Shown here: positions 1 to 64,000 of the stretch, one piece after another
Layout: every line of letters begins with the position of its first letter
Position numbering within the stretch: the first letter of the stretch is position 1
From: an uncultured Candidatus Saccharibacteria bacterium
GTDB taxonomy: Bacteria; Patescibacteriota; Minisyncoccia; Phycocordibacterales; CALRHW01
Length of the DNA stretch: 64,000 nucleotides
Direction: 5' to 3'
Assembly (NCBI GenBank): GCA_964390845.1
Contig: CAYMIL010000002.1
Location: 108,593 to 172,592 of the forward strand
Program-made: the position numbers and the translations under genes
Notes under the pieces: generated by a model
What the model was told of the DNA's origin: nothing
What the model saw: the letters and a program-made list of their open reading frames with translations, nothing else
Databases searched by the model: none

Positions 1-117
1 CACAGACAGAAAGACTACGCCAAGAGAAAGTGCAACAAAAAAAGATGCTATCAACTTCATGCGTTAATTGTAGTGCAAAAATAGCTCTGGTACAATGAAT
101 GAGTACTTCACTCTTTT

Positions 118-1113
118 ATGAAACTTCCAAGCAAAAAAATACTTCTCGTCCTTGTGGCATGTATTGGGGCAGTAGCAATTGTACTTTTTGCAACACGCAT
201 GAACGCATCACCCGCAGTAGAGACGCCTGTTGTACAAAAAAATACTCCGGCAGTCATCGACGTTGCGACACAAAATACCGCAACACTCGATAGCGATAAT
301 GACGGTCTCAAAGACTGGGAAGAAGTGTTATGGAATACTGATCCACACAAAGCAGACAGCAACGACAACGGCATTACAGATGGGGAAGAAATTGCGCTCA
401 AAAAGACAACTCTCCACGATACACCTATCGCAGATGCGACAAGCGCTGAAGAAAAAAAGACAACACAATCCACCCCAACAGGACCACTAACACTCACGGA
501 CCAACTCGCCCGCAATGCGTTTAACGCATACGTATCATTTAAACAGGCCGGTGGAACAGTTGACGCAACAAATGCACAAGACATCGCTCAAAGTATTCTC
601 TCAAACAACCCCCTCACACAACAGATTCCAAAATTTTCTACCCAACACCTTACACACATTATCGACAACGAAACCAGCGACGATATACACACATACGGCA
701 ATGAGCTCTGGGATGTGATGGTGCGCAATACCCCAACGGGGGAGCGAGAAGATGAATTTTCAATCTTTCTCAGTGCGGTACAAAAAGAACGCCCTCAAGA
801 CCTAGCGAAGCTCGACCCCATTATCACTGGCTACGAAAATACCATTCGCGACTTACTCGCCATGAATGTACCTCGAGGAGCAGTGAGCGCCCACCTTGCT
901 CTTATCAACCAAGCAAACATCATACTTGGATATATCCAGGATATGCGTGGATATTTTGAAGACAGCGCTCGTGGTCTTGGTGCGCTCATGTATTACCGAC
1001 CACAATCTGCCGAACTAGAAAAAGCTTTTACTGCAATCATTTCATATTTATCAAATCAAGGAGTGGCGTATGTGGAAGGCGACGGTGGATACGCACTTGT
1101 GCATAGTATATAA
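118..1113 (+). CDS. Membrane-anchored/secreted protein with TSP3-like calcium-binding DxDxDG repeats
   Basis: N-terminal hydrophobic segment (LLVLVACIGAVAIVLFA); repeats DSDNDGLKDWEE and DSNDNGITDGEE; first gene of T4SS-like island. Confidence 0.5.
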   Translation: MKLPSKKILLVLVACIGAVAIVLFATRMNASPAVETPVVQKNTPAVIDVATQNTATLDSDNDGLKDWEEVLWNTDPHKADSNDNGITDGEEIALKKTTLHDTPIADATSAEEKKTTQSTPTGPLTLTDQLARNAFNAYVSFKQAGGTVDATNAQDIAQSILSNNPLTQQIPKFSTQHLTHIIDNETSDDIHTYGNELWDVMVRNTPTGEREDEFSIFLSAVQKERPQDLAKLDPIITGYENTIRDLLAMNVPRGAVSAHLALINQANIILGYIQDMRGYFEDSARGLGALMYYRPQSAELEKAFTAIISYLSNQGVAYVEGDGGYALVHSI

Positions 1114-1125
1114 TTAAGGGATACA

Positions 1126-2118
1126 ATGGCTATCCTTGCGCGAGATGTTGTAAAAATGTGGCGACATGTAGCATGTGCTGTAATCATCAGCATCGCAGTT
1201 TTTCTTCCGACACACGCGAACGCACAAGTTGCAGTGCCTGTTGTGGAGCTTGAAGGCTCTCCACTCCTCGTTTCTACTGTACAAACAACTCTATACGCCA
1301 ATGATATCGCGTGGAACAGCGCATACCTTACCGCAAAAGAGGCGGGAACAGCAATGTACAACGGCGTGCCTGTTAGCGGGGCACAACTACTTGCAATGCA
1401 GGGTGGTGGAAGCAACCCCGCAAGCGCAAGCGCCGACTCACTCGCAAACAGAATCCTAAAGCCACTCATCAAACAGTTTACGAACTCTATTGTTGCGTGG
1501 ATAAACAACGGCTTTCAAGGCGGACCACAATTCGTAACAGACCCTCAGTCATTCTTCCTCTCGACGGCAGATCGTGTTGCGGGCAACTTCATCTATACAG
1601 ACCCCGACCTCAACTTCCTTTGCTACCCACTTCTCAAGCTCTCGCTCAACCTCGGCTATTCAAAACCATTTAAAGATGAAATTAAATGTACACTGTCGCA
1701 GGTCATCGACAATGTCGACGATTTTACAAGAGATTTTTCAAAAGGATCGTGGCCAGCATGGTTTAGTGTTACTCAAAACCAACAAAACAACCCGTTTGGC
1801 GCATACGTACTTGCAGAAAACGAGCTCACAAAGCGCATTGCAAGCCAAATTTCGACAGACAAAATGCAACTTGAATGGGGAAAAGGCATACTTTCCGCAC
1901 AAGACTGTCTGCAGTCCGACTACAGAACTGGTGACTGTCTTCAGTATGGCCCGATAAAAACACCGGGTACCGTTATCAACGACCAGCTCTCTGCCGCTCT
2001 CGGCGACGGCCTACGCCAGCTTGAGCTTGCTGATGAATTTGATGAGATTGTCGGCGCTTTGATTGGCCAGCTTATGGATCAAGTAGTAATGAAGGTCGGT
2101 GGTTTGCGTGGCTCTTAG
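1126..2118 (+). CDS. Hypothetical secreted protein
   Basis: Signal-peptide-like N-terminus (AVIISIAVFLPTHANAQ); no recognisable catalytic motif; within T4SS-like island. Confidence 0.55.
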   Translation: MAILARDVVKMWRHVACAVIISIAVFLPTHANAQVAVPVVELEGSPLLVSTVQTTLYANDIAWNSAYLTAKEAGTAMYNGVPVSGAQLLAMQGGGSNPASASADSLANRILKPLIKQFTNSIVAWINNGFQGGPQFVTDPQSFFLSTADRVAGNFIYTDPDLNFLCYPLLKLSLNLGYSKPFKDEIKCTLSQVIDNVDDFTRDFSKGSWPAWFSVTQNQQNNPFGAYVLAENELTKRIASQISTDKMQLEWGKGILSAQDCLQSDYRTGDCLQYGPIKTPGTVINDQLSAALGDGLRQLELADEFDEIVGALIGQLMDQVVMKVGGLRGS

Positions 2119-2130
2119 TCGGTACAACAC

Positions 2131-4416
2131 ATGAAGTTCATGTTTAAAAAAAGAATAGCACCACTTCTCTGTGTACTCATTCTCTTGGGAGGCTTTTTTC
2201 TAGCGACTCCCGCGACTGCGCATGCTAATGAAGTTTTATACTCTACCCTAAATGCAATAAATCCAGGGCTTGGGGCGGCGTATTTAGCATACGAATCAGG
2301 TGTTTCAATAGAGAGCCTACTTGCGCACATGCTTGCAAGCATTGGTGCACTTGTCATCATGGTGGCGGGCTGGTTTCTTGGTGTTGCAGGCATGCTTCTT
2401 GATTTTGTCATCAAATACACGGTTGTCTCAATGTCAGAAACAATATCCAACACACGAGCTATCAATACCGCATGGACAGTATTTCGAGATTTGGCAAACA
2501 TGTTCTTTATTTTCATCCTGATCTATGAAGCAATACGAACAATTCTTGGTATATCTGGGGTCAGCGCAAAAAAAGTGCTCACCAACGTCATCATCGTCGC
2601 GCTCCTTCTCAACTTCAGCCTCTTCTTCACAAAGATAATGATTGACGCCTCAAACATTGTTACTCTTGGTTTTTATAACAAGGTTACTGAGATGAGTGGG
2701 GGAAACAACACCACTGTCGGAGAGCATATCGGCCTCGCTGGTCCATTTCTTGCAAAAATGGGTCTCACCGGTCTCTTTAGTATTGATTCTGTTGTGGCTG
2801 GAAGTAATGGTGTGCTTGCTGGTGGGAACCTAAAAACAATCGGGATTAATGCACTCCTTGCGTCAACATTTCTCTTTATTACGGGAATGGTTTTTTGGGC
2901 CGCAAATATAATGTTTATTTCTCGGTTCGTCACACTCGTATTCCTCATGATTCTTTCACCAATTGCATTCGCGGGTGCAGTTATTCCTGACGCGGGAATG
3001 TCTAAAAAATGGTGGAAGGGTCTTTTCAGCAATCTTTTTTTTGCACCAGCATACATGGCGATGGTGTGGGTAAGTATTGTTGTTCTCGACGGTGTCCTCC
3101 CAAAACGAGACCCCACAAAATGGGCACAGGTGCTTGTGGCAAACGGAGGCGTGGTGCCCTCTGAAGACGCACTCGGCTTAATCCTCAGTTGGATTATTGT
3201 GTGCGCAATGATTATCGGCTGTCTCATTGTTGCAAAAGATTTTGGCGCCAAGGGCGCAGATTCCGCTTTGGAAAGACTCAAAAAATGGGGGGCATCTGCT
3301 CGAGACTGGACAGCGGGCAAGGTTGGCCGAACAGCACTTCGTGCTACAGGCGTTACTGGTCTCGATAAGCGAATTCGAGAAAGCAAATTTGGTGAAACAT
3401 GGTACGGAGATATGTTCCGACGGGCAACAACGGGTGCCGTCCTTAATAAAAAGGTTTATGGGCGCTCTATCAATGATGCCAACAAAGATGCTAAAAAACG
3501 TGGCGAAGAGAGAGCAAACCAAGCAGACGAAAATGCTAGACGACGTGCTGCGACAGCATTTGAAGAAAATCTTGAGAGTACCCGACAAAACCGCTCTAGC
3601 GATCTCTCAAGCGCTATCAACAACCAATACATAGCAAATCAACAAACTCGAAATGCTGCGACAGCTGCAGCTGCTGCACAGGCACACGTTGTTGCTCAGA
3701 CGTCTGGTGACCGCATGACACCTGAAGAGATAGAAAATCTCGCAAAGGAAATTTCTGCCGAAGAAGCAGTATTACGAAATCCGACAATCTTTATTTCTAC
3801 AACTGAACGAGCAGACAAGCAGAATCGTATCAATGACGCAAAAGCAAAAATTGCACGGGCAAACGCCGCGGAAAAGGCTGTGGCAGACGCAACAAAGGAA
3901 GCGAAGGAGAAGGAGGAGGAACATAAAAAAGGACTCGAGAAACATGCGCAACTCGTTGAAGACAAGAGGAAGATTGACGACCTTATCCGCACAAAAGCGA
4001 AGGCAACCAAAGAAGAGGTGGAGGACGCGAAAACAGGAATTAATGCCCACATTTCTCGAGAGCTCAATAGAACCGCCGATACTATCAGTAGCAAGAGAAG
4101 GGGTTATAAGGAACGCCAAGAAGCGGCAGAAAGACGATACGCTCGCGCACTTGAAAAACTACGCAATAGCAACGGCATGATTGAGGAGTTTGTACGCACA
4201 ATACCGTGGGTTGTGGAGGGCGCTCGCTCTGCACGTGTTGTAAACTGGGCCGCAAGCGCAGTCCAAAATGCGTATCGCGAGGCACGAAGTTCGAGCAGTG
4301 AGACGGCCGCAAAGAAACTTCGAGATGCGGCAAAAAATCCTGGAAAGAAGAAAAGGGAGGAGATTATCGCTGAATTTCTAAGAAAAGAAGAAGAAAAGGA
4401 AGAAGGAAAAAAGTAA
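2131..4416 (+). CDS. VirB6/TrbL-like polytopic membrane protein with long charged C-terminal coiled-coil tail
   Basis: Signal peptide, then about 8 hydrophobic helices over the first ~390 aa, then ~370 aa K/E/A-rich tail; adjacent to VirB4. Confidence 0.5.
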   Translation: MKFMFKKRIAPLLCVLILLGGFFLATPATAHANEVLYSTLNAINPGLGAAYLAYESGVSIESLLAHMLASIGALVIMVAGWFLGVAGMLLDFVIKYTVVSMSETISNTRAINTAWTVFRDLANMFFIFILIYEAIRTILGISGVSAKKVLTNVIIVALLLNFSLFFTKIMIDASNIVTLGFYNKVTEMSGGNNTTVGEHIGLAGPFLAKMGLTGLFSIDSVVAGSNGVLAGGNLKTIGINALLASTFLFITGMVFWAANIMFISRFVTLVFLMILSPIAFAGAVIPDAGMSKKWWKGLFSNLFFAPAYMAMVWVSIVVLDGVLPKRDPTKWAQVLVANGGVVPSEDALGLILSWIIVCAMIIGCLIVAKDFGAKGADSALERLKKWGASARDWTAGKVGRTALRATGVTGLDKRIRESKFGETWYGDMFRRATTGAVLNKKVYGRSINDANKDAKKRGEERANQADENARRRAATAFEENLESTRQNRSSDLSSAINNQYIANQQTRNAATAAAAAQAHVVAQTSGDRMTPEEIENLAKEISAEEAVLRNPTIFISTTERADKQNRINDAKAKIARANAAEKAVADATKEAKEKEEEHKKGLEKHAQLVEDKRKIDDLIRTKAKATKEEVEDAKTGINAHISRELNRTADTISSKRRGYKERQEAAERRYARALEKLRNSNGMIEEFVRTIPWVVEGARSARVVNWAASAVQNAYREARSSSSETAAKKLRDAAKNPGKKKREEIIAEFLRKEEEKEEGKK

Positions 4417-4458
4417 GGACGAGTGAACACTTGAATAAATAACATTTATAATACACAC

Positions 4459-5106
4459 ATGAATGATCAAGAACTACAAGAAACCTTAAGCGCACGATGG
4501 AAAGAACTTCCCGAGAACGTTCGGGCACTTATACTTTCTCCTGATTTCAAAAAAACCATCGGGGATATTGGGACACAATACAGTCTCTCAGCAGACCAAC
4601 AAGATGCACTGTATCAAGAAACATTTTTTGTCGTATTTGGCATCATTCACCTCATGGACTTCACCGACAACGTCGAGCGGGAAGTTGCCGTTTCAAAAGA
4701 ACAGGCCCGCACACTCGCTCGCGAGGTCGGCAACCGACTGTTCGTTACAATAAAAGACTATCTCAAAGAGCGGGGGGACGAGCTCGAAGCTTCAAAAAAA
4801 GAGAGTGCTCCGGAAGATGGACCCGCACAATCAGCAGATGAGGCAATCGCCGGCGTACAAATCGAGCCAACAATCGAAGCACCCTCCACACAAGAAGAAA
4901 CCTCAACAATCGATCGAGAAAAACTCCTCAAAGAAATTGAGCAACCAAGCACAATAGCTCCAACCCCTCAAAACACCTCACGGACTACTATCGACAGCAA
5001 GCTCAGTACGGTCGTAAAGATTCCAACAGAGTCCGTGCATGTAGACATGAATAAACCCACAAACTCATATAAAGGCCAAGACCCATACAGAGAGCCCCTT
5101 GAGTAA
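4459..5106 (+). CDS. Hypothetical acidic protein (T4SS island)
   Basis: Long ORF in a tight same-strand array; no motif recognised. Confidence 0.5.
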   Translation: MNDQELQETLSARWKELPENVRALILSPDFKKTIGDIGTQYSLSADQQDALYQETFFVVFGIIHLMDFTDNVEREVAVSKEQARTLAREVGNRLFVTIKDYLKERGDELEASKKESAPEDGPAQSADEAIAGVQIEPTIEAPSTQEETSTIDREKLLKEIEQPSTIAPTPQNTSRTTIDSKLSTVVKIPTESVHVDMNKPTNSYKGQDPYREPLE

Positions 5107-5117
5107 GACGCCACGCC

Positions 5118-5561
5118 ATGCGATTTCAAGTTCCACAATTTACTGACGTAGAAGACAAAATCTTTGGACCACTGACGTTCAAGCAATTTCTCTATCTCGC
5201 GGGTAGTGGGGGAGCTTGCCTCATCATTTTTTACTACGTTCCGATTCGTCTTATTGCCTTTGTTCTCATGGCGCCGGTAATAGCCTTTGGTGTTGCTCTT
5301 GCATTCTACAAAGTAAACAACAAGCCATTTATCAATGTCGTCGAAGCATTTTTCAAATACGCAATCACAAGCAAGCTCTATATTTGGAAACACGATGAAA
5401 AAAGAGTCGTCTCTCCGTCGGCAACACAAGCCCTCGCGGCTCCTTTGTTGCCAAAACTGTCGAGTAGCAAACTCAAGGATCTTACTTGGTCACTTGATGT
5501 AACAGGAAATCTCAATCCTGTAGAAAAGCCAAGTACAATGAACAGAAAAAATGAGCTATAA
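5118..5561 (+). CDS. PrgI-family (VirB3-like) small membrane protein
   Basis: 147 aa; conserved FG motif (KIFGPLTFKQFLYL); two hydrophobic helices; immediately upstream of VirB4. Confidence 0.5.
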   Translation: MRFQVPQFTDVEDKIFGPLTFKQFLYLAGSGGACLIIFYYVPIRLIAFVLMAPVIAFGVALAFYKVNNKPFINVVEAFFKYAITSKLYIWKHDEKRVVSPSATQALAAPLLPKLSSSKLKDLTWSLDVTGNLNPVEKPSTMNRKNEL

Positions 5562-5571
5562 TTGAGGGTAT

Positions 5572-6219
5572 ATGGCAACCAATGCGCGCGCTTCTCAAGA
5601 TTTTGTACCCATTCTCGATGTAAAAGACGGCATCGTTACTCTCAAAGACGGCTCTCTGCGCGCCGTACTCATGGCATCTTCAATCAACTTCTCCCTTAAA
5701 TCAGACGACGAACGCGCGGCTATCTTGTACCAGTTCCAAGACCTGCTCAACTCGCTCGATTTTTCCATGCAAATTTTTGTACAATCACGACGCCTTGATA
5801 TCCGTCCATACATAGCGCTCATGGAACAACGAGAAAAAGACCAAACGACCGACCTTATGAAAATTCAGGTGGAAGAATATATAGAGTTCATCAAAAACTT
5901 CACAGAAACGACAAATATCATGACAAAGCGTTTCTTTATCATCGTTCCATACGCACCAGCGGTGTTGCAGGGTAAAAATCCCGTCACAAACCTTTTTGGT
6001 GGGGGGAAGCGTAGTGAAGCAAAAGAAAGCGGTAACCAGCAAAAGTTTGAGGAAAATCGCACCCAGCTTGAGCAGCGCCTGTCTGTCGTCGAGCAAGGCC
6101 TGATGCGTTGCGGAGTCAAAACGATACAACTGGGCACAGAGGAAGTTATAGAATTATTCTATAAAATCTTCAACCCGGGAGAGGCAGAGAAGCCAATACA
6201 ATTAGAACAACTTGCATGA
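5572..6219 (+). CDS. VirB4 N-terminal domain (separate ORF)
   Basis: ILDVKDGIVTLKDGSLRAVL...INFSLKSDDE pattern typical of Gram-positive-type VirB4 N-termini; stop overlaps next ORF start (ATGA). Confidence 0.45.
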   Translation: MATNARASQDFVPILDVKDGIVTLKDGSLRAVLMASSINFSLKSDDERAAILYQFQDLLNSLDFSMQIFVQSRRLDIRPYIALMEQREKDQTTDLMKIQVEEYIEFIKNFTETTNIMTKRFFIIVPYAPAVLQGKNPVTNLFGGGKRSEAKESGNQQKFEENRTQLEQRLSVVEQGLMRCGVKTIQLGTEEVIELFYKIFNPGEAEKPIQLEQLA

Positions 6220-8039
6220 GTATCTTTGGAAGCCTTTTTGGCAAAAAACAAAATACAACAGAAGAGCTCACCGGTCTTTTGCCACACGAGATCTACAAAG
6301 CACAAGCGCTTGATCTTAAAGACATCATTGCTCCGAGCGCGCTAAAAATCGGCCCGCGCGAACTTAACCTTGGCGACAAAATCGTCAGAACGTTTTTTGT
6401 AATTTCATACCCACGTTTTCTCGGAGAAAGTTGGTTTGCTCCCATCATCAACCTCGACCGAGTTTTTGATGTGTCGATCTTCATTCACCCCATAGATACC
6501 GTGCGCGTATTGCGACAATTTCAGAAAAAGGTTGCCGAGGTGCAGAGCCAGATTAATGAGCGAGAAGAGAAGGGTATGGTGCGCGACCCGATGCTCGACA
6601 CCGCATACCAAGATCTCGAAAATCTCCGAGACAGTCTCCAACAAGCACAGGAAAAATTGTTTGATGTTGGTCTCTATGTTTCAATCTACGCCGACTCCGC
6701 GCAAGAACTCGACAAAATCGAGTCTGAAATCCGCTCAATCCTTGAATCAAAACTTGTATACGTCAAACCAGCACTCTTTCAGCAAGAGCAGGGGTATAAG
6801 AGCGTCATGCCTATCGGCACAGATACCCTCGGCGTACACTCAAAACTCAACTCTTCACCGCTTTCGAGCCTGTTTCCATTTGTATCATTCGATCTTTCAC
6901 AAGATAGAGGGATTTTGTATGGTATCAACAGACACAACTCAAGCCTCGTGTTGTTTGATCGATTTATGATGGAAAACTACAACTCCATCACATTTGCAAA
7001 ATCTGGTTCTGGAAAATCATACATGACGAAGCTCGAGATTCTTCGCACACTCATGTTTGATACTGAGGTAATTGTCATCGACCCAGAGCGAGAGTACGAA
7101 TACATGGCAGAAGCTGTGGGAGGACGATACTTCAAAATCTCACTCAACTCAGAGCACCACATCAATCCTTTTGACCTTCCACCCCCTGGAAAAGACGAAT
7201 CAAACGCGAGTGTCCTTCGAAGCAACATCATCAACCTCGTTGGTTTATTTAGACTCATGCTCGGCGGTCTTACCGCAGAAGAAGATGCGATCATCGACCG
7301 CGCAATCACAGAAACATACGCGCTCAAAGATATCACTGCCGATTCTGATTTTTCAAACATCGAACCTCCACTCATGTCAGACTTCGAGCTCGTGCTCTCT
7401 GGTATGGAGGGAGGGGAGTCGCTTGCACAACGCCTTTCAAAATACACAAAAGGTACGTGGTCTGGTTTTATCAATCGACCATCAAACGTCGATATCAACA
7501 AAAAGTTTATCGTCTTCTCATTGCGCGACATGGAAGACGAGCTTAAGCCAATCGCCATGTATATTGTCACACACTATATCTGGAGTACGGTTCGCAAAAA
7601 CATTAAGCGCCGCCTCCTCGTGATAGACGAGGCGTGGTGGATGATGAAATCCGAAGACACCGCATCATTCTTGCTTAGTCTTGCAAAGCGAGGACGAAAA
7701 TATTTCCTTGGTCTCGCGACAATCACACAAGACGTCGACGACTTCCTCAAATCCCCATACGGCCTCCCGATTATCACCAACTCATCGATTCAGATTTTAC
7801 TCAAACAGTCTCCGACATCGATGGACAAGCTCCAGCAAACTTTCAACCTTACAGACGAAGAAAAGTACCTTCTCCTTGAGTCGGGCGTGGGGGAGGGAAT
7901 CTTCTTTGCTGGGAAACATATTGCGATAAAAACAATCGCCTCCTACACTGAACACCAAATTATCACCTCAGATCCTTCCGAGGTGCTTGCGATACAAAAA
8001 GCCCGAGAGGAGCTTGAGGCAACCGGTCAATCACAATAG
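6216..8039 (+). CDS. virB4: VirB4/TrbE-like type IV secretion ATPase (C-terminal ATPase portion)
   Basis: Walker A FAKSGSGKSYMTK; Walker B LLVIDEAWWMM; size and context. Confidence 0.8.
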   Translation: MSIFGSLFGKKQNTTEELTGLLPHEIYKAQALDLKDIIAPSALKIGPRELNLGDKIVRTFFVISYPRFLGESWFAPIINLDRVFDVSIFIHPIDTVRVLRQFQKKVAEVQSQINEREEKGMVRDPMLDTAYQDLENLRDSLQQAQEKLFDVGLYVSIYADSAQELDKIESEIRSILESKLVYVKPALFQQEQGYKSVMPIGTDTLGVHSKLNSSPLSSLFPFVSFDLSQDRGILYGINRHNSSLVLFDRFMMENYNSITFAKSGSGKSYMTKLEILRTLMFDTEVIVIDPEREYEYMAEAVGGRYFKISLNSEHHINPFDLPPPGKDESNASVLRSNIINLVGLFRLMLGGLTAEEDAIIDRAITETYALKDITADSDFSNIEPPLMSDFELVLSGMEGGESLAQRLSKYTKGTWSGFINRPSNVDINKKFIVFSLRDMEDELKPIAMYIVTHYIWSTVRKNIKRRLLVIDEAWWMMKSEDTASFLLSLAKRGRKYFLGLATITQDVDDFLKSPYGLPIITNSSIQILLKQSPTSMDKLQQTFNLTDEEKYLLLESGVGEGIFFAGKHIAIKTIASYTEHQIITSDPSEVLAIQKAREELEATGQSQ

Positions 8040-8050
8040 GAAACACCGCC

Positions 8051-8644
8051 ATGCATTCCGACAGTAAGATTACAACAATCACCGCAGTACTCATGCTTAT
8101 CTGCGCTCTTGGTATTGATGTTACGCAAGCGCTTCTTGATCTCCTCGACCTCACCCTGGTATTGGCCATTATTGTACACATCATCAATTGGATCCTCGAT
8201 ATTATGGGTGGTATTGGTTTTTTTATCTGGCTCAAATCACACGGGGTGCAGTTTGTGAGCGCAAAACGCATTTTAAGCTTCTTTGGACCTCTCTGCGCAG
8301 AGTTCTTCCCGATTGTAGATGCCCTTCCGTTGTGGGGACTAGGTATCATTCTCACTGTTCTTTCCGTTTGGGCCGAAGAATCTATTTATATACTCACCGG
8401 GTTTGAAGTCAGCATAAACAACAGTCTGGCAAACATGGGTAGCAAAAACACCAAACGAAAGGGTTCTGGGAACGCAAAGCTCCCAAGTATCAACAACATG
8501 GACAAGCAAGAGCTTAGTGAATTTTCAAATAAGGTAGGGGCGGCGCTTTCAAGAACACAACAACTCAAACCGATGCCGGCAACCCAGAAAGCTGGTGGGG
8601 TAGGTAGCACAATCCGTGCTGGTGCCTCTCGAGCTATACGTTGA
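8051..8644 (+). CDS. Hypothetical polytopic membrane protein (T4SS island)
   Basis: Four hydrophobic segments; hydrophilic C-terminal tail. Confidence 0.5.
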   Translation: MHSDSKITTITAVLMLICALGIDVTQALLDLLDLTLVLAIIVHIINWILDIMGGIGFFIWLKSHGVQFVSAKRILSFFGPLCAEFFPIVDALPLWGLGIILTVLSVWAEESIYILTGFEVSINNSLANMGSKNTKRKGSGNAKLPSINNMDKQELSEFSNKVGAALSRTQQLKPMPATQKAGGVGSTIRAGASRAIR

Positions 8645-8688
8645 ACAAACAATCGCGCGTGATAGAATAAGTTGGTAAAACTTTCTAT

Positions 8689-9687
8689 ATGAAACGCTTG
8701 TTTTTCTATGTAATTCTCCTTGCTTTTGTATCTTTCTATGGGCACAGTTCAAACGTGCACGCTCAGACACTGCCGAGTTTTTCTCTTCCCAATACCGCAC
8801 AGCTGACCATCACTCCTCAGTACCCCGAACCCAACCAAACTGTTAACGTTCACCTAGAAAACTATGCGTACAATCTCAACACCCTTGAGGTCGTGTGGTC
8901 TCTCAACGGCGTAGAACAAAAGCGGGGGATTGGAGAGAAAGATTTTCAGTTTACAGTGGGGGCGCTTGGCACACCGTCTACAGTGTCTGTGTCCACAAGT
9001 GCTTTTTCGGGGAGTGTACAGGTAGTGCCAACATCTATGGACATAATCTGGCAGGCGCAAACATACACACCTCCGTTTTATAAAGGCAGAGCTCTCTATA
9101 CATACCAAAGCGATGTGGAATTTATCGCAATCCCCGCAATTGTCGGAACAAATGGCGCACTGATGGACCCAAAAACACTTGTATATACATGGACACGTAA
9201 CGGAACCGTCATCGGCGCGGCGTCTGGGTATGGAAAAAATGTATTTAAGACAAGTTCGGGGGTACTCGCGCGAGCACTCACGATTCAGGTAGATGCCACA
9301 ACACCAGACAATTCAATAAAAACAACGCGTACCATCGAACTCGGTGGTATATCACCAGAAATTGTGTTGTACGAAAACCACCCACTCTACGGCATGCTCT
9401 ACAACACCGCGCTTCCAGAAACATTTAACCTTTCAACAAAAGAAATTGCGGTCTCCGCTGTTCCATATTTCTTTGGTGTCGCGCGTCGTGATGCTCCAAC
9501 ACTTTCGTATGAGTGGAAAATGAACGGGTCAACAATAGCAAACCAGGCAAACCCTGCGTCCCTTGTCTTACGACAACCAGAAGGAAGTGGGGGAGGTGAT
9601 GCATCGATCTCACTCAGTATTCAGGATATACAGAACATGATTCAGTATGCACAAAAAACATTTAACATAACCTTTGGAACAGAATGA
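8689..9687 (+). CDS. Hypothetical secreted protein
   Basis: Signal peptide (ILLAFVSFYGHSSNVHAQ); beta-rich composition. Confidence 0.55.
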   Translation: MKRLFFYVILLAFVSFYGHSSNVHAQTLPSFSLPNTAQLTITPQYPEPNQTVNVHLENYAYNLNTLEVVWSLNGVEQKRGIGEKDFQFTVGALGTPSTVSVSTSAFSGSVQVVPTSMDIIWQAQTYTPPFYKGRALYTYQSDVEFIAIPAIVGTNGALMDPKTLVYTWTRNGTVIGAASGYGKNVFKTSSGVLARALTIQVDATTPDNSIKTTRTIELGGISPEIVLYENHPLYGMLYNTALPETFNLSTKEIAVSAVPYFFGVARRDAPTLSYEWKMNGSTIANQANPASLVLRQPEGSGGGDASISLSIQDIQNMIQYAQKTFNITFGTE

Positions 9688-10169
9688 GTATGAAATATAC
9701 ACACAACATAGCGATTTTCTGTGCACTCTGCGCCGTGTTCTTCAGTCTTGTCGTTACACACGCACAAGCGCAAACAGCAAACCCTACTGGCGCGGCACCA
9801 AAAGAATACGCCCCGCTGAGCCCGCTACCAAAGACAACTCCCTGCGGAGACAACATTCCCTCTGGCGCCCAAGGAGGTAGTAGTTGCAAAACAACCCTTG
9901 CGACATACCTACCCGGCGTCTTTAAATTTAGCATCGGTATCGCCGGCGTTCTCGCTGTAATTATGATAGTGATTGGTGGAATACAGTACCTATCAACAGA
10001 CGCGTGGTACGGAAAAGAAGAGGGGAAGACAAAAATCAAACAAGCGATTGGGGGGCTCGCACTCGCAATAGCGGCTTGGTTTGTCCTCAACGCAATCAAT
10101 CCAAATCTCCTCAAAATCAACGCAAACCTACCTACAGTACAACCGTCGCAAACAACTTCAACACCATAA
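9684..10169 (+). CDS. VirB2/TrbC-like pilin-like protein
   Basis: Signal peptide, hydrophilic stretch with 2 Cys, then two hydrophobic helices separated by a short loop (classic VirB2 topology); 4-nt overlap with upstream gene. Confidence 0.5.
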   Translation: MSMKYTHNIAIFCALCAVFFSLVVTHAQAQTANPTGAAPKEYAPLSPLPKTTPCGDNIPSGAQGGSSCKTTLATYLPGVFKFSIGIAGVLAVIMIVIGGIQYLSTDAWYGKEEGKTKIKQAIGGLALAIAAWFVLNAINPNLLKINANLPTVQPSQTTSTP

Positions 10170-10173
10170 GACC

Positions 10174-11430
10174 ATGCTTCGAAAAATATTCATTATTTTC
10201 TTCATACTCGTTCTGCTCGCTCTCGGGGCGTATGCGTTTGTATACTTCACCAACAAAAAAGCGGCTGACTCGATTATGTCTACTGTTGTCTCCGTGCAAA
10301 ACTACTTTCCTTTTGGACAAGGCCCGAGCACCGTACCCGCACCAACAGACACCTCTTCCGACACAAACACCACACCCCAAGAGCCTGGTGTACCCGTAGC
10401 ACCGCCGCGACTCCGACAAATATATTCTTCTCCCGTCGCTGGGGCAGGTGCCTTTACTATCGCAAGTACGACAGTCATTAGATTTGTAGAGCGCACAACA
10501 GGCAACCTATACGAAGCCCGCACAGACCTAGATATCGTCGAGCGCATCTCAAACACTACCGTACCAAAAGTTTCAGAGGCGTTGTTTACACAGCCAGAAA
10601 TAGTCGTCTTGCGCTACCTTACCGACGGTAGTGATGTTATAGAAACACTTCACGGATCCCTTGCCACATCCTCAACAAGCACATCCACACCTCGCACACC
10701 AACTCAGCTCACCACAACATATCTATCGCCGAACATACTTGGTTTTGTGCTCTCTCCTGCAAAAACAAAAGCCTTTTCCTTGATTCAATCGGGTTCGGGC
10801 ACAGCAGGCCTCCTTTCAAACCCCAACGGCACAGGTCAAACACCACTCTTTTCTTCACCGATACGAGAATGGATCCCTCAGTGGCCAAAGACAGACACCA
10901 TTACACTCACCACAAAGGCATCTGCACAAGCAACGGGTTATCTATATTTTGTAAACACATCAACCGGCGCGATGCGCGGGGTGCTCGGCGGTATCTATGG
11001 TCTTTCAACAATCACCAACCCAACCACAACAAAAGTCCTCTACAGCCAAGCAAACCAAACGGCAACAGGTATTGTGTTGCGTATCTACGACACGAGTAGT
11101 AAGGCAACAGCAACCATCACCTCTGGTGCGACAATCGCGGACAAGTGTGTTTGGGGAACAAAGAACACCGATGTAGTATACTGCGCCATGCCAAAAGAGA
11201 TTCCAAACGCCGCGTATCCAGACGCATGGTACAAAGGACAGGTGTCTTTCAATGACACACTCTGGCGTATCGACACAACCACCGGCAACGCTCAGCTACT
11301 GGCAGACATTACCGCTATTTCAAAGCGCGACGTAGACGCATTCAATATGTCGCTTGATCCAACAGAGCGTTTCCTTGTGTTTATGAACAAAAAAGACCTT
11401 ACGTTGTGGAGTTACGACCTCCTTCAGTAA
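10174..11430 (+). CDS. Membrane-anchored Ser/Thr-rich extracytoplasmic protein
   Basis: Start chosen at MLRKIFIIFFILVLLALGAYAF just after the pilin stop; the track ORF 10081.. extends upstream into the pilin gene. Confidence 0.55.
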   Translation: MLRKIFIIFFILVLLALGAYAFVYFTNKKAADSIMSTVVSVQNYFPFGQGPSTVPAPTDTSSDTNTTPQEPGVPVAPPRLRQIYSSPVAGAGAFTIASTTVIRFVERTTGNLYEARTDLDIVERISNTTVPKVSEALFTQPEIVVLRYLTDGSDVIETLHGSLATSSTSTSTPRTPTQLTTTYLSPNILGFVLSPAKTKAFSLIQSGSGTAGLLSNPNGTGQTPLFSSPIREWIPQWPKTDTITLTTKASAQATGYLYFVNTSTGAMRGVLGGIYGLSTITNPTTTKVLYSQANQTATGIVLRIYDTSSKATATITSGATIADKCVWGTKNTDVVYCAMPKEIPNAAYPDAWYKGQVSFNDTLWRIDTTTGNAQLLADITAISKRDVDAFNMSLDPTERFLVFMNKKDLTLWSYDLLQ

Positions 11431-11436
11431 CGTCTC

Positions 11437-12180
11437 TTACTTATCGAGTTTTCGTTTGAGCACAATCTCTTGGCCGATTGTGAAAATATTGCTTGTAATC
11501 CAGTAGAGCGAGATCGCGGCTGATATGCCATAAGAGATAAAGGCGGTGAGAAGGGGGAGGACATACTTCATCTGCAAATGCATGCTTTTTGCCAAGTCTT
11601 TCTTGAAACGATCCGCTTCTGTGTCTTGTGCGGATGCCGGAGCTGGCGTAAGTTTTGCCGCCATAATTTTTGTCTGAAAGAATGTTGAGATACCAACCAA
11701 CACAGCAAGAACAATACTTTTTGAAGAGACATTAATCAACCCCAAGAAGTTCATGTTGATAGTATCTGCTGAGGGAGCGTGGATGAATGAGTAGAGTAGC
11801 TCTGTATTTACCACGGGAAGGCCTGAATGCCAGAACACACGGTAAAGCGCAAAAATAATAGGGAGTTGAATGAAGACAAGGAGTACGCTCAGAAATGGGC
11901 GCACACCTTTCTCTTTATAGAGTTGCATCGTTCTGAGAGCGAGTTCTTGTTTATTGTCCTTAAACTCTTCTCGAAGCTTTGCAATATCGGGCTCTATTTT
12001 CTTCATCTGTATCTGCGTAGCGACAGACTTTTTAGAGAGGGGGAAGAGGGCAAGTTTGATGATGATTGTAAACAAAATCACCACAATACCCACATCAGCC
12101 CACGGCAAGATACTAATAAGACCTACGAGACCATTGTAGAGGGGCTGATAAATAGCTGCGTGGTATATGCTTGATATCAT
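11437..12180 (-). CDS. yidC: Membrane protein insertase YidC (short form)
   Basis: Hydrophobic profile; position rpmH-rnpA-yidC; LYKEKGVRPF... motif region. Confidence 0.8.
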   Translation of the reverse strand: MISSIYHAAIYQPLYNGLVGLISILPWADVGIVVILFTIIIKLALFPLSKKSVATQIQMKKIEPDIAKLREEFKDNKQELALRTMQLYKEKGVRPFLSVLLVFIQLPIIFALYRVFWHSGLPVVNTELLYSFIHAPSADTINMNFLGLINVSSKSIVLAVLVGISTFFQTKIMAAKLTPAPASAQDTEADRFKKDLAKSMHLQMKYVLPLLTAFISYGISAAISLYWITSNIFTIGQEIVLKRKLDK

Positions 12181-12218
12181 CAGGTAATTGTAGCGTACGA
12201 GCGAACCCTTTTCAAACC

Positions 12219-12551
12219 TTAGCTGATACGTGCCTTCGAGAGGAGCACCCCGACATCCTTTCGTATGTCTTCAAAAGAAGCATTCGCGGCCTGTTGTTTT
12301 GCAGAAAAAAGGTTGTGTGATGGGTTACGCACGACCGTAGGAAGAAGCTCTCGAAGCGCAGCATAGGCCCTTCTGCGTATCCTGTTTCTATCGACAGCGT
12401 GTGGCGCCACCTTTTTTGATACAGAAACGGCATACCCCTCCTTAGAAGAGGGGGTATTCCTGAGTGTGAAGTATAAAGAATGATAGACCGATCCCGCACG
12501 GAGGACCTGCTGAAACACATCCTTCCGCATTCGCTTGTGTTTGGGTAACAT
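12219..12551 (-). CDS. rnpA: RNase P protein component
   Basis: 110 aa basic protein directly downstream of rpmH; HAVDRNRIRRR motif region. Confidence 0.75.
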   Translation of the reverse strand: MLPKHKRMRKDVFQQVLRAGSVYHSLYFTLRNTPSSKEGYAVSVSKKVAPHAVDRNRIRRRAYAALRELLPTVVRNPSHNLFSAKQQAANASFEDIRKDVGVLLSKARIS

Positions 12552-12581
12552 GGCGCAGGGTCGCGCAAAAGCGCGTGCCGG

Positions 12582-12716
12582 CTAGACTGAAAGTCGAGCT
12601 CGGCCTTTTCGTCGGCGTCGAGCAACTGTCTTTTTGCCACCCGGAGTCCTCTTTCGTACGAGGAAACCATGGGTTCGTGCTCGCTTTCGCTTCTTAGGCT
12701 GATATGTTTGTGACAT
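12582..12716 (-). CDS. rpmH: 50S ribosomal protein L34
   Basis: Manual translation: [44 protein letters not shown]; not in ORF track (<60 aa). Confidence 0.85.
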
Positions 12717-12772
12717 GTAGGGGATTATATAGCAAGAAGTCGTTTCATTCAAGGTTTTTCTGCAAAATGCTG

Positions 12773-12841
12773 TTATTCACAAGTTATTCACAATGTATCA
12801 ACATATTTATTACTTCTCAACAAGTATCATCGTTATACACA
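12773..12841. promoter_or_regulatory. DnaA-box cluster upstream of dnaA (oriC part 1 / dnaA promoter)
   Basis: TTATTCACA at 12773-12781 and 12784-12792, TTATACACA at 12833-12841 (each 1 mismatch to TTATCCACA), same orientation, AT-rich. Confidence 0.5.
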
Positions 12842-12885
12842 TCAGCTATAATAGAGCGAACAGAAATTAATTCCTTTATACAACC

Positions 12886-14235
12886 ATGGATAGCAAGAAA
12901 CTTTGGGATAGTGTTCTCGTCGACGTTGAGATGAATGTTTCAAAGGCCAATTTCAACACATGGTTTAAAGATACCTTCATCTACAAAGTGGAAGACGGGG
13001 TCGCGTTCCTCAGTGTTCCCAACGCCTTCGTTCGTGAGTGGCTCATGAACAAGTATCATGCGTTTATCCTTAAATCACTACGCACCCTCTCAGAGGGAAT
13101 CCGCGCGCTTGATTATGTTGTGAGCAAGGGGGAGATGCGCCGAAAGGAATCTGCAGAAGCAATCCGTATACCAACACCAAGTTTCGATGAGCTTCCTTTA
13201 AACGACTTCTATATCAACAAAGAGGACAACCTCAACCCAAAGTACACCTTTGATTCTTTTATTGTAGGCCCCTTCAACGAGCTCGCTCACGCTGCCGCAC
13301 AGGCGATTATTAAAAAACCAGGTATCGTCTACAACCCCCTCTTTATTTACGGAAACACCGGCCACGGTAAAACCCACCTTATTCAGGCGATCGGTAATCA
13401 CATGAAGCAGACGTACCCAGACAGAAAGATCCACTACGTTACATCAGAAAAATTTACCGTCGACTATATCAACTCCGTCCAAGCAAACAAGGTAAATCAA
13501 TTTAAAGAGAAGTATCGAAAGTACGATATTTTCATCATGGACGACATCCAGTTCTTCTCAAAGAAGGAGAGTACTCAAGAAGAGCTCTTCCATTTATTCA
13601 ACTACCTGTATGACAATAACAAACAGATCATTTTCTCCTCAGATAAGCACCCCAACTACATCCCAAACCTTGAAGATCGTCTCAAGTCCCGATTCGGCGC
13701 GGGTATGATTGTCGATATTCCAGCTCCAGACCATGAATCTCGCATCTCCATCCTTTCAGCAAAGCTTCAACCACACAACCTCAACCTCTCCCAAGAGGTG
13801 ATAGATCATCTCGCAAGTGTTCTTTCTTCAAATATCCGAGAAATCGAGGGTGCTATCAACACTATTGTGTGCCACGCTCAGCTCAAACAAAAAGAACTTA
13901 CTCTCAATGAGGTAAAAAATCTCATCAAAAACAGCGCCAAACCTAAGAAAAACCTCTCTACAAAAGAAATTATTAAGATTATTGCTGACTTCTATAACAT
14001 TCACGAGGAAAGTATCTACGAAAAAACCCGAAAAAAAGAAATTATTAAGCCTCGGCAACTCACTATGTATATTCTCCGAGAAGATTTTAACATCTCATAC
14101 CCTTCAATAGGGGAGAAAATGGGAGGGCGGGATCACACAACAGTTATCCATTCATGCGAGAAAATCAAAAACGACCTTAAGGTTGATTCTGCTCTCGCAC
14201 AAGAGCTCAACCAGATACGGTCAATGCTTGTTTGA
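12886..14235 (+). CDS. dnaA: Chromosomal replication initiator DnaA
   Basis: Walker A GNTGHGKTHL; AAA+ and C-terminal DNA-binding domain pattern; followed by dnaN. Confidence 0.95.
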   Translation: MDSKKLWDSVLVDVEMNVSKANFNTWFKDTFIYKVEDGVAFLSVPNAFVREWLMNKYHAFILKSLRTLSEGIRALDYVVSKGEMRRKESAEAIRIPTPSFDELPLNDFYINKEDNLNPKYTFDSFIVGPFNELAHAAAQAIIKKPGIVYNPLFIYGNTGHGKTHLIQAIGNHMKQTYPDRKIHYVTSEKFTVDYINSVQANKVNQFKEKYRKYDIFIMDDIQFFSKKESTQEELFHLFNYLYDNNKQIIFSSDKHPNYIPNLEDRLKSRFGAGMIVDIPAPDHESRISILSAKLQPHNLNLSQEVIDHLASVLSSNIREIEGAINTIVCHAQLKQKELTLNEVKNLIKNSAKPKKNLSTKEIIKIIADFYNIHEESIYEKTRKKEIIKPRQLTMYILREDFNISYPSIGEKMGGRDHTTVIHSCEKIKNDLKVDSALAQELNQIRSMLV

Positions 14236-14269
14236 CGTTTCTAGGGATGTGTATATCATGGGGAAAGAC

Positions 14270-14464
14270 GTGGATTACTGTTGAAAAGTCTGGTGGTTTA
14301 AAGGAGACCTCAATCCTATTCCCACCTTACCAAATCTAATCCACACCTTATTCTCCACCAAAACATACTTTTATGGCTATAAATAAGGGTTCCACGACTT
14401 ATCCAGTTATCAACACCATCTATAGTAATAATAAGTTATATATAGAAGTAATTAGAATATAGGT
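14270..14464. promoter_or_regulatory. oriC part 2: DnaA boxes plus AT-rich unwinding element between dnaA and dnaN
   Basis: TAATCCACA at 14336-14344, TTATCAACA at 14407-14415 (1 mismatch each); ~45-nt nearly pure A/T tract at 14419-14464. Confidence 0.5.
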
Positions 14465-15568
14465 ATGAAAGTAGAATGCATCGTCGAAAAACTAAGTAAG
14501 AACGTTCTACAAGCAGAACGAGTAGCAGGTAAGAACCATTCACTTGCTGTTATTAACTGTATTCTTCTTGAAGCAACTAAAGATGGTTTGGTTATTAGAT
14601 CGACAAACCTTGATCTAGGTATAGAGATTGTGATGCCTGTAAAAACCATATCCGAAGGTAAGGTGGCTATTCCATCGGGTATTCTTGGTACATTCCTTTC
14701 TAGTTTGGGTTCAGATAAAACAGTTACTCTTGAATTAAAAGAAAATAATCTTGTTGTTTCAACTGCAAAAAACTCGACAATTATTAAAACTCACCCGTCT
14801 GAAGATTTTCCTACAATCCCTTCGGTGTTGGGGGAGAAGTCTTTCAAAATTAATCCAAAAGACTTTGTACGGGGTTTGAAGTCTGTCTGGTATAGTGCGG
14901 CTGTTTCGAGTATAAAGTCTGAGTTGTCGAGCGTGTATGTTTACTGTGATGATGAGGATAATATTATCTTTGTTGCTACAGATTCATTTAGACTCGCTGA
15001 GAAAAAGATTAAAGCAAAGAAGATTCAGGATTTTACGAGCCTACTCATTCCATTTAAAAATATTCCAGAAATTATTAGGGTTCTGGAAGGAATGGATGGT
15101 GATGTCACTGTTAACTTAGAGAAAAATCAGATCGCGTTTAATCTTGAGAATGTATATCTTACATCTCGAGTTATTGACGGTGTTTTTCCTGACTACAAAC
15201 AGATTATTCCAAAAGAATACGCGACTGAAGTAGTGATGTTGAAGCAGGACTTCGCAAACTCACTGAAGATATCAAATATTTTTTCAAATAAATTAAATCA
15301 GATAAACGTGAAAGCACTTCCTTCAAAGAAGATGTTTCAGGTACAAACAAAAAACTCAGACATTGGAGAGAATACAAATACAATAGACGCAGTGTTTAGT
15401 GGGGAAGATGTCGATATGAATTTTAATTATAAGTACATTATTGATTGTCTCCAGTCGATAGAATCCGATAGTATTTCCCTTAGCTTTAATGGACAGAGTA
15501 GGCCGGTGGTTATTCGTGGTGTATCAGATAAATCGTTTCTCTATTTGGTGATGCCAATGAATCGATAA
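14465..15568 (+). CDS. dnaN: DNA polymerase III beta sliding clamp
   Basis: 367 aa; three-domain clamp-like length; position after dnaA. Confidence 0.9.
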   Translation: MKVECIVEKLSKNVLQAERVAGKNHSLAVINCILLEATKDGLVIRSTNLDLGIEIVMPVKTISEGKVAIPSGILGTFLSSLGSDKTVTLELKENNLVVSTAKNSTIIKTHPSEDFPTIPSVLGEKSFKINPKDFVRGLKSVWYSAAVSSIKSELSSVYVYCDDEDNIIFVATDSFRLAEKKIKAKKIQDFTSLLIPFKNIPEIIRVLEGMDGDVTVNLEKNQIAFNLENVYLTSRVIDGVFPDYKQIIPKEYATEVVMLKQDFANSLKISNIFSNKLNQINVKALPSKKMFQVQTKNSDIGENTNTIDAVFSGEDVDMNFNYKYIIDCLQSIESDSISLSFNGQSRPVVIRGVSDKSFLYLVMPMNR

Positions 15569-15570
15569 TT

Positions 15571-15822
15571 ATGGAGAATATATCGTCATTTCTTCAGCGA
15601 TTTAAAAAACTTCTTTCATCTCACGGTGCGGTACGACAGATAGTGGCAGAAGCTATTAAGCAAGAAGTTGGTATTGATATTTCAACTGAAAAAATCACTA
15701 TACAGTCTGGTGTTGTGTCGATACAAGCATCGACAGTGGTAAAGAGCCAAGTATTTATAAAGAAAAACGCGATCCTTGGAAGGGTACGCGCGTTAGGCTC
15801 ATCTATTTCAGATATTCGTTAG
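15571..15822 (+). CDS. DUF721/DciA-like small protein
   Basis: 83 aa immediately after dnaN; ITIQSGVVSIQASTVVKSQVFIKKNAILGRVRALG resembles the DUF721 pattern (G.L.V.V.SS.W..EL....K..IL..LN). Confidence 0.4.
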   Translation: MENISSFLQRFKKLLSSHGAVRQIVAEAIKQEVGIDISTEKITIQSGVVSIQASTVVKSQVFIKKNAILGRVRALGSSISDIR

Positions 15823-18356
15823 GGTTTAACAGTAAATTTCTTTTCTACAGCAGTTTTGTTGAATACGGTATCAAAGACAACGGCTTTAAACGTGTTTTCT
15901 CCCATAGTGATGTTTTCTGTGTCGCTTGGGACAAATGAAATTGAGAATGGTGCGTAGGAACTACTGCCGATAAAGTTGTCGTTTAGGTAGTATTCGACTT
16001 TCTGCACGGGATATGTCGAAGAGTACTCAATAGACGCTGAGATTCGCTCATTAGGGCCGTATACGAGGTCTGAGCGAGGAGATTCGATTGATGCGTGAGG
16101 CATTTTTGCTGGGGTGTGGACATCGTCGTAGTCTGTAGGTACTGCATCCTCATCAAGCTCGGTGATATGGTTATCGTTTTTCCATTTTTGCACAGCATAC
16201 TCCCAGCGATCATATTGAGGATCAGCCCCAGGGTTTTCTGGTTGTGGGCCTCGAGGATCGTTTTTATTGACCCAGTAGAGGATAGAGTGTATCTGGCCGA
16301 TAACAACATCGTCGAGTGTCTCTTGTGGTGTATATTCAGTTGCGCGTTTTCCAGAGATGGTGTCGATAGGGAAACTTTCTCCGCCTTGCCATTTTCCTCG
16401 AAGTACAGGTTTGATACCAAGGAGGTCTTCTTGTGTTGGTTCTGGGAAGGATTCAACAGGGTATTTTTTAAGCGCTTGTACCATCACCTTATTCCAAAAC
16501 GGAGCGACGATGTATCCAGCAACCTTTTTGTCCATCGGTGTGTTGTTGTTATTACCAACCCATGCACCAATAACAAGACTTGGTGTGTAACCAATAATCC
16601 ACGCATCACGATAGTTGTTGGTGGTTCCAGTTTTTACGGCAACTTCTCGGCCAGGAATATATAAATGTGAGTGAACGCCGAAAATCGGGGAGCGGAGTTC
16701 GTCCGAAGAGAGAACTTGAGAAATCTGACGTGCAACTTGGTCGGAGATAACGGTGGTGGATTCATCGGCTGGTTTTTCCATAGGGGATCCGTTTTTTTGA
16801 TCAATCTCAAGGATTGGTTGGTATGGATGACGCACGCCGTCGTTTGCAAATACGCCGTATGCGCTTGTCATATCTAAAAGGGTAACCTCACCACCTCCGA
16901 GAACGAGGGTGAGACCGTACTGGTTTACATCGGTGAGTGTTTGTACACCCATATCTCGTGCAAGCTGAAGCACATCTTTCATACCCGCAAGGTAGAGGGT
17001 TTTAATTGCGGGTATATTGATAGATTGGGCAAGCGCGGCGGCCATTGTGATTGGACCACGATATTTTCCATCGTAGTTTTGCGGAGAGTAGCAACCATTT
17101 TCATTGCTTTGGTCGTCTGGTGCACATGTCGTTGAAAACTGAGTTTTTACATCAAAGAGTGCTGTCTCTGGTGTGTATCCTTTTGCAAAGGCTTCTGCAT
17201 ATGCAAAAGGTTTAAAGGCAGAACCCGGCTGTCGTTTTGCGAGCGCAACATTAAACTGACCATCGATTTCTGTATCGAAATAGTCTCGCGAACCAACCAT
17301 GGCAAGTATGTGCCCTGTTTTTGGGTCAATCGCAACAGCGGCAGCGTTTTCTGCTTGGTGGTCTTTTTCGTTTTGTAGAGCGAATGCTTTTGCTTCTTTC
17401 TCAAGCATCTCTTGGAGGGGGTAGTCGAGGGTGGTGATTACCTTAAGACCACCTTCTTCAAGCACTTGTGTACCGTACTTTTTTTCAAGAATATCTTTTA
17501 CGAACATCACAAAGTGTGGAGCTTTGATGCCGAGGCTCTGTTGGTCTTGAAAGACAACCTGCTCTTTTTTTGCAGAGTCGTACTCTTCTTGGGTGATGTA
17601 TCCGTCTTTCAGCATCTCTTGCAAGACGATATTTTTTCGCTCATCAAGCGCCTCACGGTTTCTGTAGGGAGAATAATAGCTCGGTGCTTTAGGGAGTGAT
17701 GCGAGGTATGCAGACTCTGCGATAGTGAGGTCCTTTGCTGACTTATTAAAAAATGCGTTACTCGCTTCCTCAACGCCATAGAGACTTCCTCCGTATGGAA
17801 TCTCATTAAGGTACATACTCAAAATCTGATCCTTTGTGAGAATACGCTCAAGCTTTATTGCAAGCACCCACTCTTTTACTTTTCGAGAAATACTCTTTTC
17901 ACCCGTGAGGAGGGAGTTTTTTACAACCTGTTGAGTAATAGTTGACCCCCCTTGGCTAAACTCAAGTGTTTTGAGGTTTGCAAAGATTGCTCGAATAAAC
18001 GAAGACGGCTTTACACCGTGATGAGTATAAAATTCTTTATCTTCAATAGCGATTGTGGCATCTTTTACATGCTGAGATATCTGGTCGAAAGGAACAACGG
18101 TGCGCTTGATGTTTTGGTAGACGTCATACAGCAAAACCTGCCCTGTGCGGTCGTAGATTTTTGTTGATTGTGATACTTTGCGCTCCTGGAATGAATCGAG
18201 CGTCGGAAGCTGGAAGGTTGATATCCAGAAGATAAAGAGAGACATGCCGACGACAAAGATTCCAAGGCCTAACAAAAGGATATTTTGGATGCCGGTGCGC
18301 TTGGACCATCGCTGCGCGGCCTTCGCGATGTGCTTCATAGACCTCCATTCTAACAT
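15819..18356 (-). CDS. mrcA: Class A penicillin-binding protein (transglycosylase/transpeptidase) PBP1A
   Basis: GT51 motifs EDKEFYTHHG and GGSTITQQ; N-terminal TM; transpeptidase domain; C-terminal ~140-aa extension. Confidence 0.9.
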   Translation of the reverse strand: MLEWRSMKHIAKAAQRWSKRTGIQNILLLGLGIFVVGMSLFIFWISTFQLPTLDSFQERKVSQSTKIYDRTGQVLLYDVYQNIKRTVVPFDQISQHVKDATIAIEDKEFYTHHGVKPSSFIRAIFANLKTLEFSQGGSTITQQVVKNSLLTGEKSISRKVKEWVLAIKLERILTKDQILSMYLNEIPYGGSLYGVEEASNAFFNKSAKDLTIAESAYLASLPKAPSYYSPYRNREALDERKNIVLQEMLKDGYITQEEYDSAKKEQVVFQDQQSLGIKAPHFVMFVKDILEKKYGTQVLEEGGLKVITTLDYPLQEMLEKEAKAFALQNEKDHQAENAAAVAIDPKTGHILAMVGSRDYFDTEIDGQFNVALAKRQPGSAFKPFAYAEAFAKGYTPETALFDVKTQFSTTCAPDDQSNENGCYSPQNYDGKYRGPITMAAALAQSINIPAIKTLYLAGMKDVLQLARDMGVQTLTDVNQYGLTLVLGGGEVTLLDMTSAYGVFANDGVRHPYQPILEIDQKNGSPMEKPADESTTVISDQVARQISQVLSSDELRSPIFGVHSHLYIPGREVAVKTGTTNNYRDAWIIGYTPSLVIGAWVGNNNNTPMDKKVAGYIVAPFWNKVMVQALKKYPVESFPEPTQEDLLGIKPVLRGKWQGGESFPIDTISGKRATEYTPQETLDDVVIGQIHSILYWVNKNDPRGPQPENPGADPQYDRWEYAVQKWKNDNHITELDEDAVPTDYDDVHTPAKMPHASIESPRSDLVYGPNERISASIEYSSTYPVQKVEYYLNDNFIGSSSYAPFSISFVPSDTENITMGENTFKAVVFDTVFNKTAVEKKFTVKP

Positions 18357-18416
18357 ACCACCCCGCAGACTGTCGTCGTACCAAAGCGTACGTGAATATG
18401 CTAGAGTAACGATATT

Positions 18417-19643
18417 ATGAAAAGGTTATTTTCACGATCTACACCACAGGTAAGTACCAACCAAGAACAAATACGAAATATCCTTACTCGTGGAGTTGAG
18501 GATGTATTTGTCGCAGAATCTCTTGAGAAGAAATTGCGCTCAGGCAAGCAGTTGCGCGTAAAACTTGGGTTTGACCCGACAGGTTCACAGATTCATATTG
18601 GTCGCGCGGTTGCGCTCAGGAAATTGCGTGCGTTTCAAGATCTTGGGCACAAGGTGGTCTTTGTTGTCGGCGACTTTACTGCGCGCATTGGTGACCCATC
18701 AGACAAGCTCGATAAACGCCCAATGCTTTCACACGAGGCTATCAAAAAAAACCTCGTCAACTATAAACAGCAGGTTGGAAAAATTATCGACATGCGACGC
18801 GCGGAGTTTCATTTCAACAGTACATGGCTCTCCAAGCTTGGTTTTGAGGAAATTACTGAGCTTGCAGAAAGTTTTTCTGTTCAGCAGATGTCAAATAGGC
18901 GCAATTTTAAAGACCGTCTTGAGAAGGGGGAAGAGGTGTCACTGCGAGAATTTTTGTACCCCCTCATGCAAGGATACGACTCGGTACGGGTAAAGGCGGA
19001 TGTCGAAATTGGCGGTTTTGATCAGTTGTTTAACCTAAAAGCGGGACGAATAATTCAGAAACACTATGGCATGCCTGAGCAAGATGTCCTTACGGTGCAA
19101 ATGCTTGAGGGCACAGATGGCCGAAAGATGTCTACGAGTTGGGGCAATGTCATCAATATTACCGATGAACCGCATGACATGTTTGGAAAGGTGATGTCGT
19201 TGCGTGACAACCTTATTACTCGATACTTTTTGCTCTGTACAGATATGTCAGAAGCAGAGATTGGCGCTATCGAAAAAGGTTTTGAGATGGGAGCAAACCC
19301 GCGTGATGCAAAACTTACGCTCGCACGACACATCGTAACCCTCTACCACGGAGCGCGCGCCGCAGAGGATGCGCACACAGCGTTTATCGAAACCTTTCAG
19401 AAGGGGGGCGTTCCTGATGATATACAGGAAATACATCTTGCTCCAAACGCACCGCTTGGTGAGGCACTCGTTGCCAATGGTATTGTAAAATCAAAATCAG
19501 ACTTCAGGCGTCTTGTGTCTGAGGGTGCTATTCAGGATATGGAGGACGGCACACGAGTTACCGACCCACTTTTTATTGTATGGAAAAACGCAACTCTTAA
19601 GGTAGGGAAGCGTCGTTTCGTAAAAATCGTTGTTGAGTCATAG
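18417..19643 (+). CDS. tyrS: Tyrosyl-tRNA synthetase
   Basis: HIGH-type motif (GSQIHIGRAV); KMSKS-type motif KMSTS; C-terminal S4-like domain. Confidence 0.9.
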   Translation: MKRLFSRSTPQVSTNQEQIRNILTRGVEDVFVAESLEKKLRSGKQLRVKLGFDPTGSQIHIGRAVALRKLRAFQDLGHKVVFVVGDFTARIGDPSDKLDKRPMLSHEAIKKNLVNYKQQVGKIIDMRRAEFHFNSTWLSKLGFEEITELAESFSVQQMSNRRNFKDRLEKGEEVSLREFLYPLMQGYDSVRVKADVEIGGFDQLFNLKAGRIIQKHYGMPEQDVLTVQMLEGTDGRKMSTSWGNVINITDEPHDMFGKVMSLRDNLITRYFLLCTDMSEAEIGAIEKGFEMGANPRDAKLTLARHIVTLYHGARAAEDAHTAFIETFQKGGVPDDIQEIHLAPNAPLGEALVANGIVKSKSDFRRLVSEGAIQDMEDGTRVTDPLFIVWKNATLKVGKRRFVKIVVES

Positions 19644-19675
19644 AAAAAGACCGCCACACGGCGGTCTTTTTCTTT
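19644..19675. terminator. Bidirectional rho-independent terminator
   Basis: AGACCGCCACACGGCGGTCT hairpin flanked by A-run and T-run. Confidence 0.65.
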
Positions 19676-19931
19676 AGAATGACTCTGGTGTATCACCATC
19701 CATATCGTCCTCTTCGTCTTCCTCCTCCTCAATATCTTTTTCTTCTAGATCCTTTCCTTCTTCTCCAGGAAACTCCACTTCATCTTCGTCCTCTTCGTCT
19801 TCAAATACCTCACCATCCGTCATTTCTTCATCGAGAACCTCAAACTCGTTTCTATCCATGTACGTAAAAGTTATTTGTAAGACCGCGCCCCCTAATGGTT
19901 TTTGCGGATACTTATTTTTAACAAATACCAA
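19674..19931 (-). CDS. Hypothetical extremely acidic protein (start possibly internal Met at ~19859)
   Basis: D/E-rich (EDEEDEDEVEFPGEEGKDLEEKDIEEEEDEEDD); shares the terminator with tyrS. Confidence 0.35.
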   Translation of the reverse strand: MVFVKNKYPQKPLGGAVLQITFTYMDRNEFEVLDEEMTDGEVFEDEEDEDEVEFPGEEGKDLEEKDIEEEEDEEDDMDGDTPESF

Positions 19932-19969
19932 AATTTTTGCAATAAAAATGAGCGCCTTATGTGGATAAT

Positions 19970-20521
19970 TTATCGATAGGATACTGGGCGTACACAGGCA
20001 AGATGCGTCAACCCTATTGCGATAGCATCGTACTCGTCATCAAGCGCCCGTTTTTTTGGCATCTGGACGAGTTTTTCTACCATCATAATGACCTGAGATT
20101 TGTCACTACGTCCATATCCAGTTACGGCAACTTTTACCTGAAGTGGGGAATATTCATAGACAGCAAGACCTTGTCGCGCCGCTTCACTTAGTACAACACC
20201 GCGCGCTTCCGCTACTTTTATTGCCGTTGTTCTGTTGTCGTTGAAAAACAATTCTTCAATAGCGAGCGCCTCCGGGGCGTGTGTGGTGATTACAGAGTGG
20301 ATTTCTTCGGCAATGAGGGAGAGGCGACGCGCATGGGGGTCTTTTGTTGACGTACGAAAACATTCTGAAAACACAACACGCTCGCGGGTGGCGCCATCTT
20401 TTTCAAGTATTGCAATACCAACGCGTTCGTAGCCAGGGTCGACCGCAAGTATGCGTGTTGGTTTGTGCGAAGTTTTATTCTGCATTCGTGTACACCCCTT
20501 GGACCTCATCATTTTCCTCAA
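19970..20521 (-). CDS. ruvC: Holliday junction resolvase RuvC
   Basis: ILAVDPGYERVGIAILE catalytic N-terminal motif; likely true start at internal Met (~20485). Confidence 0.85.
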   Translation of the reverse strand: MRKMMRSKGCTRMQNKTSHKPTRILAVDPGYERVGIAILEKDGATRERVVFSECFRTSTKDPHARRLSLIAEEIHSVITTHAPEALAIEELFFNDNRTTAIKVAEARGVVLSEAARQGLAVYEYSPLQVKVAVTGYGRSDKSQVIMMVEKLVQMPKKRALDDEYDAIAIGLTHLACVRPVSYR

Positions 20522-21002
20522 GCTCGTTTATGATTGTCTCAAGTGTGTTGGCATCTGTGTCTGAAATCGGGACAGTTGTCTTTGGAGTCCACTCGCCATT
20601 TTGTTTTTCAAACGCCCATGTTGCGGCGCCGATACCCGCGAGCTCGAGTCCGTGGTTGGAGAGAATGTGTTTTATCTCTTGAGCAGCTTTATTTCTGTTG
20701 TCGGTGAGAGCGTCGATGACGATAGCGCATCCTCCTGGGCCGTAGCTTTCGTAGGTAATGGATTCAAGGTCGGTTGCTTGGGTTGTTGCCTTTTTGATCG
20801 CTCGCTCAATATTGTCGCTCGGCATGTTGTCTGCTCGAGCACGTTCGATAGCTGCCTTGAGCCCCGGTGATGTTACATTGCCGTTACTCTTTTTTGCTTC
20901 TTGAGTAATGAGCTTAGCGTATTTTGAAAACAGCTTGCTCTTTTGTGCATCAGTTTTACCTTTCTGTCTTTTGATCTGTGACCATTTATTATGTCCTGCC
21001 AT
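20475..21002 (-). CDS. yebC: YebC/PmpR-family protein (short, 175 aa)
   Basis: MAGHNKWSQIKRQKG N-terminus typical of YebC; classic yebC-ruvC linkage. Confidence 0.8.
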   Translation of the reverse strand: MAGHNKWSQIKRQKGKTDAQKSKLFSKYAKLITQEAKKSNGNVTSPGLKAAIERARADNMPSDNIERAIKKATTQATDLESITYESYGPGGCAIVIDALTDNRNKAAQEIKHILSNHGLELAGIGAATWAFEKQNGEWTPKTTVPISDTDANTLETIINELEENDEVQGVYTNAE

Positions 21003-21007
21003 GGTGT

Positions 21008-22024
21008 TTAACGATTATGTGTTTCTATGTGTTTGTATCCTGCGTCTGTCAGTGTTCGTCCGCGCGGTGTTCTCTCGAGGAAACCAACTTGCAGTAGGTA
21101 CGGCTCGTTGAATTCTTCGATGGTTGCTTGTTCTTCAGAGAGGGAGGCGGCGAGTGTGTTGAGGCCAACAGGGCCACCCTTAAACTTCTCTGCAATGGTG
21201 GAGAGAATCGAGCGGTCTGATGGTGAGAGCCCTGCTTCGTCGATGCCGAGGAGATTGAGCGCCTTGTCTACCATGTCTTTTGAAAGAGGTTGTTTGTGTA
21301 CTTGAGCAAAATCTCTACAGCGTTTGAGGAAATAGTTGGCGGTTCGCGGTGTGTACCGACTTCGTTTTGCTATTTCTCGTACCGCGCCGTCGTCTGTCTC
21401 TATGCCAAGAATGTGCGCCGATCGTCTTACGATTTCCTCAATCTCGTCTTGGCTGTAGTACTCTAGTCGGAATATTCCCCCAGAAAAACGTGATCGAAGT
21501 GGAGAAGAGATGAGCGCGATACGAGTGGTCGCGGCGATGAGCGTAAAGAGTGGGAGCTCGAGCTGGATTGTGCGCGCGGAAGGGCCTTTGCCAATGATGA
21601 TGTCGAGTACACCAGACTCCATCGCGGGGTAGAGAACCTCCTCGATTGCTTTGTTGAGACGATGGATTTCGTCGATAAAAAGAATGTCTCCGTGTGATAG
21701 GTTGGTGAGAATTGAAGCGAGGTCGCCAACTTTTTCGATAGCGGGGCCAGATGTTACTTTCATCTGCGCACCCGTTTCTTTTGCAATAAGGTGAGCGAGT
21801 GTTGTCTTTCCAAGACCTGGTGGTCCATAAAAAAGAATGTGCTCTGGTGGGTGGTTGCGTTCGCGCGCCGCGGTAAGCAAAATGTGCAGGTTGTCTTTTA
21901 TATTTTTCTGACCAATATACTCATGCCACTTACCAGGGCGGAGGGTGTGGTCGAGGGAAGAGGTGTCCTTATCTTCAATCCGAGCGTCTGCGTTGTCTGT
22001 TGTGCGTGGGGACTCTTTTTTCAT
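21008..22024 (-). CDS. ruvB: Holliday junction branch-migration ATPase RuvB
   Basis: Walker A GPPGLGKTTLA; Walker B ILFIDEIHRL; AAA+ and winged-helix pattern. Confidence 0.95.
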   Translation of the reverse strand: MKKESPRTTDNADARIEDKDTSSLDHTLRPGKWHEYIGQKNIKDNLHILLTAARERNHPPEHILFYGPPGLGKTTLAHLIAKETGAQMKVTSGPAIEKVGDLASILTNLSHGDILFIDEIHRLNKAIEEVLYPAMESGVLDIIIGKGPSARTIQLELPLFTLIAATTRIALISSPLRSRFSGGIFRLEYYSQDEIEEIVRRSAHILGIETDDGAVREIAKRSRYTPRTANYFLKRCRDFAQVHKQPLSKDMVDKALNLLGIDEAGLSPSDRSILSTIAEKFKGGPVGLNTLAASLSEEQATIEEFNEPYLLQVGFLERTPRGRTLTDAGYKHIETHNR

Positions 22025-22183
22025 GCGCTAAGTATACCAAAATCGTGACCAAGCAGAGCTTCTTGACAGAAAGTTAATAGTGTGCTAGGATATTGGTGTT
22101 GGTGCAGAGAAGGCAAAGCCACTTGCATTTTAAGTAGCTTTCGGTAGTATAGGGAGCCTTCCGCAATTCTTTACATCCAAGAT

Positions 22184-22360
22184 ATAAATCTCTAAGCAAC
22201 GAGGCCTTTTGGCCTTGGTAATATCTCTTTAGAGGACATTCTGGTTACCACTTCGGTGGTTTGCTGGGGTTATCCTTTGGGAAATATTCAACTTTTGGTA
22301 CGAATATTGAAAGTGTTGCTTAGAGATTTATGCCTTGGATGTTTTTCGTAAATCTCTACC
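22184..22360. ncRNA. Candidate structured/regulatory RNA in the ruvB upstream non-coding region
   Basis: 17-nt arms ATAAATCTCTAAGCAAC (22184-22200) and GTTGCTTAGAGATTTAT (22315-22331) enclose hairpins with UUCG/UUUU loops; third copy TAAATCTCT (22349-22357) gives a mutually exclusive local helix. Confidence 0.3.
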
Positions 22361-22419
22361 TCCTTAATTATTCATACACCACAGGTTTGCGCAATATTGT
22401 AAATTCTTAAAACTGTGGT

Positions 22420-24099
22420 TTAGATCGCTTCATCAAGGTCGATCACGCGACGCAACTCATCCAGAGAGGTAATACCCTGTACTGCCTTGAGAATTCCGTC
22501 CTGTTGCATATCAAGCATCTGCTGAGAAGCAGCTGCTTTTTTAATTTCTCGCTCGCTCGGGTTTTGTTGGACAACATCTTCAACGTTCTTGTCTGAACGG
22601 ATAGCTTCGTAGACACCAACGCGTCCTTTGTATCCAGTGAAATTACATTCCGCGCACCCCTTTGCTTCATAAATTGAGTCGGCGTTGACGCCTTCGAGGT
22701 AGGTGTGGTCGGAGATGCTGTGGATGATGCGATCAACAGTTTCTTTTTCTGCGCCCGCAAGCGCCTTTTTTTCTTTACATGCTGGACATAGTTTGCGCAC
22801 AAGACGTTGGGCCATGCACACAGTAACAGCAGAGGTGAGCACTTTTGGGTTAACGCCCAAGTCGATGAGGCGGGGGAAAGCGCCCGCGGCGTTGTTGGTG
22901 TGAAGTGTTGAGAAGACAAGGTGGCCCGTGAGCGCGGCGTTCACGGCGATTTCTGCCGTTTCGCTATCGCGAATTTCTCCAACCATGATGATGTCGGGAT
23001 CTTGTCGAAGCGCAGAACGTAAACCTTCGAGGAACGTGTAACCCTCGTCATTTGTTTGAGTTTGTACAATACCCGGCAAGTGATACTCAATCGGGTTTTC
23101 AATGGTGATGATTTTGATATCCGGGGAGTGGATTTTTTTGAGGAATGCGTAGAGTGTTGTTGTTTTTCCAGAACCGGTTGGGCCAGTGGTGAGAATCATA
23201 CCGTTTGGCTTGCCGAGCTCGTGCTGAAGCATTGCGAGAAGTCGCGGATGGATGCCGAGATCTTCGAGGGGCACAGAAATCGCTTTTGGATTGAGTATTC
23301 GAAGTACGACAGAGTCGCTGTATGCTCCAGGGAGGAGAGATGTTCGGATTTCTATTTCAGCGTCGTTGAGTTTGATACTAAAGCGCCCATCTTGAGCTTT
23401 GTTGTCTATGTTGAGCTTGAGGTTTGAGAGTAGTTTGATACGTGAGAGGAGGAGGTTGTATGTTTCGGTATCAAAACGAAGGATGTCGGTAAGTACACCA
23501 TCAAGACGATATCGTAGGCGCACATAGTTTTCTTCTGGCTCGATGTGCACGTCTGATGCTTTGTTGGCGAGAGCGCCCGCAAGGAGTGTTTCAAGGAAGC
23601 GAGTGATGCGGTAGGTCTTTTTTCCAGACAAACTTTCTTCAAGTAGATGCTTTAGGTCTTCGATGCTCGTCGTCTTTTGAAGCAAGTCTAAAATTTCTTC
23701 GTTTGAAATATCGAGTGCGCCACCCTTTGTTTCTGTCGACATCGAGAGGTCTTTGTAGCGACCCCACACCTTTTTAAGACTCTCTGGCGAAACGAGATAG
23801 GTGAGCGGGATATAGCCACGTTGTTTGAGATCCTCAAGAGTCGCCTGTGTTTCGGCGTGGTTGGGGGAAAGCACGCCGACATGAATTTTTTTGTCGAGAA
23901 TATTAAAAGGAGCTATTTCCGCTTTGAGCGCGTCTTCTTCTTTGATAACGCGGAGTGCGTCTATGTTGATCGGTGTTTCTGAAAGATTGATGTATGACAA
24001 GCCATATTTCGGAGCGAGCATCTCTGTAAGTCTTTCAGCCTCGTGTTTTTTTAGTTCTTCAATGCGGCGATTTTGTTTTTCTTCGTTGAATTCAACCAT
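22420..24099 (-). CDS. pilB: Type IV pilus / type II secretion assembly ATPase PilB/GspE
   Basis: Walker A TTGPTGSGKTTTL; GspE N-domain; C-terminal tetracysteine (CPAC...CAEC). Confidence 0.9.
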   Translation of the reverse strand: MVEFNEEKQNRRIEELKKHEAERLTEMLAPKYGLSYINLSETPINIDALRVIKEEDALKAEIAPFNILDKKIHVGVLSPNHAETQATLEDLKQRGYIPLTYLVSPESLKKVWGRYKDLSMSTETKGGALDISNEEILDLLQKTTSIEDLKHLLEESLSGKKTYRITRFLETLLAGALANKASDVHIEPEENYVRLRYRLDGVLTDILRFDTETYNLLLSRIKLLSNLKLNIDNKAQDGRFSIKLNDAEIEIRTSLLPGAYSDSVVLRILNPKAISVPLEDLGIHPRLLAMLQHELGKPNGMILTTGPTGSGKTTTLYAFLKKIHSPDIKIITIENPIEYHLPGIVQTQTNDEGYTFLEGLRSALRQDPDIIMVGEIRDSETAEIAVNAALTGHLVFSTLHTNNAAGAFPRLIDLGVNPKVLTSAVTVCMAQRLVRKLCPACKEKKALAGAEKETVDRIIHSISDHTYLEGVNADSIYEAKGCAECNFTGYKGRVGVYEAIRSDKNVEDVVQQNPSEREIKKAAASQQMLDMQQDGILKAVQGITSLDELRRVIDLDEAI

Positions 24100-24234
24100 A
24101 TGCACTATATAGTACCACCATACTGTCGGGGGAAACAATCATGCTTGACGCTACCGTATAAAGGTGATATAATTAACAGTAGGAAATATCGAAAGACGCG
24201 CGTCTTTCGTACACGCATCTCTACGGAGAGACAT

Positions 24235-24528
24235 ATGAAGTACCTTGTTGCCTTTGCAGGTGTCGCGCTGGTGGCTGTTGGTGGTTGTTCGTACCACCAC
24301 CAGGGGTCGGTGACGGATACGTTCACCGACCCGGACGGCAAGACTTCCACCCACCACCGTTCGTGGGACATGGAAGGAAACGGCCCCGTGCCTGGCGACA
24401 ATCGCCCGCGCGGGATTCTGGGAGGCGCCACCTCGTGGCTGAGCCCCCAGTACGGTGCCTCCTTCGGTTCGGCCGAGGGGGTGCAGGACTACCTCGCAAA
24501 CGGCCGGTTTGTCCGCGAGTTTCGCTGA
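24235..24528 (+). CDS. Small putative lipoprotein, GC-rich gene
   Basis: MKYLVAFAGVALVAVGGCS signal/lipobox-like; markedly higher GC than flanks. Confidence 0.45.
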   Translation: MKYLVAFAGVALVAVGGCSYHHQGSVTDTFTDPDGKTSTHHRSWDMEGNGPVPGDNRPRGILGGATSWLSPQYGASFGSAEGVQDYLANGRFVREFR

Positions 24529-24590
24529 CATCGGCCACATGAGCCACGCGACCCCGACGGAGTCGCAGACTGAGGGGAGAGACCCTCATG

Positions 24591-24619
24591 CCCCCAGGCG
24601 CTTGCGTCTGGGGGTTTTT
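24591..24619 (+). terminator. Rho-independent terminator
   Basis: CCCCCAGGCGCTTGCGTCTGGGGG hairpin followed by TTTTT. Confidence 0.6.
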
Positions 24620-24646
24620 CCATGTCTTTTTTGTTACAATGACTTC

Positions 24647-25111
24647 ATGGTAGCCCCACACATCCAGACACACACCCCCTCAGACACACAGGCATATGCC
24701 AAAGAATTTGTGATATCTCTGTGTGATTCTCAGAGGGGCGCACCCTCGGCAACTATCGTTGGTTTGTATGGAAATTTAGGTTCGGGGAAGACGACATTTG
24801 TGCAGGGTGTTGCGCGCGCCCTTGGCGTCGAGGGCGCTGTTGCGAGCCCAACATTTGTTTTGCAAAAAATATACAAGCTTGACCAAGCTCTTCAGCAGAC
24901 GTTTCAACACCTCGTTCATATCGATGCGTATCGCATTGAGTCCTTACGTGAGCTTGACCATATTGGTTGGCACGATCTTGTTGCTGATTCGCGTACACTT
25001 GTATGTATAGAATGGCCCGAGCGCGTCGCGGAAGGTATGCCAGCACATATCCGTGTGGCGTGTGAATATATCGATGATACGACGCGGTCGTATACAATTT
25101 CTCATGAGTAA
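24647..25111 (+). CDS. tsaE: tRNA t6A37 biosynthesis ATPase TsaE (YjeE)
   Basis: P-loop GNLGSGKTTF; ~155 aa; HIDAYRIESLRELDHIGW motif. Confidence 0.8.
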   Translation: MVAPHIQTHTPSDTQAYAKEFVISLCDSQRGAPSATIVGLYGNLGSGKTTFVQGVARALGVEGAVASPTFVLQKIYKLDQALQQTFQHLVHIDAYRIESLRELDHIGWHDLVADSRTLVCIEWPERVAEGMPAHIRVACEYIDDTTRSYTISHE

Positions 25112-27494
25112 AACAGAACACTCACAACAACCACAGACACTTGTTCTTCTTGATGTTCACGCGATTATTCATCGTGCATACCACGCCCTTCCAGACTTTG
25201 CGTCTTCTGGCGGTGAGCCAACGGGTGCCTTGTATGGTTTGTGCACGATGCTTCTTAAAATTGTCAGCGAGCTTTCTCCAGAATATATCGTTGCCTGTTA
25301 TGATTTGCCTGAAAAAACACATCGGCACGAAGCGTATAAAGAATACAAGGCAACTCGTAAAAAAATAGATGATGCGCTCATCGTACAACTAGAGCGCTCA
25401 AAGGATATTTTTTCTGCACTAAGTATTCCAATGTACTCGCATGCGGGATTTGAGGCCGACGACATGCTCGGCACGATTGCAGAGCAGGTAAAGCATCGTG
25501 CGGATATTGCCGTAGTGATTGCGTCTGGTGATATGGATACACTCCAACTTGTCGATGGCGAGAAGGTGCGTGTGTACACTTTGCGTAAGGGTATTAAAGA
25601 TACAGTTATTTACGATGAGCGAGCTGTTGTGGAACGTTTTGGTTTTCCGCCAGCACTTCTGCCAGATTTTAAAGGACTGCGCGGAGATCCGTCAGACAAC
25701 ATTATCGGTATCGCGGGTATTGGAGAAAAGACAGCGACAACACTCATCCAGACGTTTGGTTCTCTTGAAGACATGTATCGTGCTCTCGCGCAGTCATCTG
25801 CGGATGAAGCTTTTGTGAAAGCGGGGATTAAGCCGCGCATTATTGAATTGTTGCGAGCGGGACAAGAGGAGGCACTTTTTTCAAAAACATTGGCGACTAT
25901 TCGTCGCGATGCGCCGATACAATTTTCCGTGCCAGATACGATTTGGAAAGAATCGGTGCGCATCGAGACTGTCGAAGAGTTATTTTCCAAACTTGAATTT
26001 AGGTCTTTGGTGCCACGTGTGCGTGAAGCGTTGGGGAAGCCTTCTAGCGAGCACGCATCCGTGTCGACCGTGAGTGGTCCATCGACACTCTCTGCCCGAG
26101 ACGAACGTGCTCTTTCTATCGCGCTCTGGATTATCGACTCAAATATCACTAGTCCGACGCTTGAAGATGTGTTGCGGTTTGCACACACGGATTCTCCGGA
26201 GCGTGCGCGCGAGTTTCTTATGTCCGAGCTTGAGAAGCGAAATCTTATGCGTGTGTTTAAAGAAATAGAGGAACCACTCATGGACGTTGTCGACGCAATG
26301 CAGAAGCGAGGTATTACGGTAGATACTGGATATCTGAAAACACTCGCGCTTCAATATCATAAAGAACTGTCAGCTCTCGAAGAGAAAATCTGGGAAGCAG
26401 CAGATGAGAAGTTTAATATCAATTCTCCAAAGCAAATGGGGGCGATTCTTTTTGACAAGCTTGGTCTTACAGCCAAAGGTCTCAAGAAAACTGCTGGGGG
26501 CGTGAAGTCTACGCGCGAAAGCGAGCTTGAGAAAATGCGCGACCTGCACCCGATTATCGATCATATCTTGCGGTATCGTATGTTGCAGAAACTTCTTTCT
26601 ACATACATAGACAATATCCCAACAATGCTTGGAGAAGATGGGCGCCTGCATGCGACATTTCTTCAGCACGGCACAACCACTGGTCGCATGTCTTCCAACA
26701 ACCCAAACATTCAAAACATCCCTATCAAAACAGACGAAGGGCGTCGTATTCGCAATGCTTTTGTTGCAACAAAAGGTTTTAAACTTGTTGCTTTTGATTA
26801 CTCCCAGATTGAGCTTCGTGTCGCGGCGTTTCTTTCTGGGGATGAAAAGCTCATCGAGATTTTTAGATCAGGTGGAGACATTCACGCGGGTGTTGCATCG
26901 GCGGTGTTTAAGGTGCCGCCAGAAAAGGTGGATCATGAGATGCGTCGTCGGGCGAAGGTTATCAACTTCGGCATTTTGTATGGCATGGGTGTAAATGCCT
27001 TGCGTGGAAACTTGGGAACTTCACGCGATGAGGCCCAACAGTTTCTTGATGAATATTTTTCTACGTTTAGTGGACTTGCTACGTATCTTGAATCAGTAAA
27101 GGCGTCCGCAAAAAAGCTCGGCTACACAGAAACATTGTTTGGACGCCGACGATATTTCCCAAATATTCGCTCGAAGCTCCCATATATCCAAGCACAAAAC
27201 GAACGTATGGCGATGAATGCACCGATGCAGGGAACAGCGGCGGATATTATAAAAATAGCGATGTCACGTATTTGTGCACACATCCATTCGCGCAACCTCA
27301 CTGAAAAAGTGTATCTTTTGATGCAGGTGCATGACGAACTCGTGTTTGAAATTGCTGAAGATGCCGTCGGTGCTGTTGTGCCAGAGCTCAAAAACCTCAT
27401 GGAAGGCGTGCTCACACCAGAGCAGTCTCGAGGCGTGCCGATGCTTGTGAAAGGTAAGATTGGAGATAACTGGGGAGAAACAGAAGAGGTCTAA
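25104..27494 (+). CDS. polA: DNA polymerase I (5'-3' exonuclease + polymerase domains)
   Basis: 5'-nuclease N-terminus (LVLLDVHAIIHRAYHAL); Pol A motifs RRRAKVINFGILYGMG and QVHDELVFE; start overlaps tsaE stop (ATGAGTAA). Confidence 0.95.
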   Translation: MSKTEHSQQPQTLVLLDVHAIIHRAYHALPDFASSGGEPTGALYGLCTMLLKIVSELSPEYIVACYDLPEKTHRHEAYKEYKATRKKIDDALIVQLERSKDIFSALSIPMYSHAGFEADDMLGTIAEQVKHRADIAVVIASGDMDTLQLVDGEKVRVYTLRKGIKDTVIYDERAVVERFGFPPALLPDFKGLRGDPSDNIIGIAGIGEKTATTLIQTFGSLEDMYRALAQSSADEAFVKAGIKPRIIELLRAGQEEALFSKTLATIRRDAPIQFSVPDTIWKESVRIETVEELFSKLEFRSLVPRVREALGKPSSEHASVSTVSGPSTLSARDERALSIALWIIDSNITSPTLEDVLRFAHTDSPERAREFLMSELEKRNLMRVFKEIEEPLMDVVDAMQKRGITVDTGYLKTLALQYHKELSALEEKIWEAADEKFNINSPKQMGAILFDKLGLTAKGLKKTAGGVKSTRESELEKMRDLHPIIDHILRYRMLQKLLSTYIDNIPTMLGEDGRLHATFLQHGTTTGRMSSNNPNIQNIPIKTDEGRRIRNAFVATKGFKLVAFDYSQIELRVAAFLSGDEKLIEIFRSGGDIHAGVASAVFKVPPEKVDHEMRRRAKVINFGILYGMGVNALRGNLGTSRDEAQQFLDEYFSTFSGLATYLESVKASAKKLGYTETLFGRRRYFPNIRSKLPYIQAQNERMAMNAPMQGTAADIIKIAMSRICAHIHSRNLTEKVYLLMQVHDELVFEIAEDAVGAVVPELKNLMEGVLTPEQSRGVPMLVKGKIGDNWGETEEV

Positions 27495-27503
27495 CACCAC
27501 ACA

Positions 27504-28220
27504 ATGTTGTATTTTCTCTACGGCTCGGATACAAAAAAATCACGTGAAAAACTTCACGAACTACTTGACGTGTTACAAAAGAAAAAGCCCGATGCGTCGG
27601 TTTTCAAAATGGATGCCGAAACATGGGACGCGGCTCGCTTTGAGGAATTTATCGGGGGACAAGGGCTTTTTGAGCACAAATATATCGTCGTGCTTGATCA
27701 TGTGTTTGAACAAGTAGATGCGAAAGAGCGTATTGTCGATGGCGCGCGTGAGATTCAAGAATCAGATAATGTGTTTTTGTGTCTTGAGGCAACAGTAGAT
27801 AAGGCGACACTTAAAAAGATAGAGAAGTATGCACAGAAGGTGCAGGAGTTTGAAGAAAAAGAGCGTGTATCAGCAAAACCATTTAATATATTTTCTCTCA
27901 CCGACGCGCTCGGCAAGCGAGATAAAAAACAGTTATGGGTCTTGTACCAGCAGGCGCTTGAAGCGGGAAGTGAGCCAGAAGAAATACACGGTATTTTGCT
28001 GTGGCAGATAAAAAGTATGTTGCTCGCAACACAATCACAGAGTGCAGAGGATGCAGGACTTAAACCATTTGTGTATCAAAAGGCCAGTGGCTTTGCGCGC
28101 AATTTTTCACACGAGGAGCTTCGTACGATGTCCGCGCGGTTTGTTTCTTTCTACCACGACGCACGGCGGGGGGTTGTAGACTTGGGTATCGCACTTGAGA
28201 GGTTTCTTCTTACAATATAA
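27504..28220 (+). CDS. holA: DNA polymerase III delta subunit-like (short)
   Basis: MLYFLYGSD...L N-terminus typical of HolA; directly after polA. Confidence 0.55.
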   Translation: MLYFLYGSDTKKSREKLHELLDVLQKKKPDASVFKMDAETWDAARFEEFIGGQGLFEHKYIVVLDHVFEQVDAKERIVDGAREIQESDNVFLCLEATVDKATLKKIEKYAQKVQEFEEKERVSAKPFNIFSLTDALGKRDKKQLWVLYQQALEAGSEPEEIHGILLWQIKSMLLATQSQSAEDAGLKPFVYQKASGFARNFSHEELRTMSARFVSFYHDARRGVVDLGIALERFLLTI

Positions 28221-28225
28221 AAATA

Positions 28226-28255
28226 AGCGCGCCCCATTTCTGGGGCGCGCTCAGC
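28226..28255. terminator. Bidirectional terminator hairpin
   Basis: AGCGCGCCCCATTTCTGGGGCGCGCT; A/T-rich on the holA side. Confidence 0.5.
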
Positions 28256-28265
28256 GTGAGCGCCA

Positions 28266-28907
28266 CTAATTGGGCGTGATGCGCCTGGTTAGGATGTGGC
28301 GAAGCGTGTTTGCCGCGTTCTCCACCGCCGTGGGAATCTCCACAGGGGCGATGTCTCCCTGACGCGCATACTTGCGCAAGCGCGTCAGCTCACCGACAAG
28401 CTTGTTGAGCATGTCGGGAGACTGGAAGAACTGCGCCGGTAGGTATGCGCCACTGCCGACAGTCTCAACGTCGGGGAACTGCTTCTTGAACGTGGCACGC
28501 ATACGCTTCGTGTGCGGTGCGAGACCACAGAGAATCGCGGAGCGCACGAGTACGCCCGCTTTCTCTGCCGCCTTCATCCCGAAAAGAACATTCTCCAAGG
28601 TGTTCGTCGCTGAACCCTCGATGATGATGACCTCGCGAGGCACCGCTTTCTCTTGCATGATGCTCGAGAAGAAGTTTGCCTCGGTCTCATACCCTCCAGG
28701 GAGAGAGGACTCGCACCCCTTGCCGGAAACGACGATGTGGCGGGCCTTCGCGCGATGCCACACGGAAGCGGCATGTTCTGCCGTCTGTCGCATTGAGCTC
28801 CCGAACACGAAGAGCACATCGACGTTGGGCAGCTTTGCGAGCGGAATGGTCTCTTCGCAGAGGAAATCCAGAATCGTCTGCACGTGCGCCTTGGTTGTCC
28901 CGTCCAT
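28266..28907 (-). CDS. DUF218 (YdcF/ElyC/SanA-like) protein, GC-rich gene
   Basis: LFVFGSS...VVSGKG...IIIEGSATNTLENVLF pattern typical of DUF218; start chosen at MDGTTK to avoid overlap with tRNA-Lys. Confidence 0.65.
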   Translation of the reverse strand: MDGTTKAHVQTILDFLCEETIPLAKLPNVDVLFVFGSSMRQTAEHAASVWHRAKARHIVVSGKGCESSLPGGYETEANFFSSIMQEKAVPREVIIIEGSATNTLENVLFGMKAAEKAGVLVRSAILCGLAPHTKRMRATFKKQFPDVETVGSGAYLPAQFFQSPDMLNKLVGELTRLRKYARQGDIAPVEIPTAVENAANTLRHILTRRITPN

Positions 28908-28952
28908 GGTAACCCTCCTTTTGAAAGGTGTGTTTCGGAGAACTTTTCCGTG

Positions 28953-29025
28953 TCCGCCCACCAGGACTCGAACCTGGGACCAAGTGCTTAAAAGGCACCT
29001 GCTCTACCAACTGAGCTATAGGCGG
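28953..29025 (-). tRNA. tRNA-Lys (anticodon TTT)
   Basis: Cloverleaf folded by hand: acceptor CCGCCTA/TGGGCGG, anticodon loop CTTTTAA, T-loop TTCGAGT; no encoded CCA. Confidence 0.9.
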
Positions 29026-29065
29026 ATATAGTTCGCGTAAGCGAATAACAGAGAATATACCAGAA

Positions 29066-29452
29066 TTATAACGGCAAGTCTATGGCGTAAAAGCCCGCGC
29101 CAAGGAATATAAGCGAGACAGATATTGCGAGCACAAATACAAGTGGCATGCGGTGAGTGTGTGCGTGCTCTGGTGAGCGAGACGCCACAACATAGACCAG
29201 CATGAGTGCTGTCAGTATCGCAACAACGAGAGCGGCGAGTTGTGTAAAGAGACCAACGACAAGTAGAACACCAGACATGCCATACAAGACAGTGATAATC
29301 CTTCCAACCGAACGCATGCGCTCGGGCATATGCATGGTTCCTGTTTTGAGAATCGTGTAGGAGTTCCATGCGAGAAATGCACCAAGGGTTACTCGCAGAA
29401 GAAATGGCGCGAGGAGTTCTAGACTTAAGAGGGCGGGGAATATGCTCAACAT
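29066..29452 (-). CDS. Small polytopic membrane protein (DoxX-like?)
   Basis: Four hydrophobic helices; start chosen at internal Met. Confidence 0.45.
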   Translation of the reverse strand: MLSIFPALLSLELLAPFLLRVTLGAFLAWNSYTILKTGTMHMPERMRSVGRIITVLYGMSGVLLVVGLFTQLAALVVAILTALMLVYVVASRSPEHAHTHRMPLVFVLAISVSLIFLGAGFYAIDLPL

Positions 29453-29497
29453 GAGGAGATTATACCAAAGCAACAAGAAATGGTGTATGGTGTGGAC

Positions 29498-29968
29498 ATG
29501 AATACATATGTTGTATTGCCAGACATTCGCAGTGTACACAACGTCGGCTCTATTTTTCGGACATCAGATGCCGCGGGTGTTTCTCGGGTGTTTCTCACAG
29601 GGCACACTCCAGCGCCAATAGATCGTTTTGGTCGGGCGCGTGCGGATATTGCAAAGGTTGCACTTGGGGCAGAGAAGACGGTGCCATGGGAATATGTTGC
29701 TGATACGAAAACGCTCATACAGCGCCTTCGTGCAGAAGGGGTGCGTATTGTCGCTGTGGAGCAACATGAACGTTCGGTGGATTATCGACATATTGCACTG
29801 CCTACTGGGGGTGCTGTCGCGTTTATTTTCGGTAATGAAGTCACAGGAATTCCTGAAGACATTCTCTCCTTATGTGACGACATCGCTGAGATTGCGATGC
29901 ATGGTACAAAAGAATCCCTCAACGTATCGGTGGCTGTCGGTGTTGTGTTGTTTGGCTTGTTGCCCTGA
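29498..29968 (+). CDS. trmH: SpoU/TrmH-family RNA 2'-O-methyltransferase
   Basis: SpoU-type motifs (LPDIRSVHNVGSIFRTSDAAG, AFIFGNEVTGI, ESLNVSVAVGVVL). Confidence 0.8.
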   Translation: MNTYVVLPDIRSVHNVGSIFRTSDAAGVSRVFLTGHTPAPIDRFGRARADIAKVALGAEKTVPWEYVADTKTLIQRLRAEGVRIVAVEQHERSVDYRHIALPTGGAVAFIFGNEVTGIPEDILSLCDDIAEIAMHGTKESLNVSVAVGVVLFGLLP

Positions 29969-29972
29969 TGGG

Positions 29973-30785
29973 TTAGTAGGTGTAGACGTCAATCGTTCGT
30001 CCTTCTCTGTCGAGGAGTCTGATTGTGTCGTGTTTTTCTTTCCACAAAATCCCTCGACTACCAAGGTAGACGTGCCAATTGTTTGAGTAAAAATTAGACT
30101 CTTGCGCATGTGTATCAACACATGCGTCGTATGATGCGGCACTGTTGATGTACGCTCTGCATGCGCTTGATAGTCTGCCAACAAGACTCTGTCGAGGAAG
30201 CTCACATGTGTCGAGTGATTGTATAAAATCAACGCAGTCTTCGTCGTTATCCTCAAGCGTTTCTGGAATGTTGTCGAGTGGGTTGGGGCATGAGAAAGGT
30301 ATCTCTGGGATGTATCGTCCAGAATTGTTGAAATAGCCAGTACACCTGTTTAGTTGAAATGATCCAAAGGATGGGGACGATCCAGAGATAAGGTAAAGTC
30401 GACTTTCTTTTGTGAGAACAATGCGGTCGGCATCTTTTCTACCAGGGAGTGGGGAAGCGGTGCCAATCACAGCGCGACTTCCGGTGATGTCGCTTTCAAG
30501 AGACCATCCAGTAATGTCTATTGGTGTTGAGCCAGATGATACATATATGTTTACATATTCCGCAGACGCCACACTTCCAGGGTTCATCACTTCTGAAATG
30601 CCCGCACGAGATGAGTACGGAGAAGAATTTTGATCGTCGGAACGACCAGCGATTTCTGATGTGCCGCCCCAGTTTGAGGCACTTGATGATGTGTTTCTGT
30701 TTGTAACAAGACCGCCAGACTGGTGTACATAGACAACAATCGCAATGATAATCACCAGCGCGGGGAGAAACATCGTTTTTTCCAT
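29973..30785 (-). CDS. Membrane-anchored secreted protein with lamin-tail-domain (LTD)-like module
   Basis: N-terminal TM (MFLPALVIIIAIVVYV); AEYVNIYVSSGSTPIDITGWSLES matches the LTD pattern (E.IEL.N...DLSGW.L). Confidence 0.45.
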   Translation of the reverse strand: MEKTMFLPALVIIIAIVVYVHQSGGLVTNRNTSSSASNWGGTSEIAGRSDDQNSSPYSSRAGISEVMNPGSVASAEYVNIYVSSGSTPIDITGWSLESDITGSRAVIGTASPLPGRKDADRIVLTKESRLYLISGSSPSFGSFQLNRCTGYFNNSGRYIPEIPFSCPNPLDNIPETLEDNDEDCVDFIQSLDTCELPRQSLVGRLSSACRAYINSAASYDACVDTHAQESNFYSNNWHVYLGSRGILWKEKHDTIRLLDREGRTIDVYTY

Positions 30786-30790
30786 AGTCT

Positions 30791-31705
30791 TTATTGTAGG
30801 AGCTTTTGGTGTTTGGTGCAAAAGTGAGCACTTCGGCCACTGATCACTATTCGAGCAATGGTGCCCGCGCAACCACGTTTGACACATCGCTCTCCGGTGC
30901 GCTGGTATGCTCGGTGAGCACCCTGAAATGAGCCCTTGTTTCCATGGATATCTCTATAATCTGACGTTGAATCTCCGCCCAAACCAACGCCCGTTGTCAG
31001 TACTGGTCGTATTGCTTTAAAGATGCATGTGAGTGCTTTGCGGGAAAGAGACCCCACCGGTGTCGCGGGGTGAATTCCGGCTCGCCACAAAATCTCATCA
31101 GAATAAATGTTGCCGATACCAGCGATGAGTGCTTGGTCCATGAGCACACTTTTTATGCGTCCCTTTGGCTTGGTACGAACAGCTTGTGTAAATAGTGCAA
31201 GGGTATATGTGGGAGATGTTGGGTCTGGGCCAATGTGTGCAAGGTCTTTGGAGTGTGCGATCGTGTCTGTCGCAAGGAGTGTTACTTTTGCAAACCGGCG
31301 CATATCAGAGAGGGCGAGATGGTGTTTGTTTGAAAGTGTGAGTACAAAATGTATCCATTGATTGAATGGATCGTCGCGCAGAGGTCCTGCAGTTGTTGCG
31401 CGCCATAGTCTGCCATTGCGCGCATACGTGCCGTAGAGGAGATGTCCTGTCATTTTCATGTGCACAAGAATCGTGAGATTTTTTTCAAGATGGATGAGAA
31501 TATTTTTACCAACTCTGCTGACAGACAACACTTTTTTCCCGACAACGTGTGAGCGAAATGTTTTGAAGAACGACGGATTTTTTATATTGTCTTTGCCTGC
31601 ATGGAAGGCGCTCTTGTAGTCTGTCCACGCATCAGTGATACGCAGGCCAGGGAGGACCGTTTGCAGACCCGAGCTTGTAGTGTGTACTTCTGGGAGTTCT
31701 GGCAT
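30791..31705 (-). CDS. mutM: Formamidopyrimidine-DNA glycosylase Fpg/MutM
   Basis: N-terminal MPELPEV; H2TH; C-terminal zinc finger CVKRGC...HFCTKHQ. Confidence 0.9.
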   Translation of the reverse strand: MPELPEVHTTSSGLQTVLPGLRITDAWTDYKSAFHAGKDNIKNPSFFKTFRSHVVGKKVLSVSRVGKNILIHLEKNLTILVHMKMTGHLLYGTYARNGRLWRATTAGPLRDDPFNQWIHFVLTLSNKHHLALSDMRRFAKVTLLATDTIAHSKDLAHIGPDPTSPTYTLALFTQAVRTKPKGRIKSVLMDQALIAGIGNIYSDEILWRAGIHPATPVGSLSRKALTCIFKAIRPVLTTGVGLGGDSTSDYRDIHGNKGSFQGAHRAYQRTGERCVKRGCAGTIARIVISGRSAHFCTKHQKLLQ

Positions 31706-31753
31706 GTGCTGATTATATACAAACCCACACGATTGTCATGATATACTTTCGCC

Positions 31754-32614
31754 ATGAAAAACCTCGTCGTCCTCGCGGTAGCCTCGGCCCTCGTTGTTGC
31801 CATTTCTGTTTTCGCCGCTGGTGACAGCAATGCGCATGATAGCGCACCTGTGACTCCTGAGAAAAAAGTCCGTGTGCTCATTGTCGTCGGACACGACAAT
31901 GCGGTGTGGGGCGCCCAGTTTAAACAGGTGCGAGAAGTAGACCTCAACAGAGAGTTGGCGCTTCATGTGTATGACTTGCTCAAAACAGATCCACTCTTTG
32001 ATCCAGTTATTACACAGCGAGACGGCGACTATATCCCAGAGCTTTTAGATTTTTTTAGTACGCGAGAAAAAGATATTCGGGCATTTCGCGAAGAACGTAA
32101 ACGTTTGTATGTGGGGGAGATGGGGAAGGCTGCGTATGAGCCGGATGATGTTAAACACAATCGTGTGACCGACGATGTGGCGATGACACTCTACGGCACT
32201 ACTCTGTGGTCAAAGGAGCAACATGTCGACGCAATTATTAATGTTCATTTTAATGATTATCCTGGACGCCCATATGGAAAAGCTGGTGTGTATAAAGGAT
32301 TTTCGCTGTATGTCCCAGATATGAGTTTGCGTAACGGCGCGATGAGTCGGCCTCTGGGTGAGGCTGTATATGCCGAGCTTCTAAAGACTCAACCGCCAAG
32401 TAATTTGCCGGTTGAAGCAGGTGGGGTACTTGAGAGTAAAGACCTGATTGCGCTTGGTGCGCGAAATAGTTTGGATATTCCAGCGATACTTGTTGAATAT
32501 GCGTATATTGCAGAACCACGACTCCATGACGCTGGTCGTGATGACGTATTGTGGGGAATGGCTCAGGCGACGTATCGAGGTATTAAGAATTTCTATACAG
32601 AATCTACGCCCTAG
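31754..32614 (+). CDS. N-acetylmuramoyl-L-alanine amidase (Amidase_3-like), secreted
   Basis: Signal peptide; VLIVVGHDNAVWGAQ...EVDLNRELALHV...ILVEYAYIAEP pattern of Amidase_3. Confidence 0.6.
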   Translation: MKNLVVLAVASALVVAISVFAAGDSNAHDSAPVTPEKKVRVLIVVGHDNAVWGAQFKQVREVDLNRELALHVYDLLKTDPLFDPVITQRDGDYIPELLDFFSTREKDIRAFREERKRLYVGEMGKAAYEPDDVKHNRVTDDVAMTLYGTTLWSKEQHVDAIINVHFNDYPGRPYGKAGVYKGFSLYVPDMSLRNGAMSRPLGEAVYAELLKTQPPSNLPVEAGGVLESKDLIALGARNSLDIPAILVEYAYIAEPRLHDAGRDDVLWGMAQATYRGIKNFYTESTP

Positions 32615-33900
32615 GAAAGTGCTCGCTCGAGCTCCTCGCGGGCGACGTCGGCGTCGCTCCACGGCTCTTTCACTCCCTGTGCTCTCATGATATATGGGTC
32701 AGTTCCTTTTCCTGTAATCAGGACGACGTCGCCCGCGTTCGCTTCTTTGATAGCTGTCGCAATAGCCTCTCGTCTGTCCATAATAATCTGGTAGGGCACA
32801 CGGGTAATACCTTCTGTCATATCCTCAACAATTTTTCGTGGGTCATCATCGTACGGATCTTCGTCAGTCAAAATAATTGCATCGCAATACGCGTCGGCAA
32901 TAGCACCCATTTCTTTTCGTTTCCATGTGTCGCGTCCACCACCTGTATTTCCAAGAACACAAATTTTCCGTTTGTCTGCAAATGCAGTGTAGAGCTTTTC
33001 AAGTGAGTCTGCGGTGTGCGCATAATCAACGACGACTTCAATCTGCTGTCGTGTGCCCGCATCTCCTCGCGCCACAATACGCTCAACGCGTCCTTTTATC
33101 TGCGCAACACCAGCAAGGGCATCTCGTATAATGTCTGTCGATACTCCGAGTGCTGAGGTTGCTGTCACTGCGGCGAGTGCGTTGTATACATTAAAGAGTC
33201 CGGTGAGTGGCGCGACGATACGTTCTTTGTTAAAGGTAAATGAGACGGTGTGCTCGTCTAATGAGTAGGGCTCTGCGTCAGTGAGTGAAAATGCAAGCGC
33301 GTGTGACGCGGGAAGCGAGAGGTAAAATGTACTCTCTACATCATCCTTGTTTGCGACAATCCAGGTTTCTTTTTTCGATGACTGAGCAAGTGCTCTTCCA
33401 ATCGATCGTTTTGCATCGCGGTACTTTTCAAACGAACCGTGAGATTCAATGTGTTCTGGAGAGAGGTTGGTAAATACAAGCATGTCGAGCGCAATACCGC
33501 GGTGTCGGTACTGGCGAGCACCCTCGGATGTAATTTCCATCACAACGTGCGTACAGTGAGCGGCGCGTGCTCGCGCGAGAAACTGTTGCATAAACAATCG
33601 TCCAGGCATCGACATCTTATAGAGGTTTGGTGTGCTATTTCCTGCAACACTAAAGCGAATCGTATTTGATACCGCAACTGTGTGTCCTGCGCGCTCAAGA
33701 ATTGTCGCAATAAGTTCGGTTGTTGTAGATTTTCCTTTCGTTCCCGTTACACCAATGACGCACATCTTACGAGAAGGGAAGCCATAGACAAGGGCTCCGA
33801 CATACGCGAGCATAAAATGATAGAGTGGCTGAAATGTTTTAAATACAGGAGCTGGAATAATTTTTTTAAGTTGTCGGAGCATGTTATGTTCGTGAGCCAA
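32611..33900 (-). CDS. murE: Mur ligase family protein (MurE-like)
   Basis: Mur ligase P-loop VIGVTGTKGKSTTTEL; central and C-terminal Mur ligase domains. Confidence 0.75.
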   Translation of the reverse strand: MAHEHNMLRQLKKIIPAPVFKTFQPLYHFMLAYVGALVYGFPSRKMCVIGVTGTKGKSTTTELIATILERAGHTVAVSNTIRFSVAGNSTPNLYKMSMPGRLFMQQFLARARAAHCTHVVMEITSEGARQYRHRGIALDMLVFTNLSPEHIESHGSFEKYRDAKRSIGRALAQSSKKETWIVANKDDVESTFYLSLPASHALAFSLTDAEPYSLDEHTVSFTFNKERIVAPLTGLFNVYNALAAVTATSALGVSTDIIRDALAGVAQIKGRVERIVARGDAGTRQQIEVVVDYAHTADSLEKLYTAFADKRKICVLGNTGGGRDTWKRKEMGAIADAYCDAIILTDEDPYDDDPRKIVEDMTEGITRVPYQIIMDRREAIATAIKEANAGDVVLITGKGTDPYIMRAQGVKEPWSDADVAREELERALS

Positions 33901-34468
33901 GAATTTTAAGTGCGTGCTTTACCTTTTCAGATGCGTTGTCGATGTCGTGAGGAATCTTGTGAAGTGCATCTCGTGCTTCTGCGTGCGAGTAACCAAGGGC
34001 TTTAAGTGCTTCGATAGCATCGGAATCTTTCTGCGTGTGAAGCCCGTCAGTGCCGATCCCATCAAACTTACCCTTTAGCTCGAGAACAATCTTTTCGGCA
34101 ACCTTCTTTCCAACACCAGATACTTTTGTGAGGTAGGTGCTGTCGCCAGAAGATATCGCCATACGGACAGTTTCGGGCATAACGACGGACAATATGCCGA
34201 TTGCTGTTTTGGGCCCTATGCCTGAGACGGTGATAAGAAGCTCAAAAAGGTCGAGGTCTTCTTTTGTGAGAAAGCCGTACAAATCAAGAGCATTTTCTCT
34301 TACGGCAAGGTATGTCCATAGACGTGCTTCAGTATCGTTGGGAAGGGCGTTGAGGGTGGATGGGGCACAGGTTATACGGTAGCCCACACCGCCGACGTCG
34401 ATGACGGCCATGCGGAGGTCTTTGTGTACGATGGTTCCTCGCAGTTGGGAAATCATGGCTGTAATCAT
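33884..34468 (-). CDS. ruvA: Holliday junction DNA helicase subunit RuvA
   Basis: N-terminal OB fold (MISQLRGTIV...GVGYRI); HhH motif region (VSGIGPKTAIGILS). Confidence 0.9.
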   Translation of the reverse strand: MITAMISQLRGTIVHKDLRMAVIDVGGVGYRITCAPSTLNALPNDTEARLWTYLAVRENALDLYGFLTKEDLDLFELLITVSGIGPKTAIGILSVVMPETVRMAISSGDSTYLTKVSGVGKKVAEKIVLELKGKFDGIGTDGLHTQKDSDAIEALKALGYSHAEARDALHKIPHDIDNASEKVKHALKILGSRT

Positions 34469-34531
34469 AGCAGAAGTTGCCTCCTGGGGCGATATGTGCT
34501 ACGATGCTCGATACGTTTTTATACAAAGAAC

Positions 34532-34795
34532 ATGCCAATCACTGATTCAGCAAAAAAGGCACTACGAAACTCTGCGCGAAAGCGTGTGTTTAACGCACGC
34601 CGAAAAGCGGATCTTCAGACGACGATGAAGAAAATAAAGAAGCTTGTGGTTGCTGGTGACAAAAAAGAGGCACAGAAATTTATGTCTCAGGTCCAGAAAA
34701 CCCTCGATAAGGCGACAAAAACTGGTCTTATCAAGGCAAACACAGCATCTCGCAAGAAATCTCGTATTGCTGCGATGATAAAGAAAATCGCATAA
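34532..34795 (+). CDS. rpsT: 30S ribosomal protein S20
   Basis: MPITDSAKKALRNSARKRVFNARRK... typical S20; followed by a strong terminator. Confidence 0.9.
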   Translation: MPITDSAKKALRNSARKRVFNARRKADLQTTMKKIKKLVVAGDKKEAQKFMSQVQKTLDKATKTGLIKANTASRKKSRIAAMIKKIA

Positions 34796-34797
34796 AC

Positions 34798-34827
34798 AAA
34801 AAAACCGCCCCGAGGCGGTTTTTTTGT
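34798..34827 (+). terminator. Rho-independent terminator after rpsT
   Basis: CCGCCCCGAGGCGG hairpin + TTTTTTT. Confidence 0.75.
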
Positions 34828-34830
34828 TCG

Positions 34831-34905
34831 TGGTGCTCTCAGTAGGAATCGAACCTACATCGCAAGCTCCGCAAGCTCGCATTCTATCCATTGAACTATG
34901 AGAGC
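34831..34905 (-). tRNA. tRNA-Arg (anticodon GCG), CCA encoded
   Basis: Hand-folded: acceptor GCTCTCA/TGAGAGC, anticodon stem CGAGC/GCTTG with loop TTGCGGA, T-loop TTCGATT. Confidence 0.7.
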
Positions 34906-34932
34906 GATGAAAGCAAGGGTAGCATAAAACAC

Positions 34933-35400
34933 CTAAAAGCCCAAGTATTCAAATATCTTTTGAAGGAGAGGTTCTTCTAGTTTTGTCTCGTAGAGATTTT
35001 CTCTCAAGATGTTTCGCACTTCTTCAATTGGCACATCAGTAAGGTGTATTACAAGGAGGGGGATAAATGTACGATCTATTTTCACAAGCAGGGTGGGAGG
35101 CTCTTCATCTTGGTTTATCCAAAAAGAAACGAGAGACTCGTATTGGTAGCGCATCCGGTCTATCTGTATTCCTCGGTCATCTATGCGGACATCAAAGATG
35201 CGGGGTTTGCGCGTGCTATGCATCGCCATCGATGCTGCGCCAATGAGAATGACGACAGCAAAGAGAATGTTGTTGAGAATAATCGCAGTAACGGCTACAG
35301 AAATGGCAACGATGCCGACTGCCCAGTACCAGTCAGGATTTTTTTCTTCGTGTTGATGTTCAAGTGCGCGCCACTCAATAGGAGATAGTGCCATGCGCAT
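34933..35400 (-). CDS. Hypothetical membrane protein (2 TM)
   Basis: Hydrophobic helices (WYWAVGIVAISVAVTAIILNNILFAVVILIGAASMAM). Confidence 0.45.
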   Translation of the reverse strand: MRMALSPIEWRALEHQHEEKNPDWYWAVGIVAISVAVTAIILNNILFAVVILIGAASMAMHSTRKPRIFDVRIDDRGIQIDRMRYQYESLVSFWINQDEEPPTLLVKIDRTFIPLLVIHLTDVPIEEVRNILRENLYETKLEEPLLQKIFEYLGF

Positions 35401-35420
35401 ATTGTAACATGTCGTGTTGT

Positions 35421-36029
35421 CTATGCACGGGCAATTCCTTCGTAGTTGTAGATAAGTATGCTACGTGGTTCTGCTGAGCAGGTGATGTGTTCGATAGTAA
35501 ACCCCGCTTTGGTAAGCGCATCAGAAATGTGTCTGTTGTGATGACAGTTTCCAGTGAAATGCCGCATCAGTAGTGTCCAGATAGTTTGTATGAATCGCAC
35601 GAAGTATCGAGGAGAAGCGCCGTGATCAACAAAGATAAAAACACCAGTGGGCTTTAGTATTCGTTTTATTTCCGAAAGAGTTTGTGAAAGATTGGCGACG
35701 CTACACAGTGTCCATGTCGATACTACGGTATCTATGCAATGGTCAGGAAGGGGTATGTTTTCTGCCCCAGTGTTTAAAAACTCTACCGCAAAAGGCACGG
35801 TAGACATCTTTTCTTTAGACCGTGTGATAAGTGCCTCGATCGGCTCGACAGCGTAGAGTTTGTCGATGTGCGGGTAAAAGGGGAAGTTGTAGCCAAGTCC
35901 GGAGCCAATTTCGAGCACTGTTCCTGTTGCTTGAGCAAGTACTTCTTTCCGTATCGCTTGAATCTCGGGTGATCCAAGTTCGCGCGCAAGAATCAGAGGC
36001 ATTATTGTTCTTTGGTACCACGTTGACAC
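35421..36029 (-). CDS. Class I SAM-dependent methyltransferase
   Basis: Motif I VLEIGSGLGYNF; Methyltransf_11-like spacing. Confidence 0.75.
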   Translation of the reverse strand: MSTWYQRTIMPLILARELGSPEIQAIRKEVLAQATGTVLEIGSGLGYNFPFYPHIDKLYAVEPIEALITRSKEKMSTVPFAVEFLNTGAENIPLPDHCIDTVVSTWTLCSVANLSQTLSEIKRILKPTGVFIFVDHGASPRYFVRFIQTIWTLLMRHFTGNCHHNRHISDALTKAGFTIEHITCSAEPRSILIYNYEGIARA

Positions 36030-36455
36030 CCTGTTAGCTTATGCTTGTTTGTTGGAAATATCAACGTATACGGTGAGTGTGGTTAAAAAATACAGACCAG
36101 TCGCGAGACTGGTCTGTGTGGCTTACGTGCATGTACGCAGTCCCCGCAGGGAAGAGATGTCGACAATCTGCACACCCACAATGCGTTCTTCGTTCTGCGG
36201 GTGGTGGAGAATGCGAATTCGACTCTCGTGAGACGGTTGGCGGGATACGTAGCCCACGTCCTCCTCAAGGTAGATGAGCATGTCCATGGCCTTCTGGTAC
36301 CTGAGGGTGGGTACAAAGCTTGTGGGCTCACGTGAGGCCCCGATGCCGAGTTCTTGGAAAAGATAGTGTTCTAAGGAGTGCACGAGACGCCTTTCTCAAA
36401 AGGTGCGAGGGTTCTAGAGCTTTAGTATACACTATGTGTGTCGTGCGGGTACTGT

Positions 36456-36545
36456 TGGCGGAGGAGGTGAGATTCGAACTCACGGGACCCTTACGAGCCC
36501 TCTAGTTTTCAAGACTAGTGCATTCGACCACTCTGCCACTCCTCC
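36456..36545 (-). tRNA. tRNA-Ser (anticodon TGA), CCA encoded
   Basis: Acceptor GGAGGAG/CTCCTCC; anticodon loop CTTGAAA; long variable arm; T-loop TTCGAAT. Confidence 0.9.
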
Positions 36546-36589
36546 AATATTGGCCATACGATACAGCCAATAGGTCTATCTTTAATTGT

Positions 36590-36847
36590 TTACTGTGCGT
36601 CTTCTTCCGCTTTCTCTTCTGTCTCGGATACCACTGTATATTTTCTTGCGATGAAATACAAGTAGATGATGTCCGCAATACCAAGTGTGTTGAGTACGAG
36701 GATTATGATAAACCATCTCTTGTGGGAGAGGCGAGCCGCTTTCCAAAGGGCTAGACCTTTCCAAAACAATGTCCACGCGAGAAGGATAACGAGGAGCGCG
36801 GGGCTTTGTCCAAAGACTGTTTGTGCTTGTTCGATTCCTGTAAGCAT
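36590..36847 (-). CDS. Small membrane protein (2 TM)
   Basis: Start chosen at internal Met MLTGIEQAQ...; two hydrophobic helices; acidic C-terminal tail. Confidence 0.4.
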   Translation of the reverse strand: MLTGIEQAQTVFGQSPALLVILLAWTLFWKGLALWKAARLSHKRWFIIILVLNTLGIADIIYLYFIARKYTVVSETEEKAEEDAQ

Positions 36848-36885
36848 GGGGCCATGATAGCAAAAAAATCTGATATAGTGAACCC

Positions 36886-37278
36886 ATGCGATACATGGGT
36901 ATAGACTTCGGTACAAAACGTATAGGCATCGCGCTTTCAAATGAAAGCAATGAATTTGCCTTGCCGCACTCTGTTGTGAAAAATGACGCGCGCCTGATGC
37001 CGACACTTGAGGGTCTGTGTGCAGAGTACAACGTGTCGACAATTGTTGTGGGGGAGTCTAAAGATTTTTCTGGTAAAGATAATCCAGTGATGGAGCACAT
37101 TCGTGAATTTATCGGTCAGATGTCTTTGGAAATCCCAGGTGTTCGCATCGAGCTTGAGCCAGAGTTTCTCACGTCGCATCAGGCGCACCACATACAAGGC
37201 AAGACGCCGTTGCTCGATGCGTCATCGGCGGCGATTATACTGCAGAGCTTTTTAGATAAACAGAAACATTCACAATAA
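36886..37278 (+). CDS. ruvX: YqgF/RuvX-family pre-16S rRNA nuclease / putative Holliday junction resolvase
   Basis: GIDFGTKRIGIALS N-terminal RNase H-like motif. Confidence 0.85.
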   Translation: MRYMGIDFGTKRIGIALSNESNEFALPHSVVKNDARLMPTLEGLCAEYNVSTIVVGESKDFSGKDNPVMEHIREFIGQMSLEIPGVRIELEPEFLTSHQAHHIQGKTPLLDASSAAIILQSFLDKQKHSQ

Positions 37279-37283
37279 TAACC

Positions 37284-37631
37284 ATGATTACAATTGATGA
37301 TTTTAAAAAGGTAGAAATACGAGCAGGTAAGATTGTATCTGCAGAAAAAGTTCCTGATGCAGACAAGCTCTTGCGTCTCACGGTAGATTTCGGTGAAGCA
37401 ACACCCCGACAGATCGTGTCTGGTATCTCTATGTATTACCCAGACCCATTGGCTCTGGTGGGGAAGACACATGTCTTTGTTACCAACCTTGAGCCGCGCA
37501 CAATTCGTGGCCTTGAAAGCAATGGAATGATACTCGCGCTCGCATCGGATACAGGAAGTCCGGACACAGCTCCAGCATTTGCACTTCTTGAACCTTCCGT
37601 ACCAGTTCCTCCCGGTACGACTGCACGATAA
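37284..37631 (+). CDS. tRNA-binding domain protein (CsaA/Trbp111-like)
   Basis: IDDFKKVEIRAGKIV...KLLRLTVDFGE...RQIVSGI OB-fold tRNA-binding pattern. Confidence 0.75.
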   Translation: MITIDDFKKVEIRAGKIVSAEKVPDADKLLRLTVDFGEATPRQIVSGISMYYPDPLALVGKTHVFVTNLEPRTIRGLESNGMILALASDTGSPDTAPAFALLEPSVPVPPGTTAR

Positions 37632-37650
37632 ATGGTATATAATAAGTGCA

Positions 37651-38613
37651 ATGAGTACGCGAAAGAATTTCTTTGATTTTTTTCCTCCTCCCGCGTTTCT
37701 TGAAATGCCGTCTGTTGGTTTCTCTGTATCGGATACTGCACTGAGGTTTGTGGAGTTGCATCGCAAGAGCGATTCTTTTGTGTTGGGCAATTATGCTGAG
37801 CGTCCTATTCCTACGGGCGCGGTCGACGCTGGATACGTGCACAAGCCAGAGGAGATTGTGAATATTATTAAGGCGATTAAGCAGGAATATGGTTTGTCGT
37901 ATGTAAAAGCAACGCTTCCTGAAGAGAAAGCTTTTGTGTATCGAACACAGATTCCGCTTGTATCTGCAGATGAGCTTCGGGGAAGTGTTGAGTTTACACT
38001 TGCAGAAAACATTCCCGTTGAGCCGGCAGATACTGTTTTTGATTTTTCTGTTATCCCAACAGAACAGCCTGCCGATCATATCGAAGTTGCTGTTTCCGCG
38101 GTGCCCAACAAAGTTATTGAAACATATCTCGCGCTGTTTACAGACGCTGGTCTGACAGTTACAGAGTTTGAGCTCGAGTCTCAGGCGATAGCGCGGTCGG
38201 TTATTGCTCCGCACGATCCAACACCACACCTTATCGTCAATCTCGAGCGACTAAAAACAGGTTTTTATATTGCTATTGGCGACTCTGTTCAATTTACATC
38301 AACAATGTCTATCACCGCGGAATCCCTACAGGAGCTTGGTGACGAGATTAGTAAAATATATTGGCACGCGCACGGTGAGAAAAAAGAAAAGGGAACAGTG
38401 AAGATTGGTAAAATTATTTTGTGTGGGGAGGGTGCAACACGTGTTGGTATAAAAGAATTTATCACAGCACATGTTGGTATTCCGACTGAGGTTGCAAACG
38501 TGTGGCTCAATGCTTTTTCACTCGACACGTATATCCCAGATATTACACGGGACGAATCTCTCGGTTTTGCGGCGGCTGTGGGCCTTGCGCTTCCGTCTCG
38601 ACACGATGCATAA
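37651..38613 (+). CDS. pilM: Type IV pilus assembly protein PilM (actin-like)
   Basis: Start at MSTRKNFF; actin/FtsA-like fold length; followed by PilN/PilO-like bitopic proteins. Confidence 0.75.
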   Translation: MSTRKNFFDFFPPPAFLEMPSVGFSVSDTALRFVELHRKSDSFVLGNYAERPIPTGAVDAGYVHKPEEIVNIIKAIKQEYGLSYVKATLPEEKAFVYRTQIPLVSADELRGSVEFTLAENIPVEPADTVFDFSVIPTEQPADHIEVAVSAVPNKVIETYLALFTDAGLTVTEFELESQAIARSVIAPHDPTPHLIVNLERLKTGFYIAIGDSVQFTSTMSITAESLQELGDEISKIYWHAHGEKKEKGTVKIGKIILCGEGATRVGIKEFITAHVGIPTEVANVWLNAFSLDTYIPDITRDESLGFAAAVGLALPSRHDA

Positions 38614-38619
38614 ACGACC

Positions 38620-39156
38620 ATGACAAATCTTTTACCACAAGAACAACAGCGAGTCATAAGACGGGAATATGCATACCGTCGGACAATCGTTGCGCTCGGT
38701 GTTTTGGCATGTGCGGTGCTTGTGTCTGCCGGTTTTCTTGTGCCGTCATATATTCTCTCGGGAGTGAGGTTGCAAGAAGCAGAGCGTGCATCATTAACTA
38801 TGCGTGCGCAAGAAACTCCGCGTGGGCAGGAAGCGCTTGCGGTGCTTGCAGACACTCGTGCCAAAATCGCACTTCTTGCGGGTGATGAGGGGGCGACAGC
38901 AACCGATGTCGTCGACCGCATCACACGCAGAAAAACAGACAATATTAAAATTGGCTCAATTGTCTTTTCTCATAAAACAACAGACAACCCGGGCCTTATT
39001 ATGGTGACAGGTCTTGCAAAAGACAGAGAGAGTCTTACGTCGTTTTTGAAGAGCATTCAGTCTGATGTTTCGTTTTCATCTGCAAGTGTGCCGGTGTCCA
39101 ATTTTGCAAAAGACCGCGACATTCCATTTTCAATGGAAATAACGGGAGATTTTTAA
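38620..39156 (+). CDS. pilN: Type IV pilus assembly protein PilN-like
   Basis: Short cytoplasmic N-terminus, single TM (IVALGVLACAVLVSAGFLV), periplasmic domain; gene order. Confidence 0.6.
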   Translation: MTNLLPQEQQRVIRREYAYRRTIVALGVLACAVLVSAGFLVPSYILSGVRLQEAERASLTMRAQETPRGQEALAVLADTRAKIALLAGDEGATATDVVDRITRRKTDNIKIGSIVFSHKTTDNPGLIMVTGLAKDRESLTSFLKSIQSDVSFSSASVPVSNFAKDRDIPFSMEITGDF

Positions 39157-39161
39157 TTGCC

Positions 39162-39731
39162 ATGAAACTTTCTACTAAACAAATATTGATTGTCTCGATA
39201 CTGCTTGTGGTGGCAACACTGGTGGGGTACGCCTTTCTGCTCATGGACATTAAAAACAAAAATCAGAAAGCCTCCGCGCTCTTTGCTGAGATTGATCAGT
39301 ATGCCGAACACCAAGCAGAGCTTCGCGTGATGGATAAATTTGCCGAAAAGCTTCGGGGAGATATAGAAAAAATTGATTCATATTTTGTGCATAAGGATGA
39401 TGTGGTGTCGTTTATTGAAGTGCTTGAGGGTGCGGGAGCACGCGTGGGAGCAGATGTATCTATCGGTTCGATCACTCTCGAAGAGGCCCCAGCGGATGCA
39501 CCAGACACTGCAGAGAAATTGTTTGTTCGTGTTGACGCAAAGGGTTCGTGGAGTGCAGTAACAGCTTTTTTGTCTTCGGTAGAACACATGCCGTATCGTA
39601 TGTTTATCGACCGAGTTGCTGTTGAGAGAAATGCTCCGCCGGCGCCATTTTTTGCCTCTACTGAGGCGCCGGCGACAGAGAAGGGAGCATGGTCTGTTGT
39701 CTTTGATATGCGTGTCCTGACAACCAACTAA
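39162..39731 (+). CDS. pilO: Type IV pilus assembly protein PilO-like
   Basis: Single TM (ILIVSILLVVATLVGYAFLL), coiled-coil, then periplasmic domain; gene order. Confidence 0.55.
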   Translation: MKLSTKQILIVSILLVVATLVGYAFLLMDIKNKNQKASALFAEIDQYAEHQAELRVMDKFAEKLRGDIEKIDSYFVHKDDVVSFIEVLEGAGARVGADVSIGSITLEEAPADAPDTAEKLFVRVDAKGSWSAVTAFLSSVEHMPYRMFIDRVAVERNAPPAPFFASTEAPATEKGAWSVVFDMRVLTTN

Positions 39732-39736
39732 CACAT

Positions 39737-40063
39737 ATGAAATTTTCTTTTAACACTCTGAAAACAATATTCAAGCGCCATTCACACAGCGCTTCTCATG
39801 ATTTGTTCAACTCGCGTCGCGATTGGAAATATATATTATTGTGTGCGGGTTCTTTGGCGATTGCACTCGGCGTTCTCAGTGGGTATCTTTTCTTCAAAAT
39901 AAATCGTGGGGAATTATTTTTGCCTCAGCCACGCACCGACGAACAGTCTGTGCTGGTAAATGAAACAGTCGTACATGATACTGTACGACGTTTCGAAGAA
40001 AAGCGCGCCCTTTTTGAAGATACGCAGAAGAGTTCAGTTTCTTCAGCAGACCCTGCTCTATAA
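39737..40063 (+). CDS. Small bitopic membrane protein (possible PilP-like accessory)
   Basis: One TM (YILLCAGSLAIALGVLSGYLFF); 4-6 nt spacing within the pilMNO array. Confidence 0.4.
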   Translation: MKFSFNTLKTIFKRHSHSASHDLFNSRRDWKYILLCAGSLAIALGVLSGYLFFKINRGELFLPQPRTDEQSVLVNETVVHDTVRRFEEKRALFEDTQKSSVSSADPAL

Positions 40064-40066
40064 TTG

Positions 40067-40138
40067 TCCTCCCGGTAGGAATCGAACCCACATCAACGCC
40101 TTAGAAGAGCGCTGCTCTATCCATTGAGCTACGGGAAG
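40067..40138 (-). tRNA. tRNA-Arg (anticodon TCT)
   Basis: Acceptor CTTCCCG/CGGGAGG; anticodon loop CTTCTAA; T-loop TTCGATT; no encoded CCA. Confidence 0.85.
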
Positions 40139-40543
40139 ATATGCTAGATTATACCGTATCTATTATACATGTATGGAAGGCCTAGCCACACGAATGTAGC
40201 TAGGCCTGTGTGCGGAAAATAGGGAGGGGTGTCCTGCTTCAGGGTGGTGTTCCTCGCTTGTGATTTGCTTGCAGTCGTTGAGGAAGCCCCATGCTTCTCA
40301 AGGTGTTCTCCACCTCTCTCTTGCACGTTTCACACGTTGCGTGTTCGCGATCGCTGAGAGATGCCCATACGTGACCCATGGGCCAGTCGCGAGGAAGCTT
40401 CAAAGAGAATCTGCAGAGGGGTAGTCCCTCGTTGAGAATGTGAACAGTCCGTTCCATATGTCCTTTCTGCTGAAGGTGCGGTCGGTTTTGAAAATATCAC
40501 GTTTAAAACATACTGTAAAGGTTTGAGAAAGAGAGAGGGCGGT
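40139..40543. other. GC-rich ~400-nt non-coding tract between two tRNAs; candidate structured RNA or gene remnant
   Basis: No convincing ORF; multiple GC hairpins (e.g. AGGCCTAGC...GCTAGGCCT); GC visibly higher than flanks. Confidence 0.3.
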
Positions 40544-40618
40544 GGTGCGCGATGAGGGACTCGAACCCCCGACCTTATCGGTGTAAACGATCTGCTCTAC
40601 CAACTGAGCTAATCGCGC
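40544..40618 (-). tRNA. tRNA-Val (anticodon TAC), CCA encoded
   Basis: Acceptor GCGCGAT/ATCGCGC; anticodon loop TTTACAC; T-loop TTCGAGT. Confidence 0.85.
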
Positions 40619-40685
40619 ATGTGGGCTAACAATAAACTATTCATGGGTTTTTTTCAATATCAACCCTCGTGCTATGATGCATTTT

Positions 40686-41411
40686 ATGAAGATAGATATT
40701 TTGTTTGAAAATGACCGATACGTCATCATCAACAAGCCCGCAGGACTCGTGGTGCATGCTGATGGCAAGACTATAGAGCCCAACGTTGCAGAATGGTTTG
40801 CTCAACAGTACCCAGCCTCATCGCAGGTAGGGGAACCTCTCGTTCTCTCAAGTGGTGAGGTGATAGCACGCCCGGGTATTGTGCATCGTATCGACCGAGA
40901 GACATCTGGCGTGCTCGTGCTTGCTCGTACGCCCGAAGCATTTGCACACCTCAAAGGCCATTTTCAGTCTCGTGATGTCGACAAGACATACCATGTGTTT
41001 GTGTACGGTAATGTAAAAAAAGACTACGACACCATCGATCGACCGATTGGCCGAAGCCGAAAAGATTTTCGCATGTGGTCTGCACAACGTCTCGCTCGTG
41101 GCGAACTGCGTGAAGCGATTACCGACTATGCTGTCATTGCTCGTGGAGAGAAGGCGACCTTTCTTGAGGCAAAACCACATACGGGGCGTACCCACCAGAT
41201 CCGTGTCCACTTTAAAGCGATCAACCACCCCGTTGTCTGTGACAAACTCTACGCCCCAAAGCATCCGCCACTTTTCGGTCTCGACCGTCTTGCTCTTCAT
41301 GCTCGGTCCATTGCCTTTGCAGACATCGATGGCTCTACCATTTCTGTTACGGCACCATACCCAGAGGATTTTGAGCGCGCTGTCAGCGCTATGCAGGGGG
41401 AGCGGGCATAA
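40686..41411 (+). CDS. rluA: RluA-family pseudouridine synthase
   Basis: Catalytic HRIDRETSGVLVLA motif; YVIINKPAGLVVH. Confidence 0.85.
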   Translation: MKIDILFENDRYVIINKPAGLVVHADGKTIEPNVAEWFAQQYPASSQVGEPLVLSSGEVIARPGIVHRIDRETSGVLVLARTPEAFAHLKGHFQSRDVDKTYHVFVYGNVKKDYDTIDRPIGRSRKDFRMWSAQRLARGELREAITDYAVIARGEKATFLEAKPHTGRTHQIRVHFKAINHPVVCDKLYAPKHPPLFGLDRLALHARSIAFADIDGSTISVTAPYPEDFERAVSAMQGERA

Positions 41412-41454
41412 TACTTGCTAAACACAAAGCCCTGTGTTAGATTAATCGCTACTT

Positions 41455-41886
41455 ATGAATATGCATTCCATGACCATTTCTCCGGTCGTTGCCGAGCGAA
41501 AAAAGCTCGATATCCGAGCGGGTGATACTGTAAAAGTCTGGCAAAAGATCCAGGAAAAAGGAAAGACACGCCTTCAGATGTTCGACGGTCTTGTTCTTGC
41601 TGTAAAGCACGGAAAGGAGGCGGGCGGCACCTTCACTGTTCGAAAAGTTGCTTCAGGTGTTGGTGTAGAAAAGATTTTTCCAATCTACTCTCCAATGATT
41701 GATAAGATTGAGGTCGTAAAGCGAGCAAAGGTTCGCCGAGGCAAGCTCTATCATGTCCGACACGAAGCGGCAAAGGCTATCAAGCGACAGATGCGAAACC
41801 TTCGCGTCCTTCCTCCACAGGAAGTAGCGAGCGAAGAGCCTGCTCCCGAAGCTTCTGTAGAAGCAGAGGTAAAACCAGAAGAGTAA
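41455..41886 (+). CDS. rplS: 50S ribosomal protein L19 (with C-terminal extension)
   Basis: RAGDTVKVWQKIQEKGKTRLQMFDGLVLAVKHG...FTVRK typical of L19. Confidence 0.9.
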   Translation: MNMHSMTISPVVAERKKLDIRAGDTVKVWQKIQEKGKTRLQMFDGLVLAVKHGKEAGGTFTVRKVASGVGVEKIFPIYSPMIDKIEVVKRAKVRRGKLYHVRHEAAKAIKRQMRNLRVLPPQEVASEEPAPEASVEAEVKPEE

Positions 41887-41992
41887 TCGCAACTACTACG
41901 AGACGGCCACGGGCCGTTTTTCGTTTGTCTTGAAAGTTGGGGGATTATTGGGTATAGTGTGCAAACAGTCGCGCGGAGTTCGCGCGGTGTAT

Positions 41993-42074
41993 GCGCGGGT
42001 GGCGAAATTGGTAGACGCACTACCTTGAGGTGGTAGCGCCTTCGGGCATGGAGGTTCAAATCCTCTCCCGCGCA
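41993..42074 (+). tRNA. tRNA-Leu (anticodon GAG)
   Basis: Acceptor GCGCGGG/CCCGCGC; anticodon loop TTGAGGT; long variable arm; T-loop TTCAAAT. Confidence 0.85.
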
Positions 42075-42083
42075 CAATTTTTT

Positions 42084-42113
42084 GGGCCGCGTCCGTCGCG
42101 GACGGCGCGGCCC
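42084..42113. repeat. Near-perfect 30-nt GC palindrome between tRNA-Leu and tRNA-His
   Basis: GGGCCGCGTCCGTCGCGGACGGCGCGGCCC. Confidence 0.6.
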
Positions 42114-42124
42114 TTAAAATATAT

Positions 42125-42199
42125 GGTGGCTATAGTTTAGTGGTAAAACTTCGGTTTGTGGAGCCGATATCGAGAGTTCGATTCTCTCTAGCCACCCCA
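42125..42199 (+). tRNA. tRNA-His (anticodon GTG) with encoded G-1 and CCA
   Basis: G-1 pairs with C73; acceptor GTGGCTA/TAGCCAC; anticodon loop TTGTGGA; T-loop TCGATTC. Confidence 0.9.
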
Positions 42200-43783
42200 T
42201 CGTAGAAGAAGAGATGCAAAAGCTGCATTTCGTGCCTCAGCTGAAAGGTATTTTTGCAGTTCCAACCGACGATATTCAGCTTCAAGCTCTGGATAGGCTT
42301 TTTCTATTGGAATTAGCCAATCGTTCTTATGAATCCTCACTATTTTGTCTTTTATTGAAAAGTTCCAACCAAGTGCGGAGAATATCTCTCGTTTCTTCTC
42401 CAAGGTCCCTGAAGCGTAGGTTTCTCGTGCATAGCAAGCAAAGTTAAAAGTCTTCTCTGAAAGTTCTAACCATTTTTCCGCTCGGTTCTCTGTGGTCCGT
42501 AAATTGGTCTGTAGCTTGGTCAGCTTATTCTTTAAATCGTCACGCTCCTTAACAAAGGTCGCATCATCGATTAATTCTCGGTAACGCATCTTAGTCAGCG
42601 TATCGATCTCTTTTTGAGTTTCGGCGACAGCTTTATGCTGCGTTTCGTAAACTTTGGTCCGGTCTTCTATTTCTTTATCATTTTCTCGGTTAAGAATTTC
42701 CAGTGCCCAATCTTTGAATTTTGGAAGGATGGTGTAGCGTTCAAGTTCAATATCGACCTGTTTTTCTAGTTCACTAAGAGTAATAGGATTTCGCTGTGAG
42801 CAATTTGTGCCTTTCTTGCGACGGGTGCAGTGATAGTAAACATACTTCTCAAATTTTCCTGTTTTCTTTACATACTTACTTTTCTCACTAGCCGTATACA
42901 TCGAGCCGCATTCTTCACAGTAAATAAGACCAGTGTATGCAAATTCGTGAGTTTGACTTCGAGGCTTTCCATTGCGACCCATGATGGCCTGGACCCGATC
43001 AAACTCCTCAAGGCTAATCATGGGCTTATGGTTGCCCTTATACAGCTTTCCAGCCCATTCAAACATGCCGGTGTAGAAGATATTGGTGAAGATCTTATAA
43101 ATCATGCTATTCGCAAGCTCACCACCACCGCTTCGTTTTGTTTTTGGAGTTCTGAAACCCCATTTATCATTCGCAACCTTTAAAATTTGAGGAGGCGTGT
43201 AATTTCCCGTAAGCATTGTGTCCCACATCTTTCGGACCAAATCAAAACGATCTTTATCTTCAATAATCGTATGTTCAAGTTTGTCATTCAAATATCCCAT
43301 CGGAGCACGAGAGGGTAACCAGCCTCGATCAGCCTTTCCTTCCATACCGCGTCTGCTATTTTTGCGTAGGTCGATAATAAATTGGTTAGCCATTCCGCTT
43401 TCAACATTGAAAAGAAGAACATTGTCATCAGGTAAATATTGACGATCAATAGTTTGAATACATTTTAAAATTCCTTGCTGCAACATCCAGCTGATAGTTC
43501 CGCTATCGATAGGATTTCGAGAAAGACGATTGATTTGCCAACAGAGGATTCCATCAGCTTCACCTTTCTCAATGCGTTTAAGCATGTCATCAAACACAGG
43601 ACGGCAATAGGGTTTCTTGGCTGATTTAGCCTCGGTTAAAACCTCCTTAATCGTAATACCAAGGGTATTTGCCAGTTCCTTGAGTCGGTTTACTTGGTCC
43701 TCAATAGACTGGACCTGCCGGTCCTCACTTTCAGAGGATTTTCTGGCGTATATGTAGAGTATCCGTGGTGTATTTTGGCTCAT
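42188..43783 (-). CDS. Large serine recombinase (integrase)
   Basis: Resolvase N-domain ILYIYARKSSESEDRQ (catalytic Ser); recombinase domain; Zn-ribbon CEECGS...YYHCTRR; coiled-coil C-terminus. Confidence 0.9.
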   Translation of the reverse strand: MSQNTPRILYIYARKSSESEDRQVQSIEDQVNRLKELANTLGITIKEVLTEAKSAKKPYCRPVFDDMLKRIEKGEADGILCWQINRLSRNPIDSGTISWMLQQGILKCIQTIDRQYLPDDNVLLFNVESGMANQFIIDLRKNSRRGMEGKADRGWLPSRAPMGYLNDKLEHTIIEDKDRFDLVRKMWDTMLTGNYTPPQILKVANDKWGFRTPKTKRSGGGELANSMIYKIFTNIFYTGMFEWAGKLYKGNHKPMISLEEFDRVQAIMGRNGKPRSQTHEFAYTGLIYCEECGSMYTASEKSKYVKKTGKFEKYVYYHCTRRKKGTNCSQRNPITLSELEKQVDIELERYTILPKFKDWALEILNRENDKEIEDRTKVYETQHKAVAETQKEIDTLTKMRYRELIDDATFVKERDDLKNKLTKLQTNLRTTENRAEKWLELSEKTFNFACYARETYASGTLEKKREIFSALGWNFSIKDKIVRIHKNDWLIPIEKAYPELEAEYRRLELQKYLSAEARNAAFASLLLRWGG

Positions 43784-43789
43784 AGTAAT

Positions 43790-44725
43790 TTATCCGGCTG
43801 CACCTGCACTTATATCCTCGTCCCTGATGTTATTTAAGTAAAGAGGATTTATGTCTTCTTCCGCTTTTTTCCGCTCTATTTCGTCTAACTCATCCCGTTT
43901 TTCACCGTTTTTTAACGGCTGGATGATATCAGAATTGTTATCATTTGCTTCCCGTAAATTTGCCGTATTTACGGGTTCAATGGTATCAATATTGATACTA
44001 CTCCGATCATCCCTTTTATTCTCATTATTTTCCCTAATTTGGTCTAATTTTCCCACAGGTTCCGCTTGTCTCCAAGGTGGTACATGGTTCATATTGCCGG
44101 AAGGGTTGGGAATAGCAAGCCTCTGCCTTTTATTGATATTCATCTGGTCAGCTAGGGACCGCATTCGGTTATTTAACTCTTTAGGATAATTATTATTTAG
44201 GTTAGTTAGAGTATCACTTTCGCTGCTTTTTACAGAATTATCATTGGGTTTGATATCATTATTTCTTCCTTTTTGATATCTTCCTTTCCAAGTTGATAGC
44301 TTAATGCGCGGCGAGGTTTCATCTAAAGATTTCCAAAAGATTGAACTTTGGAATGCGTAAAGGTTGGACCGGCCAAAACCAGCTTGACCCCTTTGAACAA
44401 TAATAATTCCATGATCCTCAAGAATTTGAATGGCTTTACTTATGCTGGTCGGATTTTTCTCTCCAGTATATTTTTTCAGACGTTTAATACTAGGGAAAGC
44501 ACCTTGCGTCTCAGTATTGCCATGTCTCAAAAGAACATCTAAAACAGCACCGCAAAGTCTTGGGAGCTTTGCCACATACCATCCATCAACATACTCGTTA
44601 TCTACAAAGTAACGAGTTGGTTTATCTTTTGGACGGAGTCGATCAAAGGGAATATCACGCAATAGGCTTGCGGCTCTCATTCTCTTGCGATCCTTCCACG
44701 AATTGGGGTCTGGATTCCAGGTCAT
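43790..44725 (-). CDS. Winged-helix DNA-binding protein (possible element replication/regulatory protein)
   Basis: wHTH-like segment GAVLDVLLRHGNTETQGAFPSIKRLKKYTGEKNPTSISKAIQILEDHGIIIV; N/D/K-rich low-complexity C-terminal half. Confidence 0.4.
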   Translation of the reverse strand: MTWNPDPNSWKDRKRMRAASLLRDIPFDRLRPKDKPTRYFVDNEYVDGWYVAKLPRLCGAVLDVLLRHGNTETQGAFPSIKRLKKYTGEKNPTSISKAIQILEDHGIIIVQRGQAGFGRSNLYAFQSSIFWKSLDETSPRIKLSTWKGRYQKGRNNDIKPNDNSVKSSESDTLTNLNNNYPKELNNRMRSLADQMNINKRQRLAIPNPSGNMNHVPPWRQAEPVGKLDQIRENNENKRDDRSSINIDTIEPVNTANLREANDNNSDIIQPLKNGEKRDELDEIERKKAEEDINPLYLNNIRDEDISAGAAG

Positions 44726-44939
44726 CTTGGGTAATTTTATTGATTAATAAAGGGAGCGTAGCTACTCTGTGTTTCTGAATCTTTTCAAATTGTTCTTTGG
44801 TCATCGGCCGATAGATGGCAGACATAAGCCGCACAAGTTTGATACCTTGCTCGTAGGCTTGTTCAGCACTTATTTCTTTACCGAACTCACTTCGGTAGAG
44901 TGCCTGAAACTTTGCAATGTCTGCATCGGTCAGGACCAT
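44655..44939 (-). CDS. Hypothetical small protein (element)
   Basis: 94-aa ORF, no motif recognised; overlaps downstream gene start. Confidence 0.3.
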   Translation of the reverse strand: MVLTDADIAKFQALYRSEFGKEISAEQAYEQGIKLVRLMSAIYRPMTKEQFEKIQKHRVATLPLLINKITQDDLESRPQFVEGSQENESRKPIA

Positions 44940-44941
44940 AG

Positions 44942-45214
44942 CTATTCCGAGTAAAGTTTGTTCTTGAGAGCCTTGATGCTGTCAAAGAACGACCGAGCTT
45001 TGACTTTCAGTTGGTCTGAAAAATATTGATTGGCATATCTATCAATTTCTGCTTCTCGTTTGAATACGAAAAGAGCCTTGCGAGGATCGTCTCGGTCCAA
45101 GCGGATAAGCTTGTAACCCAGGCACATGAGTGCCGCCGATACTCCAAGGTCATAGGTTGTGAACACATCTGGTCCGTCAGCTTCGGGCTGGGACCAACTC
45201 CGTTTTTTAATCAT
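44942..45214 (-). CDS. Hypothetical small protein (element)
   Basis: 90-aa ORF directly abutting the upstream gene; no motif recognised. Confidence 0.4.
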   Translation of the reverse strand: MIKKRSWSQPEADGPDVFTTYDLGVSAALMCLGYKLIRLDRDDPRKALFVFKREAEIDRYANQYFSDQLKVKARSFFDSIKALKNKLYSE

Positions 45215-45340
45215 GAGTAATATTGTTAGTTAGTAATTAATGCTCTAAACAAAAAAGCCAAAGCATTACGCTCTGACTTTATTCGTCCGAAAGAGAAAGG
45301 TGGACGGAACGACTATGGGTTTAATGTGGCCTCAATGTGA

Positions 45341-45931
45341 TCATGCAATCAGCTTGTAGCCCAAGCCCTTAATATTCTTGATGATGTCTTTATTTTTAGC
45401 TTTCTTGGCTGGAAGGATTCCAAGCGCTTGCTTGAGATTTCGCATAACAAAAGTGAGATTGCGCTTGGTTGTTTTGGAAACTGAATCGCCGATGATGTCA
45501 GTATAGGCAACTTGATGATTTTTGGCAGTGGCGAGCTTGAGGAGAGTCTCGAACTCCTGACTCTTTGGGTTAAAGATAGCTTCAACTGTATTCAGACGGA
45601 CTGCAGCAGTAACTTTATCAATGGAGAGAATATTAGTCCCAATTTCGATTGTAATAACGTCGATATCATCTTTATTTTCATTCAAATAGTTGGCGAAGGT
45701 GCTTATAACCCAGAAACAAACAGCATTACCGATGACAGTCAGATTATTTATAAGACCTTCTTGTTCGAGCTTTTGTAAAACAATGATTTGCTCCCTTACG
45801 GGAAATAGCGGTTGCTCCTTGAGCTGCAATCGTAAAACACCAGCAGGACTTATTTGGGCTCTTTCATGGATTAAAACTTTGATGAATTGTATCTTCTGGA
45901 CCGGCGTCATCGTAATAGTAATTTGATACAA
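45341..45931 (-). CDS. DNA-binding protein with C-terminal OmpR/PhoB-type winged helix
   Basis: C-terminus NLKQALGILP...DIIKNIKGLGYKLIA resembles the trans_reg_C motif (RGVGYRL). Confidence 0.4.
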   Translation of the reverse strand: MYQITITMTPVQKIQFIKVLIHERAQISPAGVLRLQLKEQPLFPVREQIIVLQKLEQEGLINNLTVIGNAVCFWVISTFANYLNENKDDIDVITIEIGTNILSIDKVTAAVRLNTVEAIFNPKSQEFETLLKLATAKNHQVAYTDIIGDSVSKTTKRNLTFVMRNLKQALGILPAKKAKNKDIIKNIKGLGYKLIA

Positions 45932-46059
45932 ATCTACAATGAATTCATCATTTTTCCAAACACTAAAATTTAGCCCCTTCGCCTTTCCTACCTCTTTTAT
46001 TTCAATTACAAAGTCAGCTGTTTAGATTTCTGTTGTGAGTGAAAATTAAAAAACACAAA

Positions 46060-46458
46060 CTAACCTTTCTCAGCAAACTTTTTTACCTGTCTCTCTAATC
46101 TTTTAATACTCTCCTGAATCTCCGCAAGGGTAATGACCTCCTCTTCGATAAGCTCCTCGGTCTTTTCCTCGAGCTTTTTCTCGTGTCTTAACCCAGAGAG
46201 GATGATTCTGTCACCGATGAATACAGAAACCATCAGGCCTGTGAGCAGGAGAAGCGATGTCGAGATGACAATCTGGACCGGCGGATAGAATAACACCTCA
46301 AGTACAGGGTGATTGAGACTCATCAGCATATCCGCTGTTTCCCAAACGGCTCTCCAAAAGAGAACTACGCCTATACCGCCGATAATAGAGTAGATTATCG
46401 GATGCCTGGACAGGCACTCTCTGATTAAGTCTTCAAGTTTGTCGAAAAATTTCGTCAT
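46060..46458 (-). CDS. Membrane protein with C-terminal coiled coil (element)
   Basis: Two hydrophobic helices then EEKTEELIEEEVITLAEIQESIKRLERQVKK. Confidence 0.4.
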   Translation of the reverse strand: MTKFFDKLEDLIRECLSRHPIIYSIIGGIGVVLFWRAVWETADMLMSLNHPVLEVLFYPPVQIVISTSLLLLTGLMVSVFIGDRIILSGLRHEKKLEEKTEELIEEEVITLAEIQESIKRLERQVKKFAEKG

Positions 46459-46462
46459 TTGA

Positions 46463-46858
46463 TTATTTTTGCTCGGTTAAGAATTTCTCTTTAGTGTTTT
46501 TTGTCGGCGATACGTCATGTATCTCTTCGGGAGTAAGAATAATGAGACCTTTAACAACTCGGTCTGGAAGTATAGATTTTATCCATTTCACCGCTTCGTC
46601 AAAATCCTCGCCCTCCGTCACATAAGATGTCTTGCCTTTAATTTGGTATCCCATCATTTTTCTCCAGCAGACGAGTGCCACTTTCTCATCTTCCAAAATA
46701 TTGGAGAGGGTTTTATCCATAAAATAATTAATAAGCCAGATTTTACCATTTACTATTTTAATGGACGAAACAGGGACGACGTTTAGATTGCCGTTTGCGT
46801 ATGTCGCCAGAGCTTTTGCTTCGGCAGAGAGTATAAATTCTTCAATATGTTTTTCCAT
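46463..46858 (-). CDS. Pyridoxamine 5'-phosphate oxidase-like FMN-binding split-barrel protein
   Basis: ~130 aa; pattern resembling PNPOx family (ALATYANGNLNVVPVSSIKIV...KVALVCW); directly downstream of nrdA. Confidence 0.45.
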   Translation of the reverse strand: MEKHIEEFILSAEAKALATYANGNLNVVPVSSIKIVNGKIWLINYFMDKTLSNILEDEKVALVCWRKMMGYQIKGKTSYVTEGEDFDEAVKWIKSILPDRVVKGLIILTPEEIHDVSPTKNTKEKFLTEQK

Positions 46859-46869
46859 ATATTTAATAT

Positions 46870-48594
46870 TTATGCTTCGCATGAAATGCACACATTGGCA
46901 TTTTCGCTTTGTGTGACTTCTTTTTGCTTTAGGCTAACTTCTTTTAATTTCTTACGTCCGAATTGTTGTGCTGCATTCATGCTGTGCTGATAATAAAAAG
47001 TCTTAATACCGCGCTTCCAGGCATGAAGATACAGGGCATTCGTTTCCTTGGCCGGAGTCGAGGGATCGATCATCAGATTAAGCGACTGCCCTTGATCAAT
47101 GTACTTCTGTCGCTCGGCCGCCTGTTCGATGACTACTTTTTGGTCAATTTCGGCAAATGTTTTGAAAACTTCTTTTTCTTGATCTGAAAGTTCTGTAAGA
47201 TGCTGAACAGAACCGTCGTTCTCACGGATGCTCTGCCAAATTTCCCTTGTGTTGATTCCTTTCACTTCCAAAAGTTTTTCGAGCAGGGGATTTTTAATGC
47301 TGATTTTCATTTTATCAATGTCTTTGACATAGCAGTTTGACCAAAGTGGCTCGATACTTTGAGAGACTTGTCCCAGGATGAATGCAGATGAGGTAGTCGG
47401 AGCAATCGCGATAAGCGTAGTGTTTCTCCTTCCGTATCCTTCAAGGATTTCCGGCTCGCCGTATTCTTTCGCAAGTCTCTCCGAAGCCCCATAGCACTGC
47501 TTGTGGAGATTTTTAAATATCTCCTTATTGAGCTCTTGCGCCTCCGTGCTTTCAAAGGGAATCATCTTGCTCTGAAGGAGAGAGTGCCAGCCGAGAACTC
47601 CGAGACCAAGCGCGCGGTTTGCTTTGGCAAAATTGTATGCGCGTTCCATAAAGAGGAAAGCCTGCTTTTTGTGAAGATCTCCGCTATCGCGTAGCCCTTC
47701 CAGTCGGCTAAGAAAATCACCCATCACTGCATCTAAAAAGTAGACAAGGGTTTCAACTGCGTCCGTATCTTTCCATTCTTCGTAGTAAAGAAGATTCATT
47801 GAAGAAAGATTGCAGACCACGGTCCAATGCTCATTGGACGGTAGCAGTATTTCCGAGCAGAGGTTGCTAGCGTATATTTTTAGATTTTTGTCTTTATACA
47901 CATCAACAGTATCTCGGTTGACAGTGTCGCTGAATAAAATGTAAGGGTATCCAATCTGGCTTCTCCTTTGGAGAACCTTTGCCCAGACATCTCTTTTTTC
48001 CTGATCTCCGGCAATCATGTCGTCGAGCCACTGATCCGTAACGGTAACGCCGTACGTCAATTCCTGAATGGGATTTCCCTCGGTGCCGATTTCTAAAAAC
48101 TCATGGATGTCTTTATGTTCAAGTGGAAGATAGGGAGCAAAGTGGCCACGCCGGACTGATCCCTGGCTTACGACATTAGATAGTGTTTCAAAAAGTCTCA
48201 TAAAGTGAACCGCTCCGGAAGAAACACCGTTGTCTTTGATTACGGAGCCTCGGGGACGCACATCGCCGAAATAGCCGGCAGTGCCACCCCCGTATTTACT
48301 CATCATTCCTACCTCTGCCTGTGTAAAAAGTATCTGACCCATGTCGTCTCCTATATACGAAGAAAAACAGCTGATTGGGAATCCTTTACTGAGGCCGAAA
48401 TTTGACCAGACAGGGGAGGCGAGTGAGAAGTATCCGCGCGACATGTAGTCGCAGAACTTTTCTGCAAAACCCTCTTTTTGAAGGATGCGTTCGGCCGTTT
48501 CGGCGATCTCGCGTATTCTTTCCTCAGCGGTTACTCCGTCTTTGAGGTATCCTTTCGATAAAAATAATTTACTGTGTTCATTGAGCCAGTGCAT
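46870..48594 (-). CDS. nrdA: Class I ribonucleotide reductase alpha subunit, no ATP-cone
   Basis: Active-site NLCSEILLPS; C-terminal Cys pair CISCEA; 574 aa starting directly in the catalytic barrel. Confidence 0.9.
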   Translation of the reverse strand: MHWLNEHSKLFLSKGYLKDGVTAEERIREIAETAERILQKEGFAEKFCDYMSRGYFSLASPVWSNFGLSKGFPISCFSSYIGDDMGQILFTQAEVGMMSKYGGGTAGYFGDVRPRGSVIKDNGVSSGAVHFMRLFETLSNVVSQGSVRRGHFAPYLPLEHKDIHEFLEIGTEGNPIQELTYGVTVTDQWLDDMIAGDQEKRDVWAKVLQRRSQIGYPYILFSDTVNRDTVDVYKDKNLKIYASNLCSEILLPSNEHWTVVCNLSSMNLLYYEEWKDTDAVETLVYFLDAVMGDFLSRLEGLRDSGDLHKKQAFLFMERAYNFAKANRALGLGVLGWHSLLQSKMIPFESTEAQELNKEIFKNLHKQCYGASERLAKEYGEPEILEGYGRRNTTLIAIAPTTSSAFILGQVSQSIEPLWSNCYVKDIDKMKISIKNPLLEKLLEVKGINTREIWQSIRENDGSVQHLTELSDQEKEVFKTFAEIDQKVVIEQAAERQKYIDQGQSLNLMIDPSTPAKETNALYLHAWKRGIKTFYYQHSMNAAQQFGRKKLKEVSLKQKEVTQSENANVCISCEA

Positions 48595-48613
48595 AAGATG
48601 TTAAATATTTAAT

Positions 48614-49909
48614 TTAGAATAAATCATCACCCGTCACGCTTTGATTTCTCTTGTTGTAATTAATTGACCGCTTCACGAAGAAATCTCCGTGCTTTGTGGC
48701 GATGACCTCATCATCGAACCAGTCCGTTTTCTCGAGCATGGCTTTGTCCACTTCAAATATCCTTTGAATGCCGATGCTTGCGAGCGAGTTGTTAAATCTG
48801 TTCTTGATGAATTCAAGCACCAAGTTTTTCGGCATAAAATCAATTTCTCCCATCTCAAGTATCCAGTCCACAATCTTCTTTTCTGATTCAAAAGCTTCTT
48901 TGCAGGCCTCTACGATGACCTCTTCATATTCTTTATCGAACCATTCTGGATGCTCGGCCCGTATGATGTTGATGACATCAATGCCGAACAATCCATGGAT
49001 CTGCTCTTCTTTGGACGTTGCCTCAACAGCGTTCGATATTCCTTTGAAGATATTTTTGTACTTGTTAAACGACATGATGATGAGGAACTGGGAAAACAAA
49101 GAGACGTGCTCAATGAAAAGAGAAAAGAGAAGAATAGACTGAGCGTATTCTCGGTTGTCATCGCTCCGAGCATTCTTGATTGCCTTCTCAAGATATCTAA
49201 CACGGTCAATCAGAGGAGGAAATTCTTTAATCTTTTTGAATTCTTCATTGAGCCCAAGTATCTCAAGAAGGTGGGCATACGCATCCATATGTCTCACTTC
49301 GCTTTCAGCAAAAGTAAAGCCGACTGCGCCAATCTCCGGCTTCGGCATTTTGCTGTAGATGTTACCCCAGAATGTTTTGACAGCGACTTCGATCTGGGCG
49401 ATCGCAAGCATTGCGTTTTTTATTGCATTTCTTTCTTTTTCATTGACGTTTACTTTGAAGTCCTGGATGTCGCTCGTGTAATTAAATTCAGTGTGTATCC
49501 AGTATGAATGCCGTATCGCGCTCACATACTCATATAGTTCAGGATACTCATAGGGTTTTAAATTTGTCCTTTTTTTGAAAATATCGCGCTTCCTGAGCTT
49601 TGCATGCTCCTGCCGGTAGAGAATGTACGACTTTCCCACCTCAAAAAATTCTTTTTTCATCAGCTCCTCTTCGACAATATCCTGAATTTGTTCGACGGTC
49701 GGATGTTTTGCTTCAGGAGCGGGATGCTTTTTATTAAGATGATCGAGAACATTCTCGGCAACAGAACGGGCATCATGCATAGTTCCCTTGTCCACAGAGA
49801 GCATCGCCTTAAATACAGCTTGGGTTATTTTTTCAGTGTCAAAAGGCTGTATCGCGCCGTCGCGCTTTATGACATTTTGGGTATAAGACGAATGTTCTTT
49901 GTTTGGCAT
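48614..49909 (-). CDS. nrdB: Class I ribonucleotide reductase beta subunit with N-terminal ATP-cone
   Basis: N-terminal VIKRDGAIQPFDTEKITQAVFKA (ATP-cone); ferritin-like metal site region (EVRHMDAYAHL ... EEQIHGLFG). Confidence 0.85.
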   Translation of the reverse strand: MPNKEHSSYTQNVIKRDGAIQPFDTEKITQAVFKAMLSVDKGTMHDARSVAENVLDHLNKKHPAPEAKHPTVEQIQDIVEEELMKKEFFEVGKSYILYRQEHAKLRKRDIFKKRTNLKPYEYPELYEYVSAIRHSYWIHTEFNYTSDIQDFKVNVNEKERNAIKNAMLAIAQIEVAVKTFWGNIYSKMPKPEIGAVGFTFAESEVRHMDAYAHLLEILGLNEEFKKIKEFPPLIDRVRYLEKAIKNARSDDNREYAQSILLFSLFIEHVSLFSQFLIIMSFNKYKNIFKGISNAVEATSKEEQIHGLFGIDVINIIRAEHPEWFDKEYEEVIVEACKEAFESEKKIVDWILEMGEIDFMPKNLVLEFIKNRFNNSLASIGIQRIFEVDKAMLEKTDWFDDEVIATKHGDFFVKRSINYNKRNQSVTGDDLF

Positions 49910-50075
49910 AGGCTTTCTTTTTAAAATATGTTATATTGATAATGGTCTATACATTCTAACATAGATGGTCATCTATATGAAAATAAAAAAACGGGGAAAA
50001 GTATCCAACGCAACCAAAAAAATTAAAAATCAAGAAATTACGCACCCCCGTCCGAGCTGGGTGCCGGCATCTTCC

Positions 50076-50345
50076 ATGTCCGAAGAAGAATTATGCCCGG
50101 ACTGCTTTAAGGTGGTAGGGGAGCGAAGCCGATATAACCTTGTTTGCATGCTCGGCAAAGCAAAAGACGGCATGACGGTCGGCGAACTTACTGATAAAAT
50201 GAAGCTACGGCAACCCACAATCACCCATCATTTACAGGTATTGCAGTCGGTCGATGCAGTAGAAAGCAAACCACAGGGGAGAAAGCGTATTTATAAGCTA
50301 AATCGAAGCGCGCATTGCTTTGAAGATTGCAAAATACCTTATTAA
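50076..50345 (+). CDS. ArsR/SmtB-family metalloregulator
   Basis: HTH LTDKMKLRQPTITHHLQVLQSVDAV; N-terminal CPDC pair. Confidence 0.7.
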   Translation: MSEEELCPDCFKVVGERSRYNLVCMLGKAKDGMTVGELTDKMKLRQPTITHHLQVLQSVDAVESKPQGRKRIYKLNRSAHCFEDCKIPY

Positions 50346-50354
50346 TAATGTTTT

Positions 50355-51560
50355 ATGTTTAAATATCTTATCTTTGAAATAATATCCGGAATAGTTGGTT
50401 TTGTGGCCTTCATCATACTTGTGCGATATGTATGGAAACAGGGGCATTTCTATTCAATTTTTAAGAATAAATTGCTTTATATACCAGTCGCACTTATCGT
50501 TATTGCTTTTTTTACAGGACTGATAGCAAATAGAACATACCCTCCTGATTTTGCCATGCCAGCATTTATGCATTCGCATGCTCCAGGCGGACTTCCGCCA
50601 TCCATTCCCTTTGCTAAAATTATAGACTTCTTTAGATATAAAAACCGTCTTGATAAGGTTGCTGATATCGGCGCAGATCCGACAACTGTTCCAGAAAGCC
50701 CACAAGCACCTGACGCAGACGGCATTGTTCGTATTAGCTTGACTGCACAAGAGGTTATTTCAGAGATATCTCCAGGAATTTATTTCAATTATTGGACATA
50801 CAATAAACAAGTTCCTGGCCCGATGCTTCGTGTGCGCGAGGGCGACACGGTAGAATTAACCCTGACAAATGATCCGTCAAGCCTGCATGATCACAACATA
50901 GACCTGCATGCAGTCACAGGTCCGGGTGGCGGAGCATCAGTTACTCATGTAGCACCTGGAGAAACAAAAACATTTAAATGGAAAGCTCTTGCGCCAGGAC
51001 TTTATGTATATCACTGCGCAATGCCAAATGTTTCTACGCATAATTCGCATGGGCAATACGGAATGATTTTAGTTGATCCTAAAGAAGGATTTGCCGAAGT
51101 CGATAAAGAGTTTTATGTCATGCAAGGAGAACTTTACACTGTGGGGCAACTTGGTAAGAAGGGATTGGTACCATTTGATTCTGATGCACTCTTGGATGGA
51201 AAGCCCAATTATGTAACTTTTAACGGCCGCATTGAAACGACGCCACGAATGCATGCACAGGTTGGTGATAAAATTCGTATGTATGTCGGTAATGGCGGTG
51301 TAAACCTCATCTCATCTTTCCATGTCATTGGCGAGATTTTCGATACTGTCTATCCAAATGCAAGTATCGGCGGAGCACTTGAGCATAATACTCAAGCGAC
51401 CGCCGTCCTTCCGGGTGGTGCAAGCATTGTAGAATTTACTGTTGATGTCCCTGGAAAATATTTGCTTGTAGACCACGCACTCGCGCGAATGAACAAAGGC
51501 GCATGGGCAGTGCTTGAAGTTTCAGGAAATGAAAATAGAGATATTTTTCATGGGCAATAA
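50355..51560 (+). CDS. nirK: Copper-containing nitrite reductase NirK-like (two-domain cupredoxin), membrane-anchored
   Basis: Type-2 Cu motif HNIDLHAVTG (cf. HNIDFHAATG); type-1 Cu YVYHCAMP...H...M; N-terminal TM helices. Confidence 0.75.
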   Translation: MFKYLIFEIISGIVGFVAFIILVRYVWKQGHFYSIFKNKLLYIPVALIVIAFFTGLIANRTYPPDFAMPAFMHSHAPGGLPPSIPFAKIIDFFRYKNRLDKVADIGADPTTVPESPQAPDADGIVRISLTAQEVISEISPGIYFNYWTYNKQVPGPMLRVREGDTVELTLTNDPSSLHDHNIDLHAVTGPGGGASVTHVAPGETKTFKWKALAPGLYVYHCAMPNVSTHNSHGQYGMILVDPKEGFAEVDKEFYVMQGELYTVGQLGKKGLVPFDSDALLDGKPNYVTFNGRIETTPRMHAQVGDKIRMYVGNGGVNLISSFHVIGEIFDTVYPNASIGGALEHNTQATAVLPGGASIVEFTVDVPGKYLLVDHALARMNKGAWAVLEVSGNENRDIFHGQ

Positions 51561-51572
51561 CAAAACAAAATT

Positions 51573-52046
51573 ATGAAAAGATTACTTAGAGTTTCATCAG
51601 GATTAGCAATAGGAGCAGGTGTTTTGTTGGTAATGGGCGGTCTCTGGGGCATTACGTTTACGTACAAAAACATAGCACAAGAAAAAATCGTAACCCCAGC
51701 AGATGCTTCTATTACCGAAAAACCAGTACGTGGCCCTTTTACTCTCAAGGCGCAGTCTGATGTCATTAGGCACCATACTCTGGAAGCGACTGGCGGTAAA
51801 ACGTTTGCACAAATGCCGAAACAAATTCCTAAGCTCGATAAAAATGGTCAGCAAATTTTGGGAGAAGATGGTAAACCAGTAATGACAGCAAATACCGCTC
51901 GGGATATTTGGATAACGGCTACGACCCTGACAACCGCTCTTAATTTGGGCATTTTGACCTATATGTTTTCAGGTCTAATTATTTTGCTCGGATGTATCTC
52001 CATCTGGACCGGCGTTGTTTTTGGAGCTTTGGGCCGAGGTAGGTAA
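51573..52046 (+). CDS. Membrane protein (2 TM) downstream of nirK
   Basis: Hydrophobic N- and C-terminal helices; 12 nt after nirK. Confidence 0.45.
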   Translation: MKRLLRVSSGLAIGAGVLLVMGGLWGITFTYKNIAQEKIVTPADASITEKPVRGPFTLKAQSDVIRHHTLEATGGKTFAQMPKQIPKLDKNGQQILGEDGKPVMTANTARDIWITATTLTTALNLGILTYMFSGLIILLGCISIWTGVVFGALGRGR

Positions 52047-52069
52047 TCGAATACATTTACCTAAAAAGC

Positions 52070-52160
52070 ATTCTTTTGCCCTAATTCGCCCTTTTTCGCC
52101 CTAACGCTAGGCCAAATTAGGCCGAAAAGAGCCGAATTAAGCCAAAACTGCTATACTTTG
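52070..52160. repeat. Iteron-like short repeat array (possible element end / protein-binding sites)
   Basis: TTGCCCTAATTCGCCCTTTTTCGCCCTAACGCTAGGCCAAATTAGGCCGAAAAGAGCCGAATTAAGCC: GCCCTAA x2, CGCCCT x2, inverted TTAGGCC/GGCCTAA-type units. Confidence 0.4.
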
Positions 52161-52282
52161 CATGTCAGGAATATAAATCGTCGCATCATTTCTTCTCTCG
52201 AAAATAGTTCTAACATCCTCTACGACGGCACCCCATATACGATCTCGAGCGATTTCTCCAGACTTCTGATAAAATTGCTGGT

Positions 52283-52936
52283 GTGAACATCCCTCTTCTT
52301 ATAAAAGAAACACTTCGCGGAAAGACGATAAGTCGTATCTTATTTAACGATATGGTGCGCATACGATGCACCGGTGTGCGGGGAAGTGTGCTCGATCTTG
52401 GTGGTACACAGCATGCGAGCTATGCTCGATATATATCGAAGGATATTGTTCGTACACCAGCAGATATACAGAGTGCGCCGCCAGTAGATTTTAATAAACC
52501 ACTTCCGTATGCTGACGGGCAGTTTGATAACGCTTTTTTCTTTAACGCACTCTATATTGCAGAAGCGCCCGTGAAGGTGCTCGCGGAGCTTCGGCGTGTT
52601 GTGCGGTCTGGTGGGCATATCTATATTTCTTCTCCGTATATCGCAAACGAAATGCCAGAACCACACGACTTCTATCGTTTTACTAAAGAGGGTTTGCTTC
52701 GGGTACTACGGGAAGCTGGGCTTGAGGTGGTGAGTATTGATCGTATGGGTGAGCGTTTTTCTTCGGCGGTGTATCTCTTGCATCCGTTTTTTCTTCATGG
52801 AGTTGTGCGTCTCTTTGTGCACAGTGTCGCGCTTCTTTTGGATGCATGCATACCGCGTTCTGTCTGTATGAGTCACCCGACGCCACTCGGATATTTTATC
52901 GTCGCGCGAACACAGGATGATCGCTTGGCCCCTTGA
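52283..52936 (+). CDS. Class I SAM-dependent methyltransferase (GC-rich gene)
   Basis: Motif I VLDLGGT; Methyltransf_11/23-like; start codon uncertain. Confidence 0.65.
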   Translation: MNIPLLIKETLRGKTISRILFNDMVRIRCTGVRGSVLDLGGTQHASYARYISKDIVRTPADIQSAPPVDFNKPLPYADGQFDNAFFFNALYIAEAPVKVLAELRRVVRSGGHIYISSPYIANEMPEPHDFYRFTKEGLLRVLREAGLEVVSIDRMGERFSSAVYLLHPFFLHGVVRLFVHSVALLLDACIPRSVCMSHPTPLGYFIVARTQDDRLAP

Positions 52937-52987
52937 CGCGAGCTGTTGTTTGTTCTAGTATCAGCTCCAGAAAGGAGTTGGTCATCT

Positions 52988-53224
52988 ATGACTACCAAAA
53001 CACCCACTCAACAGCAGACGGAAGAGACGCTCAAGAAGATCGTCAGAGGTGAGGGGGTGAGCGTGTACGACGCTTCTCGCCTCCGTGCCGCGTGCATGTT
53101 CGGCCCCGTCGACTTTTACGGTTTCGACATCTCGACCGAGAAGCTGATGGACGCTATCGACAAGGCGTTTAAGGGCGCGCAGATTGTCGTGAAGCTTCCG
53201 ACGCTTTCGGCCATCGTCCCGTAA
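52988..53224 (+). CDS. Hypothetical small protein (GC-rich)
   Basis: Strong SD AAAGGAG 12 nt upstream of ATG; 78 aa. Confidence 0.45.
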   Translation: MTTKTPTQQQTEETLKKIVRGEGVSVYDASRLRAACMFGPVDFYGFDISTEKLMDAIDKAFKGAQIVVKLPTLSAIVP

Positions 53225-53307
53225 ACGACCCCCACGTTCATCACTGCCAACACTCCCCCCACGTACCATGTGTGCGTGGGGTTAATTTTTGATGCTATAC
53301 TGTATGC

Positions 53308-53748
53308 ATGCTACGTTCAATTGATATAAAAATTATTCATTTCTTTCGTGTGATTTCTGTGCCCTCAGCTCGACTCGGTCTTTTTGTAGTCTTTTTTTGG
53401 TTTGGCGCGCTTAAAGTGCTTGGCTTGAGCCCCGCGGCTGGCGTTGTTGAGCGCTTATTTACAGAGACGATTACGTTTATGAGTTTCGATACCTTTTATA
53501 TGGGTTTCGCACTCTTTGAGTGTCTCATTGGTATTTTGTTTTTGATTAAGGGCGCAGAGCGTATCGTCATTCCACTATTGTTTGTGCACATGTTTACAAC
53601 ATTTGGACCGCTTGTCTTTTTGCCACAAGAAACATGGACAGCTTTCTTCGTACCAACACTTGAGGGTCAGTATATTATTAAAAATCTTGTTATCATCGCG
53701 ACCGCTATAGGTATCGCGGCTCATTTGCATCCTATTAGACAATCATAA
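53308..53748 (+). CDS. Polytopic membrane protein (DUF417/DoxX-like?)
   Basis: Four hydrophobic helices. Confidence 0.45.
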   Translation: MLRSIDIKIIHFFRVISVPSARLGLFVVFFWFGALKVLGLSPAAGVVERLFTETITFMSFDTFYMGFALFECLIGILFLIKGAERIVIPLLFVHMFTTFGPLVFLPQETWTAFFVPTLEGQYIIKNLVIIATAIGIAAHLHPIRQS

Positions 53749-54341
53749 TGTTGTCGCACGCAGAACTTCTTGCGTTCATCTCTACGTACGGATACCTTGC
53801 CGTATTTATTGGTGCGATTCTTGAAGGGGAAGTGGTGGTGTTTTTGGCGGGCTTTTTTGCTCGCGAAGCGGGCGTGCCATTTTTTTGCGTCATCCTCACT
53901 GCGCTTGGTGGGACAATCGTAAGTGATTTTTCTTGGTTTCTGCTCGGTCGGTATCGTGGGCGCTGGATGCTTGATAGATGGACATGGACACGACGTCTCG
54001 CCGATAAGTCTGCCGTCTTACTTGGGAAAAGCCCCTCACTTATTTCTGTGACGATGCGTTTTATGTATGGTCTGCGCACGGTGATACCGTTTAGTATGGG
54101 TATGACAAACTTTCCTGCCGGTAAATTTTTTCTCCTTGATGGTATTGGTGCGGTGGCGTGGGTTTCGTTGTTGAGCGTGCTGGGGTATGGTCTGGGCGGT
54201 GCGCTTGAGGCGGCCTTTGGAAGACTTCGACACTTTGAGGTCTTGCTTGTGTTGTGCATTATCACTTTGTTTGTGATTGCAAATCCGATTGTCCGTGTGG
54301 CTAAATTGTTGTTTCGAAAATTGATGGAAGGGCGTCAGTAG
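53748..54341 (+). CDS. dedA: DedA-family membrane protein
   Basis: YGYLAVFIGAILEGE...FLAGF signature of DedA/SNARE-associated family. Confidence 0.75.
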   Translation: MLSHAELLAFISTYGYLAVFIGAILEGEVVVFLAGFFAREAGVPFFCVILTALGGTIVSDFSWFLLGRYRGRWMLDRWTWTRRLADKSAVLLGKSPSLISVTMRFMYGLRTVIPFSMGMTNFPAGKFFLLDGIGAVAWVSLLSVLGYGLGGALEAAFGRLRHFEVLLVLCIITLFVIANPIVRVAKLLFRKLMEGRQ

Positions 54342-54355
54342 GGTACTCTAGGGGT

Positions 54356-55240
54356 ATGCGACATACAATTCTTACAACAGAGCCAGAGACGGGATACGAA
54401 CTCATTGATTCTGGGGATGGGGAAAAACTTGAACGATATGGCGATGTAATACTTCGTCGTCCAGATCCGCAGGCGCTTTGGCGAAAGGCGGATTCCTCGT
54501 TGTGGGAGAAGGCAGATGGAGTGTTTGTTCGTAGTGCAAAAAGTGCTTCGTGGAAGATGCGCGCAGGTATTCCCGAAGAATGGCAAATATCTTTTTCCGG
54601 TTTGCGTTTTGTGATTTCTCCGACAGCTTTTAAGCATACAGGTGTATTCCCAGAGCAGGCGAGTAATTGGGCGTGGATAGATGAAACGGTCCGCGCGCGC
54701 GTGAACAGCGGTCGCCCCGTGGCGGTGCTTAACTTGTTTGGATACACCGGTGGAGCGACCCTCGCCGCGGCGCGCGCGGGCGCGGAGGTGACACATGTTG
54801 ATGGTTCAAAAGCGGCGATAGCGTGGGCAAAAGATAATGCGCGCGCGTCGGGGCTTGAGAATGCGCCGATTCGTTGGATGCTCGATGATGTTCGAAAGTT
54901 TGTTGCGCGAGAAATAAAGCGAGGCAAGCGATATGACGGGATTATTATGGACCCACCAGCATTTGGTCATGGAGCAAAAAAAGAGTTGTGGAAGATAGAA
55001 GAAGACCTGCCACTATTACTCGATATGTGCCGTCAGGTGTTGTCTGACAATGCGCTCTTCTTTTTGATAAACGGATACTCTGCCGGATACTCAGCGATTA
55101 CCTACAGCAACAACCTTGAGTCGGCGCTCAATCTTTCTGGTGGAGAGAGTGAACGTGGTGAGCTGACGCTTCGTGAGTCAGCGGGCGGGCGACTCTTGCC
55201 CTGTGGTATTTTTGCTCGATGGAGGTCTCAGAGTGTGTAA
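54356..55240 (+). CDS. RlmI/YccW-like class I SAM-dependent RNA methyltransferase
   Basis: LNLFGYTGGATLAAARAGAEVTHVDGSK ... IIMDPPAFG motifs. Confidence 0.7.
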   Translation: MRHTILTTEPETGYELIDSGDGEKLERYGDVILRRPDPQALWRKADSSLWEKADGVFVRSAKSASWKMRAGIPEEWQISFSGLRFVISPTAFKHTGVFPEQASNWAWIDETVRARVNSGRPVAVLNLFGYTGGATLAAARAGAEVTHVDGSKAAIAWAKDNARASGLENAPIRWMLDDVRKFVAREIKRGKRYDGIIMDPPAFGHGAKKELWKIEEDLPLLLDMCRQVLSDNALFFLINGYSAGYSAITYSNNLESALNLSGGESERGELTLRESAGGRLLPCGIFARWRSQSV

Positions 55241-55299
55241 TGTGCCGATGGTTCGCTCGTCTCATAAGTACACTCATTATTTAATTAATTTCAACACAC

Positions 55300-56094
55300 A
55301 TGTTTAACACAGACACAGTATGGGGTAAGCGGATGCAGACACTTTCAACAGCGCTCGCTGTGTTGCTTATCGTGTTTCTTGGCGTGCAGATACTTTCATC
55401 ACTTAAGTCGATGGATAAGCGAAGCATGATCCAAAACACTATCAGCGTTTCAGGAAAAGGGGAGGTGATTGCAGTGCCAGATATCGCAACGGTCACATTC
55501 GCAGTTGTTGAGCAAGCAAAGACAGTGCCAGAAGCACAGAGCAAGGCAACAGCAAAAATGGATTCGACACTCAAAGCTCTCAAGGCGCTTGGTATCGAAG
55601 ATCGAGATATTAAGACAACAGACTACAGCGCATATCCTCGCTACGAATATTTCAATCAGGTGTGCACGCAGTTTAGTTGCCCTCCGTCAGGCGGACAAAC
55701 TATCGTTGGGTACGAAGTACGACAAAGTATTCTCGTAAAGATTCGAACTATTGCAGATGCAGGAAAGATTCTCGGTGCTATCGGTACTGCTGGCGTGTCA
55801 GATATTAGCGGACCTTCTTTCACGGTTGATGATGAGGACGCAAAGGTGCGTGAGGCACGAAAGGCGGCTATTGATGATGCGAAGGCGCAAGCAAAACAGC
55901 TCGCTAAAGACCTCGGCGTTCGCCTCGGTGATATCGTAAGTTTTGGTGAGTCTGGAAATTATCCAAGCCCAATCTACTACGCACGAGACATGGCGATGGG
56001 AATGGGTGGTTCTTCAGAAGCATCTGCGCCACAGTTGCCAACAGGCGAGAATAAGATTACTTCAAACGTAACGATTACGTACGAAATCAAGTAG
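55300..56094 (+). CDS. SIMPL-domain (DUF541) secreted/membrane-anchored protein
   Basis: N-terminal TM; ISVSGKGEVIAVPDIATVTFAVVEQAKT typical SIMPL start. Confidence 0.7.
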   Translation: MFNTDTVWGKRMQTLSTALAVLLIVFLGVQILSSLKSMDKRSMIQNTISVSGKGEVIAVPDIATVTFAVVEQAKTVPEAQSKATAKMDSTLKALKALGIEDRDIKTTDYSAYPRYEYFNQVCTQFSCPPSGGQTIVGYEVRQSILVKIRTIADAGKILGAIGTAGVSDISGPSFTVDDEDAKVREARKAAIDDAKAQAKQLAKDLGVRLGDIVSFGESGNYPSPIYYARDMAMGMGGSSEASAPQLPTGENKITSNVTITYEIK

Positions 56095-56171
56095 TAGAGC
56101 AGAGCGTGTGCCTATGTTGACACGACACTAGTTTTACCGTATTATCTTTTGCGGAAAGGAGGTTCGACATC

Positions 56172-56744
56172 ATGGAGAATCTACAGCCGAAGAGCGCGGA
56201 TGACCTTCGCGCGCTTCTCAGAAGCTATGACATTTCCGCTACGTTGTGGGGTGTCGGCAAAGCGAAGACGATCGAGCATCTCCTTGCTGAAATCGAAAGC
56301 GGGGAGTGTGTGCTACAGCGTCAGCCCGTTGGTCTCGTGCGAACCATTCACTTGGTTGCCGTTGAGGTGTTCCATGTCGATGGCGACGTCACATGGAAGC
56401 TGCGCGAAGACCGCCAGGAGTTCAAGGATGGTCGAGTGCGCCGTCGGGGCTACGAACGTCTCGGGGAGAAGGTTGCACCCGGTGAGTCTGCCAGAGATGC
56501 GGCGTGTCGGGCACTTCGTGAGGAGCTCGGGATTACAGCTCTGCTCGGGCTTCGCGCTGGGGAGCTGTCGTACCGTGGACCGGAAAAGTCTACGTCCTAC
56601 CCAGGTCTTCTGACGATGTACCAAACGAGCCCGTTCACTGTGCTTCTTCCGAAGGCTTGCTTCAGGCGGGAGGGGTATGTCGAGGTCCAGAAGGACAAGA
56701 CGACACACTTCCTGTGGCTACAGGTTCTCGGGGGACCCTACTAG
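56172..56744 (+). CDS. NUDIX hydrolase
   Basis: Nudix box GEKVAPGESARDAACRALREELGI (GX5EX7REUXEEXGU); SD GGAAAGGAGG upstream. Confidence 0.7.
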   Translation: MENLQPKSADDLRALLRSYDISATLWGVGKAKTIEHLLAEIESGECVLQRQPVGLVRTIHLVAVEVFHVDGDVTWKLREDRQEFKDGRVRRRGYERLGEKVAPGESARDAACRALREELGITALLGLRAGELSYRGPEKSTSYPGLLTMYQTSPFTVLLPKACFRREGYVEVQKDKTTHFLWLQVLGGPY

Positions 56745-56763
56745 TTCTAGTGCGTTCAAACTC

Positions 56764-56793
56764 GGGGCCGGACATGCGTGCATGTCCGGCCCC
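56764..56793. repeat. Perfect 30-nt GC palindrome (terminator-like hairpin) after NUDIX gene
   Basis: GGGGCCGGACATGCGTGCATGTCCGGCCCC. Confidence 0.55.
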
Positions 56794-56896
56794 TGCTCGT
56801 TTCCACCCGCCCACGCTCCTAGTTGACACGTTCTCTAAAAAGAGTATTATTGTTTTTGTGAGCGCCCTCGGGGCGTTTTTTAGTAAGAAAATACCT

Positions 56897-57076
56897 ATGA
56901 AAATTGTTGAATATCTCAAAGAGACTCGGGGAGAACTCAAGCACGTGAGCTGGCCAACTCGACGCCAGACTATTGTATTTACAATGGTTGTGATTCTTAT
57001 CTCTATCGGTGTTGCAGTCTTCCTTGGCTTCTTTGATTTTATTTTTGCCGAAATTCTCCGTAAGTTTGTTCTCTAA
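56897..57076 (+). CDS. secE: Preprotein translocase subunit SecE
   Basis: 59 aa; LKHVSWPTRRQT then single TM; precedes nusG. Confidence 0.85.
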   Translation: MKIVEYLKETRGELKHVSWPTRRQTIVFTMVVILISIGVAVFLGFFDFIFAEILRKFVL

Positions 57077-57084
57077 TACGCATT

Positions 57085-57630
57085 ATGTCACGACAAAAAA
57101 TACAAGAGGGTCGCAATTGGTACGTGATCCACACATACGCGGGCTATGAAAATGCAGTGATGCGCAATCTTAAACAGCGCATCGAGTCGCTTGGTATGGA
57201 AGATAAGATTTTTAATGTTATCGTTCCGACTGAAAAGAAGATTAAAATAAAGGGAGGGAAGCGCGTTGAGGAAGAAGAGAAAATCTACCCCGGATACATC
57301 CTTGTTGATATGGTTGTGACAGATGATTCATGGTATGTCGTGCGCAATACTCCGCGCGTAACGGGTTTTGTTGGTTCTGGTGTATACCCAGTACCTATCG
57401 ACAAAGCAGAAGTCGATGAGCTCTTCCGACGCATGAACGCAGACACTGCAAAGCACAATATCGACCTCTCTACAGAAGACACTGTCAAGATTGTCGACGG
57501 TCCATTTAAGGATCTTGAGGGTAAGGTTTCAGCTGTCGACACTGAGCGTGGCAAGGTAAAGGTTCTTGTGGCGATGTTCGGCCGAGAAACCCCTGTTGAG
57601 CTCGATTTCTTGCAAGTAAGAAAGATTTAA
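57085..57630 (+). CDS. nusG: Transcription termination/antitermination factor NusG
   Basis: NWYVIHTYAGYENAV NGN domain; C-terminal KOW; secE-nusG-rplK order. Confidence 0.9.
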   Translation: MSRQKIQEGRNWYVIHTYAGYENAVMRNLKQRIESLGMEDKIFNVIVPTEKKIKIKGGKRVEEEEKIYPGYILVDMVVTDDSWYVVRNTPRVTGFVGSGVYPVPIDKAEVDELFRRMNADTAKHNIDLSTEDTVKIVDGPFKDLEGKVSAVDTERGKVKVLVAMFGRETPVELDFLQVRKI

Positions 57631-57651
57631 GGTAAGGTATCCCTACAACAT

Positions 57652-58077
57652 ATGGCAAAGAAAGTAACCAAAAAACTAAAGCTTGTGATTCCGGCCGGCA
57701 AGGCAAATCCTGCCCCTCCGGTTGGTCCTGCCCTCGGTCAGGCTGGTGTTAACATCGGCGAGTTCGTGAAGCAGTTCAACGACCGAACAAAAGACATGAT
57801 GGGCGACATTGTGCCTGTAGAAATCTCTGTGTTCGAAGATCGTTCGTTCTCTTTTGTGCTCAAGACTCCTCCAGCATCAAGCCTTATCCTAAAGGCGATT
57901 GGAGTAGAGAAAGGCTCTGGAACAAACAAGACAAAGAAAGCAGGGAAGATCAGCAAGGCAAAGATTCGAGAGATTGCAGAAAAGAAACTCGTTGATCTTA
58001 ATGCTCACGACCTTGACGCGGCGTCCAACATTATTGCTGGTACAGCTCGCTCAATGGGAGTTGATGTCACAGAATAG
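57652..58077 (+). CDS. rplK: 50S ribosomal protein L11
   Basis: [35 protein letters not shown]. Confidence 0.95.
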
Positions 58078-58102
58078 CTCGAGAATAACACTAACTCATA
58101 TC

Positions 58103-58130
58103 AAAAAACCGGCGTCAAGCCGGTTTTTTG
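58103..58130 (+). terminator. Rho-independent terminator after rplK
   Basis: ACCGGCGTCAAGCCGGT hairpin + TTTTTT. Confidence 0.7.
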
Positions 58131-58170
58131 TTGTGGGAACATAGTGGTGCCGTGTTAAAATAATTGGAAC

Positions 58171-59280
58171 ATGGGACAGAAATTCCAGACAACGAAGCAC
58201 GGTGCGCTGCCATACCAAACGATTGTTGACCTCATTTCTGCGCGATGTATCATCGGCGCAAAGGAGGGGAATGTTAAGCCATCATCCCTCGATCTCTCTC
58301 TTTCTCGGGAAGTATATAGTGTTGAAGGAATTTTTCAGCCACGAAAAGCAGAAACGGTGCGTGAGGTGCTTGAGCAGATACGAAAAAAGAAACACGATAT
58401 TTCTGTGCCACTGAAGCGAGGGCAGATGTATATGGTACGACTCAACGAGACACTTGCGCTACCTCGCGACGTGTATGCGTTTTGCAATCCAAAATCTACA
58501 AGCGGACGCATGGATATGCACGTGCGTTTGCTTGCGGATAGGGTTTCTCGCTACGATTCGGTAACGCGTGGTTTTAAGGGTGAGTTGTGGGTGTCCGTTG
58601 TACCCAACACATTCTCTGTGTTGTTGCACGAGGGCTTGAGTCTCAACCAGCTTCGGTTTTTTAACACAGATACACGACTGAGCGATGTCGATATTGAGCG
58701 CGCAATGAAACAGCACAAGCTCTTGTGGAATGGGCAGACATCAAAAGCATACAAGAGCTCAGATATTTCTATACGCGACAACGATGGGTCGATTATTCTT
58801 ACACTCGATTTGGAAAGCACTGTGCTTGGGTATGAGGCGATGCCGACTCAGGAGACTGTCGATTTGTCTCGTATTGGCGCATACAATGCAAAAAAGTTTT
58901 TTAAGCCTGTCTCCTGTAAAAACGGTTTTCTCTATTTGAAGAAAGATGCGTTTTATATTCTCTCTACGCATGAAGCGGTGCGCGTGCCTCCCGAGCTTGC
59001 ATGTGAGATGTTGCCGATGGACGAGCGTAGTGGAGATTTTCGTTCACATTATGCCGGCTTTATTGACCCAGGGTGGGGGTGGGGAAAGCGCGGAGAGGAG
59101 AAAGGGAGAACACTGACGCTTGAGGTACGCCCGTTTGAGGATTTGATTGTCCGCCAAGGACAGCCTATTGCCAAGATTCGTTTTGAGCGTATGGCTGAAG
59201 TGCCAACACATGTGTACGATACGTTGTCTTCAAATTACAGCGTGCAAAAGGGGCCGAAATTAGCAAAACATTTTAAATAA
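58171..59280 (+). CDS. dCTP deaminase-like protein, long (DCD-family-like, ~370 aa)
   Basis: dUTPase/dCTP-deaminase superfamily motif III GFIDPGWGWG...TLTLEV; size; heads a dTTP-synthesis gene cluster. Confidence 0.45.
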   Translation: MGQKFQTTKHGALPYQTIVDLISARCIIGAKEGNVKPSSLDLSLSREVYSVEGIFQPRKAETVREVLEQIRKKKHDISVPLKRGQMYMVRLNETLALPRDVYAFCNPKSTSGRMDMHVRLLADRVSRYDSVTRGFKGELWVSVVPNTFSVLLHEGLSLNQLRFFNTDTRLSDVDIERAMKQHKLLWNGQTSKAYKSSDISIRDNDGSIILTLDLESTVLGYEAMPTQETVDLSRIGAYNAKKFFKPVSCKNGFLYLKKDAFYILSTHEAVRVPPELACEMLPMDERSGDFRSHYAGFIDPGWGWGKRGEEKGRTLTLEVRPFEDLIVRQGQPIAKIRFERMAEVPTHVYDTLSSNYSVQKGPKLAKHFK

Positions 59281-59302
59281 CTGCGCGCCGCGCATACATG
59301 CC

Positions 59303-60592
59303 ATGAAAACCTTTGTCTACGATGAGTTTAATCCACAAGATGTTGCGATGATGCAGGCGTTGTATTCACGAAGTGCGGCGAGCGTTGAAGAGCATGTAGA
59401 AAAAGTGCGTACGTCTGGCTCGGGTAAGTTTATGGAAAAGTATTATGTCGGGTACGGTCATGCGTCTATTGCGGACTGTGGTTCGACGACAGTCTTTGTG
59501 GAGGGCGTGAGTATGCTTGCGGCAAAAGCGATACAGGATTGGCCAATGTATTCTGGTCAGGAGACAAGCTCTCGGTATATCGACATGTCAAAGCAGGCGA
59601 TTGTCGATCCTGTCGGTACGAAAGCATCAAAGCAGATTATGCAGAGGTGGATGGATTTTTATACCGCAGAGCAGGGCGCAGTAGAAGCGCACCTTCGAGA
59701 AAAATATCCGCGCAAAGATGGGGAAGATGAAGGGGTGTATACGCGTGCCATCAAAGCGCGAATCTTTGATATCTTGCGGGGGTTTTTGCCAGCGGGCGTT
59801 ACAACACAGTTGAGCTGGCATACAAATTTGCGCCAAGCCCACGACAAACTTTCACTTCTCGACCACCATCCACTTAAAGAGATTGCGACCATATCTCACG
59901 ATATCCACACCAAGCTCAAGGAGAAATATCCAAACAGTTTTGGGCACCAGCTGTATCCAAAGCAAGAAGCGTATCGGAAGTTTCTTGCAGATAAATACAC
60001 GTACTACTTCAATGGCAAGGTGCGAGGTTTTAAGACGACGACGACAATTCGCCCTACGGAGCTTATGGCATACAAAGATGTGCTCATGAAGCGCCCGATA
60101 AAGACAAATCTTCCAAACTTTCTTGCTGAGCTTGGTATGGTGACATTTGAATTTCTCCTTGACTTCGGCTCGTTCCGCGATATTCAGCGTCATCGCAACG
60201 GAGTATGTCGTATGCCACTTCTCACAACATCGTACGGTTTTCATGAATGGTATCTTGCGCAGTTGCCACGAGAGACTCGCACTCGCGCGGAGAAGCTTAT
60301 CAAAGAGCAGGTTCGTGCAATAAAGGCGCTTAAGGTTTCAAAAGATAGTGCTCAGTATTATGTAGCGATGGGCTTTAAGGTTGCGTGTCGCGTATCCTAC
60401 GGTATTCCTGCGGCAGTGTATACGATGGAGTTGCGTTCTGGTCGTCTTGTACATCCAACACTACGCGCTGTTGCACACCAGATGTATCGTGGTCTCAAAA
60501 AGAAATTCCCGAAGCTCACACTTCACGCGGATCTTGATCTGGACGACTGGGACATTCGCCGAGGTTTGCAGGATATTAAAGAGAAAAAATAA
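59303..60592 (+). CDS. ThyX-like protein (putative divergent flavin-dependent thymidylate synthase, long form)
   Basis: GYGHASIADCGSTTVFVEGVSMLAAK resembles ThyX GHxSVxEHxxxTFxIEGxSR; an RHR triplet occurs later (DIQRHRNG); sits between dCTP-deaminase-like and glyA/tmk/dut. Confidence 0.4.
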   Translation: MKTFVYDEFNPQDVAMMQALYSRSAASVEEHVEKVRTSGSGKFMEKYYVGYGHASIADCGSTTVFVEGVSMLAAKAIQDWPMYSGQETSSRYIDMSKQAIVDPVGTKASKQIMQRWMDFYTAEQGAVEAHLREKYPRKDGEDEGVYTRAIKARIFDILRGFLPAGVTTQLSWHTNLRQAHDKLSLLDHHPLKEIATISHDIHTKLKEKYPNSFGHQLYPKQEAYRKFLADKYTYYFNGKVRGFKTTTTIRPTELMAYKDVLMKRPIKTNLPNFLAELGMVTFEFLLDFGSFRDIQRHRNGVCRMPLLTTSYGFHEWYLAQLPRETRTRAEKLIKEQVRAIKALKVSKDSAQYYVAMGFKVACRVSYGIPAAVYTMELRSGRLVHPTLRAVAHQMYRGLKKKFPKLTLHADLDLDDWDIRRGLQDIKEKK

Positions 60593-60603
60593 AACGAACG
60601 CAC

Positions 60604-61779
60604 ATGAAAGACAAACAGATCGAAAAACTCATAAAGGCAGAGAAGGTGCGGCAGGGGAAAGTCATCAATCTCATTGCCTCAGAAAATTATGTGTCGGCAG
60701 ATGTGCTCGTGGCGCTCGGCTCCGAGCTTACCAATAAGTATGCAGAAGGATATCCGGGCAAGCGGTACTACGGCGGGCAAGCAGTGGTAGACGAAATAGA
60801 AAATGTATGTCGCGCGAGAGCGCTTGCGCTTTTTGGGCTTTCAGCAAAGCAGTGGCATGTAAACGTTCAGCCACTTTCTGGGTCTCCAGCAAATGTTGCG
60901 GTGTATACAGCGCTTGTGTCTCCACATGGAAAAATCATGGGTATGAGTCTCGATCAAGGCGGACATCTTACACACGGTCACAAGGTGTCGGTAACGGGAA
61001 AGTTTTGGAATCAGGTTCCATTTGGTGTCGATAAAAATACTGAAGTGCTCGATTATGCAGAGCTTAAAAACATTGCACTCGAACATAAGCCTAATATCAT
61101 TGTCGCGGGTTTTACCGCATATCCCCGTACTGTGGATTTCAAGAAGTTTCGTGACATTGCCGATGCGTGTGGCGCATATCTTATGGTAGATATGTCCCAT
61201 GTCGCGGGACTTGTTGCGGGTGGTGCATACCCATCGCCGTTTAAATATGCAGATGTCGTCACGACGACCGTGCACAAGACACTTCGTGGTCCACGTAGCG
61301 CCATGATTTTTGTTCGCAAAGACAAGCGTGAACTCGACAAACTCATCGACAAAGCGGTGTTTCCGGGTATGCAGGGTGGCCCGCACCTCAACCAAATCGC
61401 GGCGGTTGCCGTTGCTCTTAAAGAGGCGGCGACTCCAGCGTTTAAAAAATACGCGGCACAGGTCGTGAAAAACGCGCAGACACTTGCGTCCGAGCTTAGT
61501 AAGCGCGGTTGGAAGATTATTTCCGGTGGCACCGATAGTCACTTGGTACTTGTTGATACGTGGATGAGTGGAAAGGGGATTTCTGGAAGTGATGCAAGTG
61601 CTCGTTTGGAGAAAGCGGGAATTATTGTAAACAAAAACACAATTCCATACGAAACACGCTCACCATTTGACCCGTCTGGTATCCGCCTCGGCACTGCCGC
61701 TGAAACGACGCGTGGCGCGAAAGAAAAAGATTTCAAACGTATCGCAGAAAAGATTGATCAGATATTAAGAAAAAAATAA
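60604..61779 (+). CDS. glyA: Serine hydroxymethyltransferase
   Basis: PLP-lysine region HLTHGHKVSVTGK; SHMT N-terminus ...LIASENYVS. Confidence 0.9.
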   Translation: MKDKQIEKLIKAEKVRQGKVINLIASENYVSADVLVALGSELTNKYAEGYPGKRYYGGQAVVDEIENVCRARALALFGLSAKQWHVNVQPLSGSPANVAVYTALVSPHGKIMGMSLDQGGHLTHGHKVSVTGKFWNQVPFGVDKNTEVLDYAELKNIALEHKPNIIVAGFTAYPRTVDFKKFRDIADACGAYLMVDMSHVAGLVAGGAYPSPFKYADVVTTTVHKTLRGPRSAMIFVRKDKRELDKLIDKAVFPGMQGGPHLNQIAAVAVALKEAATPAFKKYAAQVVKNAQTLASELSKRGWKIISGGTDSHLVLVDTWMSGKGISGSDASARLEKAGIIVNKNTIPYETRSPFDPSGIRLGTAAETTRGAKEKDFKRIAEKIDQILRKK

Positions 61780-61786
61780 CGCATAT

Positions 61787-62500
61787 ATGGCAACAAAAGG
61801 AAAACTCATTGTCATCGACGGTATCGACGGATCGGGGAAGGCAACACAGGTGGCACTCCTTAAACAGCGCCTCACTAAAGAGAAAATCAAGGTAAAGACA
61901 ATAGACTTTCCGCGATATCAGGACAATTTTTTCGGCGCGCTTATTGGAAAGTATCTTTCCGGTATCTACGGAGATTTTATTGCCATGGATCCACGTGTTG
62001 CATCAGTGCTCTATGCGGCCGATCGTTTTGAATCAAGCGCACAGATACGGGCGTGGCTTGATGCAGGCTACACAGTGATTGCCGACAGATACGTGAGTGC
62101 AAACCAGATTCATCAAGGAGGAAAAATCGCTAATCCAAAAGAGCGAAAAGAATTTCTCGAATACCTCGATGAAATGGAGCATGGAGCGTTTAAGACACCT
62201 CGACCAGACCTTGTCATATATCTCGATGTTCCGTTTGAGGTGAGTCGTGCGTGGCTTCAGAAAAAAGTCGCCCAACGCAAGAAAACATATCTCAAGGGTG
62301 GGCGTAAGGATGTGGCTGAGGACAACTTGCTTCACCTAAAACACTCACGCGAGAGCGCGCTTAGCTTACAGAAGACACATAAGAATTGGGAGAAGGTGCA
62401 GTGCTGTGACGGAATGGTGTGTATGTTGCCGGAGCAGGTACACGAACAGGTGTATACTATCGTGAGTAAGCATCTTCGTCTGAAGAAGAAAAAAGCATAA
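61787..62500 (+). CDS. tmk: Thymidylate kinase
   Basis: P-loop LIVIDGIDGSGKATQ; DRY-like motif ADRYVSAN. Confidence 0.9.
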   Translation: MATKGKLIVIDGIDGSGKATQVALLKQRLTKEKIKVKTIDFPRYQDNFFGALIGKYLSGIYGDFIAMDPRVASVLYAADRFESSAQIRAWLDAGYTVIADRYVSANQIHQGGKIANPKERKEFLEYLDEMEHGAFKTPRPDLVIYLDVPFEVSRAWLQKKVAQRKKTYLKGGRKDVAEDNLLHLKHSRESALSLQKTHKNWEKVQCCDGMVCMLPEQVHEQVYTIVSKHLRLKKKKA

Positions 62501-62504
62501 GAAT

Positions 62505-62933
62505 ATGCCACTTTCATTACGTATAAAAAAATTACGCCCAGACAGTACGATGCCAAGCTATGCACATCCAGGGGATGCGGGGCTTGATTTGTATGCTGCC
62601 GAAACAACGACGGTTGCCCCGGGGCAAAACGTTGCCGTGCCGACGGGTGTTGCCATGGAAATTCCAGACGGCTATGTCGGTCTTATTTGGGACAAAAGCG
62701 GGCTTGCTATAAAAAACCGCCTCAAGACACTCGGTGGGGTGGTGGATAGTGGCTATCGTGGCGAGGTTCTCGTTGGTATGATAAATTTATCGTCCGAGCC
62801 GTATACCTTTGAAAAGAGGCATAAAGTTGCCCAGATGGTTATCCAGAAAAAGGAGGATGTGCGCGTCGAGGAGGTAGACGAGCTCTCAGATACAGTGCGT
62901 GGTACAGGTGGTTTTGGTAGTACGGGAAAATAG
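62505..62933 (+). CDS. dut: dUTP diphosphatase
   Basis: dUTPase motifs AGLDLYA, GVVDSGYRGEV; C-terminal RGTGGFGSTGK. Confidence 0.9.
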   Translation: MPLSLRIKKLRPDSTMPSYAHPGDAGLDLYAAETTTVAPGQNVAVPTGVAMEIPDGYVGLIWDKSGLAIKNRLKTLGGVVDSGYRGEVLVGMINLSSEPYTFEKRHKVAQMVIQKKEDVRVEEVDELSDTVRGTGGFGSTGK

Positions 62934-62950
62934 CGACGGAGAAATTTTAC

Positions 62951-64000
62951 ATGAAAGATATTCAGGAAATAATAAAAAAAGAATTGGTGGTGCATGGTTT
63001 TGTGGCCGAGGACATTTCGCTTGCGCGCCCGAAAGATATTTCACATGGCGACTATGCATTTTTCGTGCGTGATCCGTCTATCGACCTCACACGTTTTTCT
63101 ACTCCCATAGCTGGCACACATCAATATATAGAGAGCGTTAGTGCTACAGGCCGTTTCGTAAATATCAAACTCTCGCCGGCATTTTTTGCTGACATGATTT
63201 TTGCAATACATGCGATGCCGGATTCCTACGGCAAAAACACGCTTCGCGAAGGCGAGCGGGTGATTATGGAATACACCGACCCGAATCCGTTTAAGCAATT
63301 TCATATCGGCCACCTCATGAGCAACGCTATCGGTGAAGCGCTTTCTCGCATTACTGCGTGGAGTGGCGCATCGGTGAAGCGCGCAAACTATCAGGGCGAT
63401 GTCGGCCCGCATGTAGCAAAAGCTATTTGGGGTATGCAGGAGCTCTCGGGCGAAATGCCACACGCAAAAGAACATCTTGCAAAGAAAACAGAATTTCTTG
63501 GTCGTGCATATGTGCACGGCTCAAACGCGTATGAGGATGACGAAAGCGCGAAAAAAGAAATCGATGCGCTCAACAAAGTTATTTACGAAAAGTCTGATCC
63601 GAAAGTAGTCGAACTCTACGACTGGGGCAGAAAAGCGAGCCTTGAGCATTTTGAAGAAATCTACGCGAAGCTTGGCACGACGTTCGATTACTATTTCTAC
63701 GAATCTGAATCCGCGCCACGGGGCATGTTTATTGTAGAAGACTTGCTTGCGCGCGGTATTTTGGAAAAGAGTGAGGGTGCTGTGGTGTTTAAGGGGGAGC
63801 AGTATGGTTTACATACGCGCGTTTTTGTTACTTCTGCTGGCCTGCCAACATATGAAGCAAAAGAGCTTGGTGTAAACAAAATGAAGTTTGATCGAGAACA
63901 CTTCGATCTCTCTGTCATTATCACCGCAAGTGAACAGAACGACCATTTCAAGGTTGTGCTCAAGGTGCTTGAGTTTGCCGATGCGTCGATCGCCAACAAG
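62951..64000 (+). CDS. argS: Arginyl-tRNA synthetase (5' partial, runs off the window end)
   Basis: Open frame to window end; HIGH-type motif PFKQFHIGHL; N-terminal Arg-tRNA-binding domain pattern. Confidence 0.85.
   Translation, partial: MKDIQEIIKKELVVHGFVAEDISLARPKDISHGDYAFFVRDPSIDLTRFSTPIAGTHQYIESVSATGRFVNIKLSPAFFADMIFAIHAMPDSYGKNTLREGERVIMEYTDPNPFKQFHIGHLMSNAIGEALSRITAWSGASVKRANYQGDVGPHVAKAIWGMQELSGEMPHAKEHLAKKTEFLGRAYVHGSNAYEDDESAKKEIDALNKVIYEKSDPKVVELYDWGRKASLEHFEEIYAKLGTTFDYYFYESESAPRGMFIVEDLLARGILEKSEGAVVFKGEQYGLHTRVFVTSAGLPTYEAKELGVNKMKFDREHFDLSVIITASEQNDHFKVVLKVLEFADASIANK

Follow-up and report, generated by a model that had tools for sequence, protein, structure and literature searches.

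A Patescibacteria-clade type IV secretion operon adjoining the replication origin of a Paceibacteria chromosome

Introduction

The operon described here was compared with the type IV secretion systems (T4SSs) of Patescibacteria, with the MPF-FATA set (TrsC/TrsD/TrsE of pGO1, PrgH/PrgI/PrgJ of pCF10, the CD1110 family of C. difficile CTn elements and Mbov_0395-0397 of the Mycoplasma ICE), and with the uptake systems ComB of Helicobacter pylori and Ced of Sulfolobus. ComB and Ced consist of a VirB4-type motor with polytopic and small transmembrane (TM) proteins, and work without a coupling protein (T4CP), VirB11 or relaxase.

The Patescibacteria system is already published (Wang et al. 2023, PMC10633639; Quinonero-Coronel 2025, PMC12102498; a 2025 FEMS review, PMC12857230). 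In Southlakia epibionticum ML1, the T4SS (SEML1_0005/0006-0019) lies near the chromosome start, has the core order VirB6-like, PrgI, TrsD-like (SEML1_0009), VirB4 (SEML1_0008) with PF18895 pilins nearby, adjoins an exported Ig/PEGA-type protein and shows no recognisable coupling protein or relaxase; it was essential in Tn-seq and is needed for epibiotic growth (PMC10633639). The phylum-wide survey defined a Patescibacteria clade in which VirB4 has close relatives in Patescibacteria only, a TrsD-like ORF and PrgI/VirB3 stand just upstream, and VirB6-like and VirB2-like pilin genes are nearby. Relaxase and T4CP genes are not found near virB4, and the site is beside dnaA, dnaN, ksgA, rnpA and rpmH (PMC12102498). 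In a cultured member, tubular structures extending into the host and uptake of host RNA were described (bioRxiv 10.64898/2026.06.21.733656).

Results and Discussion

Gene order and chromosomal setting

The window, meaning the whole 64 kb stretch of DNA that was analysed, comes from an ultra-small Paceibacteria (CPR) bacterium. All eleven co-directional genes named in the preliminary description were present. The distances between neighbours are only -4 to 44 nt, so the genes fit a single operon. They are numbered g1 to g11 below; yidC, rnpA, rpmH and dnaA are context outside the machine.

118-11430, + strand: the 11-gene block
118-1113, + strand: g1, protein either secreted or anchored at its N-terminus; TSP3 Ca-binding repeat (PF18884) and a helical C-terminal domain
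1126-2118, + strand: g2, secreted protein with a mostly helical conserved core of ~230 aa and 4 conserved Cys
2131-4416, + strand: g3, extended polytopic membrane protein, tentatively VirB6-like (TM scan and weak matches)
4459-5106, + strand: g4, cytoplasmic protein in which a variable, Pro-rich linker joins a helical N-domain (~100 aa) to a C-terminal DPYRE
5118-5561, + strand: g5, PrgI/VirB3-like small membrane protein with 2 TM segments (PF12666)
5572-6219, + strand: g6, TrsD/TraC-like protein corresponding to a detached VirB4 N-terminal domain (NCBIfam and PF26593)
6216-8039, + strand: g7, VirB4 ATPase with central and C-terminal P-loop domains (NCBIfam CD1110 family)
8051-8644, + strand: g8, small membrane protein with 3-4 TM segments and a variable tail; position after virB4 conserved
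8689-9687, + strand: g9, secreted beta-rich protein with a signal-like N-terminus
9684-10169, + strand: g10, VirB2-like T4SS pilin in a bare form of 161 aa (PF18895)
10174-11430, + strand: g11, predicted bitopic protein in which a disordered S/T/P linker connects a TM helix to an extracellular beta-propeller (AF2 and Foldseek)
11437-12180, - strand: yidC (Pfam)
12219-12551, - strand: rnpA (Pfam)
12582-12716, - strand: rpmH (L34 translation)
12773, 12784 and 12833: DnaA-box-like sites (DnaA-box scan)
12886-14235, + strand: dnaA (Pfam)
14465-15568: dnaN, after dnaA

The cumulative GC-skew minimum is at ~12-14 kb of the window, and the GC content of the operon does not deviate from its flanks. 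A synteny comparison revealed that ksgA and yidC-rnpA-rpmH-oriC-dnaA flank the operon in all 46 full-length related loci, each from a distinct species, and that the order ksgA, g1 to g11, yidC, dnaA, dnaN is kept with at most one exception; the positional slots of g4 and g8 are also retained. Vertical descent is indicated by the high VirB4 identity and the same location across species, and was also reported in the phylum-wide survey, as was the proximity to dnaA (PMC12102498). The operon, previously called an island, is a fixed, vertically inherited chromosomal feature adjoining oriC and not a mobile one.

Every window ORF above 500 aa and 39 further flanking ORFs were scanned; all were housekeeping or other genes. 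Neither the window nor the 3.8 kb of source contig upstream of it contained a VirD4, VirB11, relaxase, integrase or T4CP gene; the upstream segment, checked for a relaxase or VirD4 immediately outside the window, encodes UvrD, KsgA and two small proteins. The statement that no coupling protein is present holds for these regions only and cannot be extended to the genome, because most genomes of Patescibacteria have VirD4-like genes at a distance from virB4 (PMC12102498). The sole PF00437 ATPase of the window (572 aa, 22420-24138) was rejected as VirB11, as it is of PilB type with an MshEN domain and belongs to type IV pilus machinery; PilM is encoded in the window too. A serine recombinase is present at 42188-43783; it lies 30 kb from the operon, next to tRNA genes in a low-GC patch of its own.

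Motor and core components

Profile searches upheld the VirB4, PrgI and pilin assignments made earlier. The g7 protein matched the CD1110 family with E 6.5e-114 and 381.8 bits (profile positions 182-731), above the curated cut-off of 325 bits, and P-loop_TraG with 1.4e-28. Its translation contains the Walker A motif AKSGSGKS at about residues 261-268 and the Walker B motif LLVIDE at 467. All 8,000 scored VirB4 candidates were significant; the best 120 of the 8,000 shared 82-89% identity at ~605 aa, and the close homologues all come from Paceibacteria/Parcubacteria genomes. The g6 gene overlaps g7 by 4 nt (ATGA). Its product, which had gone unrecognised as the VirB4 N-terminal domain, matched NCBIfam VirB4_plasma (2.7e-10), the CD1110 family (2.6e-8, profile positions 11-119), TrsD NF041427 (5.9e-5) and the TraC-like PF26593. 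A frameshift as the cause of the g6/g7 split was ruled out: in the orthologues listed, g6 stands as its own ORF of 206-221 aa, and it was detected in 79 of 80 loci.

The g5 protein, which has two TM segments, matched PF12666 with E 1.6e-10 and 41.8 bits (cut-off 27) and was present in 78 of the 80 loci at 52% pairwise identity. For g10, the gene of which overlaps g9 by 4 nt, the match to PF18895 had E 4.3e-8 and 33.6 bits (cut-off 26.6), with further matches to TrbC/VirB2 (0.0088) and to the Mbov_0395 pilin-like family (5e-6); its topology is a signal-like leader followed by two hydrophobic helices. Polymerisation of g10 into a pilus is not assured, because most relatives carry the pilin domain at the N-terminal end of a longer protein.

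The polytopic nature of g3 was borne out, with ~8 hydrophobic segments in residues 1-360 and, after them, a helical tail of 380 aa, rich in A/E/R/K, that resembles TolA-like low-complexity sequence only. The TrbL assignment was weakly supported: Pfam TrbL gave no match to the window protein, and the Mbov_0396 ICE TM match (E 5.8e-4) was below cut-off. Among 33 orthologues, TrbL was matched by 3, Mbov_0396 by 2 and CD3337/EF1877 by 2, all at E ~1e-3. The gene is directly upstream of PrgI-TrsD-VirB4, the same as in Southlakia. These data weakly suggest that g3 is VirB6/TrbL-like. An hhalign comparison with R388 TrwI and TrwJ supported neither g3 as VirB6 nor g2 as VirB5-like.

Partner proteins

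At least six of the products had been described as secreted or membrane proteins without recognisable domains, with g2, g4, g8, g9 and g11 as the likely lineage-specific parts of a minimal machinery. This picture changed in several respects: the operon has 11 conserved genes, g1 carries a known repeat, g6 is a VirB4 domain, g4 is cytoplasmic, the g2 family is widespread and g11 is a propeller. Five operon products have an N-terminal signal peptide or membrane anchor and so are predicted to be exported or surface-exposed.

The g1 protein has a single hydrophobic segment (residues 8-26) and matched PF18884 TSP3_bac with 32.3 bits (cut-off 25). It evolves fast (23% pairwise identity), and tblastn placed it at the same position in 45 of 80 loci. 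Clustered at 50% identity, the g2 family exceeds 6,500 clusters; no Pfam model exists for it and the fold search gave no match. A sub-threshold VirB5-like match weakly suggests that g2 could be a minor pilin of VirB5/TrbJ type or a tip adhesin. The tails of its orthologues are interchangeable and of Ig-like, discoidin, fn3 or InlB-repeat type, as expected of host-recognition modules.

The g4 protein has neither a TM segment nor a signal peptide and is therefore considered cytoplasmic; no relatives were found in PDB or Pfam. The motif DPYRE (usually DPYREP) stands 2-4 residues from the C-terminus, with D208, Y210, R211 and E212 invariant and P209 nearly so. It occurs in 67 of 80 related loci, on the operon strand and upstream of virB4, and in full-length loci it is in the g4 slot directly upstream of g5. 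It occurs once in the 64 kb window, and nowhere outside g4 in the window or the 80 loci.

The g8 protein has 4 hydrophobic segments in the window, and known relatives were not found. Its slot in related loci holds a membrane ORF of ~110-320 aa, usually with 2-4 TM segments, and is empty in 9 of 74; common motifs are D..Q, WF..G....KR and E.IP....LP.WT. The g9 profile matched the Ig-like domains of phage T4 Hoc (E 8e-4) and other Ig-type chains more weakly, so g9 probably consists of three tandem Ig-like domains; it is present in 75 of 80 loci at 31% pairwise identity. The AF2 model of g11 (pLDDT 89.8, pTM 0.81) comprises a helix (2-27), a disordered region (32-67) and an all-beta region (80-415), for which Foldseek returned TolB, oligogalacturonate lyase and S9-peptidase propellers (E ~1e-8, TM 0.4-0.5). 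By this model, g11 is a membrane-anchored beta-propeller. Its C325/C337 pair is invariant, and the gene is present in 61 of 80 loci.

Conservation and comparison with known systems

Pairwise identity across 44 genomes was 80.5% for VirB4, 62.9% for g6, 60.5% for DnaA, 52% for g5, 48% for DnaN, 46% for YidC and 23-39% for the exposed parts. VirB4 is thus more conserved than DnaA. This gradient shows that the motor is under strong constraint and that the surface parts evolve fast.

The operon is an instance of the Patescibacteria-clade T4SS in its Paceibacteria arrangement, with nothing essential different, although the VirB1 association reported for Paceibacteria (PMC12102498) has no counterpart among its genes. 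Neither a VirB8-like protein nor a cell-wall hydrolase was found in it. Southlakia, which belongs to Saccharimonadia, has a six-pilin array, a lysozyme/glucosaminidase gene (SEML1_0006) and two VirB6-like proteins of very large size (PMC10633639). In the window there are a single bare pilin and a single VirB6-like protein, without a hydrolase, and the g11 propeller and the g2 and g4 families come in addition. With the MPF-FATA set the operon shares its best VirB4 model, PrgI, the separate TrsD-like protein as in pGO1, and weak matches to proteins of the Mycoplasma ICE, the TM protein for g3 and the pilin-like one for g10. It differs in lacking a relaxase, T4CP, VirB8-like (PrgL/TraM) protein and hydrolase (PrgK/TrsG), in not being on a mobile element, and in having a VirB2-like pilin, which Gram-positive systems are generally without (PMC12857230). 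To the published accounts we add the structural and compositional reading of g11, g9, the g2 family, the DPYRE tail of g4 and the g8 family, as well as a conservation gradient expressed in numbers.

Proposed role

The earlier view of a CPR T4SS that probably serves host interaction rather than conjugation is supported by the profile matches, the Paceibacteria/Parcubacteria homologues and the literature (PMC12102498, PMC10633639, PMC12857230). We favour, as a fairly probable reading, a non-conjugative machine for contact-dependent exchange with the host, with import as the preferred direction. In combining VirB4 with a polytopic protein and small TM proteins, and in having no local T4CP, the operon resembles the uptake systems ComB and Ced. 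It would descend from monoderm MPF-FATA conjugation machinery. In the cytoplasmic membrane, g3, g5 and the two-piece VirB4 motor (TrsD-like g6 and ATPase g7) would form the translocon, and the motor would pull g10 out of the membrane and drive the building of a filament or conduit outside the cell. The g1, g2, g8, g9 and g11 proteins may organise the envelope structure and touch the host cell; on contact, macromolecules would pass between epibiont and host, most plausibly inward, with RNA, nucleotides or other material being taken from the host cytoplasm.

The opposite direction, in which effectors, toxins or lytic factors are injected into or onto the host to open or reprogramme the cell, is possible and rather unlikely. 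Effector translocation is the job of most non-conjugative T4SSs. Recruitment of the substrates would fall to g4 or to a VirD4-like ATPase encoded elsewhere, or would go by way of a Sec-dependent extracellular intermediate, the route of Ptl and Brucella VirB. A distant VirD4-like gene in this genome would favour export, and such genes are usual in the phylum (PMC12102498). Protein export or 'an alternative capacity' was suggested by Wang et al. (PMC10633639), the five exported or exposed products are compatible with it, and the strictly conserved g4 peptide could be a secretion or docking signal. Against export, a T4CP is absent within 68 kb, the Southlakia T4SS genes are essential and its T4CP homologue is not (PMC12102498), no effector-like genes or immunity pairs are seen adjoining the operon, and DPYRE, confined to g4, is not a shared effector tag in the window and 80 loci.

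A competence-type system importing environmental or host DNA, like ComB or Ced, is improbable. The missing T4CP, VirB11 and relaxase match the part list of those systems, their import direction is conceivable by analogy, there is a weak CedB match (E 4.9e-9), and in class ABY1 the T4SS is near comF, recG and radA (PMC12102498). However, there is no specific homology: CedB scores 35 bits where the cut-off is 700. VirB7-10, the outer-membrane parts of ComB, are absent, VirB4 groups with monoderm conjugative VirB4, and type IV pilus genes are present in the window itself. Transformation of Southlakia requires comEC, and competence reportedly comes from type IV pili; because comEC loss abolishes transformation and leaves the cells viable, yet the T4SS is essential, the essential role is not DNA uptake by transformation (PMC12857230).

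Still less credible is an adhesion organelle alone, a pilin fibre built by VirB4 and fitted with adhesin modules, which would hold the epibiont to its host and move no cargo. The variable exposed parts, the adhesin-type domains of g2 orthologues, the Ig-like and beta-propeller proteins and the local absence of a substrate-recruiting ATPase would suit it, but Saccharibacteria adhesion is already supplied by type IV pili (PMC12857230, PMC10633639), and VirB4 conservation above DnaA together with a retained VirB6-like channel protein exceeds what a simple fibre would need. Finally, an ICE remnant, meaning a conjugative element that is decayed or minimal and has its relaxase and coupling protein just outside the region, to which the VirB4 family and the serine recombinase might point, can practically be dismissed: no relaxase, T4CP or integrase adjoins the operon, its GC content does not deviate, the recombinase is distant and in its own patch, and the constant flanks and high VirB4 identity at a fixed location indicate vertical descent.

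The T4SS Operon

The T4SS operon of the window consists of 11 ORFs (g1-g11), separated by gaps of -4 to 44 nt according to the ORF coordinates, all of them on the + strand at window 118-11430:

g1, 118-1113, +, TSP3_bac repeat, above cut-off
g2, 1126-2118, +, family of > 6,500 clusters, with neither a Pfam model nor a fold match
g3, 2131-4416, +, polytopic, VirB6-like by weak matches
g4, 4459-5106, +, cytoplasmic, C-terminal DPYRE motif
g5, 5118-5561, +, PrgI, PF12666
g6, 5572-6219, +, VirB4 N-terminal domain, TrsD-like
g7, 6216-8039, +, VirB4
g8, 8051-8644, +, small membrane protein, 3-4 TM segments
g9, 8689-9687, +, probably three Ig-like domains
g10, 9684-10169, +, T4SS_pilin, PF18895, 161 aa
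g11, 10174-11430, +, TM helix, linker and beta-propeller

HMM scans of the operon ORFs gave three matches beyond the curated cut-offs: g7 (VirB4), g5 (PrgI) and g10 (T4SS_pilin). The T4SS reading of this region, made in the preliminary description, was thus confirmed as real and far beyond chance. In a scan for promoters and terminators, promoter-like sites were no commoner than expected by chance.

The VirB4 Motor and PrgI

The VirB4-family ATPase of the system is g7, which matched the NCBIfam CD1110 family with an E-value of 6.5e-114 (381.8 bits, cut-off 325). Further matches were to P-loop_TraG, TraC-F-type and TIGR00929 VirB4_CagE (E 8e-38) models, and the translation contains intact Walker A (AKSGSGKS) and Walker B (LLVIDE) motifs. 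The g7 alignment begins at position 182 of the CD1110 profile. The preceding gene, g6, overlaps g7 by ATGA and aligns with the first ~120-230 positions of several VirB4 models (VirB4_plasma, 2.7e-10; CD1110, 2.6e-8). It also matches the TrsD/TraD family (TrsD NF041427, 5.9e-5), and in the public record it is labelled PF26593 TraC-like. Since g6 covers the N-terminal positions of the models and g7 starts at CD1110 position 182, VirB4 is split over two genes, and g6, which had gone unrecognised, is the TrsD-like N-terminal domain of VirB4. A sequencing frameshift was rejected as the cause of the split: in 79 of 80 related loci, each from the genome of a different species, g6 has a counterpart that likewise stands as an ORF of its own ahead of virB4, and the orthologues listed are 206-221 aa long.

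The g5 protein is PrgI (PF12666, 41.8 bits, cut-off 27). In this operon virB4 is therefore adjoined by both a TrsD-like N-domain protein (g6) and a VirB3/PrgI protein (g5), which are retained in 79/80 and 78/80 loci, respectively.

In a search of 5.8 billion proteins, all 8,000 scored candidates for g7 relatives were significant, and the best 120 of the 8,000 were 82-89% identical and ~605 aa long. The matches carrying a lineage name, as well as all 80 genome loci, belonged to Patescibacteria, Paceibacteria or Parcubacteria throughout. The best curated model for g7 is of the MPF-FATA type. These data, that is, the lineages of the matches and the curated model rather than a phylogeny, are consistent with placement of g7 in a VirB4 clade restricted to Patescibacteria.

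The VirB6-like Protein and the Pilin

The g3 protein is polytopic: ~8 hydrophobic segments precede a 380-aa tail rich in A, E, R and K. It matched the Mbov_0396 ICE TM model with an E-value of 5.8e-4, under the curated cut-off. When 33 orthologues were scanned with Pfam and NCBIfam models, sub-threshold matches were obtained to TrbL in three (>=1.3e-3), to CD3337/EF1877 in two and to Mbov_0396 in two. Alignment with R388 TrwI by hhalign gave a probability of 8%, and a PDB profile search returned low-complexity, TolA-like matches of the tail alone. The topology of g3 agrees with the VirB6/TrbL label proposed earlier, and all of the profile matches stayed sub-threshold; we consider the label plausible but weak.

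The VirB2-like pilin (PF18895/PF04956) near virB4 is g10, which matched T4SS_pilin (PF18895) with 33.6 bits (cut-off 26.6) and has the VirB2 topology of a leader followed by two hydrophobic helices. The window protein is a bare pilin of 161 aa; most relatives carry the T4SS_pilin domain as no more than the N-terminal part of a protein of 200-430 aa. Such orthologues are found, among others, in the related loci L007 (13445-14410), L011 (12286-13128), L015 (12922-13767), L023 (13214-14101) and L062 (13682-14488). A C-terminal H..G..D ... HWH signature, like that of LAS/M15 peptidoglycan peptidases, is present in 12 of 55 g10 orthologues, and two orthologues matched Peptidase_M15_4 with an E-value of ~2e-3. 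This raises the question of whether the long orthologues are polymerising pilins or membrane anchors.

Other Partners

The g4 protein consists of a helical N-domain, a variable Pro-rich linker and a C-terminal DPYRE motif. It had been described as secreted; it contains no hydrophobic segment and is therefore assigned to the cytoplasm. While g4 is otherwise fast-evolving, DPYRE (usually DPYREP) is invariant and located 2-4 residues from the C-terminus (window 5080-5106). The motif was observed in 67/80 loci, on the operon strand and upstream of virB4, and in the g4 slot wherever the locus is of full length. It occurs once in the 64 kb window. A role as a general secretion tag found no support: across the window and the 80 loci (~20 kb each), DPYRE is confined to the g4 slot. 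An architecture of this kind is characteristic of tethering proteins that carry a docking peptide, and DPYRE may be such a peptide. PDB profile searches gave no relatives for g4, nor for g8, a membrane protein that is small, conserved and spanned by 3-4 TM segments.

In the case of g2, neither homology to VirB5/TrbJ nor the helical-bundle VirB5 fold was found, and the PDB profile search gave no match. The TSP3_bac repeat of g1 scored beyond the cut-off. The g9 protein contains three W..NG-type repeats, and its family profile matched phage T4 Hoc at the Ig-like domains (E 8e-4) and, more weakly, other Ig-type chains; three Ig-like domains are thus probable. The AF2 model of g11 (pLDDT 89.8, pTM 0.81) predicts a TM helix (2-27), a disordered linker (32-67) and an all-beta domain (80-415). 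This domain resembles the beta-propellers of TolB, oligogalacturonate lyase and S9 peptidases (Foldseek E ~1e-8, TM 0.4-0.5), matches which establish a generic propeller in the model and leave its specific family unassigned.

Chromosomal Location

A gap of 6 nt separates the operon from yidC (-), the first of three genes directly downstream; the other two are:

rnpA, 12219-12551, -, PF00825, 1.7e-17
rpmH, 12582-12716, -, L34

A 152-aa ORF called in the public record at 12212-12670 (-) is probably spurious; it has an odd composition and no Pfam hit, and rnpA and rpmH lie in other frames. Beyond rpmH, three DnaA-box-like sites (12773-12841) are followed by dnaA (12886-14235) and dnaN. The distance from the operon end to this cluster is ~1.3 kb, and the cumulative GC skew reaches its minimum at 12-14 kb. 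Based on these sites and on the skew minimum, oriC is predicted at about 12.7-12.9 kb, with the operon end ~1.3 kb away. Two further DnaA-box-like sites were noted at 14337 and 14407, and GC falls to 0.37 at 14001-16000, around dnaN and the dnaA-dnaN intergenic region, which may be the second part of a bipartite origin.

An identical protein was found on a 212.8 kb ENA scaffold, on which the window is preceded by 3.8 kb containing uvrD, ksgA and two small genes on the minus strand. The operon occupies a chromosomal site near dnaA, dnaN, ksgA, rnpA and rpmH, as described for Paceibacteria, and virB4 has neither a relaxase nor a T4CP in its vicinity.

Transcription of all 11 genes runs toward the origin and meets the replication fork head-on, and GC skew is negative on the coding strand. 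This orientation, kept in 46/46 full-length related loci, is unusual for a highly conserved and presumably highly expressed operon.

Synteny and Conservation

The 80 related loci come from Zambryskibacteria, Taylorbacteria and other Paceibacteria, with one genome per species. Of these loci, 46 have flanks of the full 10 kb, and throughout the 46 the genes run ksgA, an occasional minus-strand gene, g1-g11, yidC, dnaA and dnaN, with one exception, a locus in which g9 is displaced. Differences between loci were confined to which of the fast-evolving genes are picked up by tblastn; in the g4 and g8 slots, often missed by this method, ORFs of matching size and topology are present in most loci. The GC content of the block (0.45-0.47) is like that of its surroundings (0.44-0.49). 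The fixed gene order and the GC content show that the operon is chromosomal and vertically inherited. The term "island" used in the preliminary description should be dropped: a mobile island or ICE is ruled out by the constant flanks (46/46 full-length loci), the composition and the lack of mobility genes.

Conservation was calculated from all pairs among 44 genomes.

Median pairwise identity among 44 genomes
VirB4 (g7), 80.5%
g6, 62.9%
DnaA, 60.5%
g5, 52.3%
KsgA, 49.8%
DnaN, 48.1%
YidC, 45.7%
pilin (g10), 38.8%
g2, 37%
g9, 31%
g11, 30%
g3, 26%
g1, 23%

Within this set, which was picked by VirB4 similarity to the window and is hence somewhat biased, evolution is clearly slower in the motor than in the replication initiator, and it is fast in the exposed parts. 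This contrast marks g2, g9, g11 and the pilin as proteins in which host specificity can be tested.

Conjugation Genes

The scan covered every window ORF of > 500 aa, together with 39 additional ORFs from the flanks of the operon. Among them were PBP1, TyrRS, RuvA/RuvB, PolA, a MurE-like ligase, Fpg, an amidase and similar proteins, as well as ThyX, dCTP deaminase, SHMT and RNR. In line with the preliminary description, no relaxase, T4CP (VirD4/TcpA) or VirB11 was found among the scanned ORFs of the 64 kb window or in the 3.8 kb upstream, and the relaxase and coupling protein of a conjugative element are thus missing from this region. The sole PF00437 ATPase is of the PilB type and is encoded on the other strand, 11 kb off (22420-24138), and the sole recombinase in the window lies 30 kb from the operon.

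Relation to Known Systems

In Southlakia, Tn-seq showed that epibiotic growth requires the T4SS genes, a pilin array among them, and the absence of a coupling protein and of a relaxase was pointed out (Wang et al. 2023, PMC10633639). Its core order, a VirB6-like protein, PrgI, a 293-aa protein and VirB4 near the chromosome start, is the same as in the window (PMC10633639, tables). A survey of 3,035 genomes by Quinonero-Coronel et al. (2025) defined a Patescibacteria VirB4 clade nested in MPF-FATA, with TrsD, VirB3/PrgI, VirB6 and VirB2-like pilins near virB4 and relaxases almost absent; in Paceibacteria the T4SS lies close to dnaA, dnaN, ksgA, rnpA and rpmH (PMC12102498). By all the family features examined (gene content, pilin and location), the window locus would belong with these systems. 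A FEMS review of 2025 highlighted the system and speculated on an uptake conduit (PMC12857230), and a preprint on a cultured member described host-penetrating tubes, possibly T4SS pili, as well as uptake of host RNA, with the mechanism left open (bioRxiv 10.64898/2026.06.21.733656).

In composition, without a T4CP, the window system resembles ComB and Ced. Specific homology to CedA/CedB or to the ComB2-10 set was not found (CedB, 35.4 bits, cut-off 700; CedD, 13 bits). The HMM scans of the operon revealed no VirB7, VirB9 or VirB10 homologues.

The system is already published and is not new as a discovery. This analysis adds a corrected anatomy (two-piece VirB4 and cytoplasmic g4), proof that no island is involved, the conservation gradient and first readings of the unassigned partners from structure or composition.

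Proposed Mechanism and Significance

Patescibacteria, a major part of bacterial diversity, live at the expense of other cells. As to how they obtain what they need from their hosts, the T4SS is now a leading candidate for the physical link, and it is essential in Southlakia, the sole Patescibacteria species studied by Tn-seq. With its single pilin and single VirB6-like protein, the window locus is a compact and complete example from Paceibacteria.

The data establish the parts of the system, their homology, its fixed chromosomal position, its pattern of conservation and the local absence of conjugation genes. In the proposed mechanism, g3, g5, g6 and g7 would form the membrane translocon and its motor; g10 would be pulled from the membrane and built into a filament or conduit, and g1, g2, g8, g9 and g11 would arrange the structure in the envelope and touch the host. 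Within this model, the direction that we prefer, tentatively and at less than even chances, is import of host macromolecules; the preference comes from the T4CP-less make-up shared with ComB and Ced, a lineage without nucleotide synthesis and the RNA uptake described in the preprint. Export of effectors is a strong rival to import. Conjugation at the window locus is effectively excluded.

A more detailed version of import, which we regard as unlikely to hold in full, would have a VirB4-driven pilin tube enter the host and import RNA or cytoplasmic macromolecules. In this version g2 would be a tip or recognition subunit with exchangeable C-terminal binding modules, and g4 would dock through DPYRE(P) on the VirB4/TrsD motor, replacing the coupling protein. 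As a possible substitute for that protein, g4 with its DPYRE tail is one of the concrete targets that the locus, as a well-annotated reference, provides.

Other Features of the Window

Type IV pilus genes, separate from the T4SS operon, are scattered in the origin-proximal region: a PilB-type gene with MshEN (22420-24138), PilM (37579-38613) and a PilO/T2SSM-like gene (38620-39731). A stretch of lower GC (0.41-0.43 vs 0.46-0.50) at 41993-52046 begins at tRNA-Leu and tRNA-His. It encodes a large serine recombinase (42188-43783) and an HTH_36 protein (43790-44725), followed by class I ribonucleotide reductase genes, a PNPOx-like protein, an ArsR regulator and a multicopper-oxidase-like protein. 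This stretch is possibly an integrated element carrying RNR.

What the first reader, a model, noticed from the sequence alone, without database searches (positions are those of the whole stretch)
22025..22419. 395-nt non-coding region upstream of ruvB with long-range and mutually exclusive helices (candidate regulatory/structured RNA)
A 17-nt perfect inverted repeat (22184-22200 / 22315-22331) encloses about 115 nt containing tetraloop hairpins (ACCAC-UUCG-GUGGU; AGGCC-UUUU-GGCCU). The downstream arm can alternatively pair with a third copy (TAAATCTCT at 22349-22357) to form a local 9-bp hairpin. Mutually exclusive helices of this kind are the logic of riboswitches, attenuators and thermosensors. 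The region is far larger than a promoter needs, and both flanking genes are on the minus strand.
Basis: seen in the sequence. Interest (0 to 1): 0.55.

Follow-up and report, generated by a model that had tools for sequence, protein, structure and literature searches.

The report
Unclassified structured RNA gene beside ruvB
The gap upstream of ruvB is not an oversized promoter or a ruvB leader: it appears to hold a separate gene, on the opposite strand, for a roughly 170-base four-armed RNA that is conserved in a group of ultra-small (Parcubacteria) bacteria and matches no catalogued RNA family.

Summary
The inverted repeat is 28 nt (22173-22200 / 22315-22342). It closes a four-way junction of three hairpins.

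I found homologues in 21 related Patescibacteria genomes and in 114 metagenome contigs. The helices show abundant compensatory changes: 92.9% of cells are paired, against 40-52% when the partners are slid.

G-U pairs outnumber A-C by 446 to 63, and cUUCGg loops by 24 to 0. Both place the RNA on the window's + strand, antisense to ruvB and pilB.

Every copy with enough upstream sequence has a consensus sigma-70 promoter on that strand (TTGACA-N17-TRTGnTAnnnT; window 22063-22091). A U-run or a separate terminator follows the closing stem. No gene follows in that orientation.

No Rfam 15 family matches, and the architecture does not fit 6S, SRP, RNase P, tmRNA or a riboswitch.

The riboswitch/attenuator reading for ruvB is therefore not supported.

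My best reading is an independently transcribed, stable structured ncRNA of a new family. It probably works as a protein-binding RNA and is strictly linked to ruvB. In most relatives its promoter's -35 box overlaps the ruvB start codon. Its function is unknown and no expression data were available.

The parts
22063..22091 (+). Promoter of the RNA: -35 TTGACA (22063-22068), 17-nt spacer ending in TGTGc (TG at 22083-22084), -10 TAGGAT (22086-22091). The inferred start is near 22098.
   Evidence: the only sigma-70-like site in 21800-22700, 10/12 matches plus TG; the only TTGACA-N16-18-TGnTAnnnT in all 64 kb on either strand; the same promoter on the RNA strand in all 90 homologous loci with enough upstream sequence.
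22098..22172 (+). 5' leader between the inferred start and the closing stem. It is not conserved in sequence or length.
   Evidence: the distance from the -10 box to P1 ranges from 8 to 217 nt among homologues, and the sequences cannot be aligned.
22173..22200 (+). P1, 5' strand of the 28-bp closing stem. The inner part AAAUCUCUAAGCAA is nearly invariant in close relatives.
   Evidence: I1; compensatory changes along the whole stem, and different sequence with kept pairing in L012, L013, L014, L026 and L034.
22201..22216 (+). H1 hairpin GAGGCC-UUUU-GGCCUU. Its sequence and length vary among homologues.
   Evidence: MFE; a hairpin at this place in most homologues, often with a cUUCGg loop.
22220..22288 (+). 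H2, the long central arm. P2 is 22220-22224 / 22284-22288. P3 is AGGA 22233-22236 / UCCU 22273-22276. C22237 is bulged opposite U22271-A22272. The G-U-rich helix is AUUCUGG 22238-22244 / CUGGGGU 22264-22270. The variable apical hairpin is 22247-22260.
   Evidence: covariation in P2 and in the G-U-rich helix. GGA, GG, C and UCC are invariant or nearly so across 40 diverse members. One search adds an extra pair at columns 68-145.
22291..22314 (+). H3 hairpin (10 bp, CGAA loop). The stem base CUUU/AAAG is conserved.
   Evidence: MFE. helices 4 and 5: 6 of 7 pairs with compensatory change; a hairpin in 70 of 71 homologues.
22315..22342 (+). P1, 3' strand of the closing stem.
22342..22346 (+). U-run directly after P1. 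It gives P1 a terminator-like 3' end.
   Evidence: 52 of 91 homologues have at least 6 U in 8 nt at this place, and many others have a separate GC hairpin plus U-run within 40 nt.
22349..22358 (+). It can pair with 22321-22330 but is not conserved.
   Evidence: D2, I4..
22031..22039 (-). Possible ruvB promoter: extended -10 TGGTATACT on the minus strand, 6 nt before the ruvB ATG at 22024. This would make the ruvB mRNA leaderless. It is inferred only.
   Evidence: Read directly. The scanner did not report it because there is no -35 box.
21008..22024 (-). ruvB (context). It lies divergent from the RNA gene.
   Evidence: 80% identity to RuvB of Patescibacteria MAGs.
22420..24138 (-). pilB/GspE-type ATPase gene (context). 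It is convergent with the RNA gene.

Best explanation
The 395-nt spacer carries an independent gene for a structured non-coding RNA on the + strand.

Inferred steps:
- Transcription starts about 22098 from a consensus sigma-70 promoter (22063-22091), heading away from ruvB.
- It ends at the U-run after the closing stem (about 22346), before the convergent pilB.

Shown by covariation:
- The conserved core (22173-22342, 170 nt) is a tight four-way junction.
- The junction consists of a 28-bp closing stem P1, a short hairpin H1, a long arm H2 and a hairpin H3.
- H2 carries an invariant asymmetric internal loop (AGGA-C / UA-UCCU) next to a G-U-rich helix.

Most likely mode of action (inferred, not shown):
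- It is a stable, well-expressed RNA that acts as such and is not an mRNA leader.
- The invariant H2 loop serves as a docking site for a protein.
- The outer, freely covarying part of P1 serves as a processing or stability stalk. This stalk would give the same mature RNA whatever the length of the leader (0-200 nt).

The RNA belongs to a new family confined to one Parcubacteria (Paceibacteria-type) lineage. There it always sits beside ruvB. Its promoter overlaps the ruvB start region, so RNA and ruvB transcription probably compete.
For: Structure
- RNAalifold on 18 RuvB-anchored loci gives 47 pairs, 36 with compensatory change.
- On 40 diverse members, 34 of 38 pairs show compensatory change.
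- On 72 metagenome copies, 92.9% of cells are paired. Column shuffles give 77.6% (0 of 500 reach the observed value), and slid partners give 39-52%.
- The top mutual-information pairs all fall within the structure.

Strand
- G-U/U-G pairs number 446 against 63 A-C/C-A. This means 92.9% pairing on the + strand against 81.3% if the other strand were the RNA.
- CUUCGG occurs 24 times and CCGAAG not once.

Transcription unit
- TTGACA-N16-18-TGnTAnnnT lies on the RNA strand in 90 of 90 loci with enough upstream sequence.
- It is the only such site in the 64-kb window.
- A U-run or a separate terminator follows P1.
- No ORF follows on that strand.

Distribution
- The covariance model hits the window once and 21 genome loci.
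- It hits 114 metagenome loci that were found by a DNA pattern independent of synteny.
- Probable distant members are L026 and L034, where RuvB is 58-59% identical.

Not a known family
- There is no Rfam 15 hit at E<=10 in the window.
- No family is shared by 20 homologues.
- ARAGORN finds nothing there.
- Full-text searches found no description.
Against: - No expression data are available. The start, the end and the very existence of the transcript are inferred from sequence motifs.
- Several relatives (L008, L156, L125, L128, L011, L133) have a hairpin plus U-run between the promoter and P1. That could stop transcription before the RNA, so a second promoter or read-through would be needed.
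- The absolute linkage to ruvB (105 of 106 pattern-found copies with room) would also fit a purely local, cis role.
- No partner protein or target has been identified.
- The near-invariant inner P1 sequence is unexplained.
- The structure and the alignments were derived on the + strand. This inflates the G-U count somewhat.
Confidence: 0.55

Rival explanations
1. Local, cis-linked regulator. What matters is the act of transcribing the RNA from a consensus promoter that covers the ruvB start region (promoter competition or a bidirectional promoter). Alternatively, the RNA acts as antisense or insulator against pilB-to-ruvB read-through. In either case the long P1 hairpin mainly serves as a strong, in some lineages bidirectional, terminator.
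For: - The RNA is always next to ruvB, even where genes are inserted between it and pilB.
- In 65 of 81 loci the -35 box TTGACAT is the reverse complement of the in-frame ruvB start ATG-TCA-A.
- On the ruvB strand, TAGCAT lies 12 nt before the ATG and there is no Shine-Dalgarno sequence.
- In one subclade P1 is flanked by an A-run and a U-run.
- Orientation competition at bacterial bidirectional promoters is described in PMC12825309 and PMC10268837.
Against: - Transcriptional interference or termination does not need three covarying inner hairpins.
- It also does not need an invariant asymmetric loop kept across lineages whose P1 sequence has changed completely.
- In the window the promoter is displaced 39 nt from the ruvB ATG, yet the RNA is intact.
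Confidence: 0.2
2. A lineage-specific 6S-like RNA. It would be an abundant RNA of about 170-180 nt that binds the sigma-70 RNA polymerase holoenzyme by mimicking an open promoter.
For: - The size (170-185 nt) is right.
- The general layout fits: a long closing stem, a central region and an irregular apical arm.
- It has a strong sigma-70 promoter and is a stand-alone gene.
- From my own knowledge, 6S RNA has not been described for these bacteria, and phylum-specific 6S variants exist that escape the main model.
Against: - There is no match to RF00013 or RF01685 even at E<=10.
- In place of a large single-stranded central bubble there are two stable, covarying hairpins (often with UUCG loops).
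- Only 0-4 unpaired bases lie at each junction.
Confidence: 0.08
3. A ligand- or protein-sensing RNA (riboswitch-like four-way-junction aptamer). It would control whether + strand transcription stops at P1 or reads on as antisense RNA into the convergent pilB.
For: - Four-way junctions closed by a P1 stem are common aptamer architectures (my own knowledge).
- P1 is followed by a U-run.
- pilB lies directly downstream in antisense, 0-10 nt away in several loci.
- From my own knowledge, B12 riboswitches that control antisense or small RNAs are known in Listeria and Enterococcus.
Against: - A 28-bp near-perfect P1 (about -78 kcal/mol for the core) is far too stable to be ligand-dependent.
- No conserved alternative pairing exists.
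- There is no Rfam riboswitch hit.
Confidence: 0.05
4. One reading: a cis-regulatory leader (riboswitch, attenuator or thermosensor) in the 5' untranslated region of ruvB that works through mutually exclusive helices.
For: - The element lies just upstream of ruvB in every genome.
- The reverse complement also folds well (-108.1 kcal/mol, z = -4.4).
Against: - Strand evidence: G-U to A-C is 7 to 1, and CUUCGG to CCGAAG is 24 to 0.
- The conserved promoter and the terminators point away from ruvB.
- The alternative helix is unique to this genome.
- In most relatives the ruvB ATG lies inside the RNA's promoter.
Confidence: 0.02
5. A DNA-level element. Possibilities are a cruciform-forming palindrome, a protein-binding inverted repeat, an origin-like region or a mobile repeat.
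For: - P1 is a long near-perfect palindrome whose inner sequence is strongly conserved.
- DnaA-box-like repeats lie nearby in one subclade.
Against: - G-U-specific pairing and strand-specific tetraloops are not expected for DNA.
- The inner hairpins covary.
- There is a single copy per locus, always at the same syntenic site, and no other copy in the 64-kb window.
- The only viral-contig match is a chance hit.
Confidence: 0.02

Closest known systems
6S RNA (SsrS; Rfam RF00013, RF01685)
   Same: It is a stand-alone gene of about 170-185 nt with a strong sigma-70 promoter, a long closing stem formed by the two ends, and an irregular apical arm.
   Different: There is no model match. The centre is a tight four-way junction with two stable covarying hairpins, where 6S has an open bubble. 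The conserved bases lie in an internal loop of the apical arm.
Orphan structured bacterial ncRNAs of unknown function (raiA motif RNA, OLE, ROOL, GOLLD)
   Same: It is a lineage-restricted, independently transcribed, multi-stem RNA supported by covariation. It is not attached to a downstream gene and has a fixed genomic neighbourhood. (From my own knowledge, raiA RNA lies near competence and ribosome-hibernation genes.)
   Different: It has no sequence or structure match to any of them in Rfam 15. It is smaller and occurs in a different phylum (Patescibacteria).
Bacterial Y RNAs (YrlA type, Ro60/Rsr-associated)
   Same: A long stem is formed by the 5' and 3' ends, with conserved sequence near the junction. 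This stem is topped by a multi-hairpin module.
   Different: There is no T-loop/D-loop-like (tRNA-mimic) module, because the hairpins are capped by tetraloops. There is no Rfam hit. Whether rsr lies nearby was not examined.
Riboswitches and transcription attenuators
   Same: The folded domain is closed by a P1 stem and followed by a U-run. Four-way junctions occur in several aptamer classes.
   Different: There is no regulated gene in cis, no conserved alternative helix, and P1 is far too stable. The element lies on the strand opposite to both neighbouring genes.
Bacterial bidirectional / overlapping divergent promoters (PMC12825309, PMC10268837)
   Same: The RNA's -10 region (TRTGnTAnnnT) reads TAGCAT on the other strand, 12 nt before the ruvB ATG. 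The two polymerase binding sites would overlap.
   Different: A ruvB start from this site is not shown. The two -10 boxes overlap by only 2 bp, whereas the described class is nearly fully symmetric. In the window the arrangement is loosened, with the ATG 39 nt away.

Membership tests
Any Rfam 15 family (4227 models) | Covariance-model match at or near the family's gathering score | tested here: not met
   the best hits are 16-21 bits with E of 0.7-3.3, against gathering scores of 50-95; only 7 tRNAs in the window; no family is shared by 20 homologous loci.
6S RNA | Large, mostly single-stranded central bubble between the closing and apical stems | tested here: not met
   The junction has 0-4 unpaired bases per strand. 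H1 and H3 are stable hairpins kept by covariation.
6S RNA | Independent transcript of about 150-200 nt with paired 5' and 3' ends | tested here: met
   The core is 170 nt, closed by a 28-bp stem, with its own promoter and terminator. Transcription itself is inferred.
6S RNA | Binds sigma-70 holoenzyme and templates product RNA | not testable with these tools
   This needs biochemistry.
   G-U/U-G pairs number 446 against 63 A-C/C-A. CUUCGG occurs 24 times and CCGAAG not once. The promoter and terminators are on the + strand.
   The longest complement of the downstream arm to the next 70 nt averages 5.7 nt, against 5.4 nt after shuffling, in 88 loci. Only the window reaches 10. The alternative fold is 20 kcal/mol worse.
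SRP RNA (4.5S / 7S) | Helix 8 with a conserved GNAR tetraloop and symmetric/asymmetric loops (AGCA, GGAA motifs) | tested here: not met
   There is no Rfam SRP hit. The apex of H2 varies in length and sequence, and the conserved bases are AGGA-C / UA-UCCU.
RNase P RNA | P4 pseudoknot with conserved regions CR-I and CR-V, and a length of at least about 200 nt | tested here: not met
   There is no Rfam hit. GAGGACAUUCUGG resembles CR-I only superficially. It pairs locally, with covariation. No long-range pairs appear in the mutual-information scan.
tRNA / tmRNA / tRNA-like | Cloverleaf with T- and D-loop signatures, detectable by ARAGORN | tested here: not met
   One search finds none in 22025-22419. 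The hairpins carry tetraloops.
Y RNA (Ro60-associated) | Ro-binding stem, tRNA-like module, and an rsr gene nearby | not tested
   There is no Rfam hit. The neighbours are ruvB and pilB. I did not search for rsr.
Intrinsic terminator | GC-rich hairpin directly followed by a U-run | tested here: inconclusive
   P1 is followed by a U-run in 52 of 91 loci, and others have a separate canonical terminator. P1 encloses 114 nt of conserved structure, which a terminator does not need.
Mobile repeat (MITE / REP-like) | Multiple dispersed copies in variable contexts | tested here: not met
   There is one copy in the 64-kb window. Of 106 pattern-found copies with enough flank, 105 lie next to ruvB.

The most novel reading that the evidence does not exclude
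This is a new class of housekeeping-type structured RNA specific to a Parcubacteria lineage. Its perfectly paired four-way junction and invariant H2 loop would form a ribonucleoprotein functionally tied to RuvB-dependent recombination or to DNA uptake. It might, for example, act as a decoy or cofactor for proteins that recognise four-way junctions. Alternatively it could be a catalytic RNA of a new class. The RNA occupies the place where ruvA sits in relatives that lack it, and it shares its promoter region with ruvB.
Probability: 0.12. Interest if true: 0.85.

Novelty: categorically new. Interest (0 to 1): 0.62.

Why it matters
Patescibacteria (CPR) have tiny genomes and few known regulatory or structural RNAs beyond rRNA, tRNA, RNase P, SRP RNA and tmRNA. 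A covariation-supported RNA of about 170 nt, driven by the best promoter in 64 kb and kept at one locus across a deep lineage, is likely to do something important for these organisms.

It gives a concrete target for several tests:
- metatranscriptome mapping;
- pull-downs;
- structure work.

The arrangement is also a neat case of extreme genome compaction. An RNA-gene promoter has its -35 box encoding the first two codons of ruvB. This may couple expression of a recombination motor to that of an RNA.

The claim of novelty is at the level of RNA family. It rests on Rfam 15 and open-access full text only, and the function is unknown.

Tried and rejected
- **Rfam scans.** Permissive thresholds on the window and on 20 homologues gave noise only.
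- **ARAGORN.** No tRNA or tmRNA in the region.
- **6S, SRP, RNase P and Y RNA.** I compared them by architecture and rejected them or left them unsupported (see the membership table). The GAGGACAUUCUGG resemblance to RNase P CR-I was dismissed because that stretch pairs locally with covariation.
- **Pseudoknots or loop-loop contacts.** The mutual-information scan found only nested pairs plus two that extend P1 and H2.
It is not conserved and is energetically poor.
- **Phage origin.** One viral-contig match turned out to be a chance hit in coding sequence.
- **An apparent exception to ruvB linkage (L158).** It looks like a chimeric contig.
- **A structure-bridged ribosome-binding site.** I considered that the minus-strand AAGGAGG at 22363-22370 could be brought close to the ruvB start by the hairpin. 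The distances (36-149 nt) rule this out.
- **A broader second covariance model.** I did not build it, because the MAFFT alignment of divergent members lost H1 and H3 in the consensus.
- **Literature.** Four full-text searches for CPR or Parcubacteria ncRNAs found no description of this RNA.

Full report
**Setting.** The 395-nt spacer 22025-22419 lies between ruvB (21008-22024, minus) and a pilB/GspE-type ATPase gene (22420-24138, minus). The RuvB protein is most similar (up to 80%) to proteins of uncultured Patescibacteria/Parcubacteria MAGs, including Kaiserbacteria, Zambryskibacteria and Paceibacteria. Window G+C is 46% and the spacer is 39.5%.

**Check of the observation.** The inverted repeat is longer than reported: 28 nt at 93% complementarity (22173-22200 / 22315-22342), enclosing 114 nt. 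The + strand of the spacer folds to -129.3 kcal/mol (z = -5.95). The minus strand folds to -108.1 kcal/mol (z = -4.44). The 175-nt core alone folds to -77.8 kcal/mol into four parts:
- a closing stem P1;
- a hairpin H1 (22201-22216);
- a long arm H2 (22220-22288);
- a hairpin H3 (22291-22314).

**Conservation.**
- nhmmer with the spacer found the central 170 nt upstream of ruvB in 17 RuvB-anchored genome loci, always antisense to ruvB.
- A covariance model built from 18 sequences found one copy in the window and copies in 21 genome loci. These included four not used to build it: L012, L013, L014 and L020, at 61-72 bits.
- A DNA pattern taken from the closing stem (CTCTAARCAA N100-125 TTGYTTRGAGA) retrieved 120 metagenome stretches without any reference to neighbouring genes. 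Of these, 114 hold a model match: 72 strong, 5 weaker and 37 in the further loci.
- Two loci with RuvB only 58-59% identical (L026, L034) carry the same promoter and four-part architecture with the motif CAUUCUGG...CUGGGAU. They are probable distant members.
- RuvB loci from more distant bacteria have no copy. They carry ruvA directly upstream of ruvB (27 loci). In the window ruvA is unlinked, at 34456-34046.

**Structure is under selection.**
- RNAalifold on the 18 genome sequences predicts 47 pairs, 36 with compensatory changes.
- On 40 diverse members, 34 of 38 pairs show compensatory changes, including the 'invariant' inner part of P1.
- On the 72 metagenome copies, 92.9% of cells are standard pairs. 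Column shuffles give 77.6% (0 of 500 reach the observed value) and slid partners give 39-52%. Thirty-three pairs change on both sides.
- A caveat applies to the 72-copy set. The search pattern fixed the inner P1 sequence, and that alignment was fitted to the model. The RuvB-anchored sets are free of the first bias.
- A mutual-information scan ranks pairs of the model first, adds two pairs that extend P1 and H2, and shows no pseudoknot.
- The bases that stay constant across all 40 diverse members lie in P1 and in H2. In H2 they form AGGA / UCCU with a bulged C opposite UA, next to a helix rich in conserved U-G pairs.
- H1, the tip of H2 and the loop of H3 vary freely in sequence and length.

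**Which strand.**
- In the model pairs there are 446 G-U/U-G cells against 63 A-C/C-A. Pairing would fall from 92.9% to 81.3% if the other strand were the RNA.
- CUUCGG occurs 24 times in the elements and its complement CCGAAG never.
- The functional strand is therefore the window's + strand, antisense to both flanking genes.

**A transcription unit of its own.**
- The only sigma-70-like site in 21800-22700 is TTGACA-17-TAGGAT with an upstream TG, on the + strand at 22063-22091.
- It is also the only TTGACA-N16-18-TGnTAnnnT in the whole 64-kb window.
- The same promoter, with a perfect TTGACA, usually a 17-nt spacer and a TRTG motif, lies on the RNA strand in all 90 homologous loci with enough upstream sequence. 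Its -10 box ends 8 to 217 nt before P1.
- The leader between promoter and P1 is not conserved.
- At the 3' end, 52 of 91 copies have a U-run directly after P1. Many of the rest have a separate GC hairpin plus U-run within 40 nt, oriented for the RNA strand.
- No ORF follows on that strand. pilB, or in a few loci an inserted gene, is convergent.
- Transcription itself is inferred, because no expression data were available.

**Linkage to ruvB.**
- Among the 114 copies found by DNA pattern, 105 have ruvB on the RNA's 5' side on the opposite strand.
- Eight have fewer than 220 nt of flank.
- One (L158) is probably a chimeric contig.
- In 65 of 81 loci the -35 box plus the next base (TTGACAT) is the reverse complement of the first in-frame start of ruvB (ATG TCA A), so that RuvB begins Met-Ser-Ser.
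- On the ruvB strand the consensus before the ATG is AgtnTAGCATAnaataAannna, with no Shine-Dalgarno sequence.
- TAGCAT, which is the complement of the RNA promoter's TRTGnTA, could act as a -10 box for a nearly leaderless ruvB mRNA. The region would then be a bidirectional promoter in which one polymerase excludes the other. That concept is described in PMC12825309 and PMC10268837. Its application here is my inference.
- In the window the ATG lies 39 nt from the -35 box. A minus-strand TGGTATACT sits 6 nt before it (22039-22031), which would make ruvB leaderless. This is also inferred.

The third copy (22349-22358) pairs with 22321-22330 over 10 bp. Forcing that hairpin costs 20 kcal/mol (-57.7 against -77.8). 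In 88 homologues the longest complement between the downstream arm and the next 70 nt averages 5.7 nt, against 5.4 nt after shuffling. Only the window reaches 10. The alternative helix is therefore a local accident, not part of the element.

**Comparison with known RNAs.**
- No Rfam 15 family matches the window at E<=10 beyond noise. No family is shared by 20 homologous loci. ARAGORN finds nothing there.
- 6S RNA shares size, stand-alone status and a closing stem. It requires an open central bubble, whereas this RNA has a tight four-way junction with covarying hairpins.
- SRP RNA is excluded because the tip of H2 is variable and the helix-8 motifs are missing.
- RNase P is excluded by size and by the absence of a P4 pseudoknot.
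- Riboswitch and attenuator readings fail on strand, on the lack of a downstream gene and on the stability of P1.
- A DNA-level palindrome or mobile repeat fails on the G-U asymmetry and on the single syntenic copy.
- Four full-text searches found no description of such an RNA in CPR bacteria.

**Verdict.**
- The finding is real.
The specific idea of a ruvB leader with a switch does not.
- The best-supported account is a new family of independently transcribed, four-way-junction ncRNA in a Parcubacteria lineage.
- My confidence that it is a + strand RNA gene is about 0.9.
- My confidence that it acts as a free, protein-binding RNA, and not through a purely local effect on ruvB or pilB, is about 0.55.
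- Its function remains unknown.

Noticed in passing
L001, L005, L020, L117 and 61 other related loci (promoter region between the RNA and ruvB); window 22024-22091 for comparison: In 65 of 81 loci the -35 box of the RNA promoter (TTGACAT) is the reverse complement of the ruvB start ATG-TCA-A, so RuvB begins MSS. No Shine-Dalgarno sequence precedes it. TAGCAT lies 12 nt upstream on the ruvB strand, which suggests a bidirectional promoter and a nearly leaderless ruvB.
   Followed up: partly
L105, L132, L159, L144, L104, L138 and 9 other loci, 60-130 nt before P1 on the RNA strand: Two or three direct repeats of TATCAACA / TATCCACA (DnaA-box-like) lie 11-12 nt apart in the RNA leader. They are followed by TTATAGCAT, which reads TGCTATAAT (a perfect extended -10) on the ruvB strand. 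They could be an operator for DnaA or another protein, or an RNA repeat.
   Followed up: partly
L008, L156, L125, L128, L011, L133, L158: between the conserved promoter and P1: A short GC hairpin followed by a U-run (terminator-like, in the RNA's orientation) sits between the promoter and the structured RNA. This implies either attenuation with read-through or a second promoter closer to P1.
   Followed up: no
window 56823-56890 (+): The consensus promoter TTGACA-N16-TATTAT is followed within about 15 nt by GAGCGCCCUCGGGGCGUUUUUU, a hairpin plus U-run. This is the same promoter-then-terminator layout as in some RNA leaders.
   Followed up: no
window 34046-34456 (-); L021, L036, L039, L044 and 23 other loci at about 3300-3970: ruvA is 12 kb away from ruvB in the window. 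In all 27 RuvB loci where I detected ruvA directly upstream of ruvB, the RNA is absent. The RNA-positive lineage is the one in which the ruvAB operon is split and pilB precedes ruvB.
   Followed up: partly
window 22361-22370: The + strand reads ACCUCCUUA, identical to the 3' end of 16S rRNA (the anti-Shine-Dalgarno sequence). The minus strand therefore reads UAAGGAGGU with no start codon after it. CUCC-containing tails recur downstream of P1 in several relatives, partly explained by pilB C-terminal Glu-Glu codons.
   Followed up: partly
window 22375-22388 / 22409-22422: A 14-nt inverted repeat (86% complementary) straddles the pilB stop codon. It is a possible weak terminator for pilB or a second stop for the RNA.
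   Followed up: no
L002:6562-6674: A weak covariance-model hit (30.7 and 24.3 bits) on both strands of an AT-rich (27% G+C) stretch 2.7 kb from the real element. It is probably just a long hairpin.
   Followed up: no
L158:160-2027: This is the only copy with flank but without ruvB. After a RuvB-like N-terminus of about 20 residues, the contig continues in sequence with no long ORF. It is likely a chimeric assembly.
   Followed up: yes

What the first reader, a model, noticed from the sequence alone, without database searches (positions are those of the whole stretch)
58171..62933. Compact dTTP-synthesis operon: dCTP-deaminase-like, divergent ThyX-like protein, glyA, tmk, dut
Five co-directional genes with 4-25 nt spacers together make dTDP. 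Dcd-like makes dUTP from dCTP, dut makes dUMP, thymidylate synthase methylates dUMP using CH2-THF supplied by GlyA, and tmk phosphorylates dTMP. The presumed synthase (429 aa) shows a ThyX-like N-terminal motif (GHASIADCGSTTVFVEGVS) but lacks the canonical RHR-x7-S spacing, and is about twice ThyX length. It may be a tandem-domain or novel ThyX variant. The first gene is a long (369 aa) member of the dUTPase/dCTP-deaminase superfamily (GFIDPGWGWG). Co-operonic dcd-thyX-glyA-tmk-dut is unusual and gives strong functional context to two poorly characterised proteins.
Basis: partly seen in the sequence, partly recalled or inferred. Interest (0 to 1): 0.55.

Follow-up and report, generated by a model that had tools for sequence, protein, structure and literature searches.

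The report
Thymidylate operon with double-domain ThyX
This is a real five-gene operon for making the DNA building block thymidylate in a tiny "candidate phyla radiation" bacterium. Its thymidylate synthase is a double-length ThyX whose halves each keep a different part of the active site, so two chains should build two working sites instead of four.

Summary
Five co-directional ORFs (58171-62933, spacers 22/11/7/4 nt) encode a long two-domain dCTP deaminase, a 429-aa ThyX-like protein, SHMT (GlyA), thymidylate kinase and dUTPase, all with significant HMM matches.

The 429-aa protein is an internal tandem duplication of the ThyX fold. Each half matches Pfam Thy1, and the AF2 models of the whole protein and of the C half alone hit only ThyX-family chains (ThyX and the ThyX-like methylase PolB) in the PDB.

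The canonical RHR-x7-S motif is split between the halves:
- The C half keeps RHR (R296/H297/R298) and the R174 equivalent (R378).
- The N half keeps the H53/T55, E86/S88/R90/Y91, R147 and R165 equivalents.

This pattern is near-invariant in 117 family members (37-78% identity). It matches the published three-subunit make-up of the ThyX active site. I infer that a homodimer forms a pseudo-tetramer with two complete and two vestigial sites.

The family is large (about 4,300 proteins, 436 GTDB species, mostly Patescibacteria, plus jumbo phages). It is already annotated as FAD-dependent thymidylate synthase. In 68 of 80 species it sits beside glyA, tmk, dut or dcd.

A ThyX domain duplication was noted in 2009 as uncharacterised. 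This is a solid, moderately interesting variant of a known enzyme, not a new system.

The parts
58103..58130 (+). Terminator-like hairpin (AAAAAACCGGC-gtcaa-GCCGGTTTTTT) between rplK and the operon. It probably separates the transcription units, so the operon's own promoter would lie in 58131-58170.
   Evidence: Read directly from the sequence. The consensus scan did not list it, so this is an inference.
58171..59280 (+). Long-form, two-domain dCTP deaminase (369 aa). Proposed step: dCTP to dUTP.
   Evidence: Pfam DCD_N 138 bits and DCD_C 151 bits. NCBIfam NF005734 equivalog 289 bits, above the 283 cut-off. PDB 2r9q (A. tumefaciens dCTP deaminase) at E=6e-53 over residues 34-369.
59303..60592 (+). 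Tandem-domain ThyX (429 aa), the proposed flavin-dependent thymidylate synthase (dUMP + CH2-THF + NADPH to dTMP + THF).
- N half, about residues 1-221: keeps H53, S55, K75, E87, S89, R91, Y92, R159 and R177.
- C half, about residues 222-429: keeps R292, D293, R296-H297-R298, R378 and H384.
   Evidence: Pfam Thy1: whole protein 76.6 bits, N half 61 bits, C half 20 bits with E=6e-4. AF2 models have pLDDT 86.4 (whole) and 93.3 (C half), and both hit only ThyX-family chains (ThyX and the ThyX-like PolB) in the PDB. Residue table over 117 homologues.
60604..61779 (+). Serine hydroxymethyltransferase GlyA (391 aa). It regenerates CH2-THF from the THF released by ThyX.
   Evidence: Pfam SHMT 548 bits; NCBIfam NF000586 540 bits, above the 335 cut-off.
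61787..62500 (+). Thymidylate kinase Tmk (237 aa). Step: dTMP to dTDP.
   Evidence: Pfam Thymidylate_kin 70.5 bits (cut-off 27). NCBIfam dTMP kinase models match below their equivalog cut-offs: TIGR00041 76.5 vs 83.25 and NF005923 112 vs 193.
62505..62933 (+). Trimeric-type dUTPase Dut (142 aa). Step: dUTP to dUMP + PPi.
   Evidence: Pfam dUTPase 108 bits; TIGR00576 153 bits (cut-off 102.55); NF001862 148.5 bits (cut-off 103).

Best explanation
The region is a housekeeping dTMP/dTDP-synthesis operon of a Patescibacteria (CPR) bacterium. Dcd deaminates dCTP to dUTP and Dut hydrolyses dUTP to dUMP. The 429-aa protein methylates dUMP to dTMP as a flavin-dependent thymidylate synthase. GlyA reloads the released THF to CH2-THF, so no DHFR is needed. 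Tmk then makes dTDP.

The synthase is an internal tandem duplication of the ThyX domain in which the two copies have degenerated in a complementary way. In canonical homotetrameric ThyX, each active site is built by three subunits:
- One gives RHR and the R174-type arginine (role A).
- One gives the GHxS/T serine and the R165-type arginine (role B).
- One gives the E-x-S-x-R-Y loop (role C).

Here only the C half carries the role-A residues, and only the N half carries the role-B and role-C residues. I infer that two chains assemble into a D2 pseudo-tetramer with the C halves at two symmetry-related positions and the N halves at the other two. This would give two complete catalytic sites, each made of one C half and both N halves, plus two vestigial sites. 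It implies one FAD per chain rather than two.

Shown here: gene content, fold of both halves, residue pattern and gene linkage. Inferred: oligomeric state, number of active sites and enzymatic activity.
For: - Family assignments for all five genes.
- Both halves match Thy1 separately.
- The full-length AF2 model (pLDDT 86.4, pTM 0.86) and the C-half model (pLDDT 93.3) retrieve only ThyX-family chains (ThyX and the ThyX-like PolB) from the PDB. The C half alone gives E down to 7e-7 with TM about 0.6 and 154 hits at E<=1e-3.
- hhalign places R296-H297-R298 on Tm R78-H79-R80, R378 on R174, and N-half E87/S89/R91/Y92 on E86/S88/R90/Y91. The Tm sequence was verified as 100% identical to 1kq4.
- Counts over 117 homologues at 37-78% identity. 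C half: R296 117, H297 108, R298 117, R378 117. N half: H53 115, S55 117, E87 115, S89 117, R91 117, Y92 114, R159 112, R177 97. The partner half has non-equivalent or variable residues at each of these positions.
- The review PMC6514825 assigns the Mtb ThyX site residues to subunits as RHR+R199 (A), S71+R190 (B) and R87/S105/R107/Y108 (C). This is exactly the split seen here.
- Linkage: 68 of 80 GTDB species loci have glyA, tmk, dut or dcd within 6 kb on the same strand.
- The split pattern is also kept in jumbo-phage homologues at 33% identity.
- No thyA or canonical thyX in the window or the 83 loci.
Against: - No biochemical or structural data exist for any tandem ThyX in the sources I could search.
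- The protein scores only 30 bits against the NCBIfam thyX equivalog TIGR02170 (cut-off 87.9).
- The C-half profile finds no ThyX by sequence in the PDB, so its residue equivalences outside the R378 region rest on low-confidence hhalign columns plus secondary-structure register.
- The dimer and pseudo-tetramer could not be modelled, because only single chains can be predicted here.
- Whether the genome also carries thyA or a canonical thyX could not be checked beyond 64 kb.
- Several residues stay conserved at 'vestigial' positions (K75, H189, Q351, Y373, R292/D293), so those sites may not be simply dead.
Confidence: 0.8

Rival explanations
1. The tandem ThyX-like protein is a ThyX-fold methylase or hydroxymethylase with a different substrate or product. 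Examples would be a UMP/dUMP methylase like PolB, or an enzyme making a modified pyrimidine. The true thymidylate synthase would then be encoded elsewhere.
For: - The sequence is far from characterised ThyX: TIGR02170 gives 30 bits vs the 87.9 cut-off, and the best PDB sequence hit has E=0.014.
- PolB (4p5a) is among the fold hits.
- Homologues occur in jumbo phages and large viral contigs, where nucleotide-modifying enzymes are common.
- The rest of the genome could not be searched.
Against: - All dUMP- and FAD-contacting residues of bona fide ThyX are conserved as a composite set.
- The gene is a single-copy neighbour of dut (dUMP supply), glyA (CH2-THF) and tmk (dTMP consumer) across dozens of species, next to core nusG-rplK genes.
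- ThyX chains outrank PolB in both fold searches.
- The BONAISHI phage also encodes a thymidylate kinase, and its authors found no DNA-modification genes.
Confidence: 0.1
2. All four sites of a pseudo-tetramer, or the sites of some other oligomer, are functional. The 'lost' residues would be replaced by non-homologous ones such as K75, R303, Q351 and Y373. On this view the split-motif pattern reflects divergence, not loss of two sites.
For: Conserved residues persist at vestigial positions: K75 116/117, Q351 113/117, Y373 115/117 and H189 109/117. No oligomer model was possible.
Against: - The N half has D/x/P in place of RHR and a fully variable residue in place of R174.
- The C half has hydrophobic or variable residues in place of E86/S88/R90/Y91.
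- R303 is present in only 33 of 117 sequences.
- These are the residues that bind the FAD phosphates and dUMP in every solved ThyX (PMC6514825).
Confidence: 0.07
3. The genes are merely adjacent and are not a functional unit or operon.
For: There is no transcript evidence. The promoter and terminator scans are at the background level.
Against: The spacers are 4-22 nt with no internal terminator-like hairpin in any spacer. All genes are on the same strand. The linkage recurs in 68 of 80 species, although the gene order shuffles.
Confidence: 0.03

Closest known systems
Canonical flavin-dependent thymidylate synthase ThyX/FDTS (Pfam Thy1 PF02511; T. maritima TM0449 1o26, M. tuberculosis 2af6/3gwc, PBCV-1 2cfa)
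   Same: Each half has the same fold. The same FAD- and dUMP-contacting residues are present (RHR, R174, S88, R90, Y91, E86, H53, T/S55, R147, R165). The genomic role is the same, next to dut, glyA and tmk.
   Different: - One 429-aa chain holds two ThyX domains instead of one 190-250-aa domain.
- The RHR-x7-S signature is split: Ser in the N half, RHR in the C half.
- The predicted assembly is a dimer with two composite sites rather than a homotetramer with four.
- It scores below the TIGR02170 equivalog cut-off.
'Duplicated ThyX' of Chloroflexi noted by Valas and Bourne 2009 (PMC3224940)
   Same: [quoted passage not shown] This is the same architecture.
   Different: I could not obtain a Chloroflexi sequence, so whether it belongs to the same family and has the same split-motif pattern is untested. 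From memory only (unverified), Chlamydia ThyX (CT632) is about 529 aa and may also be a tandem form.
Long-form dCTP deaminase (NCBIfam NF005734/PRK07559; Pfam DCD_N+DCD_C; PDB 2r9q)
   Same: Gene 1 passes the equivalog cut-off and aligns end to end with 2r9q.
   Different: Nothing notable. It is a member of that family. To my knowledge the family itself has little biochemistry.
Jumbo Vibrio phage 'thymidylate synthase-complementing protein' (BONAISHI ORF269, vB_VmeM-Yong)
   Same: Full-length tandem homologues (33% identity, 90-98% coverage) with the same split residues. The authors already noted a best hit to Parcubacteria (PMC6207643).
   Different: They sit in a viral context, without the dcd-glyA-dut neighbours.

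Membership tests
ThyX / FDTS (Pfam Thy1) | Match to the family HMM above the curated threshold | tested here: met
   PF02511 scores 76.6 bits vs 24.8. The N half alone scores 61 bits. The C half alone scores 20 bits (E=6e-4), which is below the gathering score.
ThyX / FDTS (Pfam Thy1) | ThyX fold | tested here: met
   Foldseek against the PDB returns only ThyX-family chains (ThyX and the ThyX-like PolB) for the whole model and for the C half alone (E=7e-7, TM about 0.6).
ThyX / FDTS (Pfam Thy1) | ThyX signature RHR-x7-S in one contiguous segment | tested here: not met
   The N half has D79-W80-P81...S89. The C half has R296-H297-R298...L306. The two parts of the motif lie in different halves, so the signature can only be met in trans.
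ThyX / FDTS (Pfam Thy1) | Full set of FAD- and dUMP-binding residues available to one active site | tested here: met
   The composite set is conserved in 97-117 of 117 homologues. It maps onto the A/B/C subunit roles given in PMC6514825.
ThyX / FDTS (Pfam Thy1) | Homotetramer with four active sites at three-subunit interfaces | not testable with these tools
   Only single chains can be predicted here. A dimer acting as a pseudo-tetramer is inferred.
ThyX / FDTS (Pfam Thy1) | dUMP to dTMP activity with CH2-THF, FAD and NAD(P)H | not testable with these tools
   There is only contextual support from linkage with dut, glyA and tmk.
NCBIfam TIGR02170 thyX equivalog | Score at or above the 87.9-bit equivalog cut-off | tested here: not met
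   30.1 bits.
Long dCTP deaminase (NF005734 / PF06559+PF22569) | Equivalog cut-off and two-domain DCD_N+DCD_C architecture | tested here: met
   289 bits vs 283. DCD_N covers residues 10-166 and DCD_C covers 205-368. PDB 2r9q matches at E=6e-53.
Long dCTP deaminase (NF005734 / PF06559+PF22569) | Catalytic motifs of Dcd (Ser/Arg loop, IDPGW, catalytic Glu) | tested here: inconclusive
   The C domain has ERSGDFR, FIDPGW and TLTLE by eye. BLASTP to E. coli Dcd (sequence verified against 1xs1) is only marginal, at E about 0.04-0.06.
SHMT (GlyA) | HMM thresholds | tested here: met
   PF00464 548 bits; NF000586 540 bits vs 335.
Thymidylate kinase (Tmk) | HMM thresholds | tested here: inconclusive
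   The Pfam threshold is met (70.5 vs 27). The NCBIfam equivalogs are not met: 76.5 vs 83.25 and 112 vs 193.
dUTPase (Dut, trimeric type) | HMM thresholds | tested here: met
   PF00692 108 bits; TIGR00576 153 bits vs 102.55.

The most novel reading that the evidence does not exclude
Tandem ThyX is a distinct, obligately asymmetric class of flavin-dependent thymidylate synthase. Its fused and sub-functionalised domains would give a dimer with two composite catalytic sites. The two vestigial pockets keep their own conserved residues (K75, H189, Q351, Y373) and may have been re-used, for example for NADPH, folate or regulator binding. The class would be the main or only thymidylate synthase of most Patescibacteria. 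It is shared with jumbo phages and giant-virus-like contigs, and possibly with Chloroflexi, which would make it a rare genomic character for deep bacterial relationships.
Probability: 0.3. Interest if true: 0.6.

Novelty: new variant of a known kind. Interest (0 to 1): 0.45.

Why it matters
ThyX is an antibiotic target and a mechanistically unusual enzyme whose active sites need three subunits. A natural fused form, with each half specialised for part of the site, is a ready-made asymmetric ThyX. It would let single-site mutagenesis, half-site reactivity and FAD stoichiometry be studied without mixing mutant tetramers.

It also appears to be the standard thymidylate synthase of a very large, uncultured bacterial radiation and of some jumbo phages. 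It scores well below the cut-off of the curated thyX equivalog model (TIGR02170), so pipelines that rely on that model alone could undercount dTMP synthesis capacity in these genomes.

The operon itself is ordinary biochemistry. It gives clean functional context, not a new pathway.

Tried and rejected
- A profile of 24 C halves (A2) searched against PDB sequences found no ThyX, only chance hits at E>0.3. Sequence alone is too weak for the C half, so I predicted its structure instead.
- hhalign of the N half against the C half gave only E=4e-3 over 51 columns, and the extended alignment was out of register. I did not use it for residue equivalences.
- The Foldseek afdb50 library was unavailable, so I could not look for other tandem ThyX proteins with organism names.
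- Two cluster look-ups and a second homologue search from the divergent member P0132 gave no names outside Patescibacteria. Membership of Chloroflexi or Chlamydia tandem ThyX is therefore unresolved.
- The Griffin 2005 (C. trachomatis ThyX) and Leduc 2004 (three-monomer site) papers are not held.
- tblastn with E. coli ThyA and T. maritima ThyX against the window and 83 loci found nothing. This covers only a small part of each genome.
- The promoter and terminator scans were at the background level.
- Literature searches for ThyX with Patescibacteria, CPR or tandem terms found no study of this protein.
Full report
**Observation.**
- 58171-59280 (369 aa)
- 59303-60592 (429 aa)
- 60604-61779 (391 aa)
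- 61787-62500 (237 aa)
- 62505-62933 (142 aa)

The spacers are 22, 11, 7 and 4 nt. Upstream lie secE, nusG and rplK. A terminator-like hairpin at 58103-58130 follows rplK. Downstream an arginyl-tRNA synthetase gene starts at 62951.

HMM searches assign the genes as follows:

| Gene | Assignment | Scores |
|---|---|---|
| 1 | Long two-domain dCTP deaminase | DCD_N 138 bits, DCD_C 151 bits; NF005734 289 bits, cut-off 283 |
| 2 | Thy1/ThyX | 76.6 bits, two stretches |
| 3 | SHMT | 548 bits |
| 4 | Thymidylate kinase | Pfam 70.5 bits; below the NCBIfam equivalog cut-offs |
| 5 | dUTPase | Pfam 108 bits; TIGR00576 153 bits |

Gene 1 also matches the solved A. tumefaciens protein 2r9q at E=6e-53.

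**Source and family size.** The identical ThyX-like protein is on metagenome contigs of up to 198 kb. Its homologues number about 4,350 at E<=1e-3. The best 120 are 65-78% identical, about 429 aa long, and named 'FAD-dependent thymidylate synthase' from Parcubacteria, Paceibacterota, Uhrbacteria and Vogelbacteria MAGs. An exhaustive search of 50%-identity representatives gives 511 clusters at E<=1e-30, and nearly all of the 150 listed are 420-500 aa. A scan of one genome per GTDB species finds 436 species with a relative. This is a large family that is already annotated.

**The 429-aa protein is a tandem ThyX.**
- Scanned separately, the N half (residues 1-216) scores 61 bits and the C half (217-429) scores 20 bits (E=6e-4) against Thy1.
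- An AF2 model of the whole protein (pLDDT 86.4, pTM 0.86) shows the same strand-helix-strand, long-helices, helix-strand-helix-helix order twice.
- Its Foldseek hits in the PDB are all ThyX-family chains (ThyX and the ThyX-like methylase PolB) of 180-245 residues, each covering about half of the query.
- Because sequence evidence for the C half was weak (a profile of 24 C halves found no ThyX in the PDB), I modelled the C half alone (pLDDT 93.3). It retrieves PBCV-1, T. maritima, T. thermophilus and PolB ThyX-fold chains at E down to 7e-7 and TM about 0.6, with 154 hits at E<=1e-3.

No tandem ThyX appears among the solved structures returned.

**The split motif.** I aligned each half to T. 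maritima ThyX. That sequence was recalled from memory and verified as 100% identical to 1kq4. The alignments used hhalign. I then counted residues over 117 family members spanning 37-78% identity.

| T. maritima residue | N half | C half |
|---|---|---|
| R78-H79-R80 | D79, variable, P81 | R296 (117/117), H297 (108), R298 (117) |
| R174 | variable | R378 (117/117) |
| H53 / T55 | H53 (115), S55 (117) | P or variable |
| E86 / S88 / R90 / Y91 | E87 (115), S89 (117), R91 (117), Y92 (114) | hydrophobic or variable |
| R147 | R159 (112) | Q351 |
| R165 | R177 (97) | P369 |

The Ser part of the signature is in the N half and the RHR part is in the C half.

**Mechanistic inference.** A review of solved M. 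tuberculosis and H. pylori ThyX structures (PMC6514825) states that each site is built by three subunits:
- Subunit A gives RHR (Mtb 95-97) and R199 (Tm R174).
- Subunit B gives S71 and R190 (Tm T55 and R165).
- Subunit C gives R87, S105, R107 and Y108 (Tm S88, R90 and Y91).

The tandem protein keeps role-A residues only in the C half, and role-B and role-C residues only in the N half. In a D2 tetramer the four sites use the subunit triplets (A,B,C), (B,A,D), (C,D,A) and (D,C,B). Placing C halves at positions A and D and N halves at B and C gives two complete sites and two sites lacking every key residue. Positions A and D are related by a two-fold axis, as a homodimer requires.

I therefore propose a homodimer that acts as a pseudo-tetramer with two catalytic sites and one FAD per chain. 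This step is inference, because no oligomer could be modelled here. Residues conserved at the vestigial positions (K75, H189, Q351, Y373) leave open a secondary role for those pockets.

**Context.** In 80 species loci (6 kb of flank each side), the tandem gene has glyA in 35, tmk in 44, dut in 35 and dcd in 9. In every case the neighbour is on the same strand.
- 68 loci have at least one of these genes.
- 39 have at least two.
- 11 have at least three.
- 5 have all four.
- nusG-rplK lies upstream in about half.

Gene order varies, which argues for selection on linkage rather than shared ancestry alone. The full dcd-thyX-glyA-tmk-dut set is the richest version of a common patescibacterial layout, not an oddity. 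No thyA or single-domain thyX is found in the window or these loci. The remainder of the genomes could not be searched.

**Comparison with what is known.** The pathway is textbook: Dcd, then Dut, then ThyX with GlyA, then Tmk. Because ThyX releases THF rather than DHF, GlyA alone closes the folate cycle.

The only mention of a duplicated ThyX in the searchable literature is Valas and Bourne 2009 (PMC3224940). [quoted passage not shown] I found no paper on ThyX in CPR or Patescibacteria. The jumbo phage BONAISHI paper lists a 'thymidylate synthase-complementing protein' whose best hit is Parcubacteria (PMC6207643).

The architecture is therefore known to exist and the family is annotated. The complementary split of the active site, and its consequence for stoichiometry, seems not to have been described.

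**Verdict.** This is a new variant of a known enzyme inside an ordinary operon. It is of moderate interest to ThyX enzymologists and to people reconstructing CPR metabolism.

Noticed in passing
L086 2884-4326 (Vibrio phage BONAISHI MH595538.1 260653-262095); L087 2941-4326 (vB_VmeM-Yong MS32); L088-L122 (IMG/VR): Full-length tandem ThyX homologues occur in jumbo Vibrio phages (33% identity, 90-98% coverage). They also occur in 35 IMG/VR viral contigs, many over 100 kb, one of them labelled as a giant-virus MAG. They keep the same split residues (S55, S89, R91 / R292, R296, R298, R378, H384). Some 'viral' contigs could be misbinned CPR DNA.
   Followed up: partly
L084 8001-9494 (P0132, ENA ERZ19046170 scaffold_3024): A divergent, higher-GC tandem ThyX (497 aa, with a ~45-aa insertion after the YSRS helix) sits in a one-directional run of small unannotated ORFs. 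Its neighbours include a nucleoside diphosphate kinase and a Dam-type methyltransferase, which is a phage-like context.
   Followed up: no
window 46870-49909, - strand: A class I ribonucleotide reductase pair. The small (radical-generating) subunit carries an N-terminal ATP-cone (Pfam 81.7 bits), and no ATP-cone match was reported for the large subunit. From memory, this arrangement is known from the NrdAi/NrdBi subclass.
   Followed up: partly
window 58103-58130: A hairpin, AAAAAACCGGC-gtcaa-GCCGGTTTTTT, is flanked by A and T runs on either side (bidirectional terminator-like). It lies between rplK and dcd, and the consensus terminator scan did not list it.
   Followed up: no
window 58171-59280: The long Dcd is itself two DCD-like domains. 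The C domain keeps ERSGDFR, FIDPGW and TLTLE (a full Dcd motif set by eye). The N domain keeps only the KSTSGR loop and has S in place of the catalytic Glu. This operon therefore has a second internally duplicated enzyme with one degenerate copy.
   Followed up: partly
L001 16715-20305 (about 6 kb beyond the window's 3' end on the same contig): A 1196-aa isoleucyl-tRNA-synthetase-like gene has a histidine-phosphatase (His_Phos_1) Pfam hit between its two tRNA-synt_1 segments.
   Followed up: no
window 14001-16000: A local GC dip to 0.37, against 0.45-0.50 elsewhere in the window. The GC skew changes sign near 13-14 kb.
   Followed up: no
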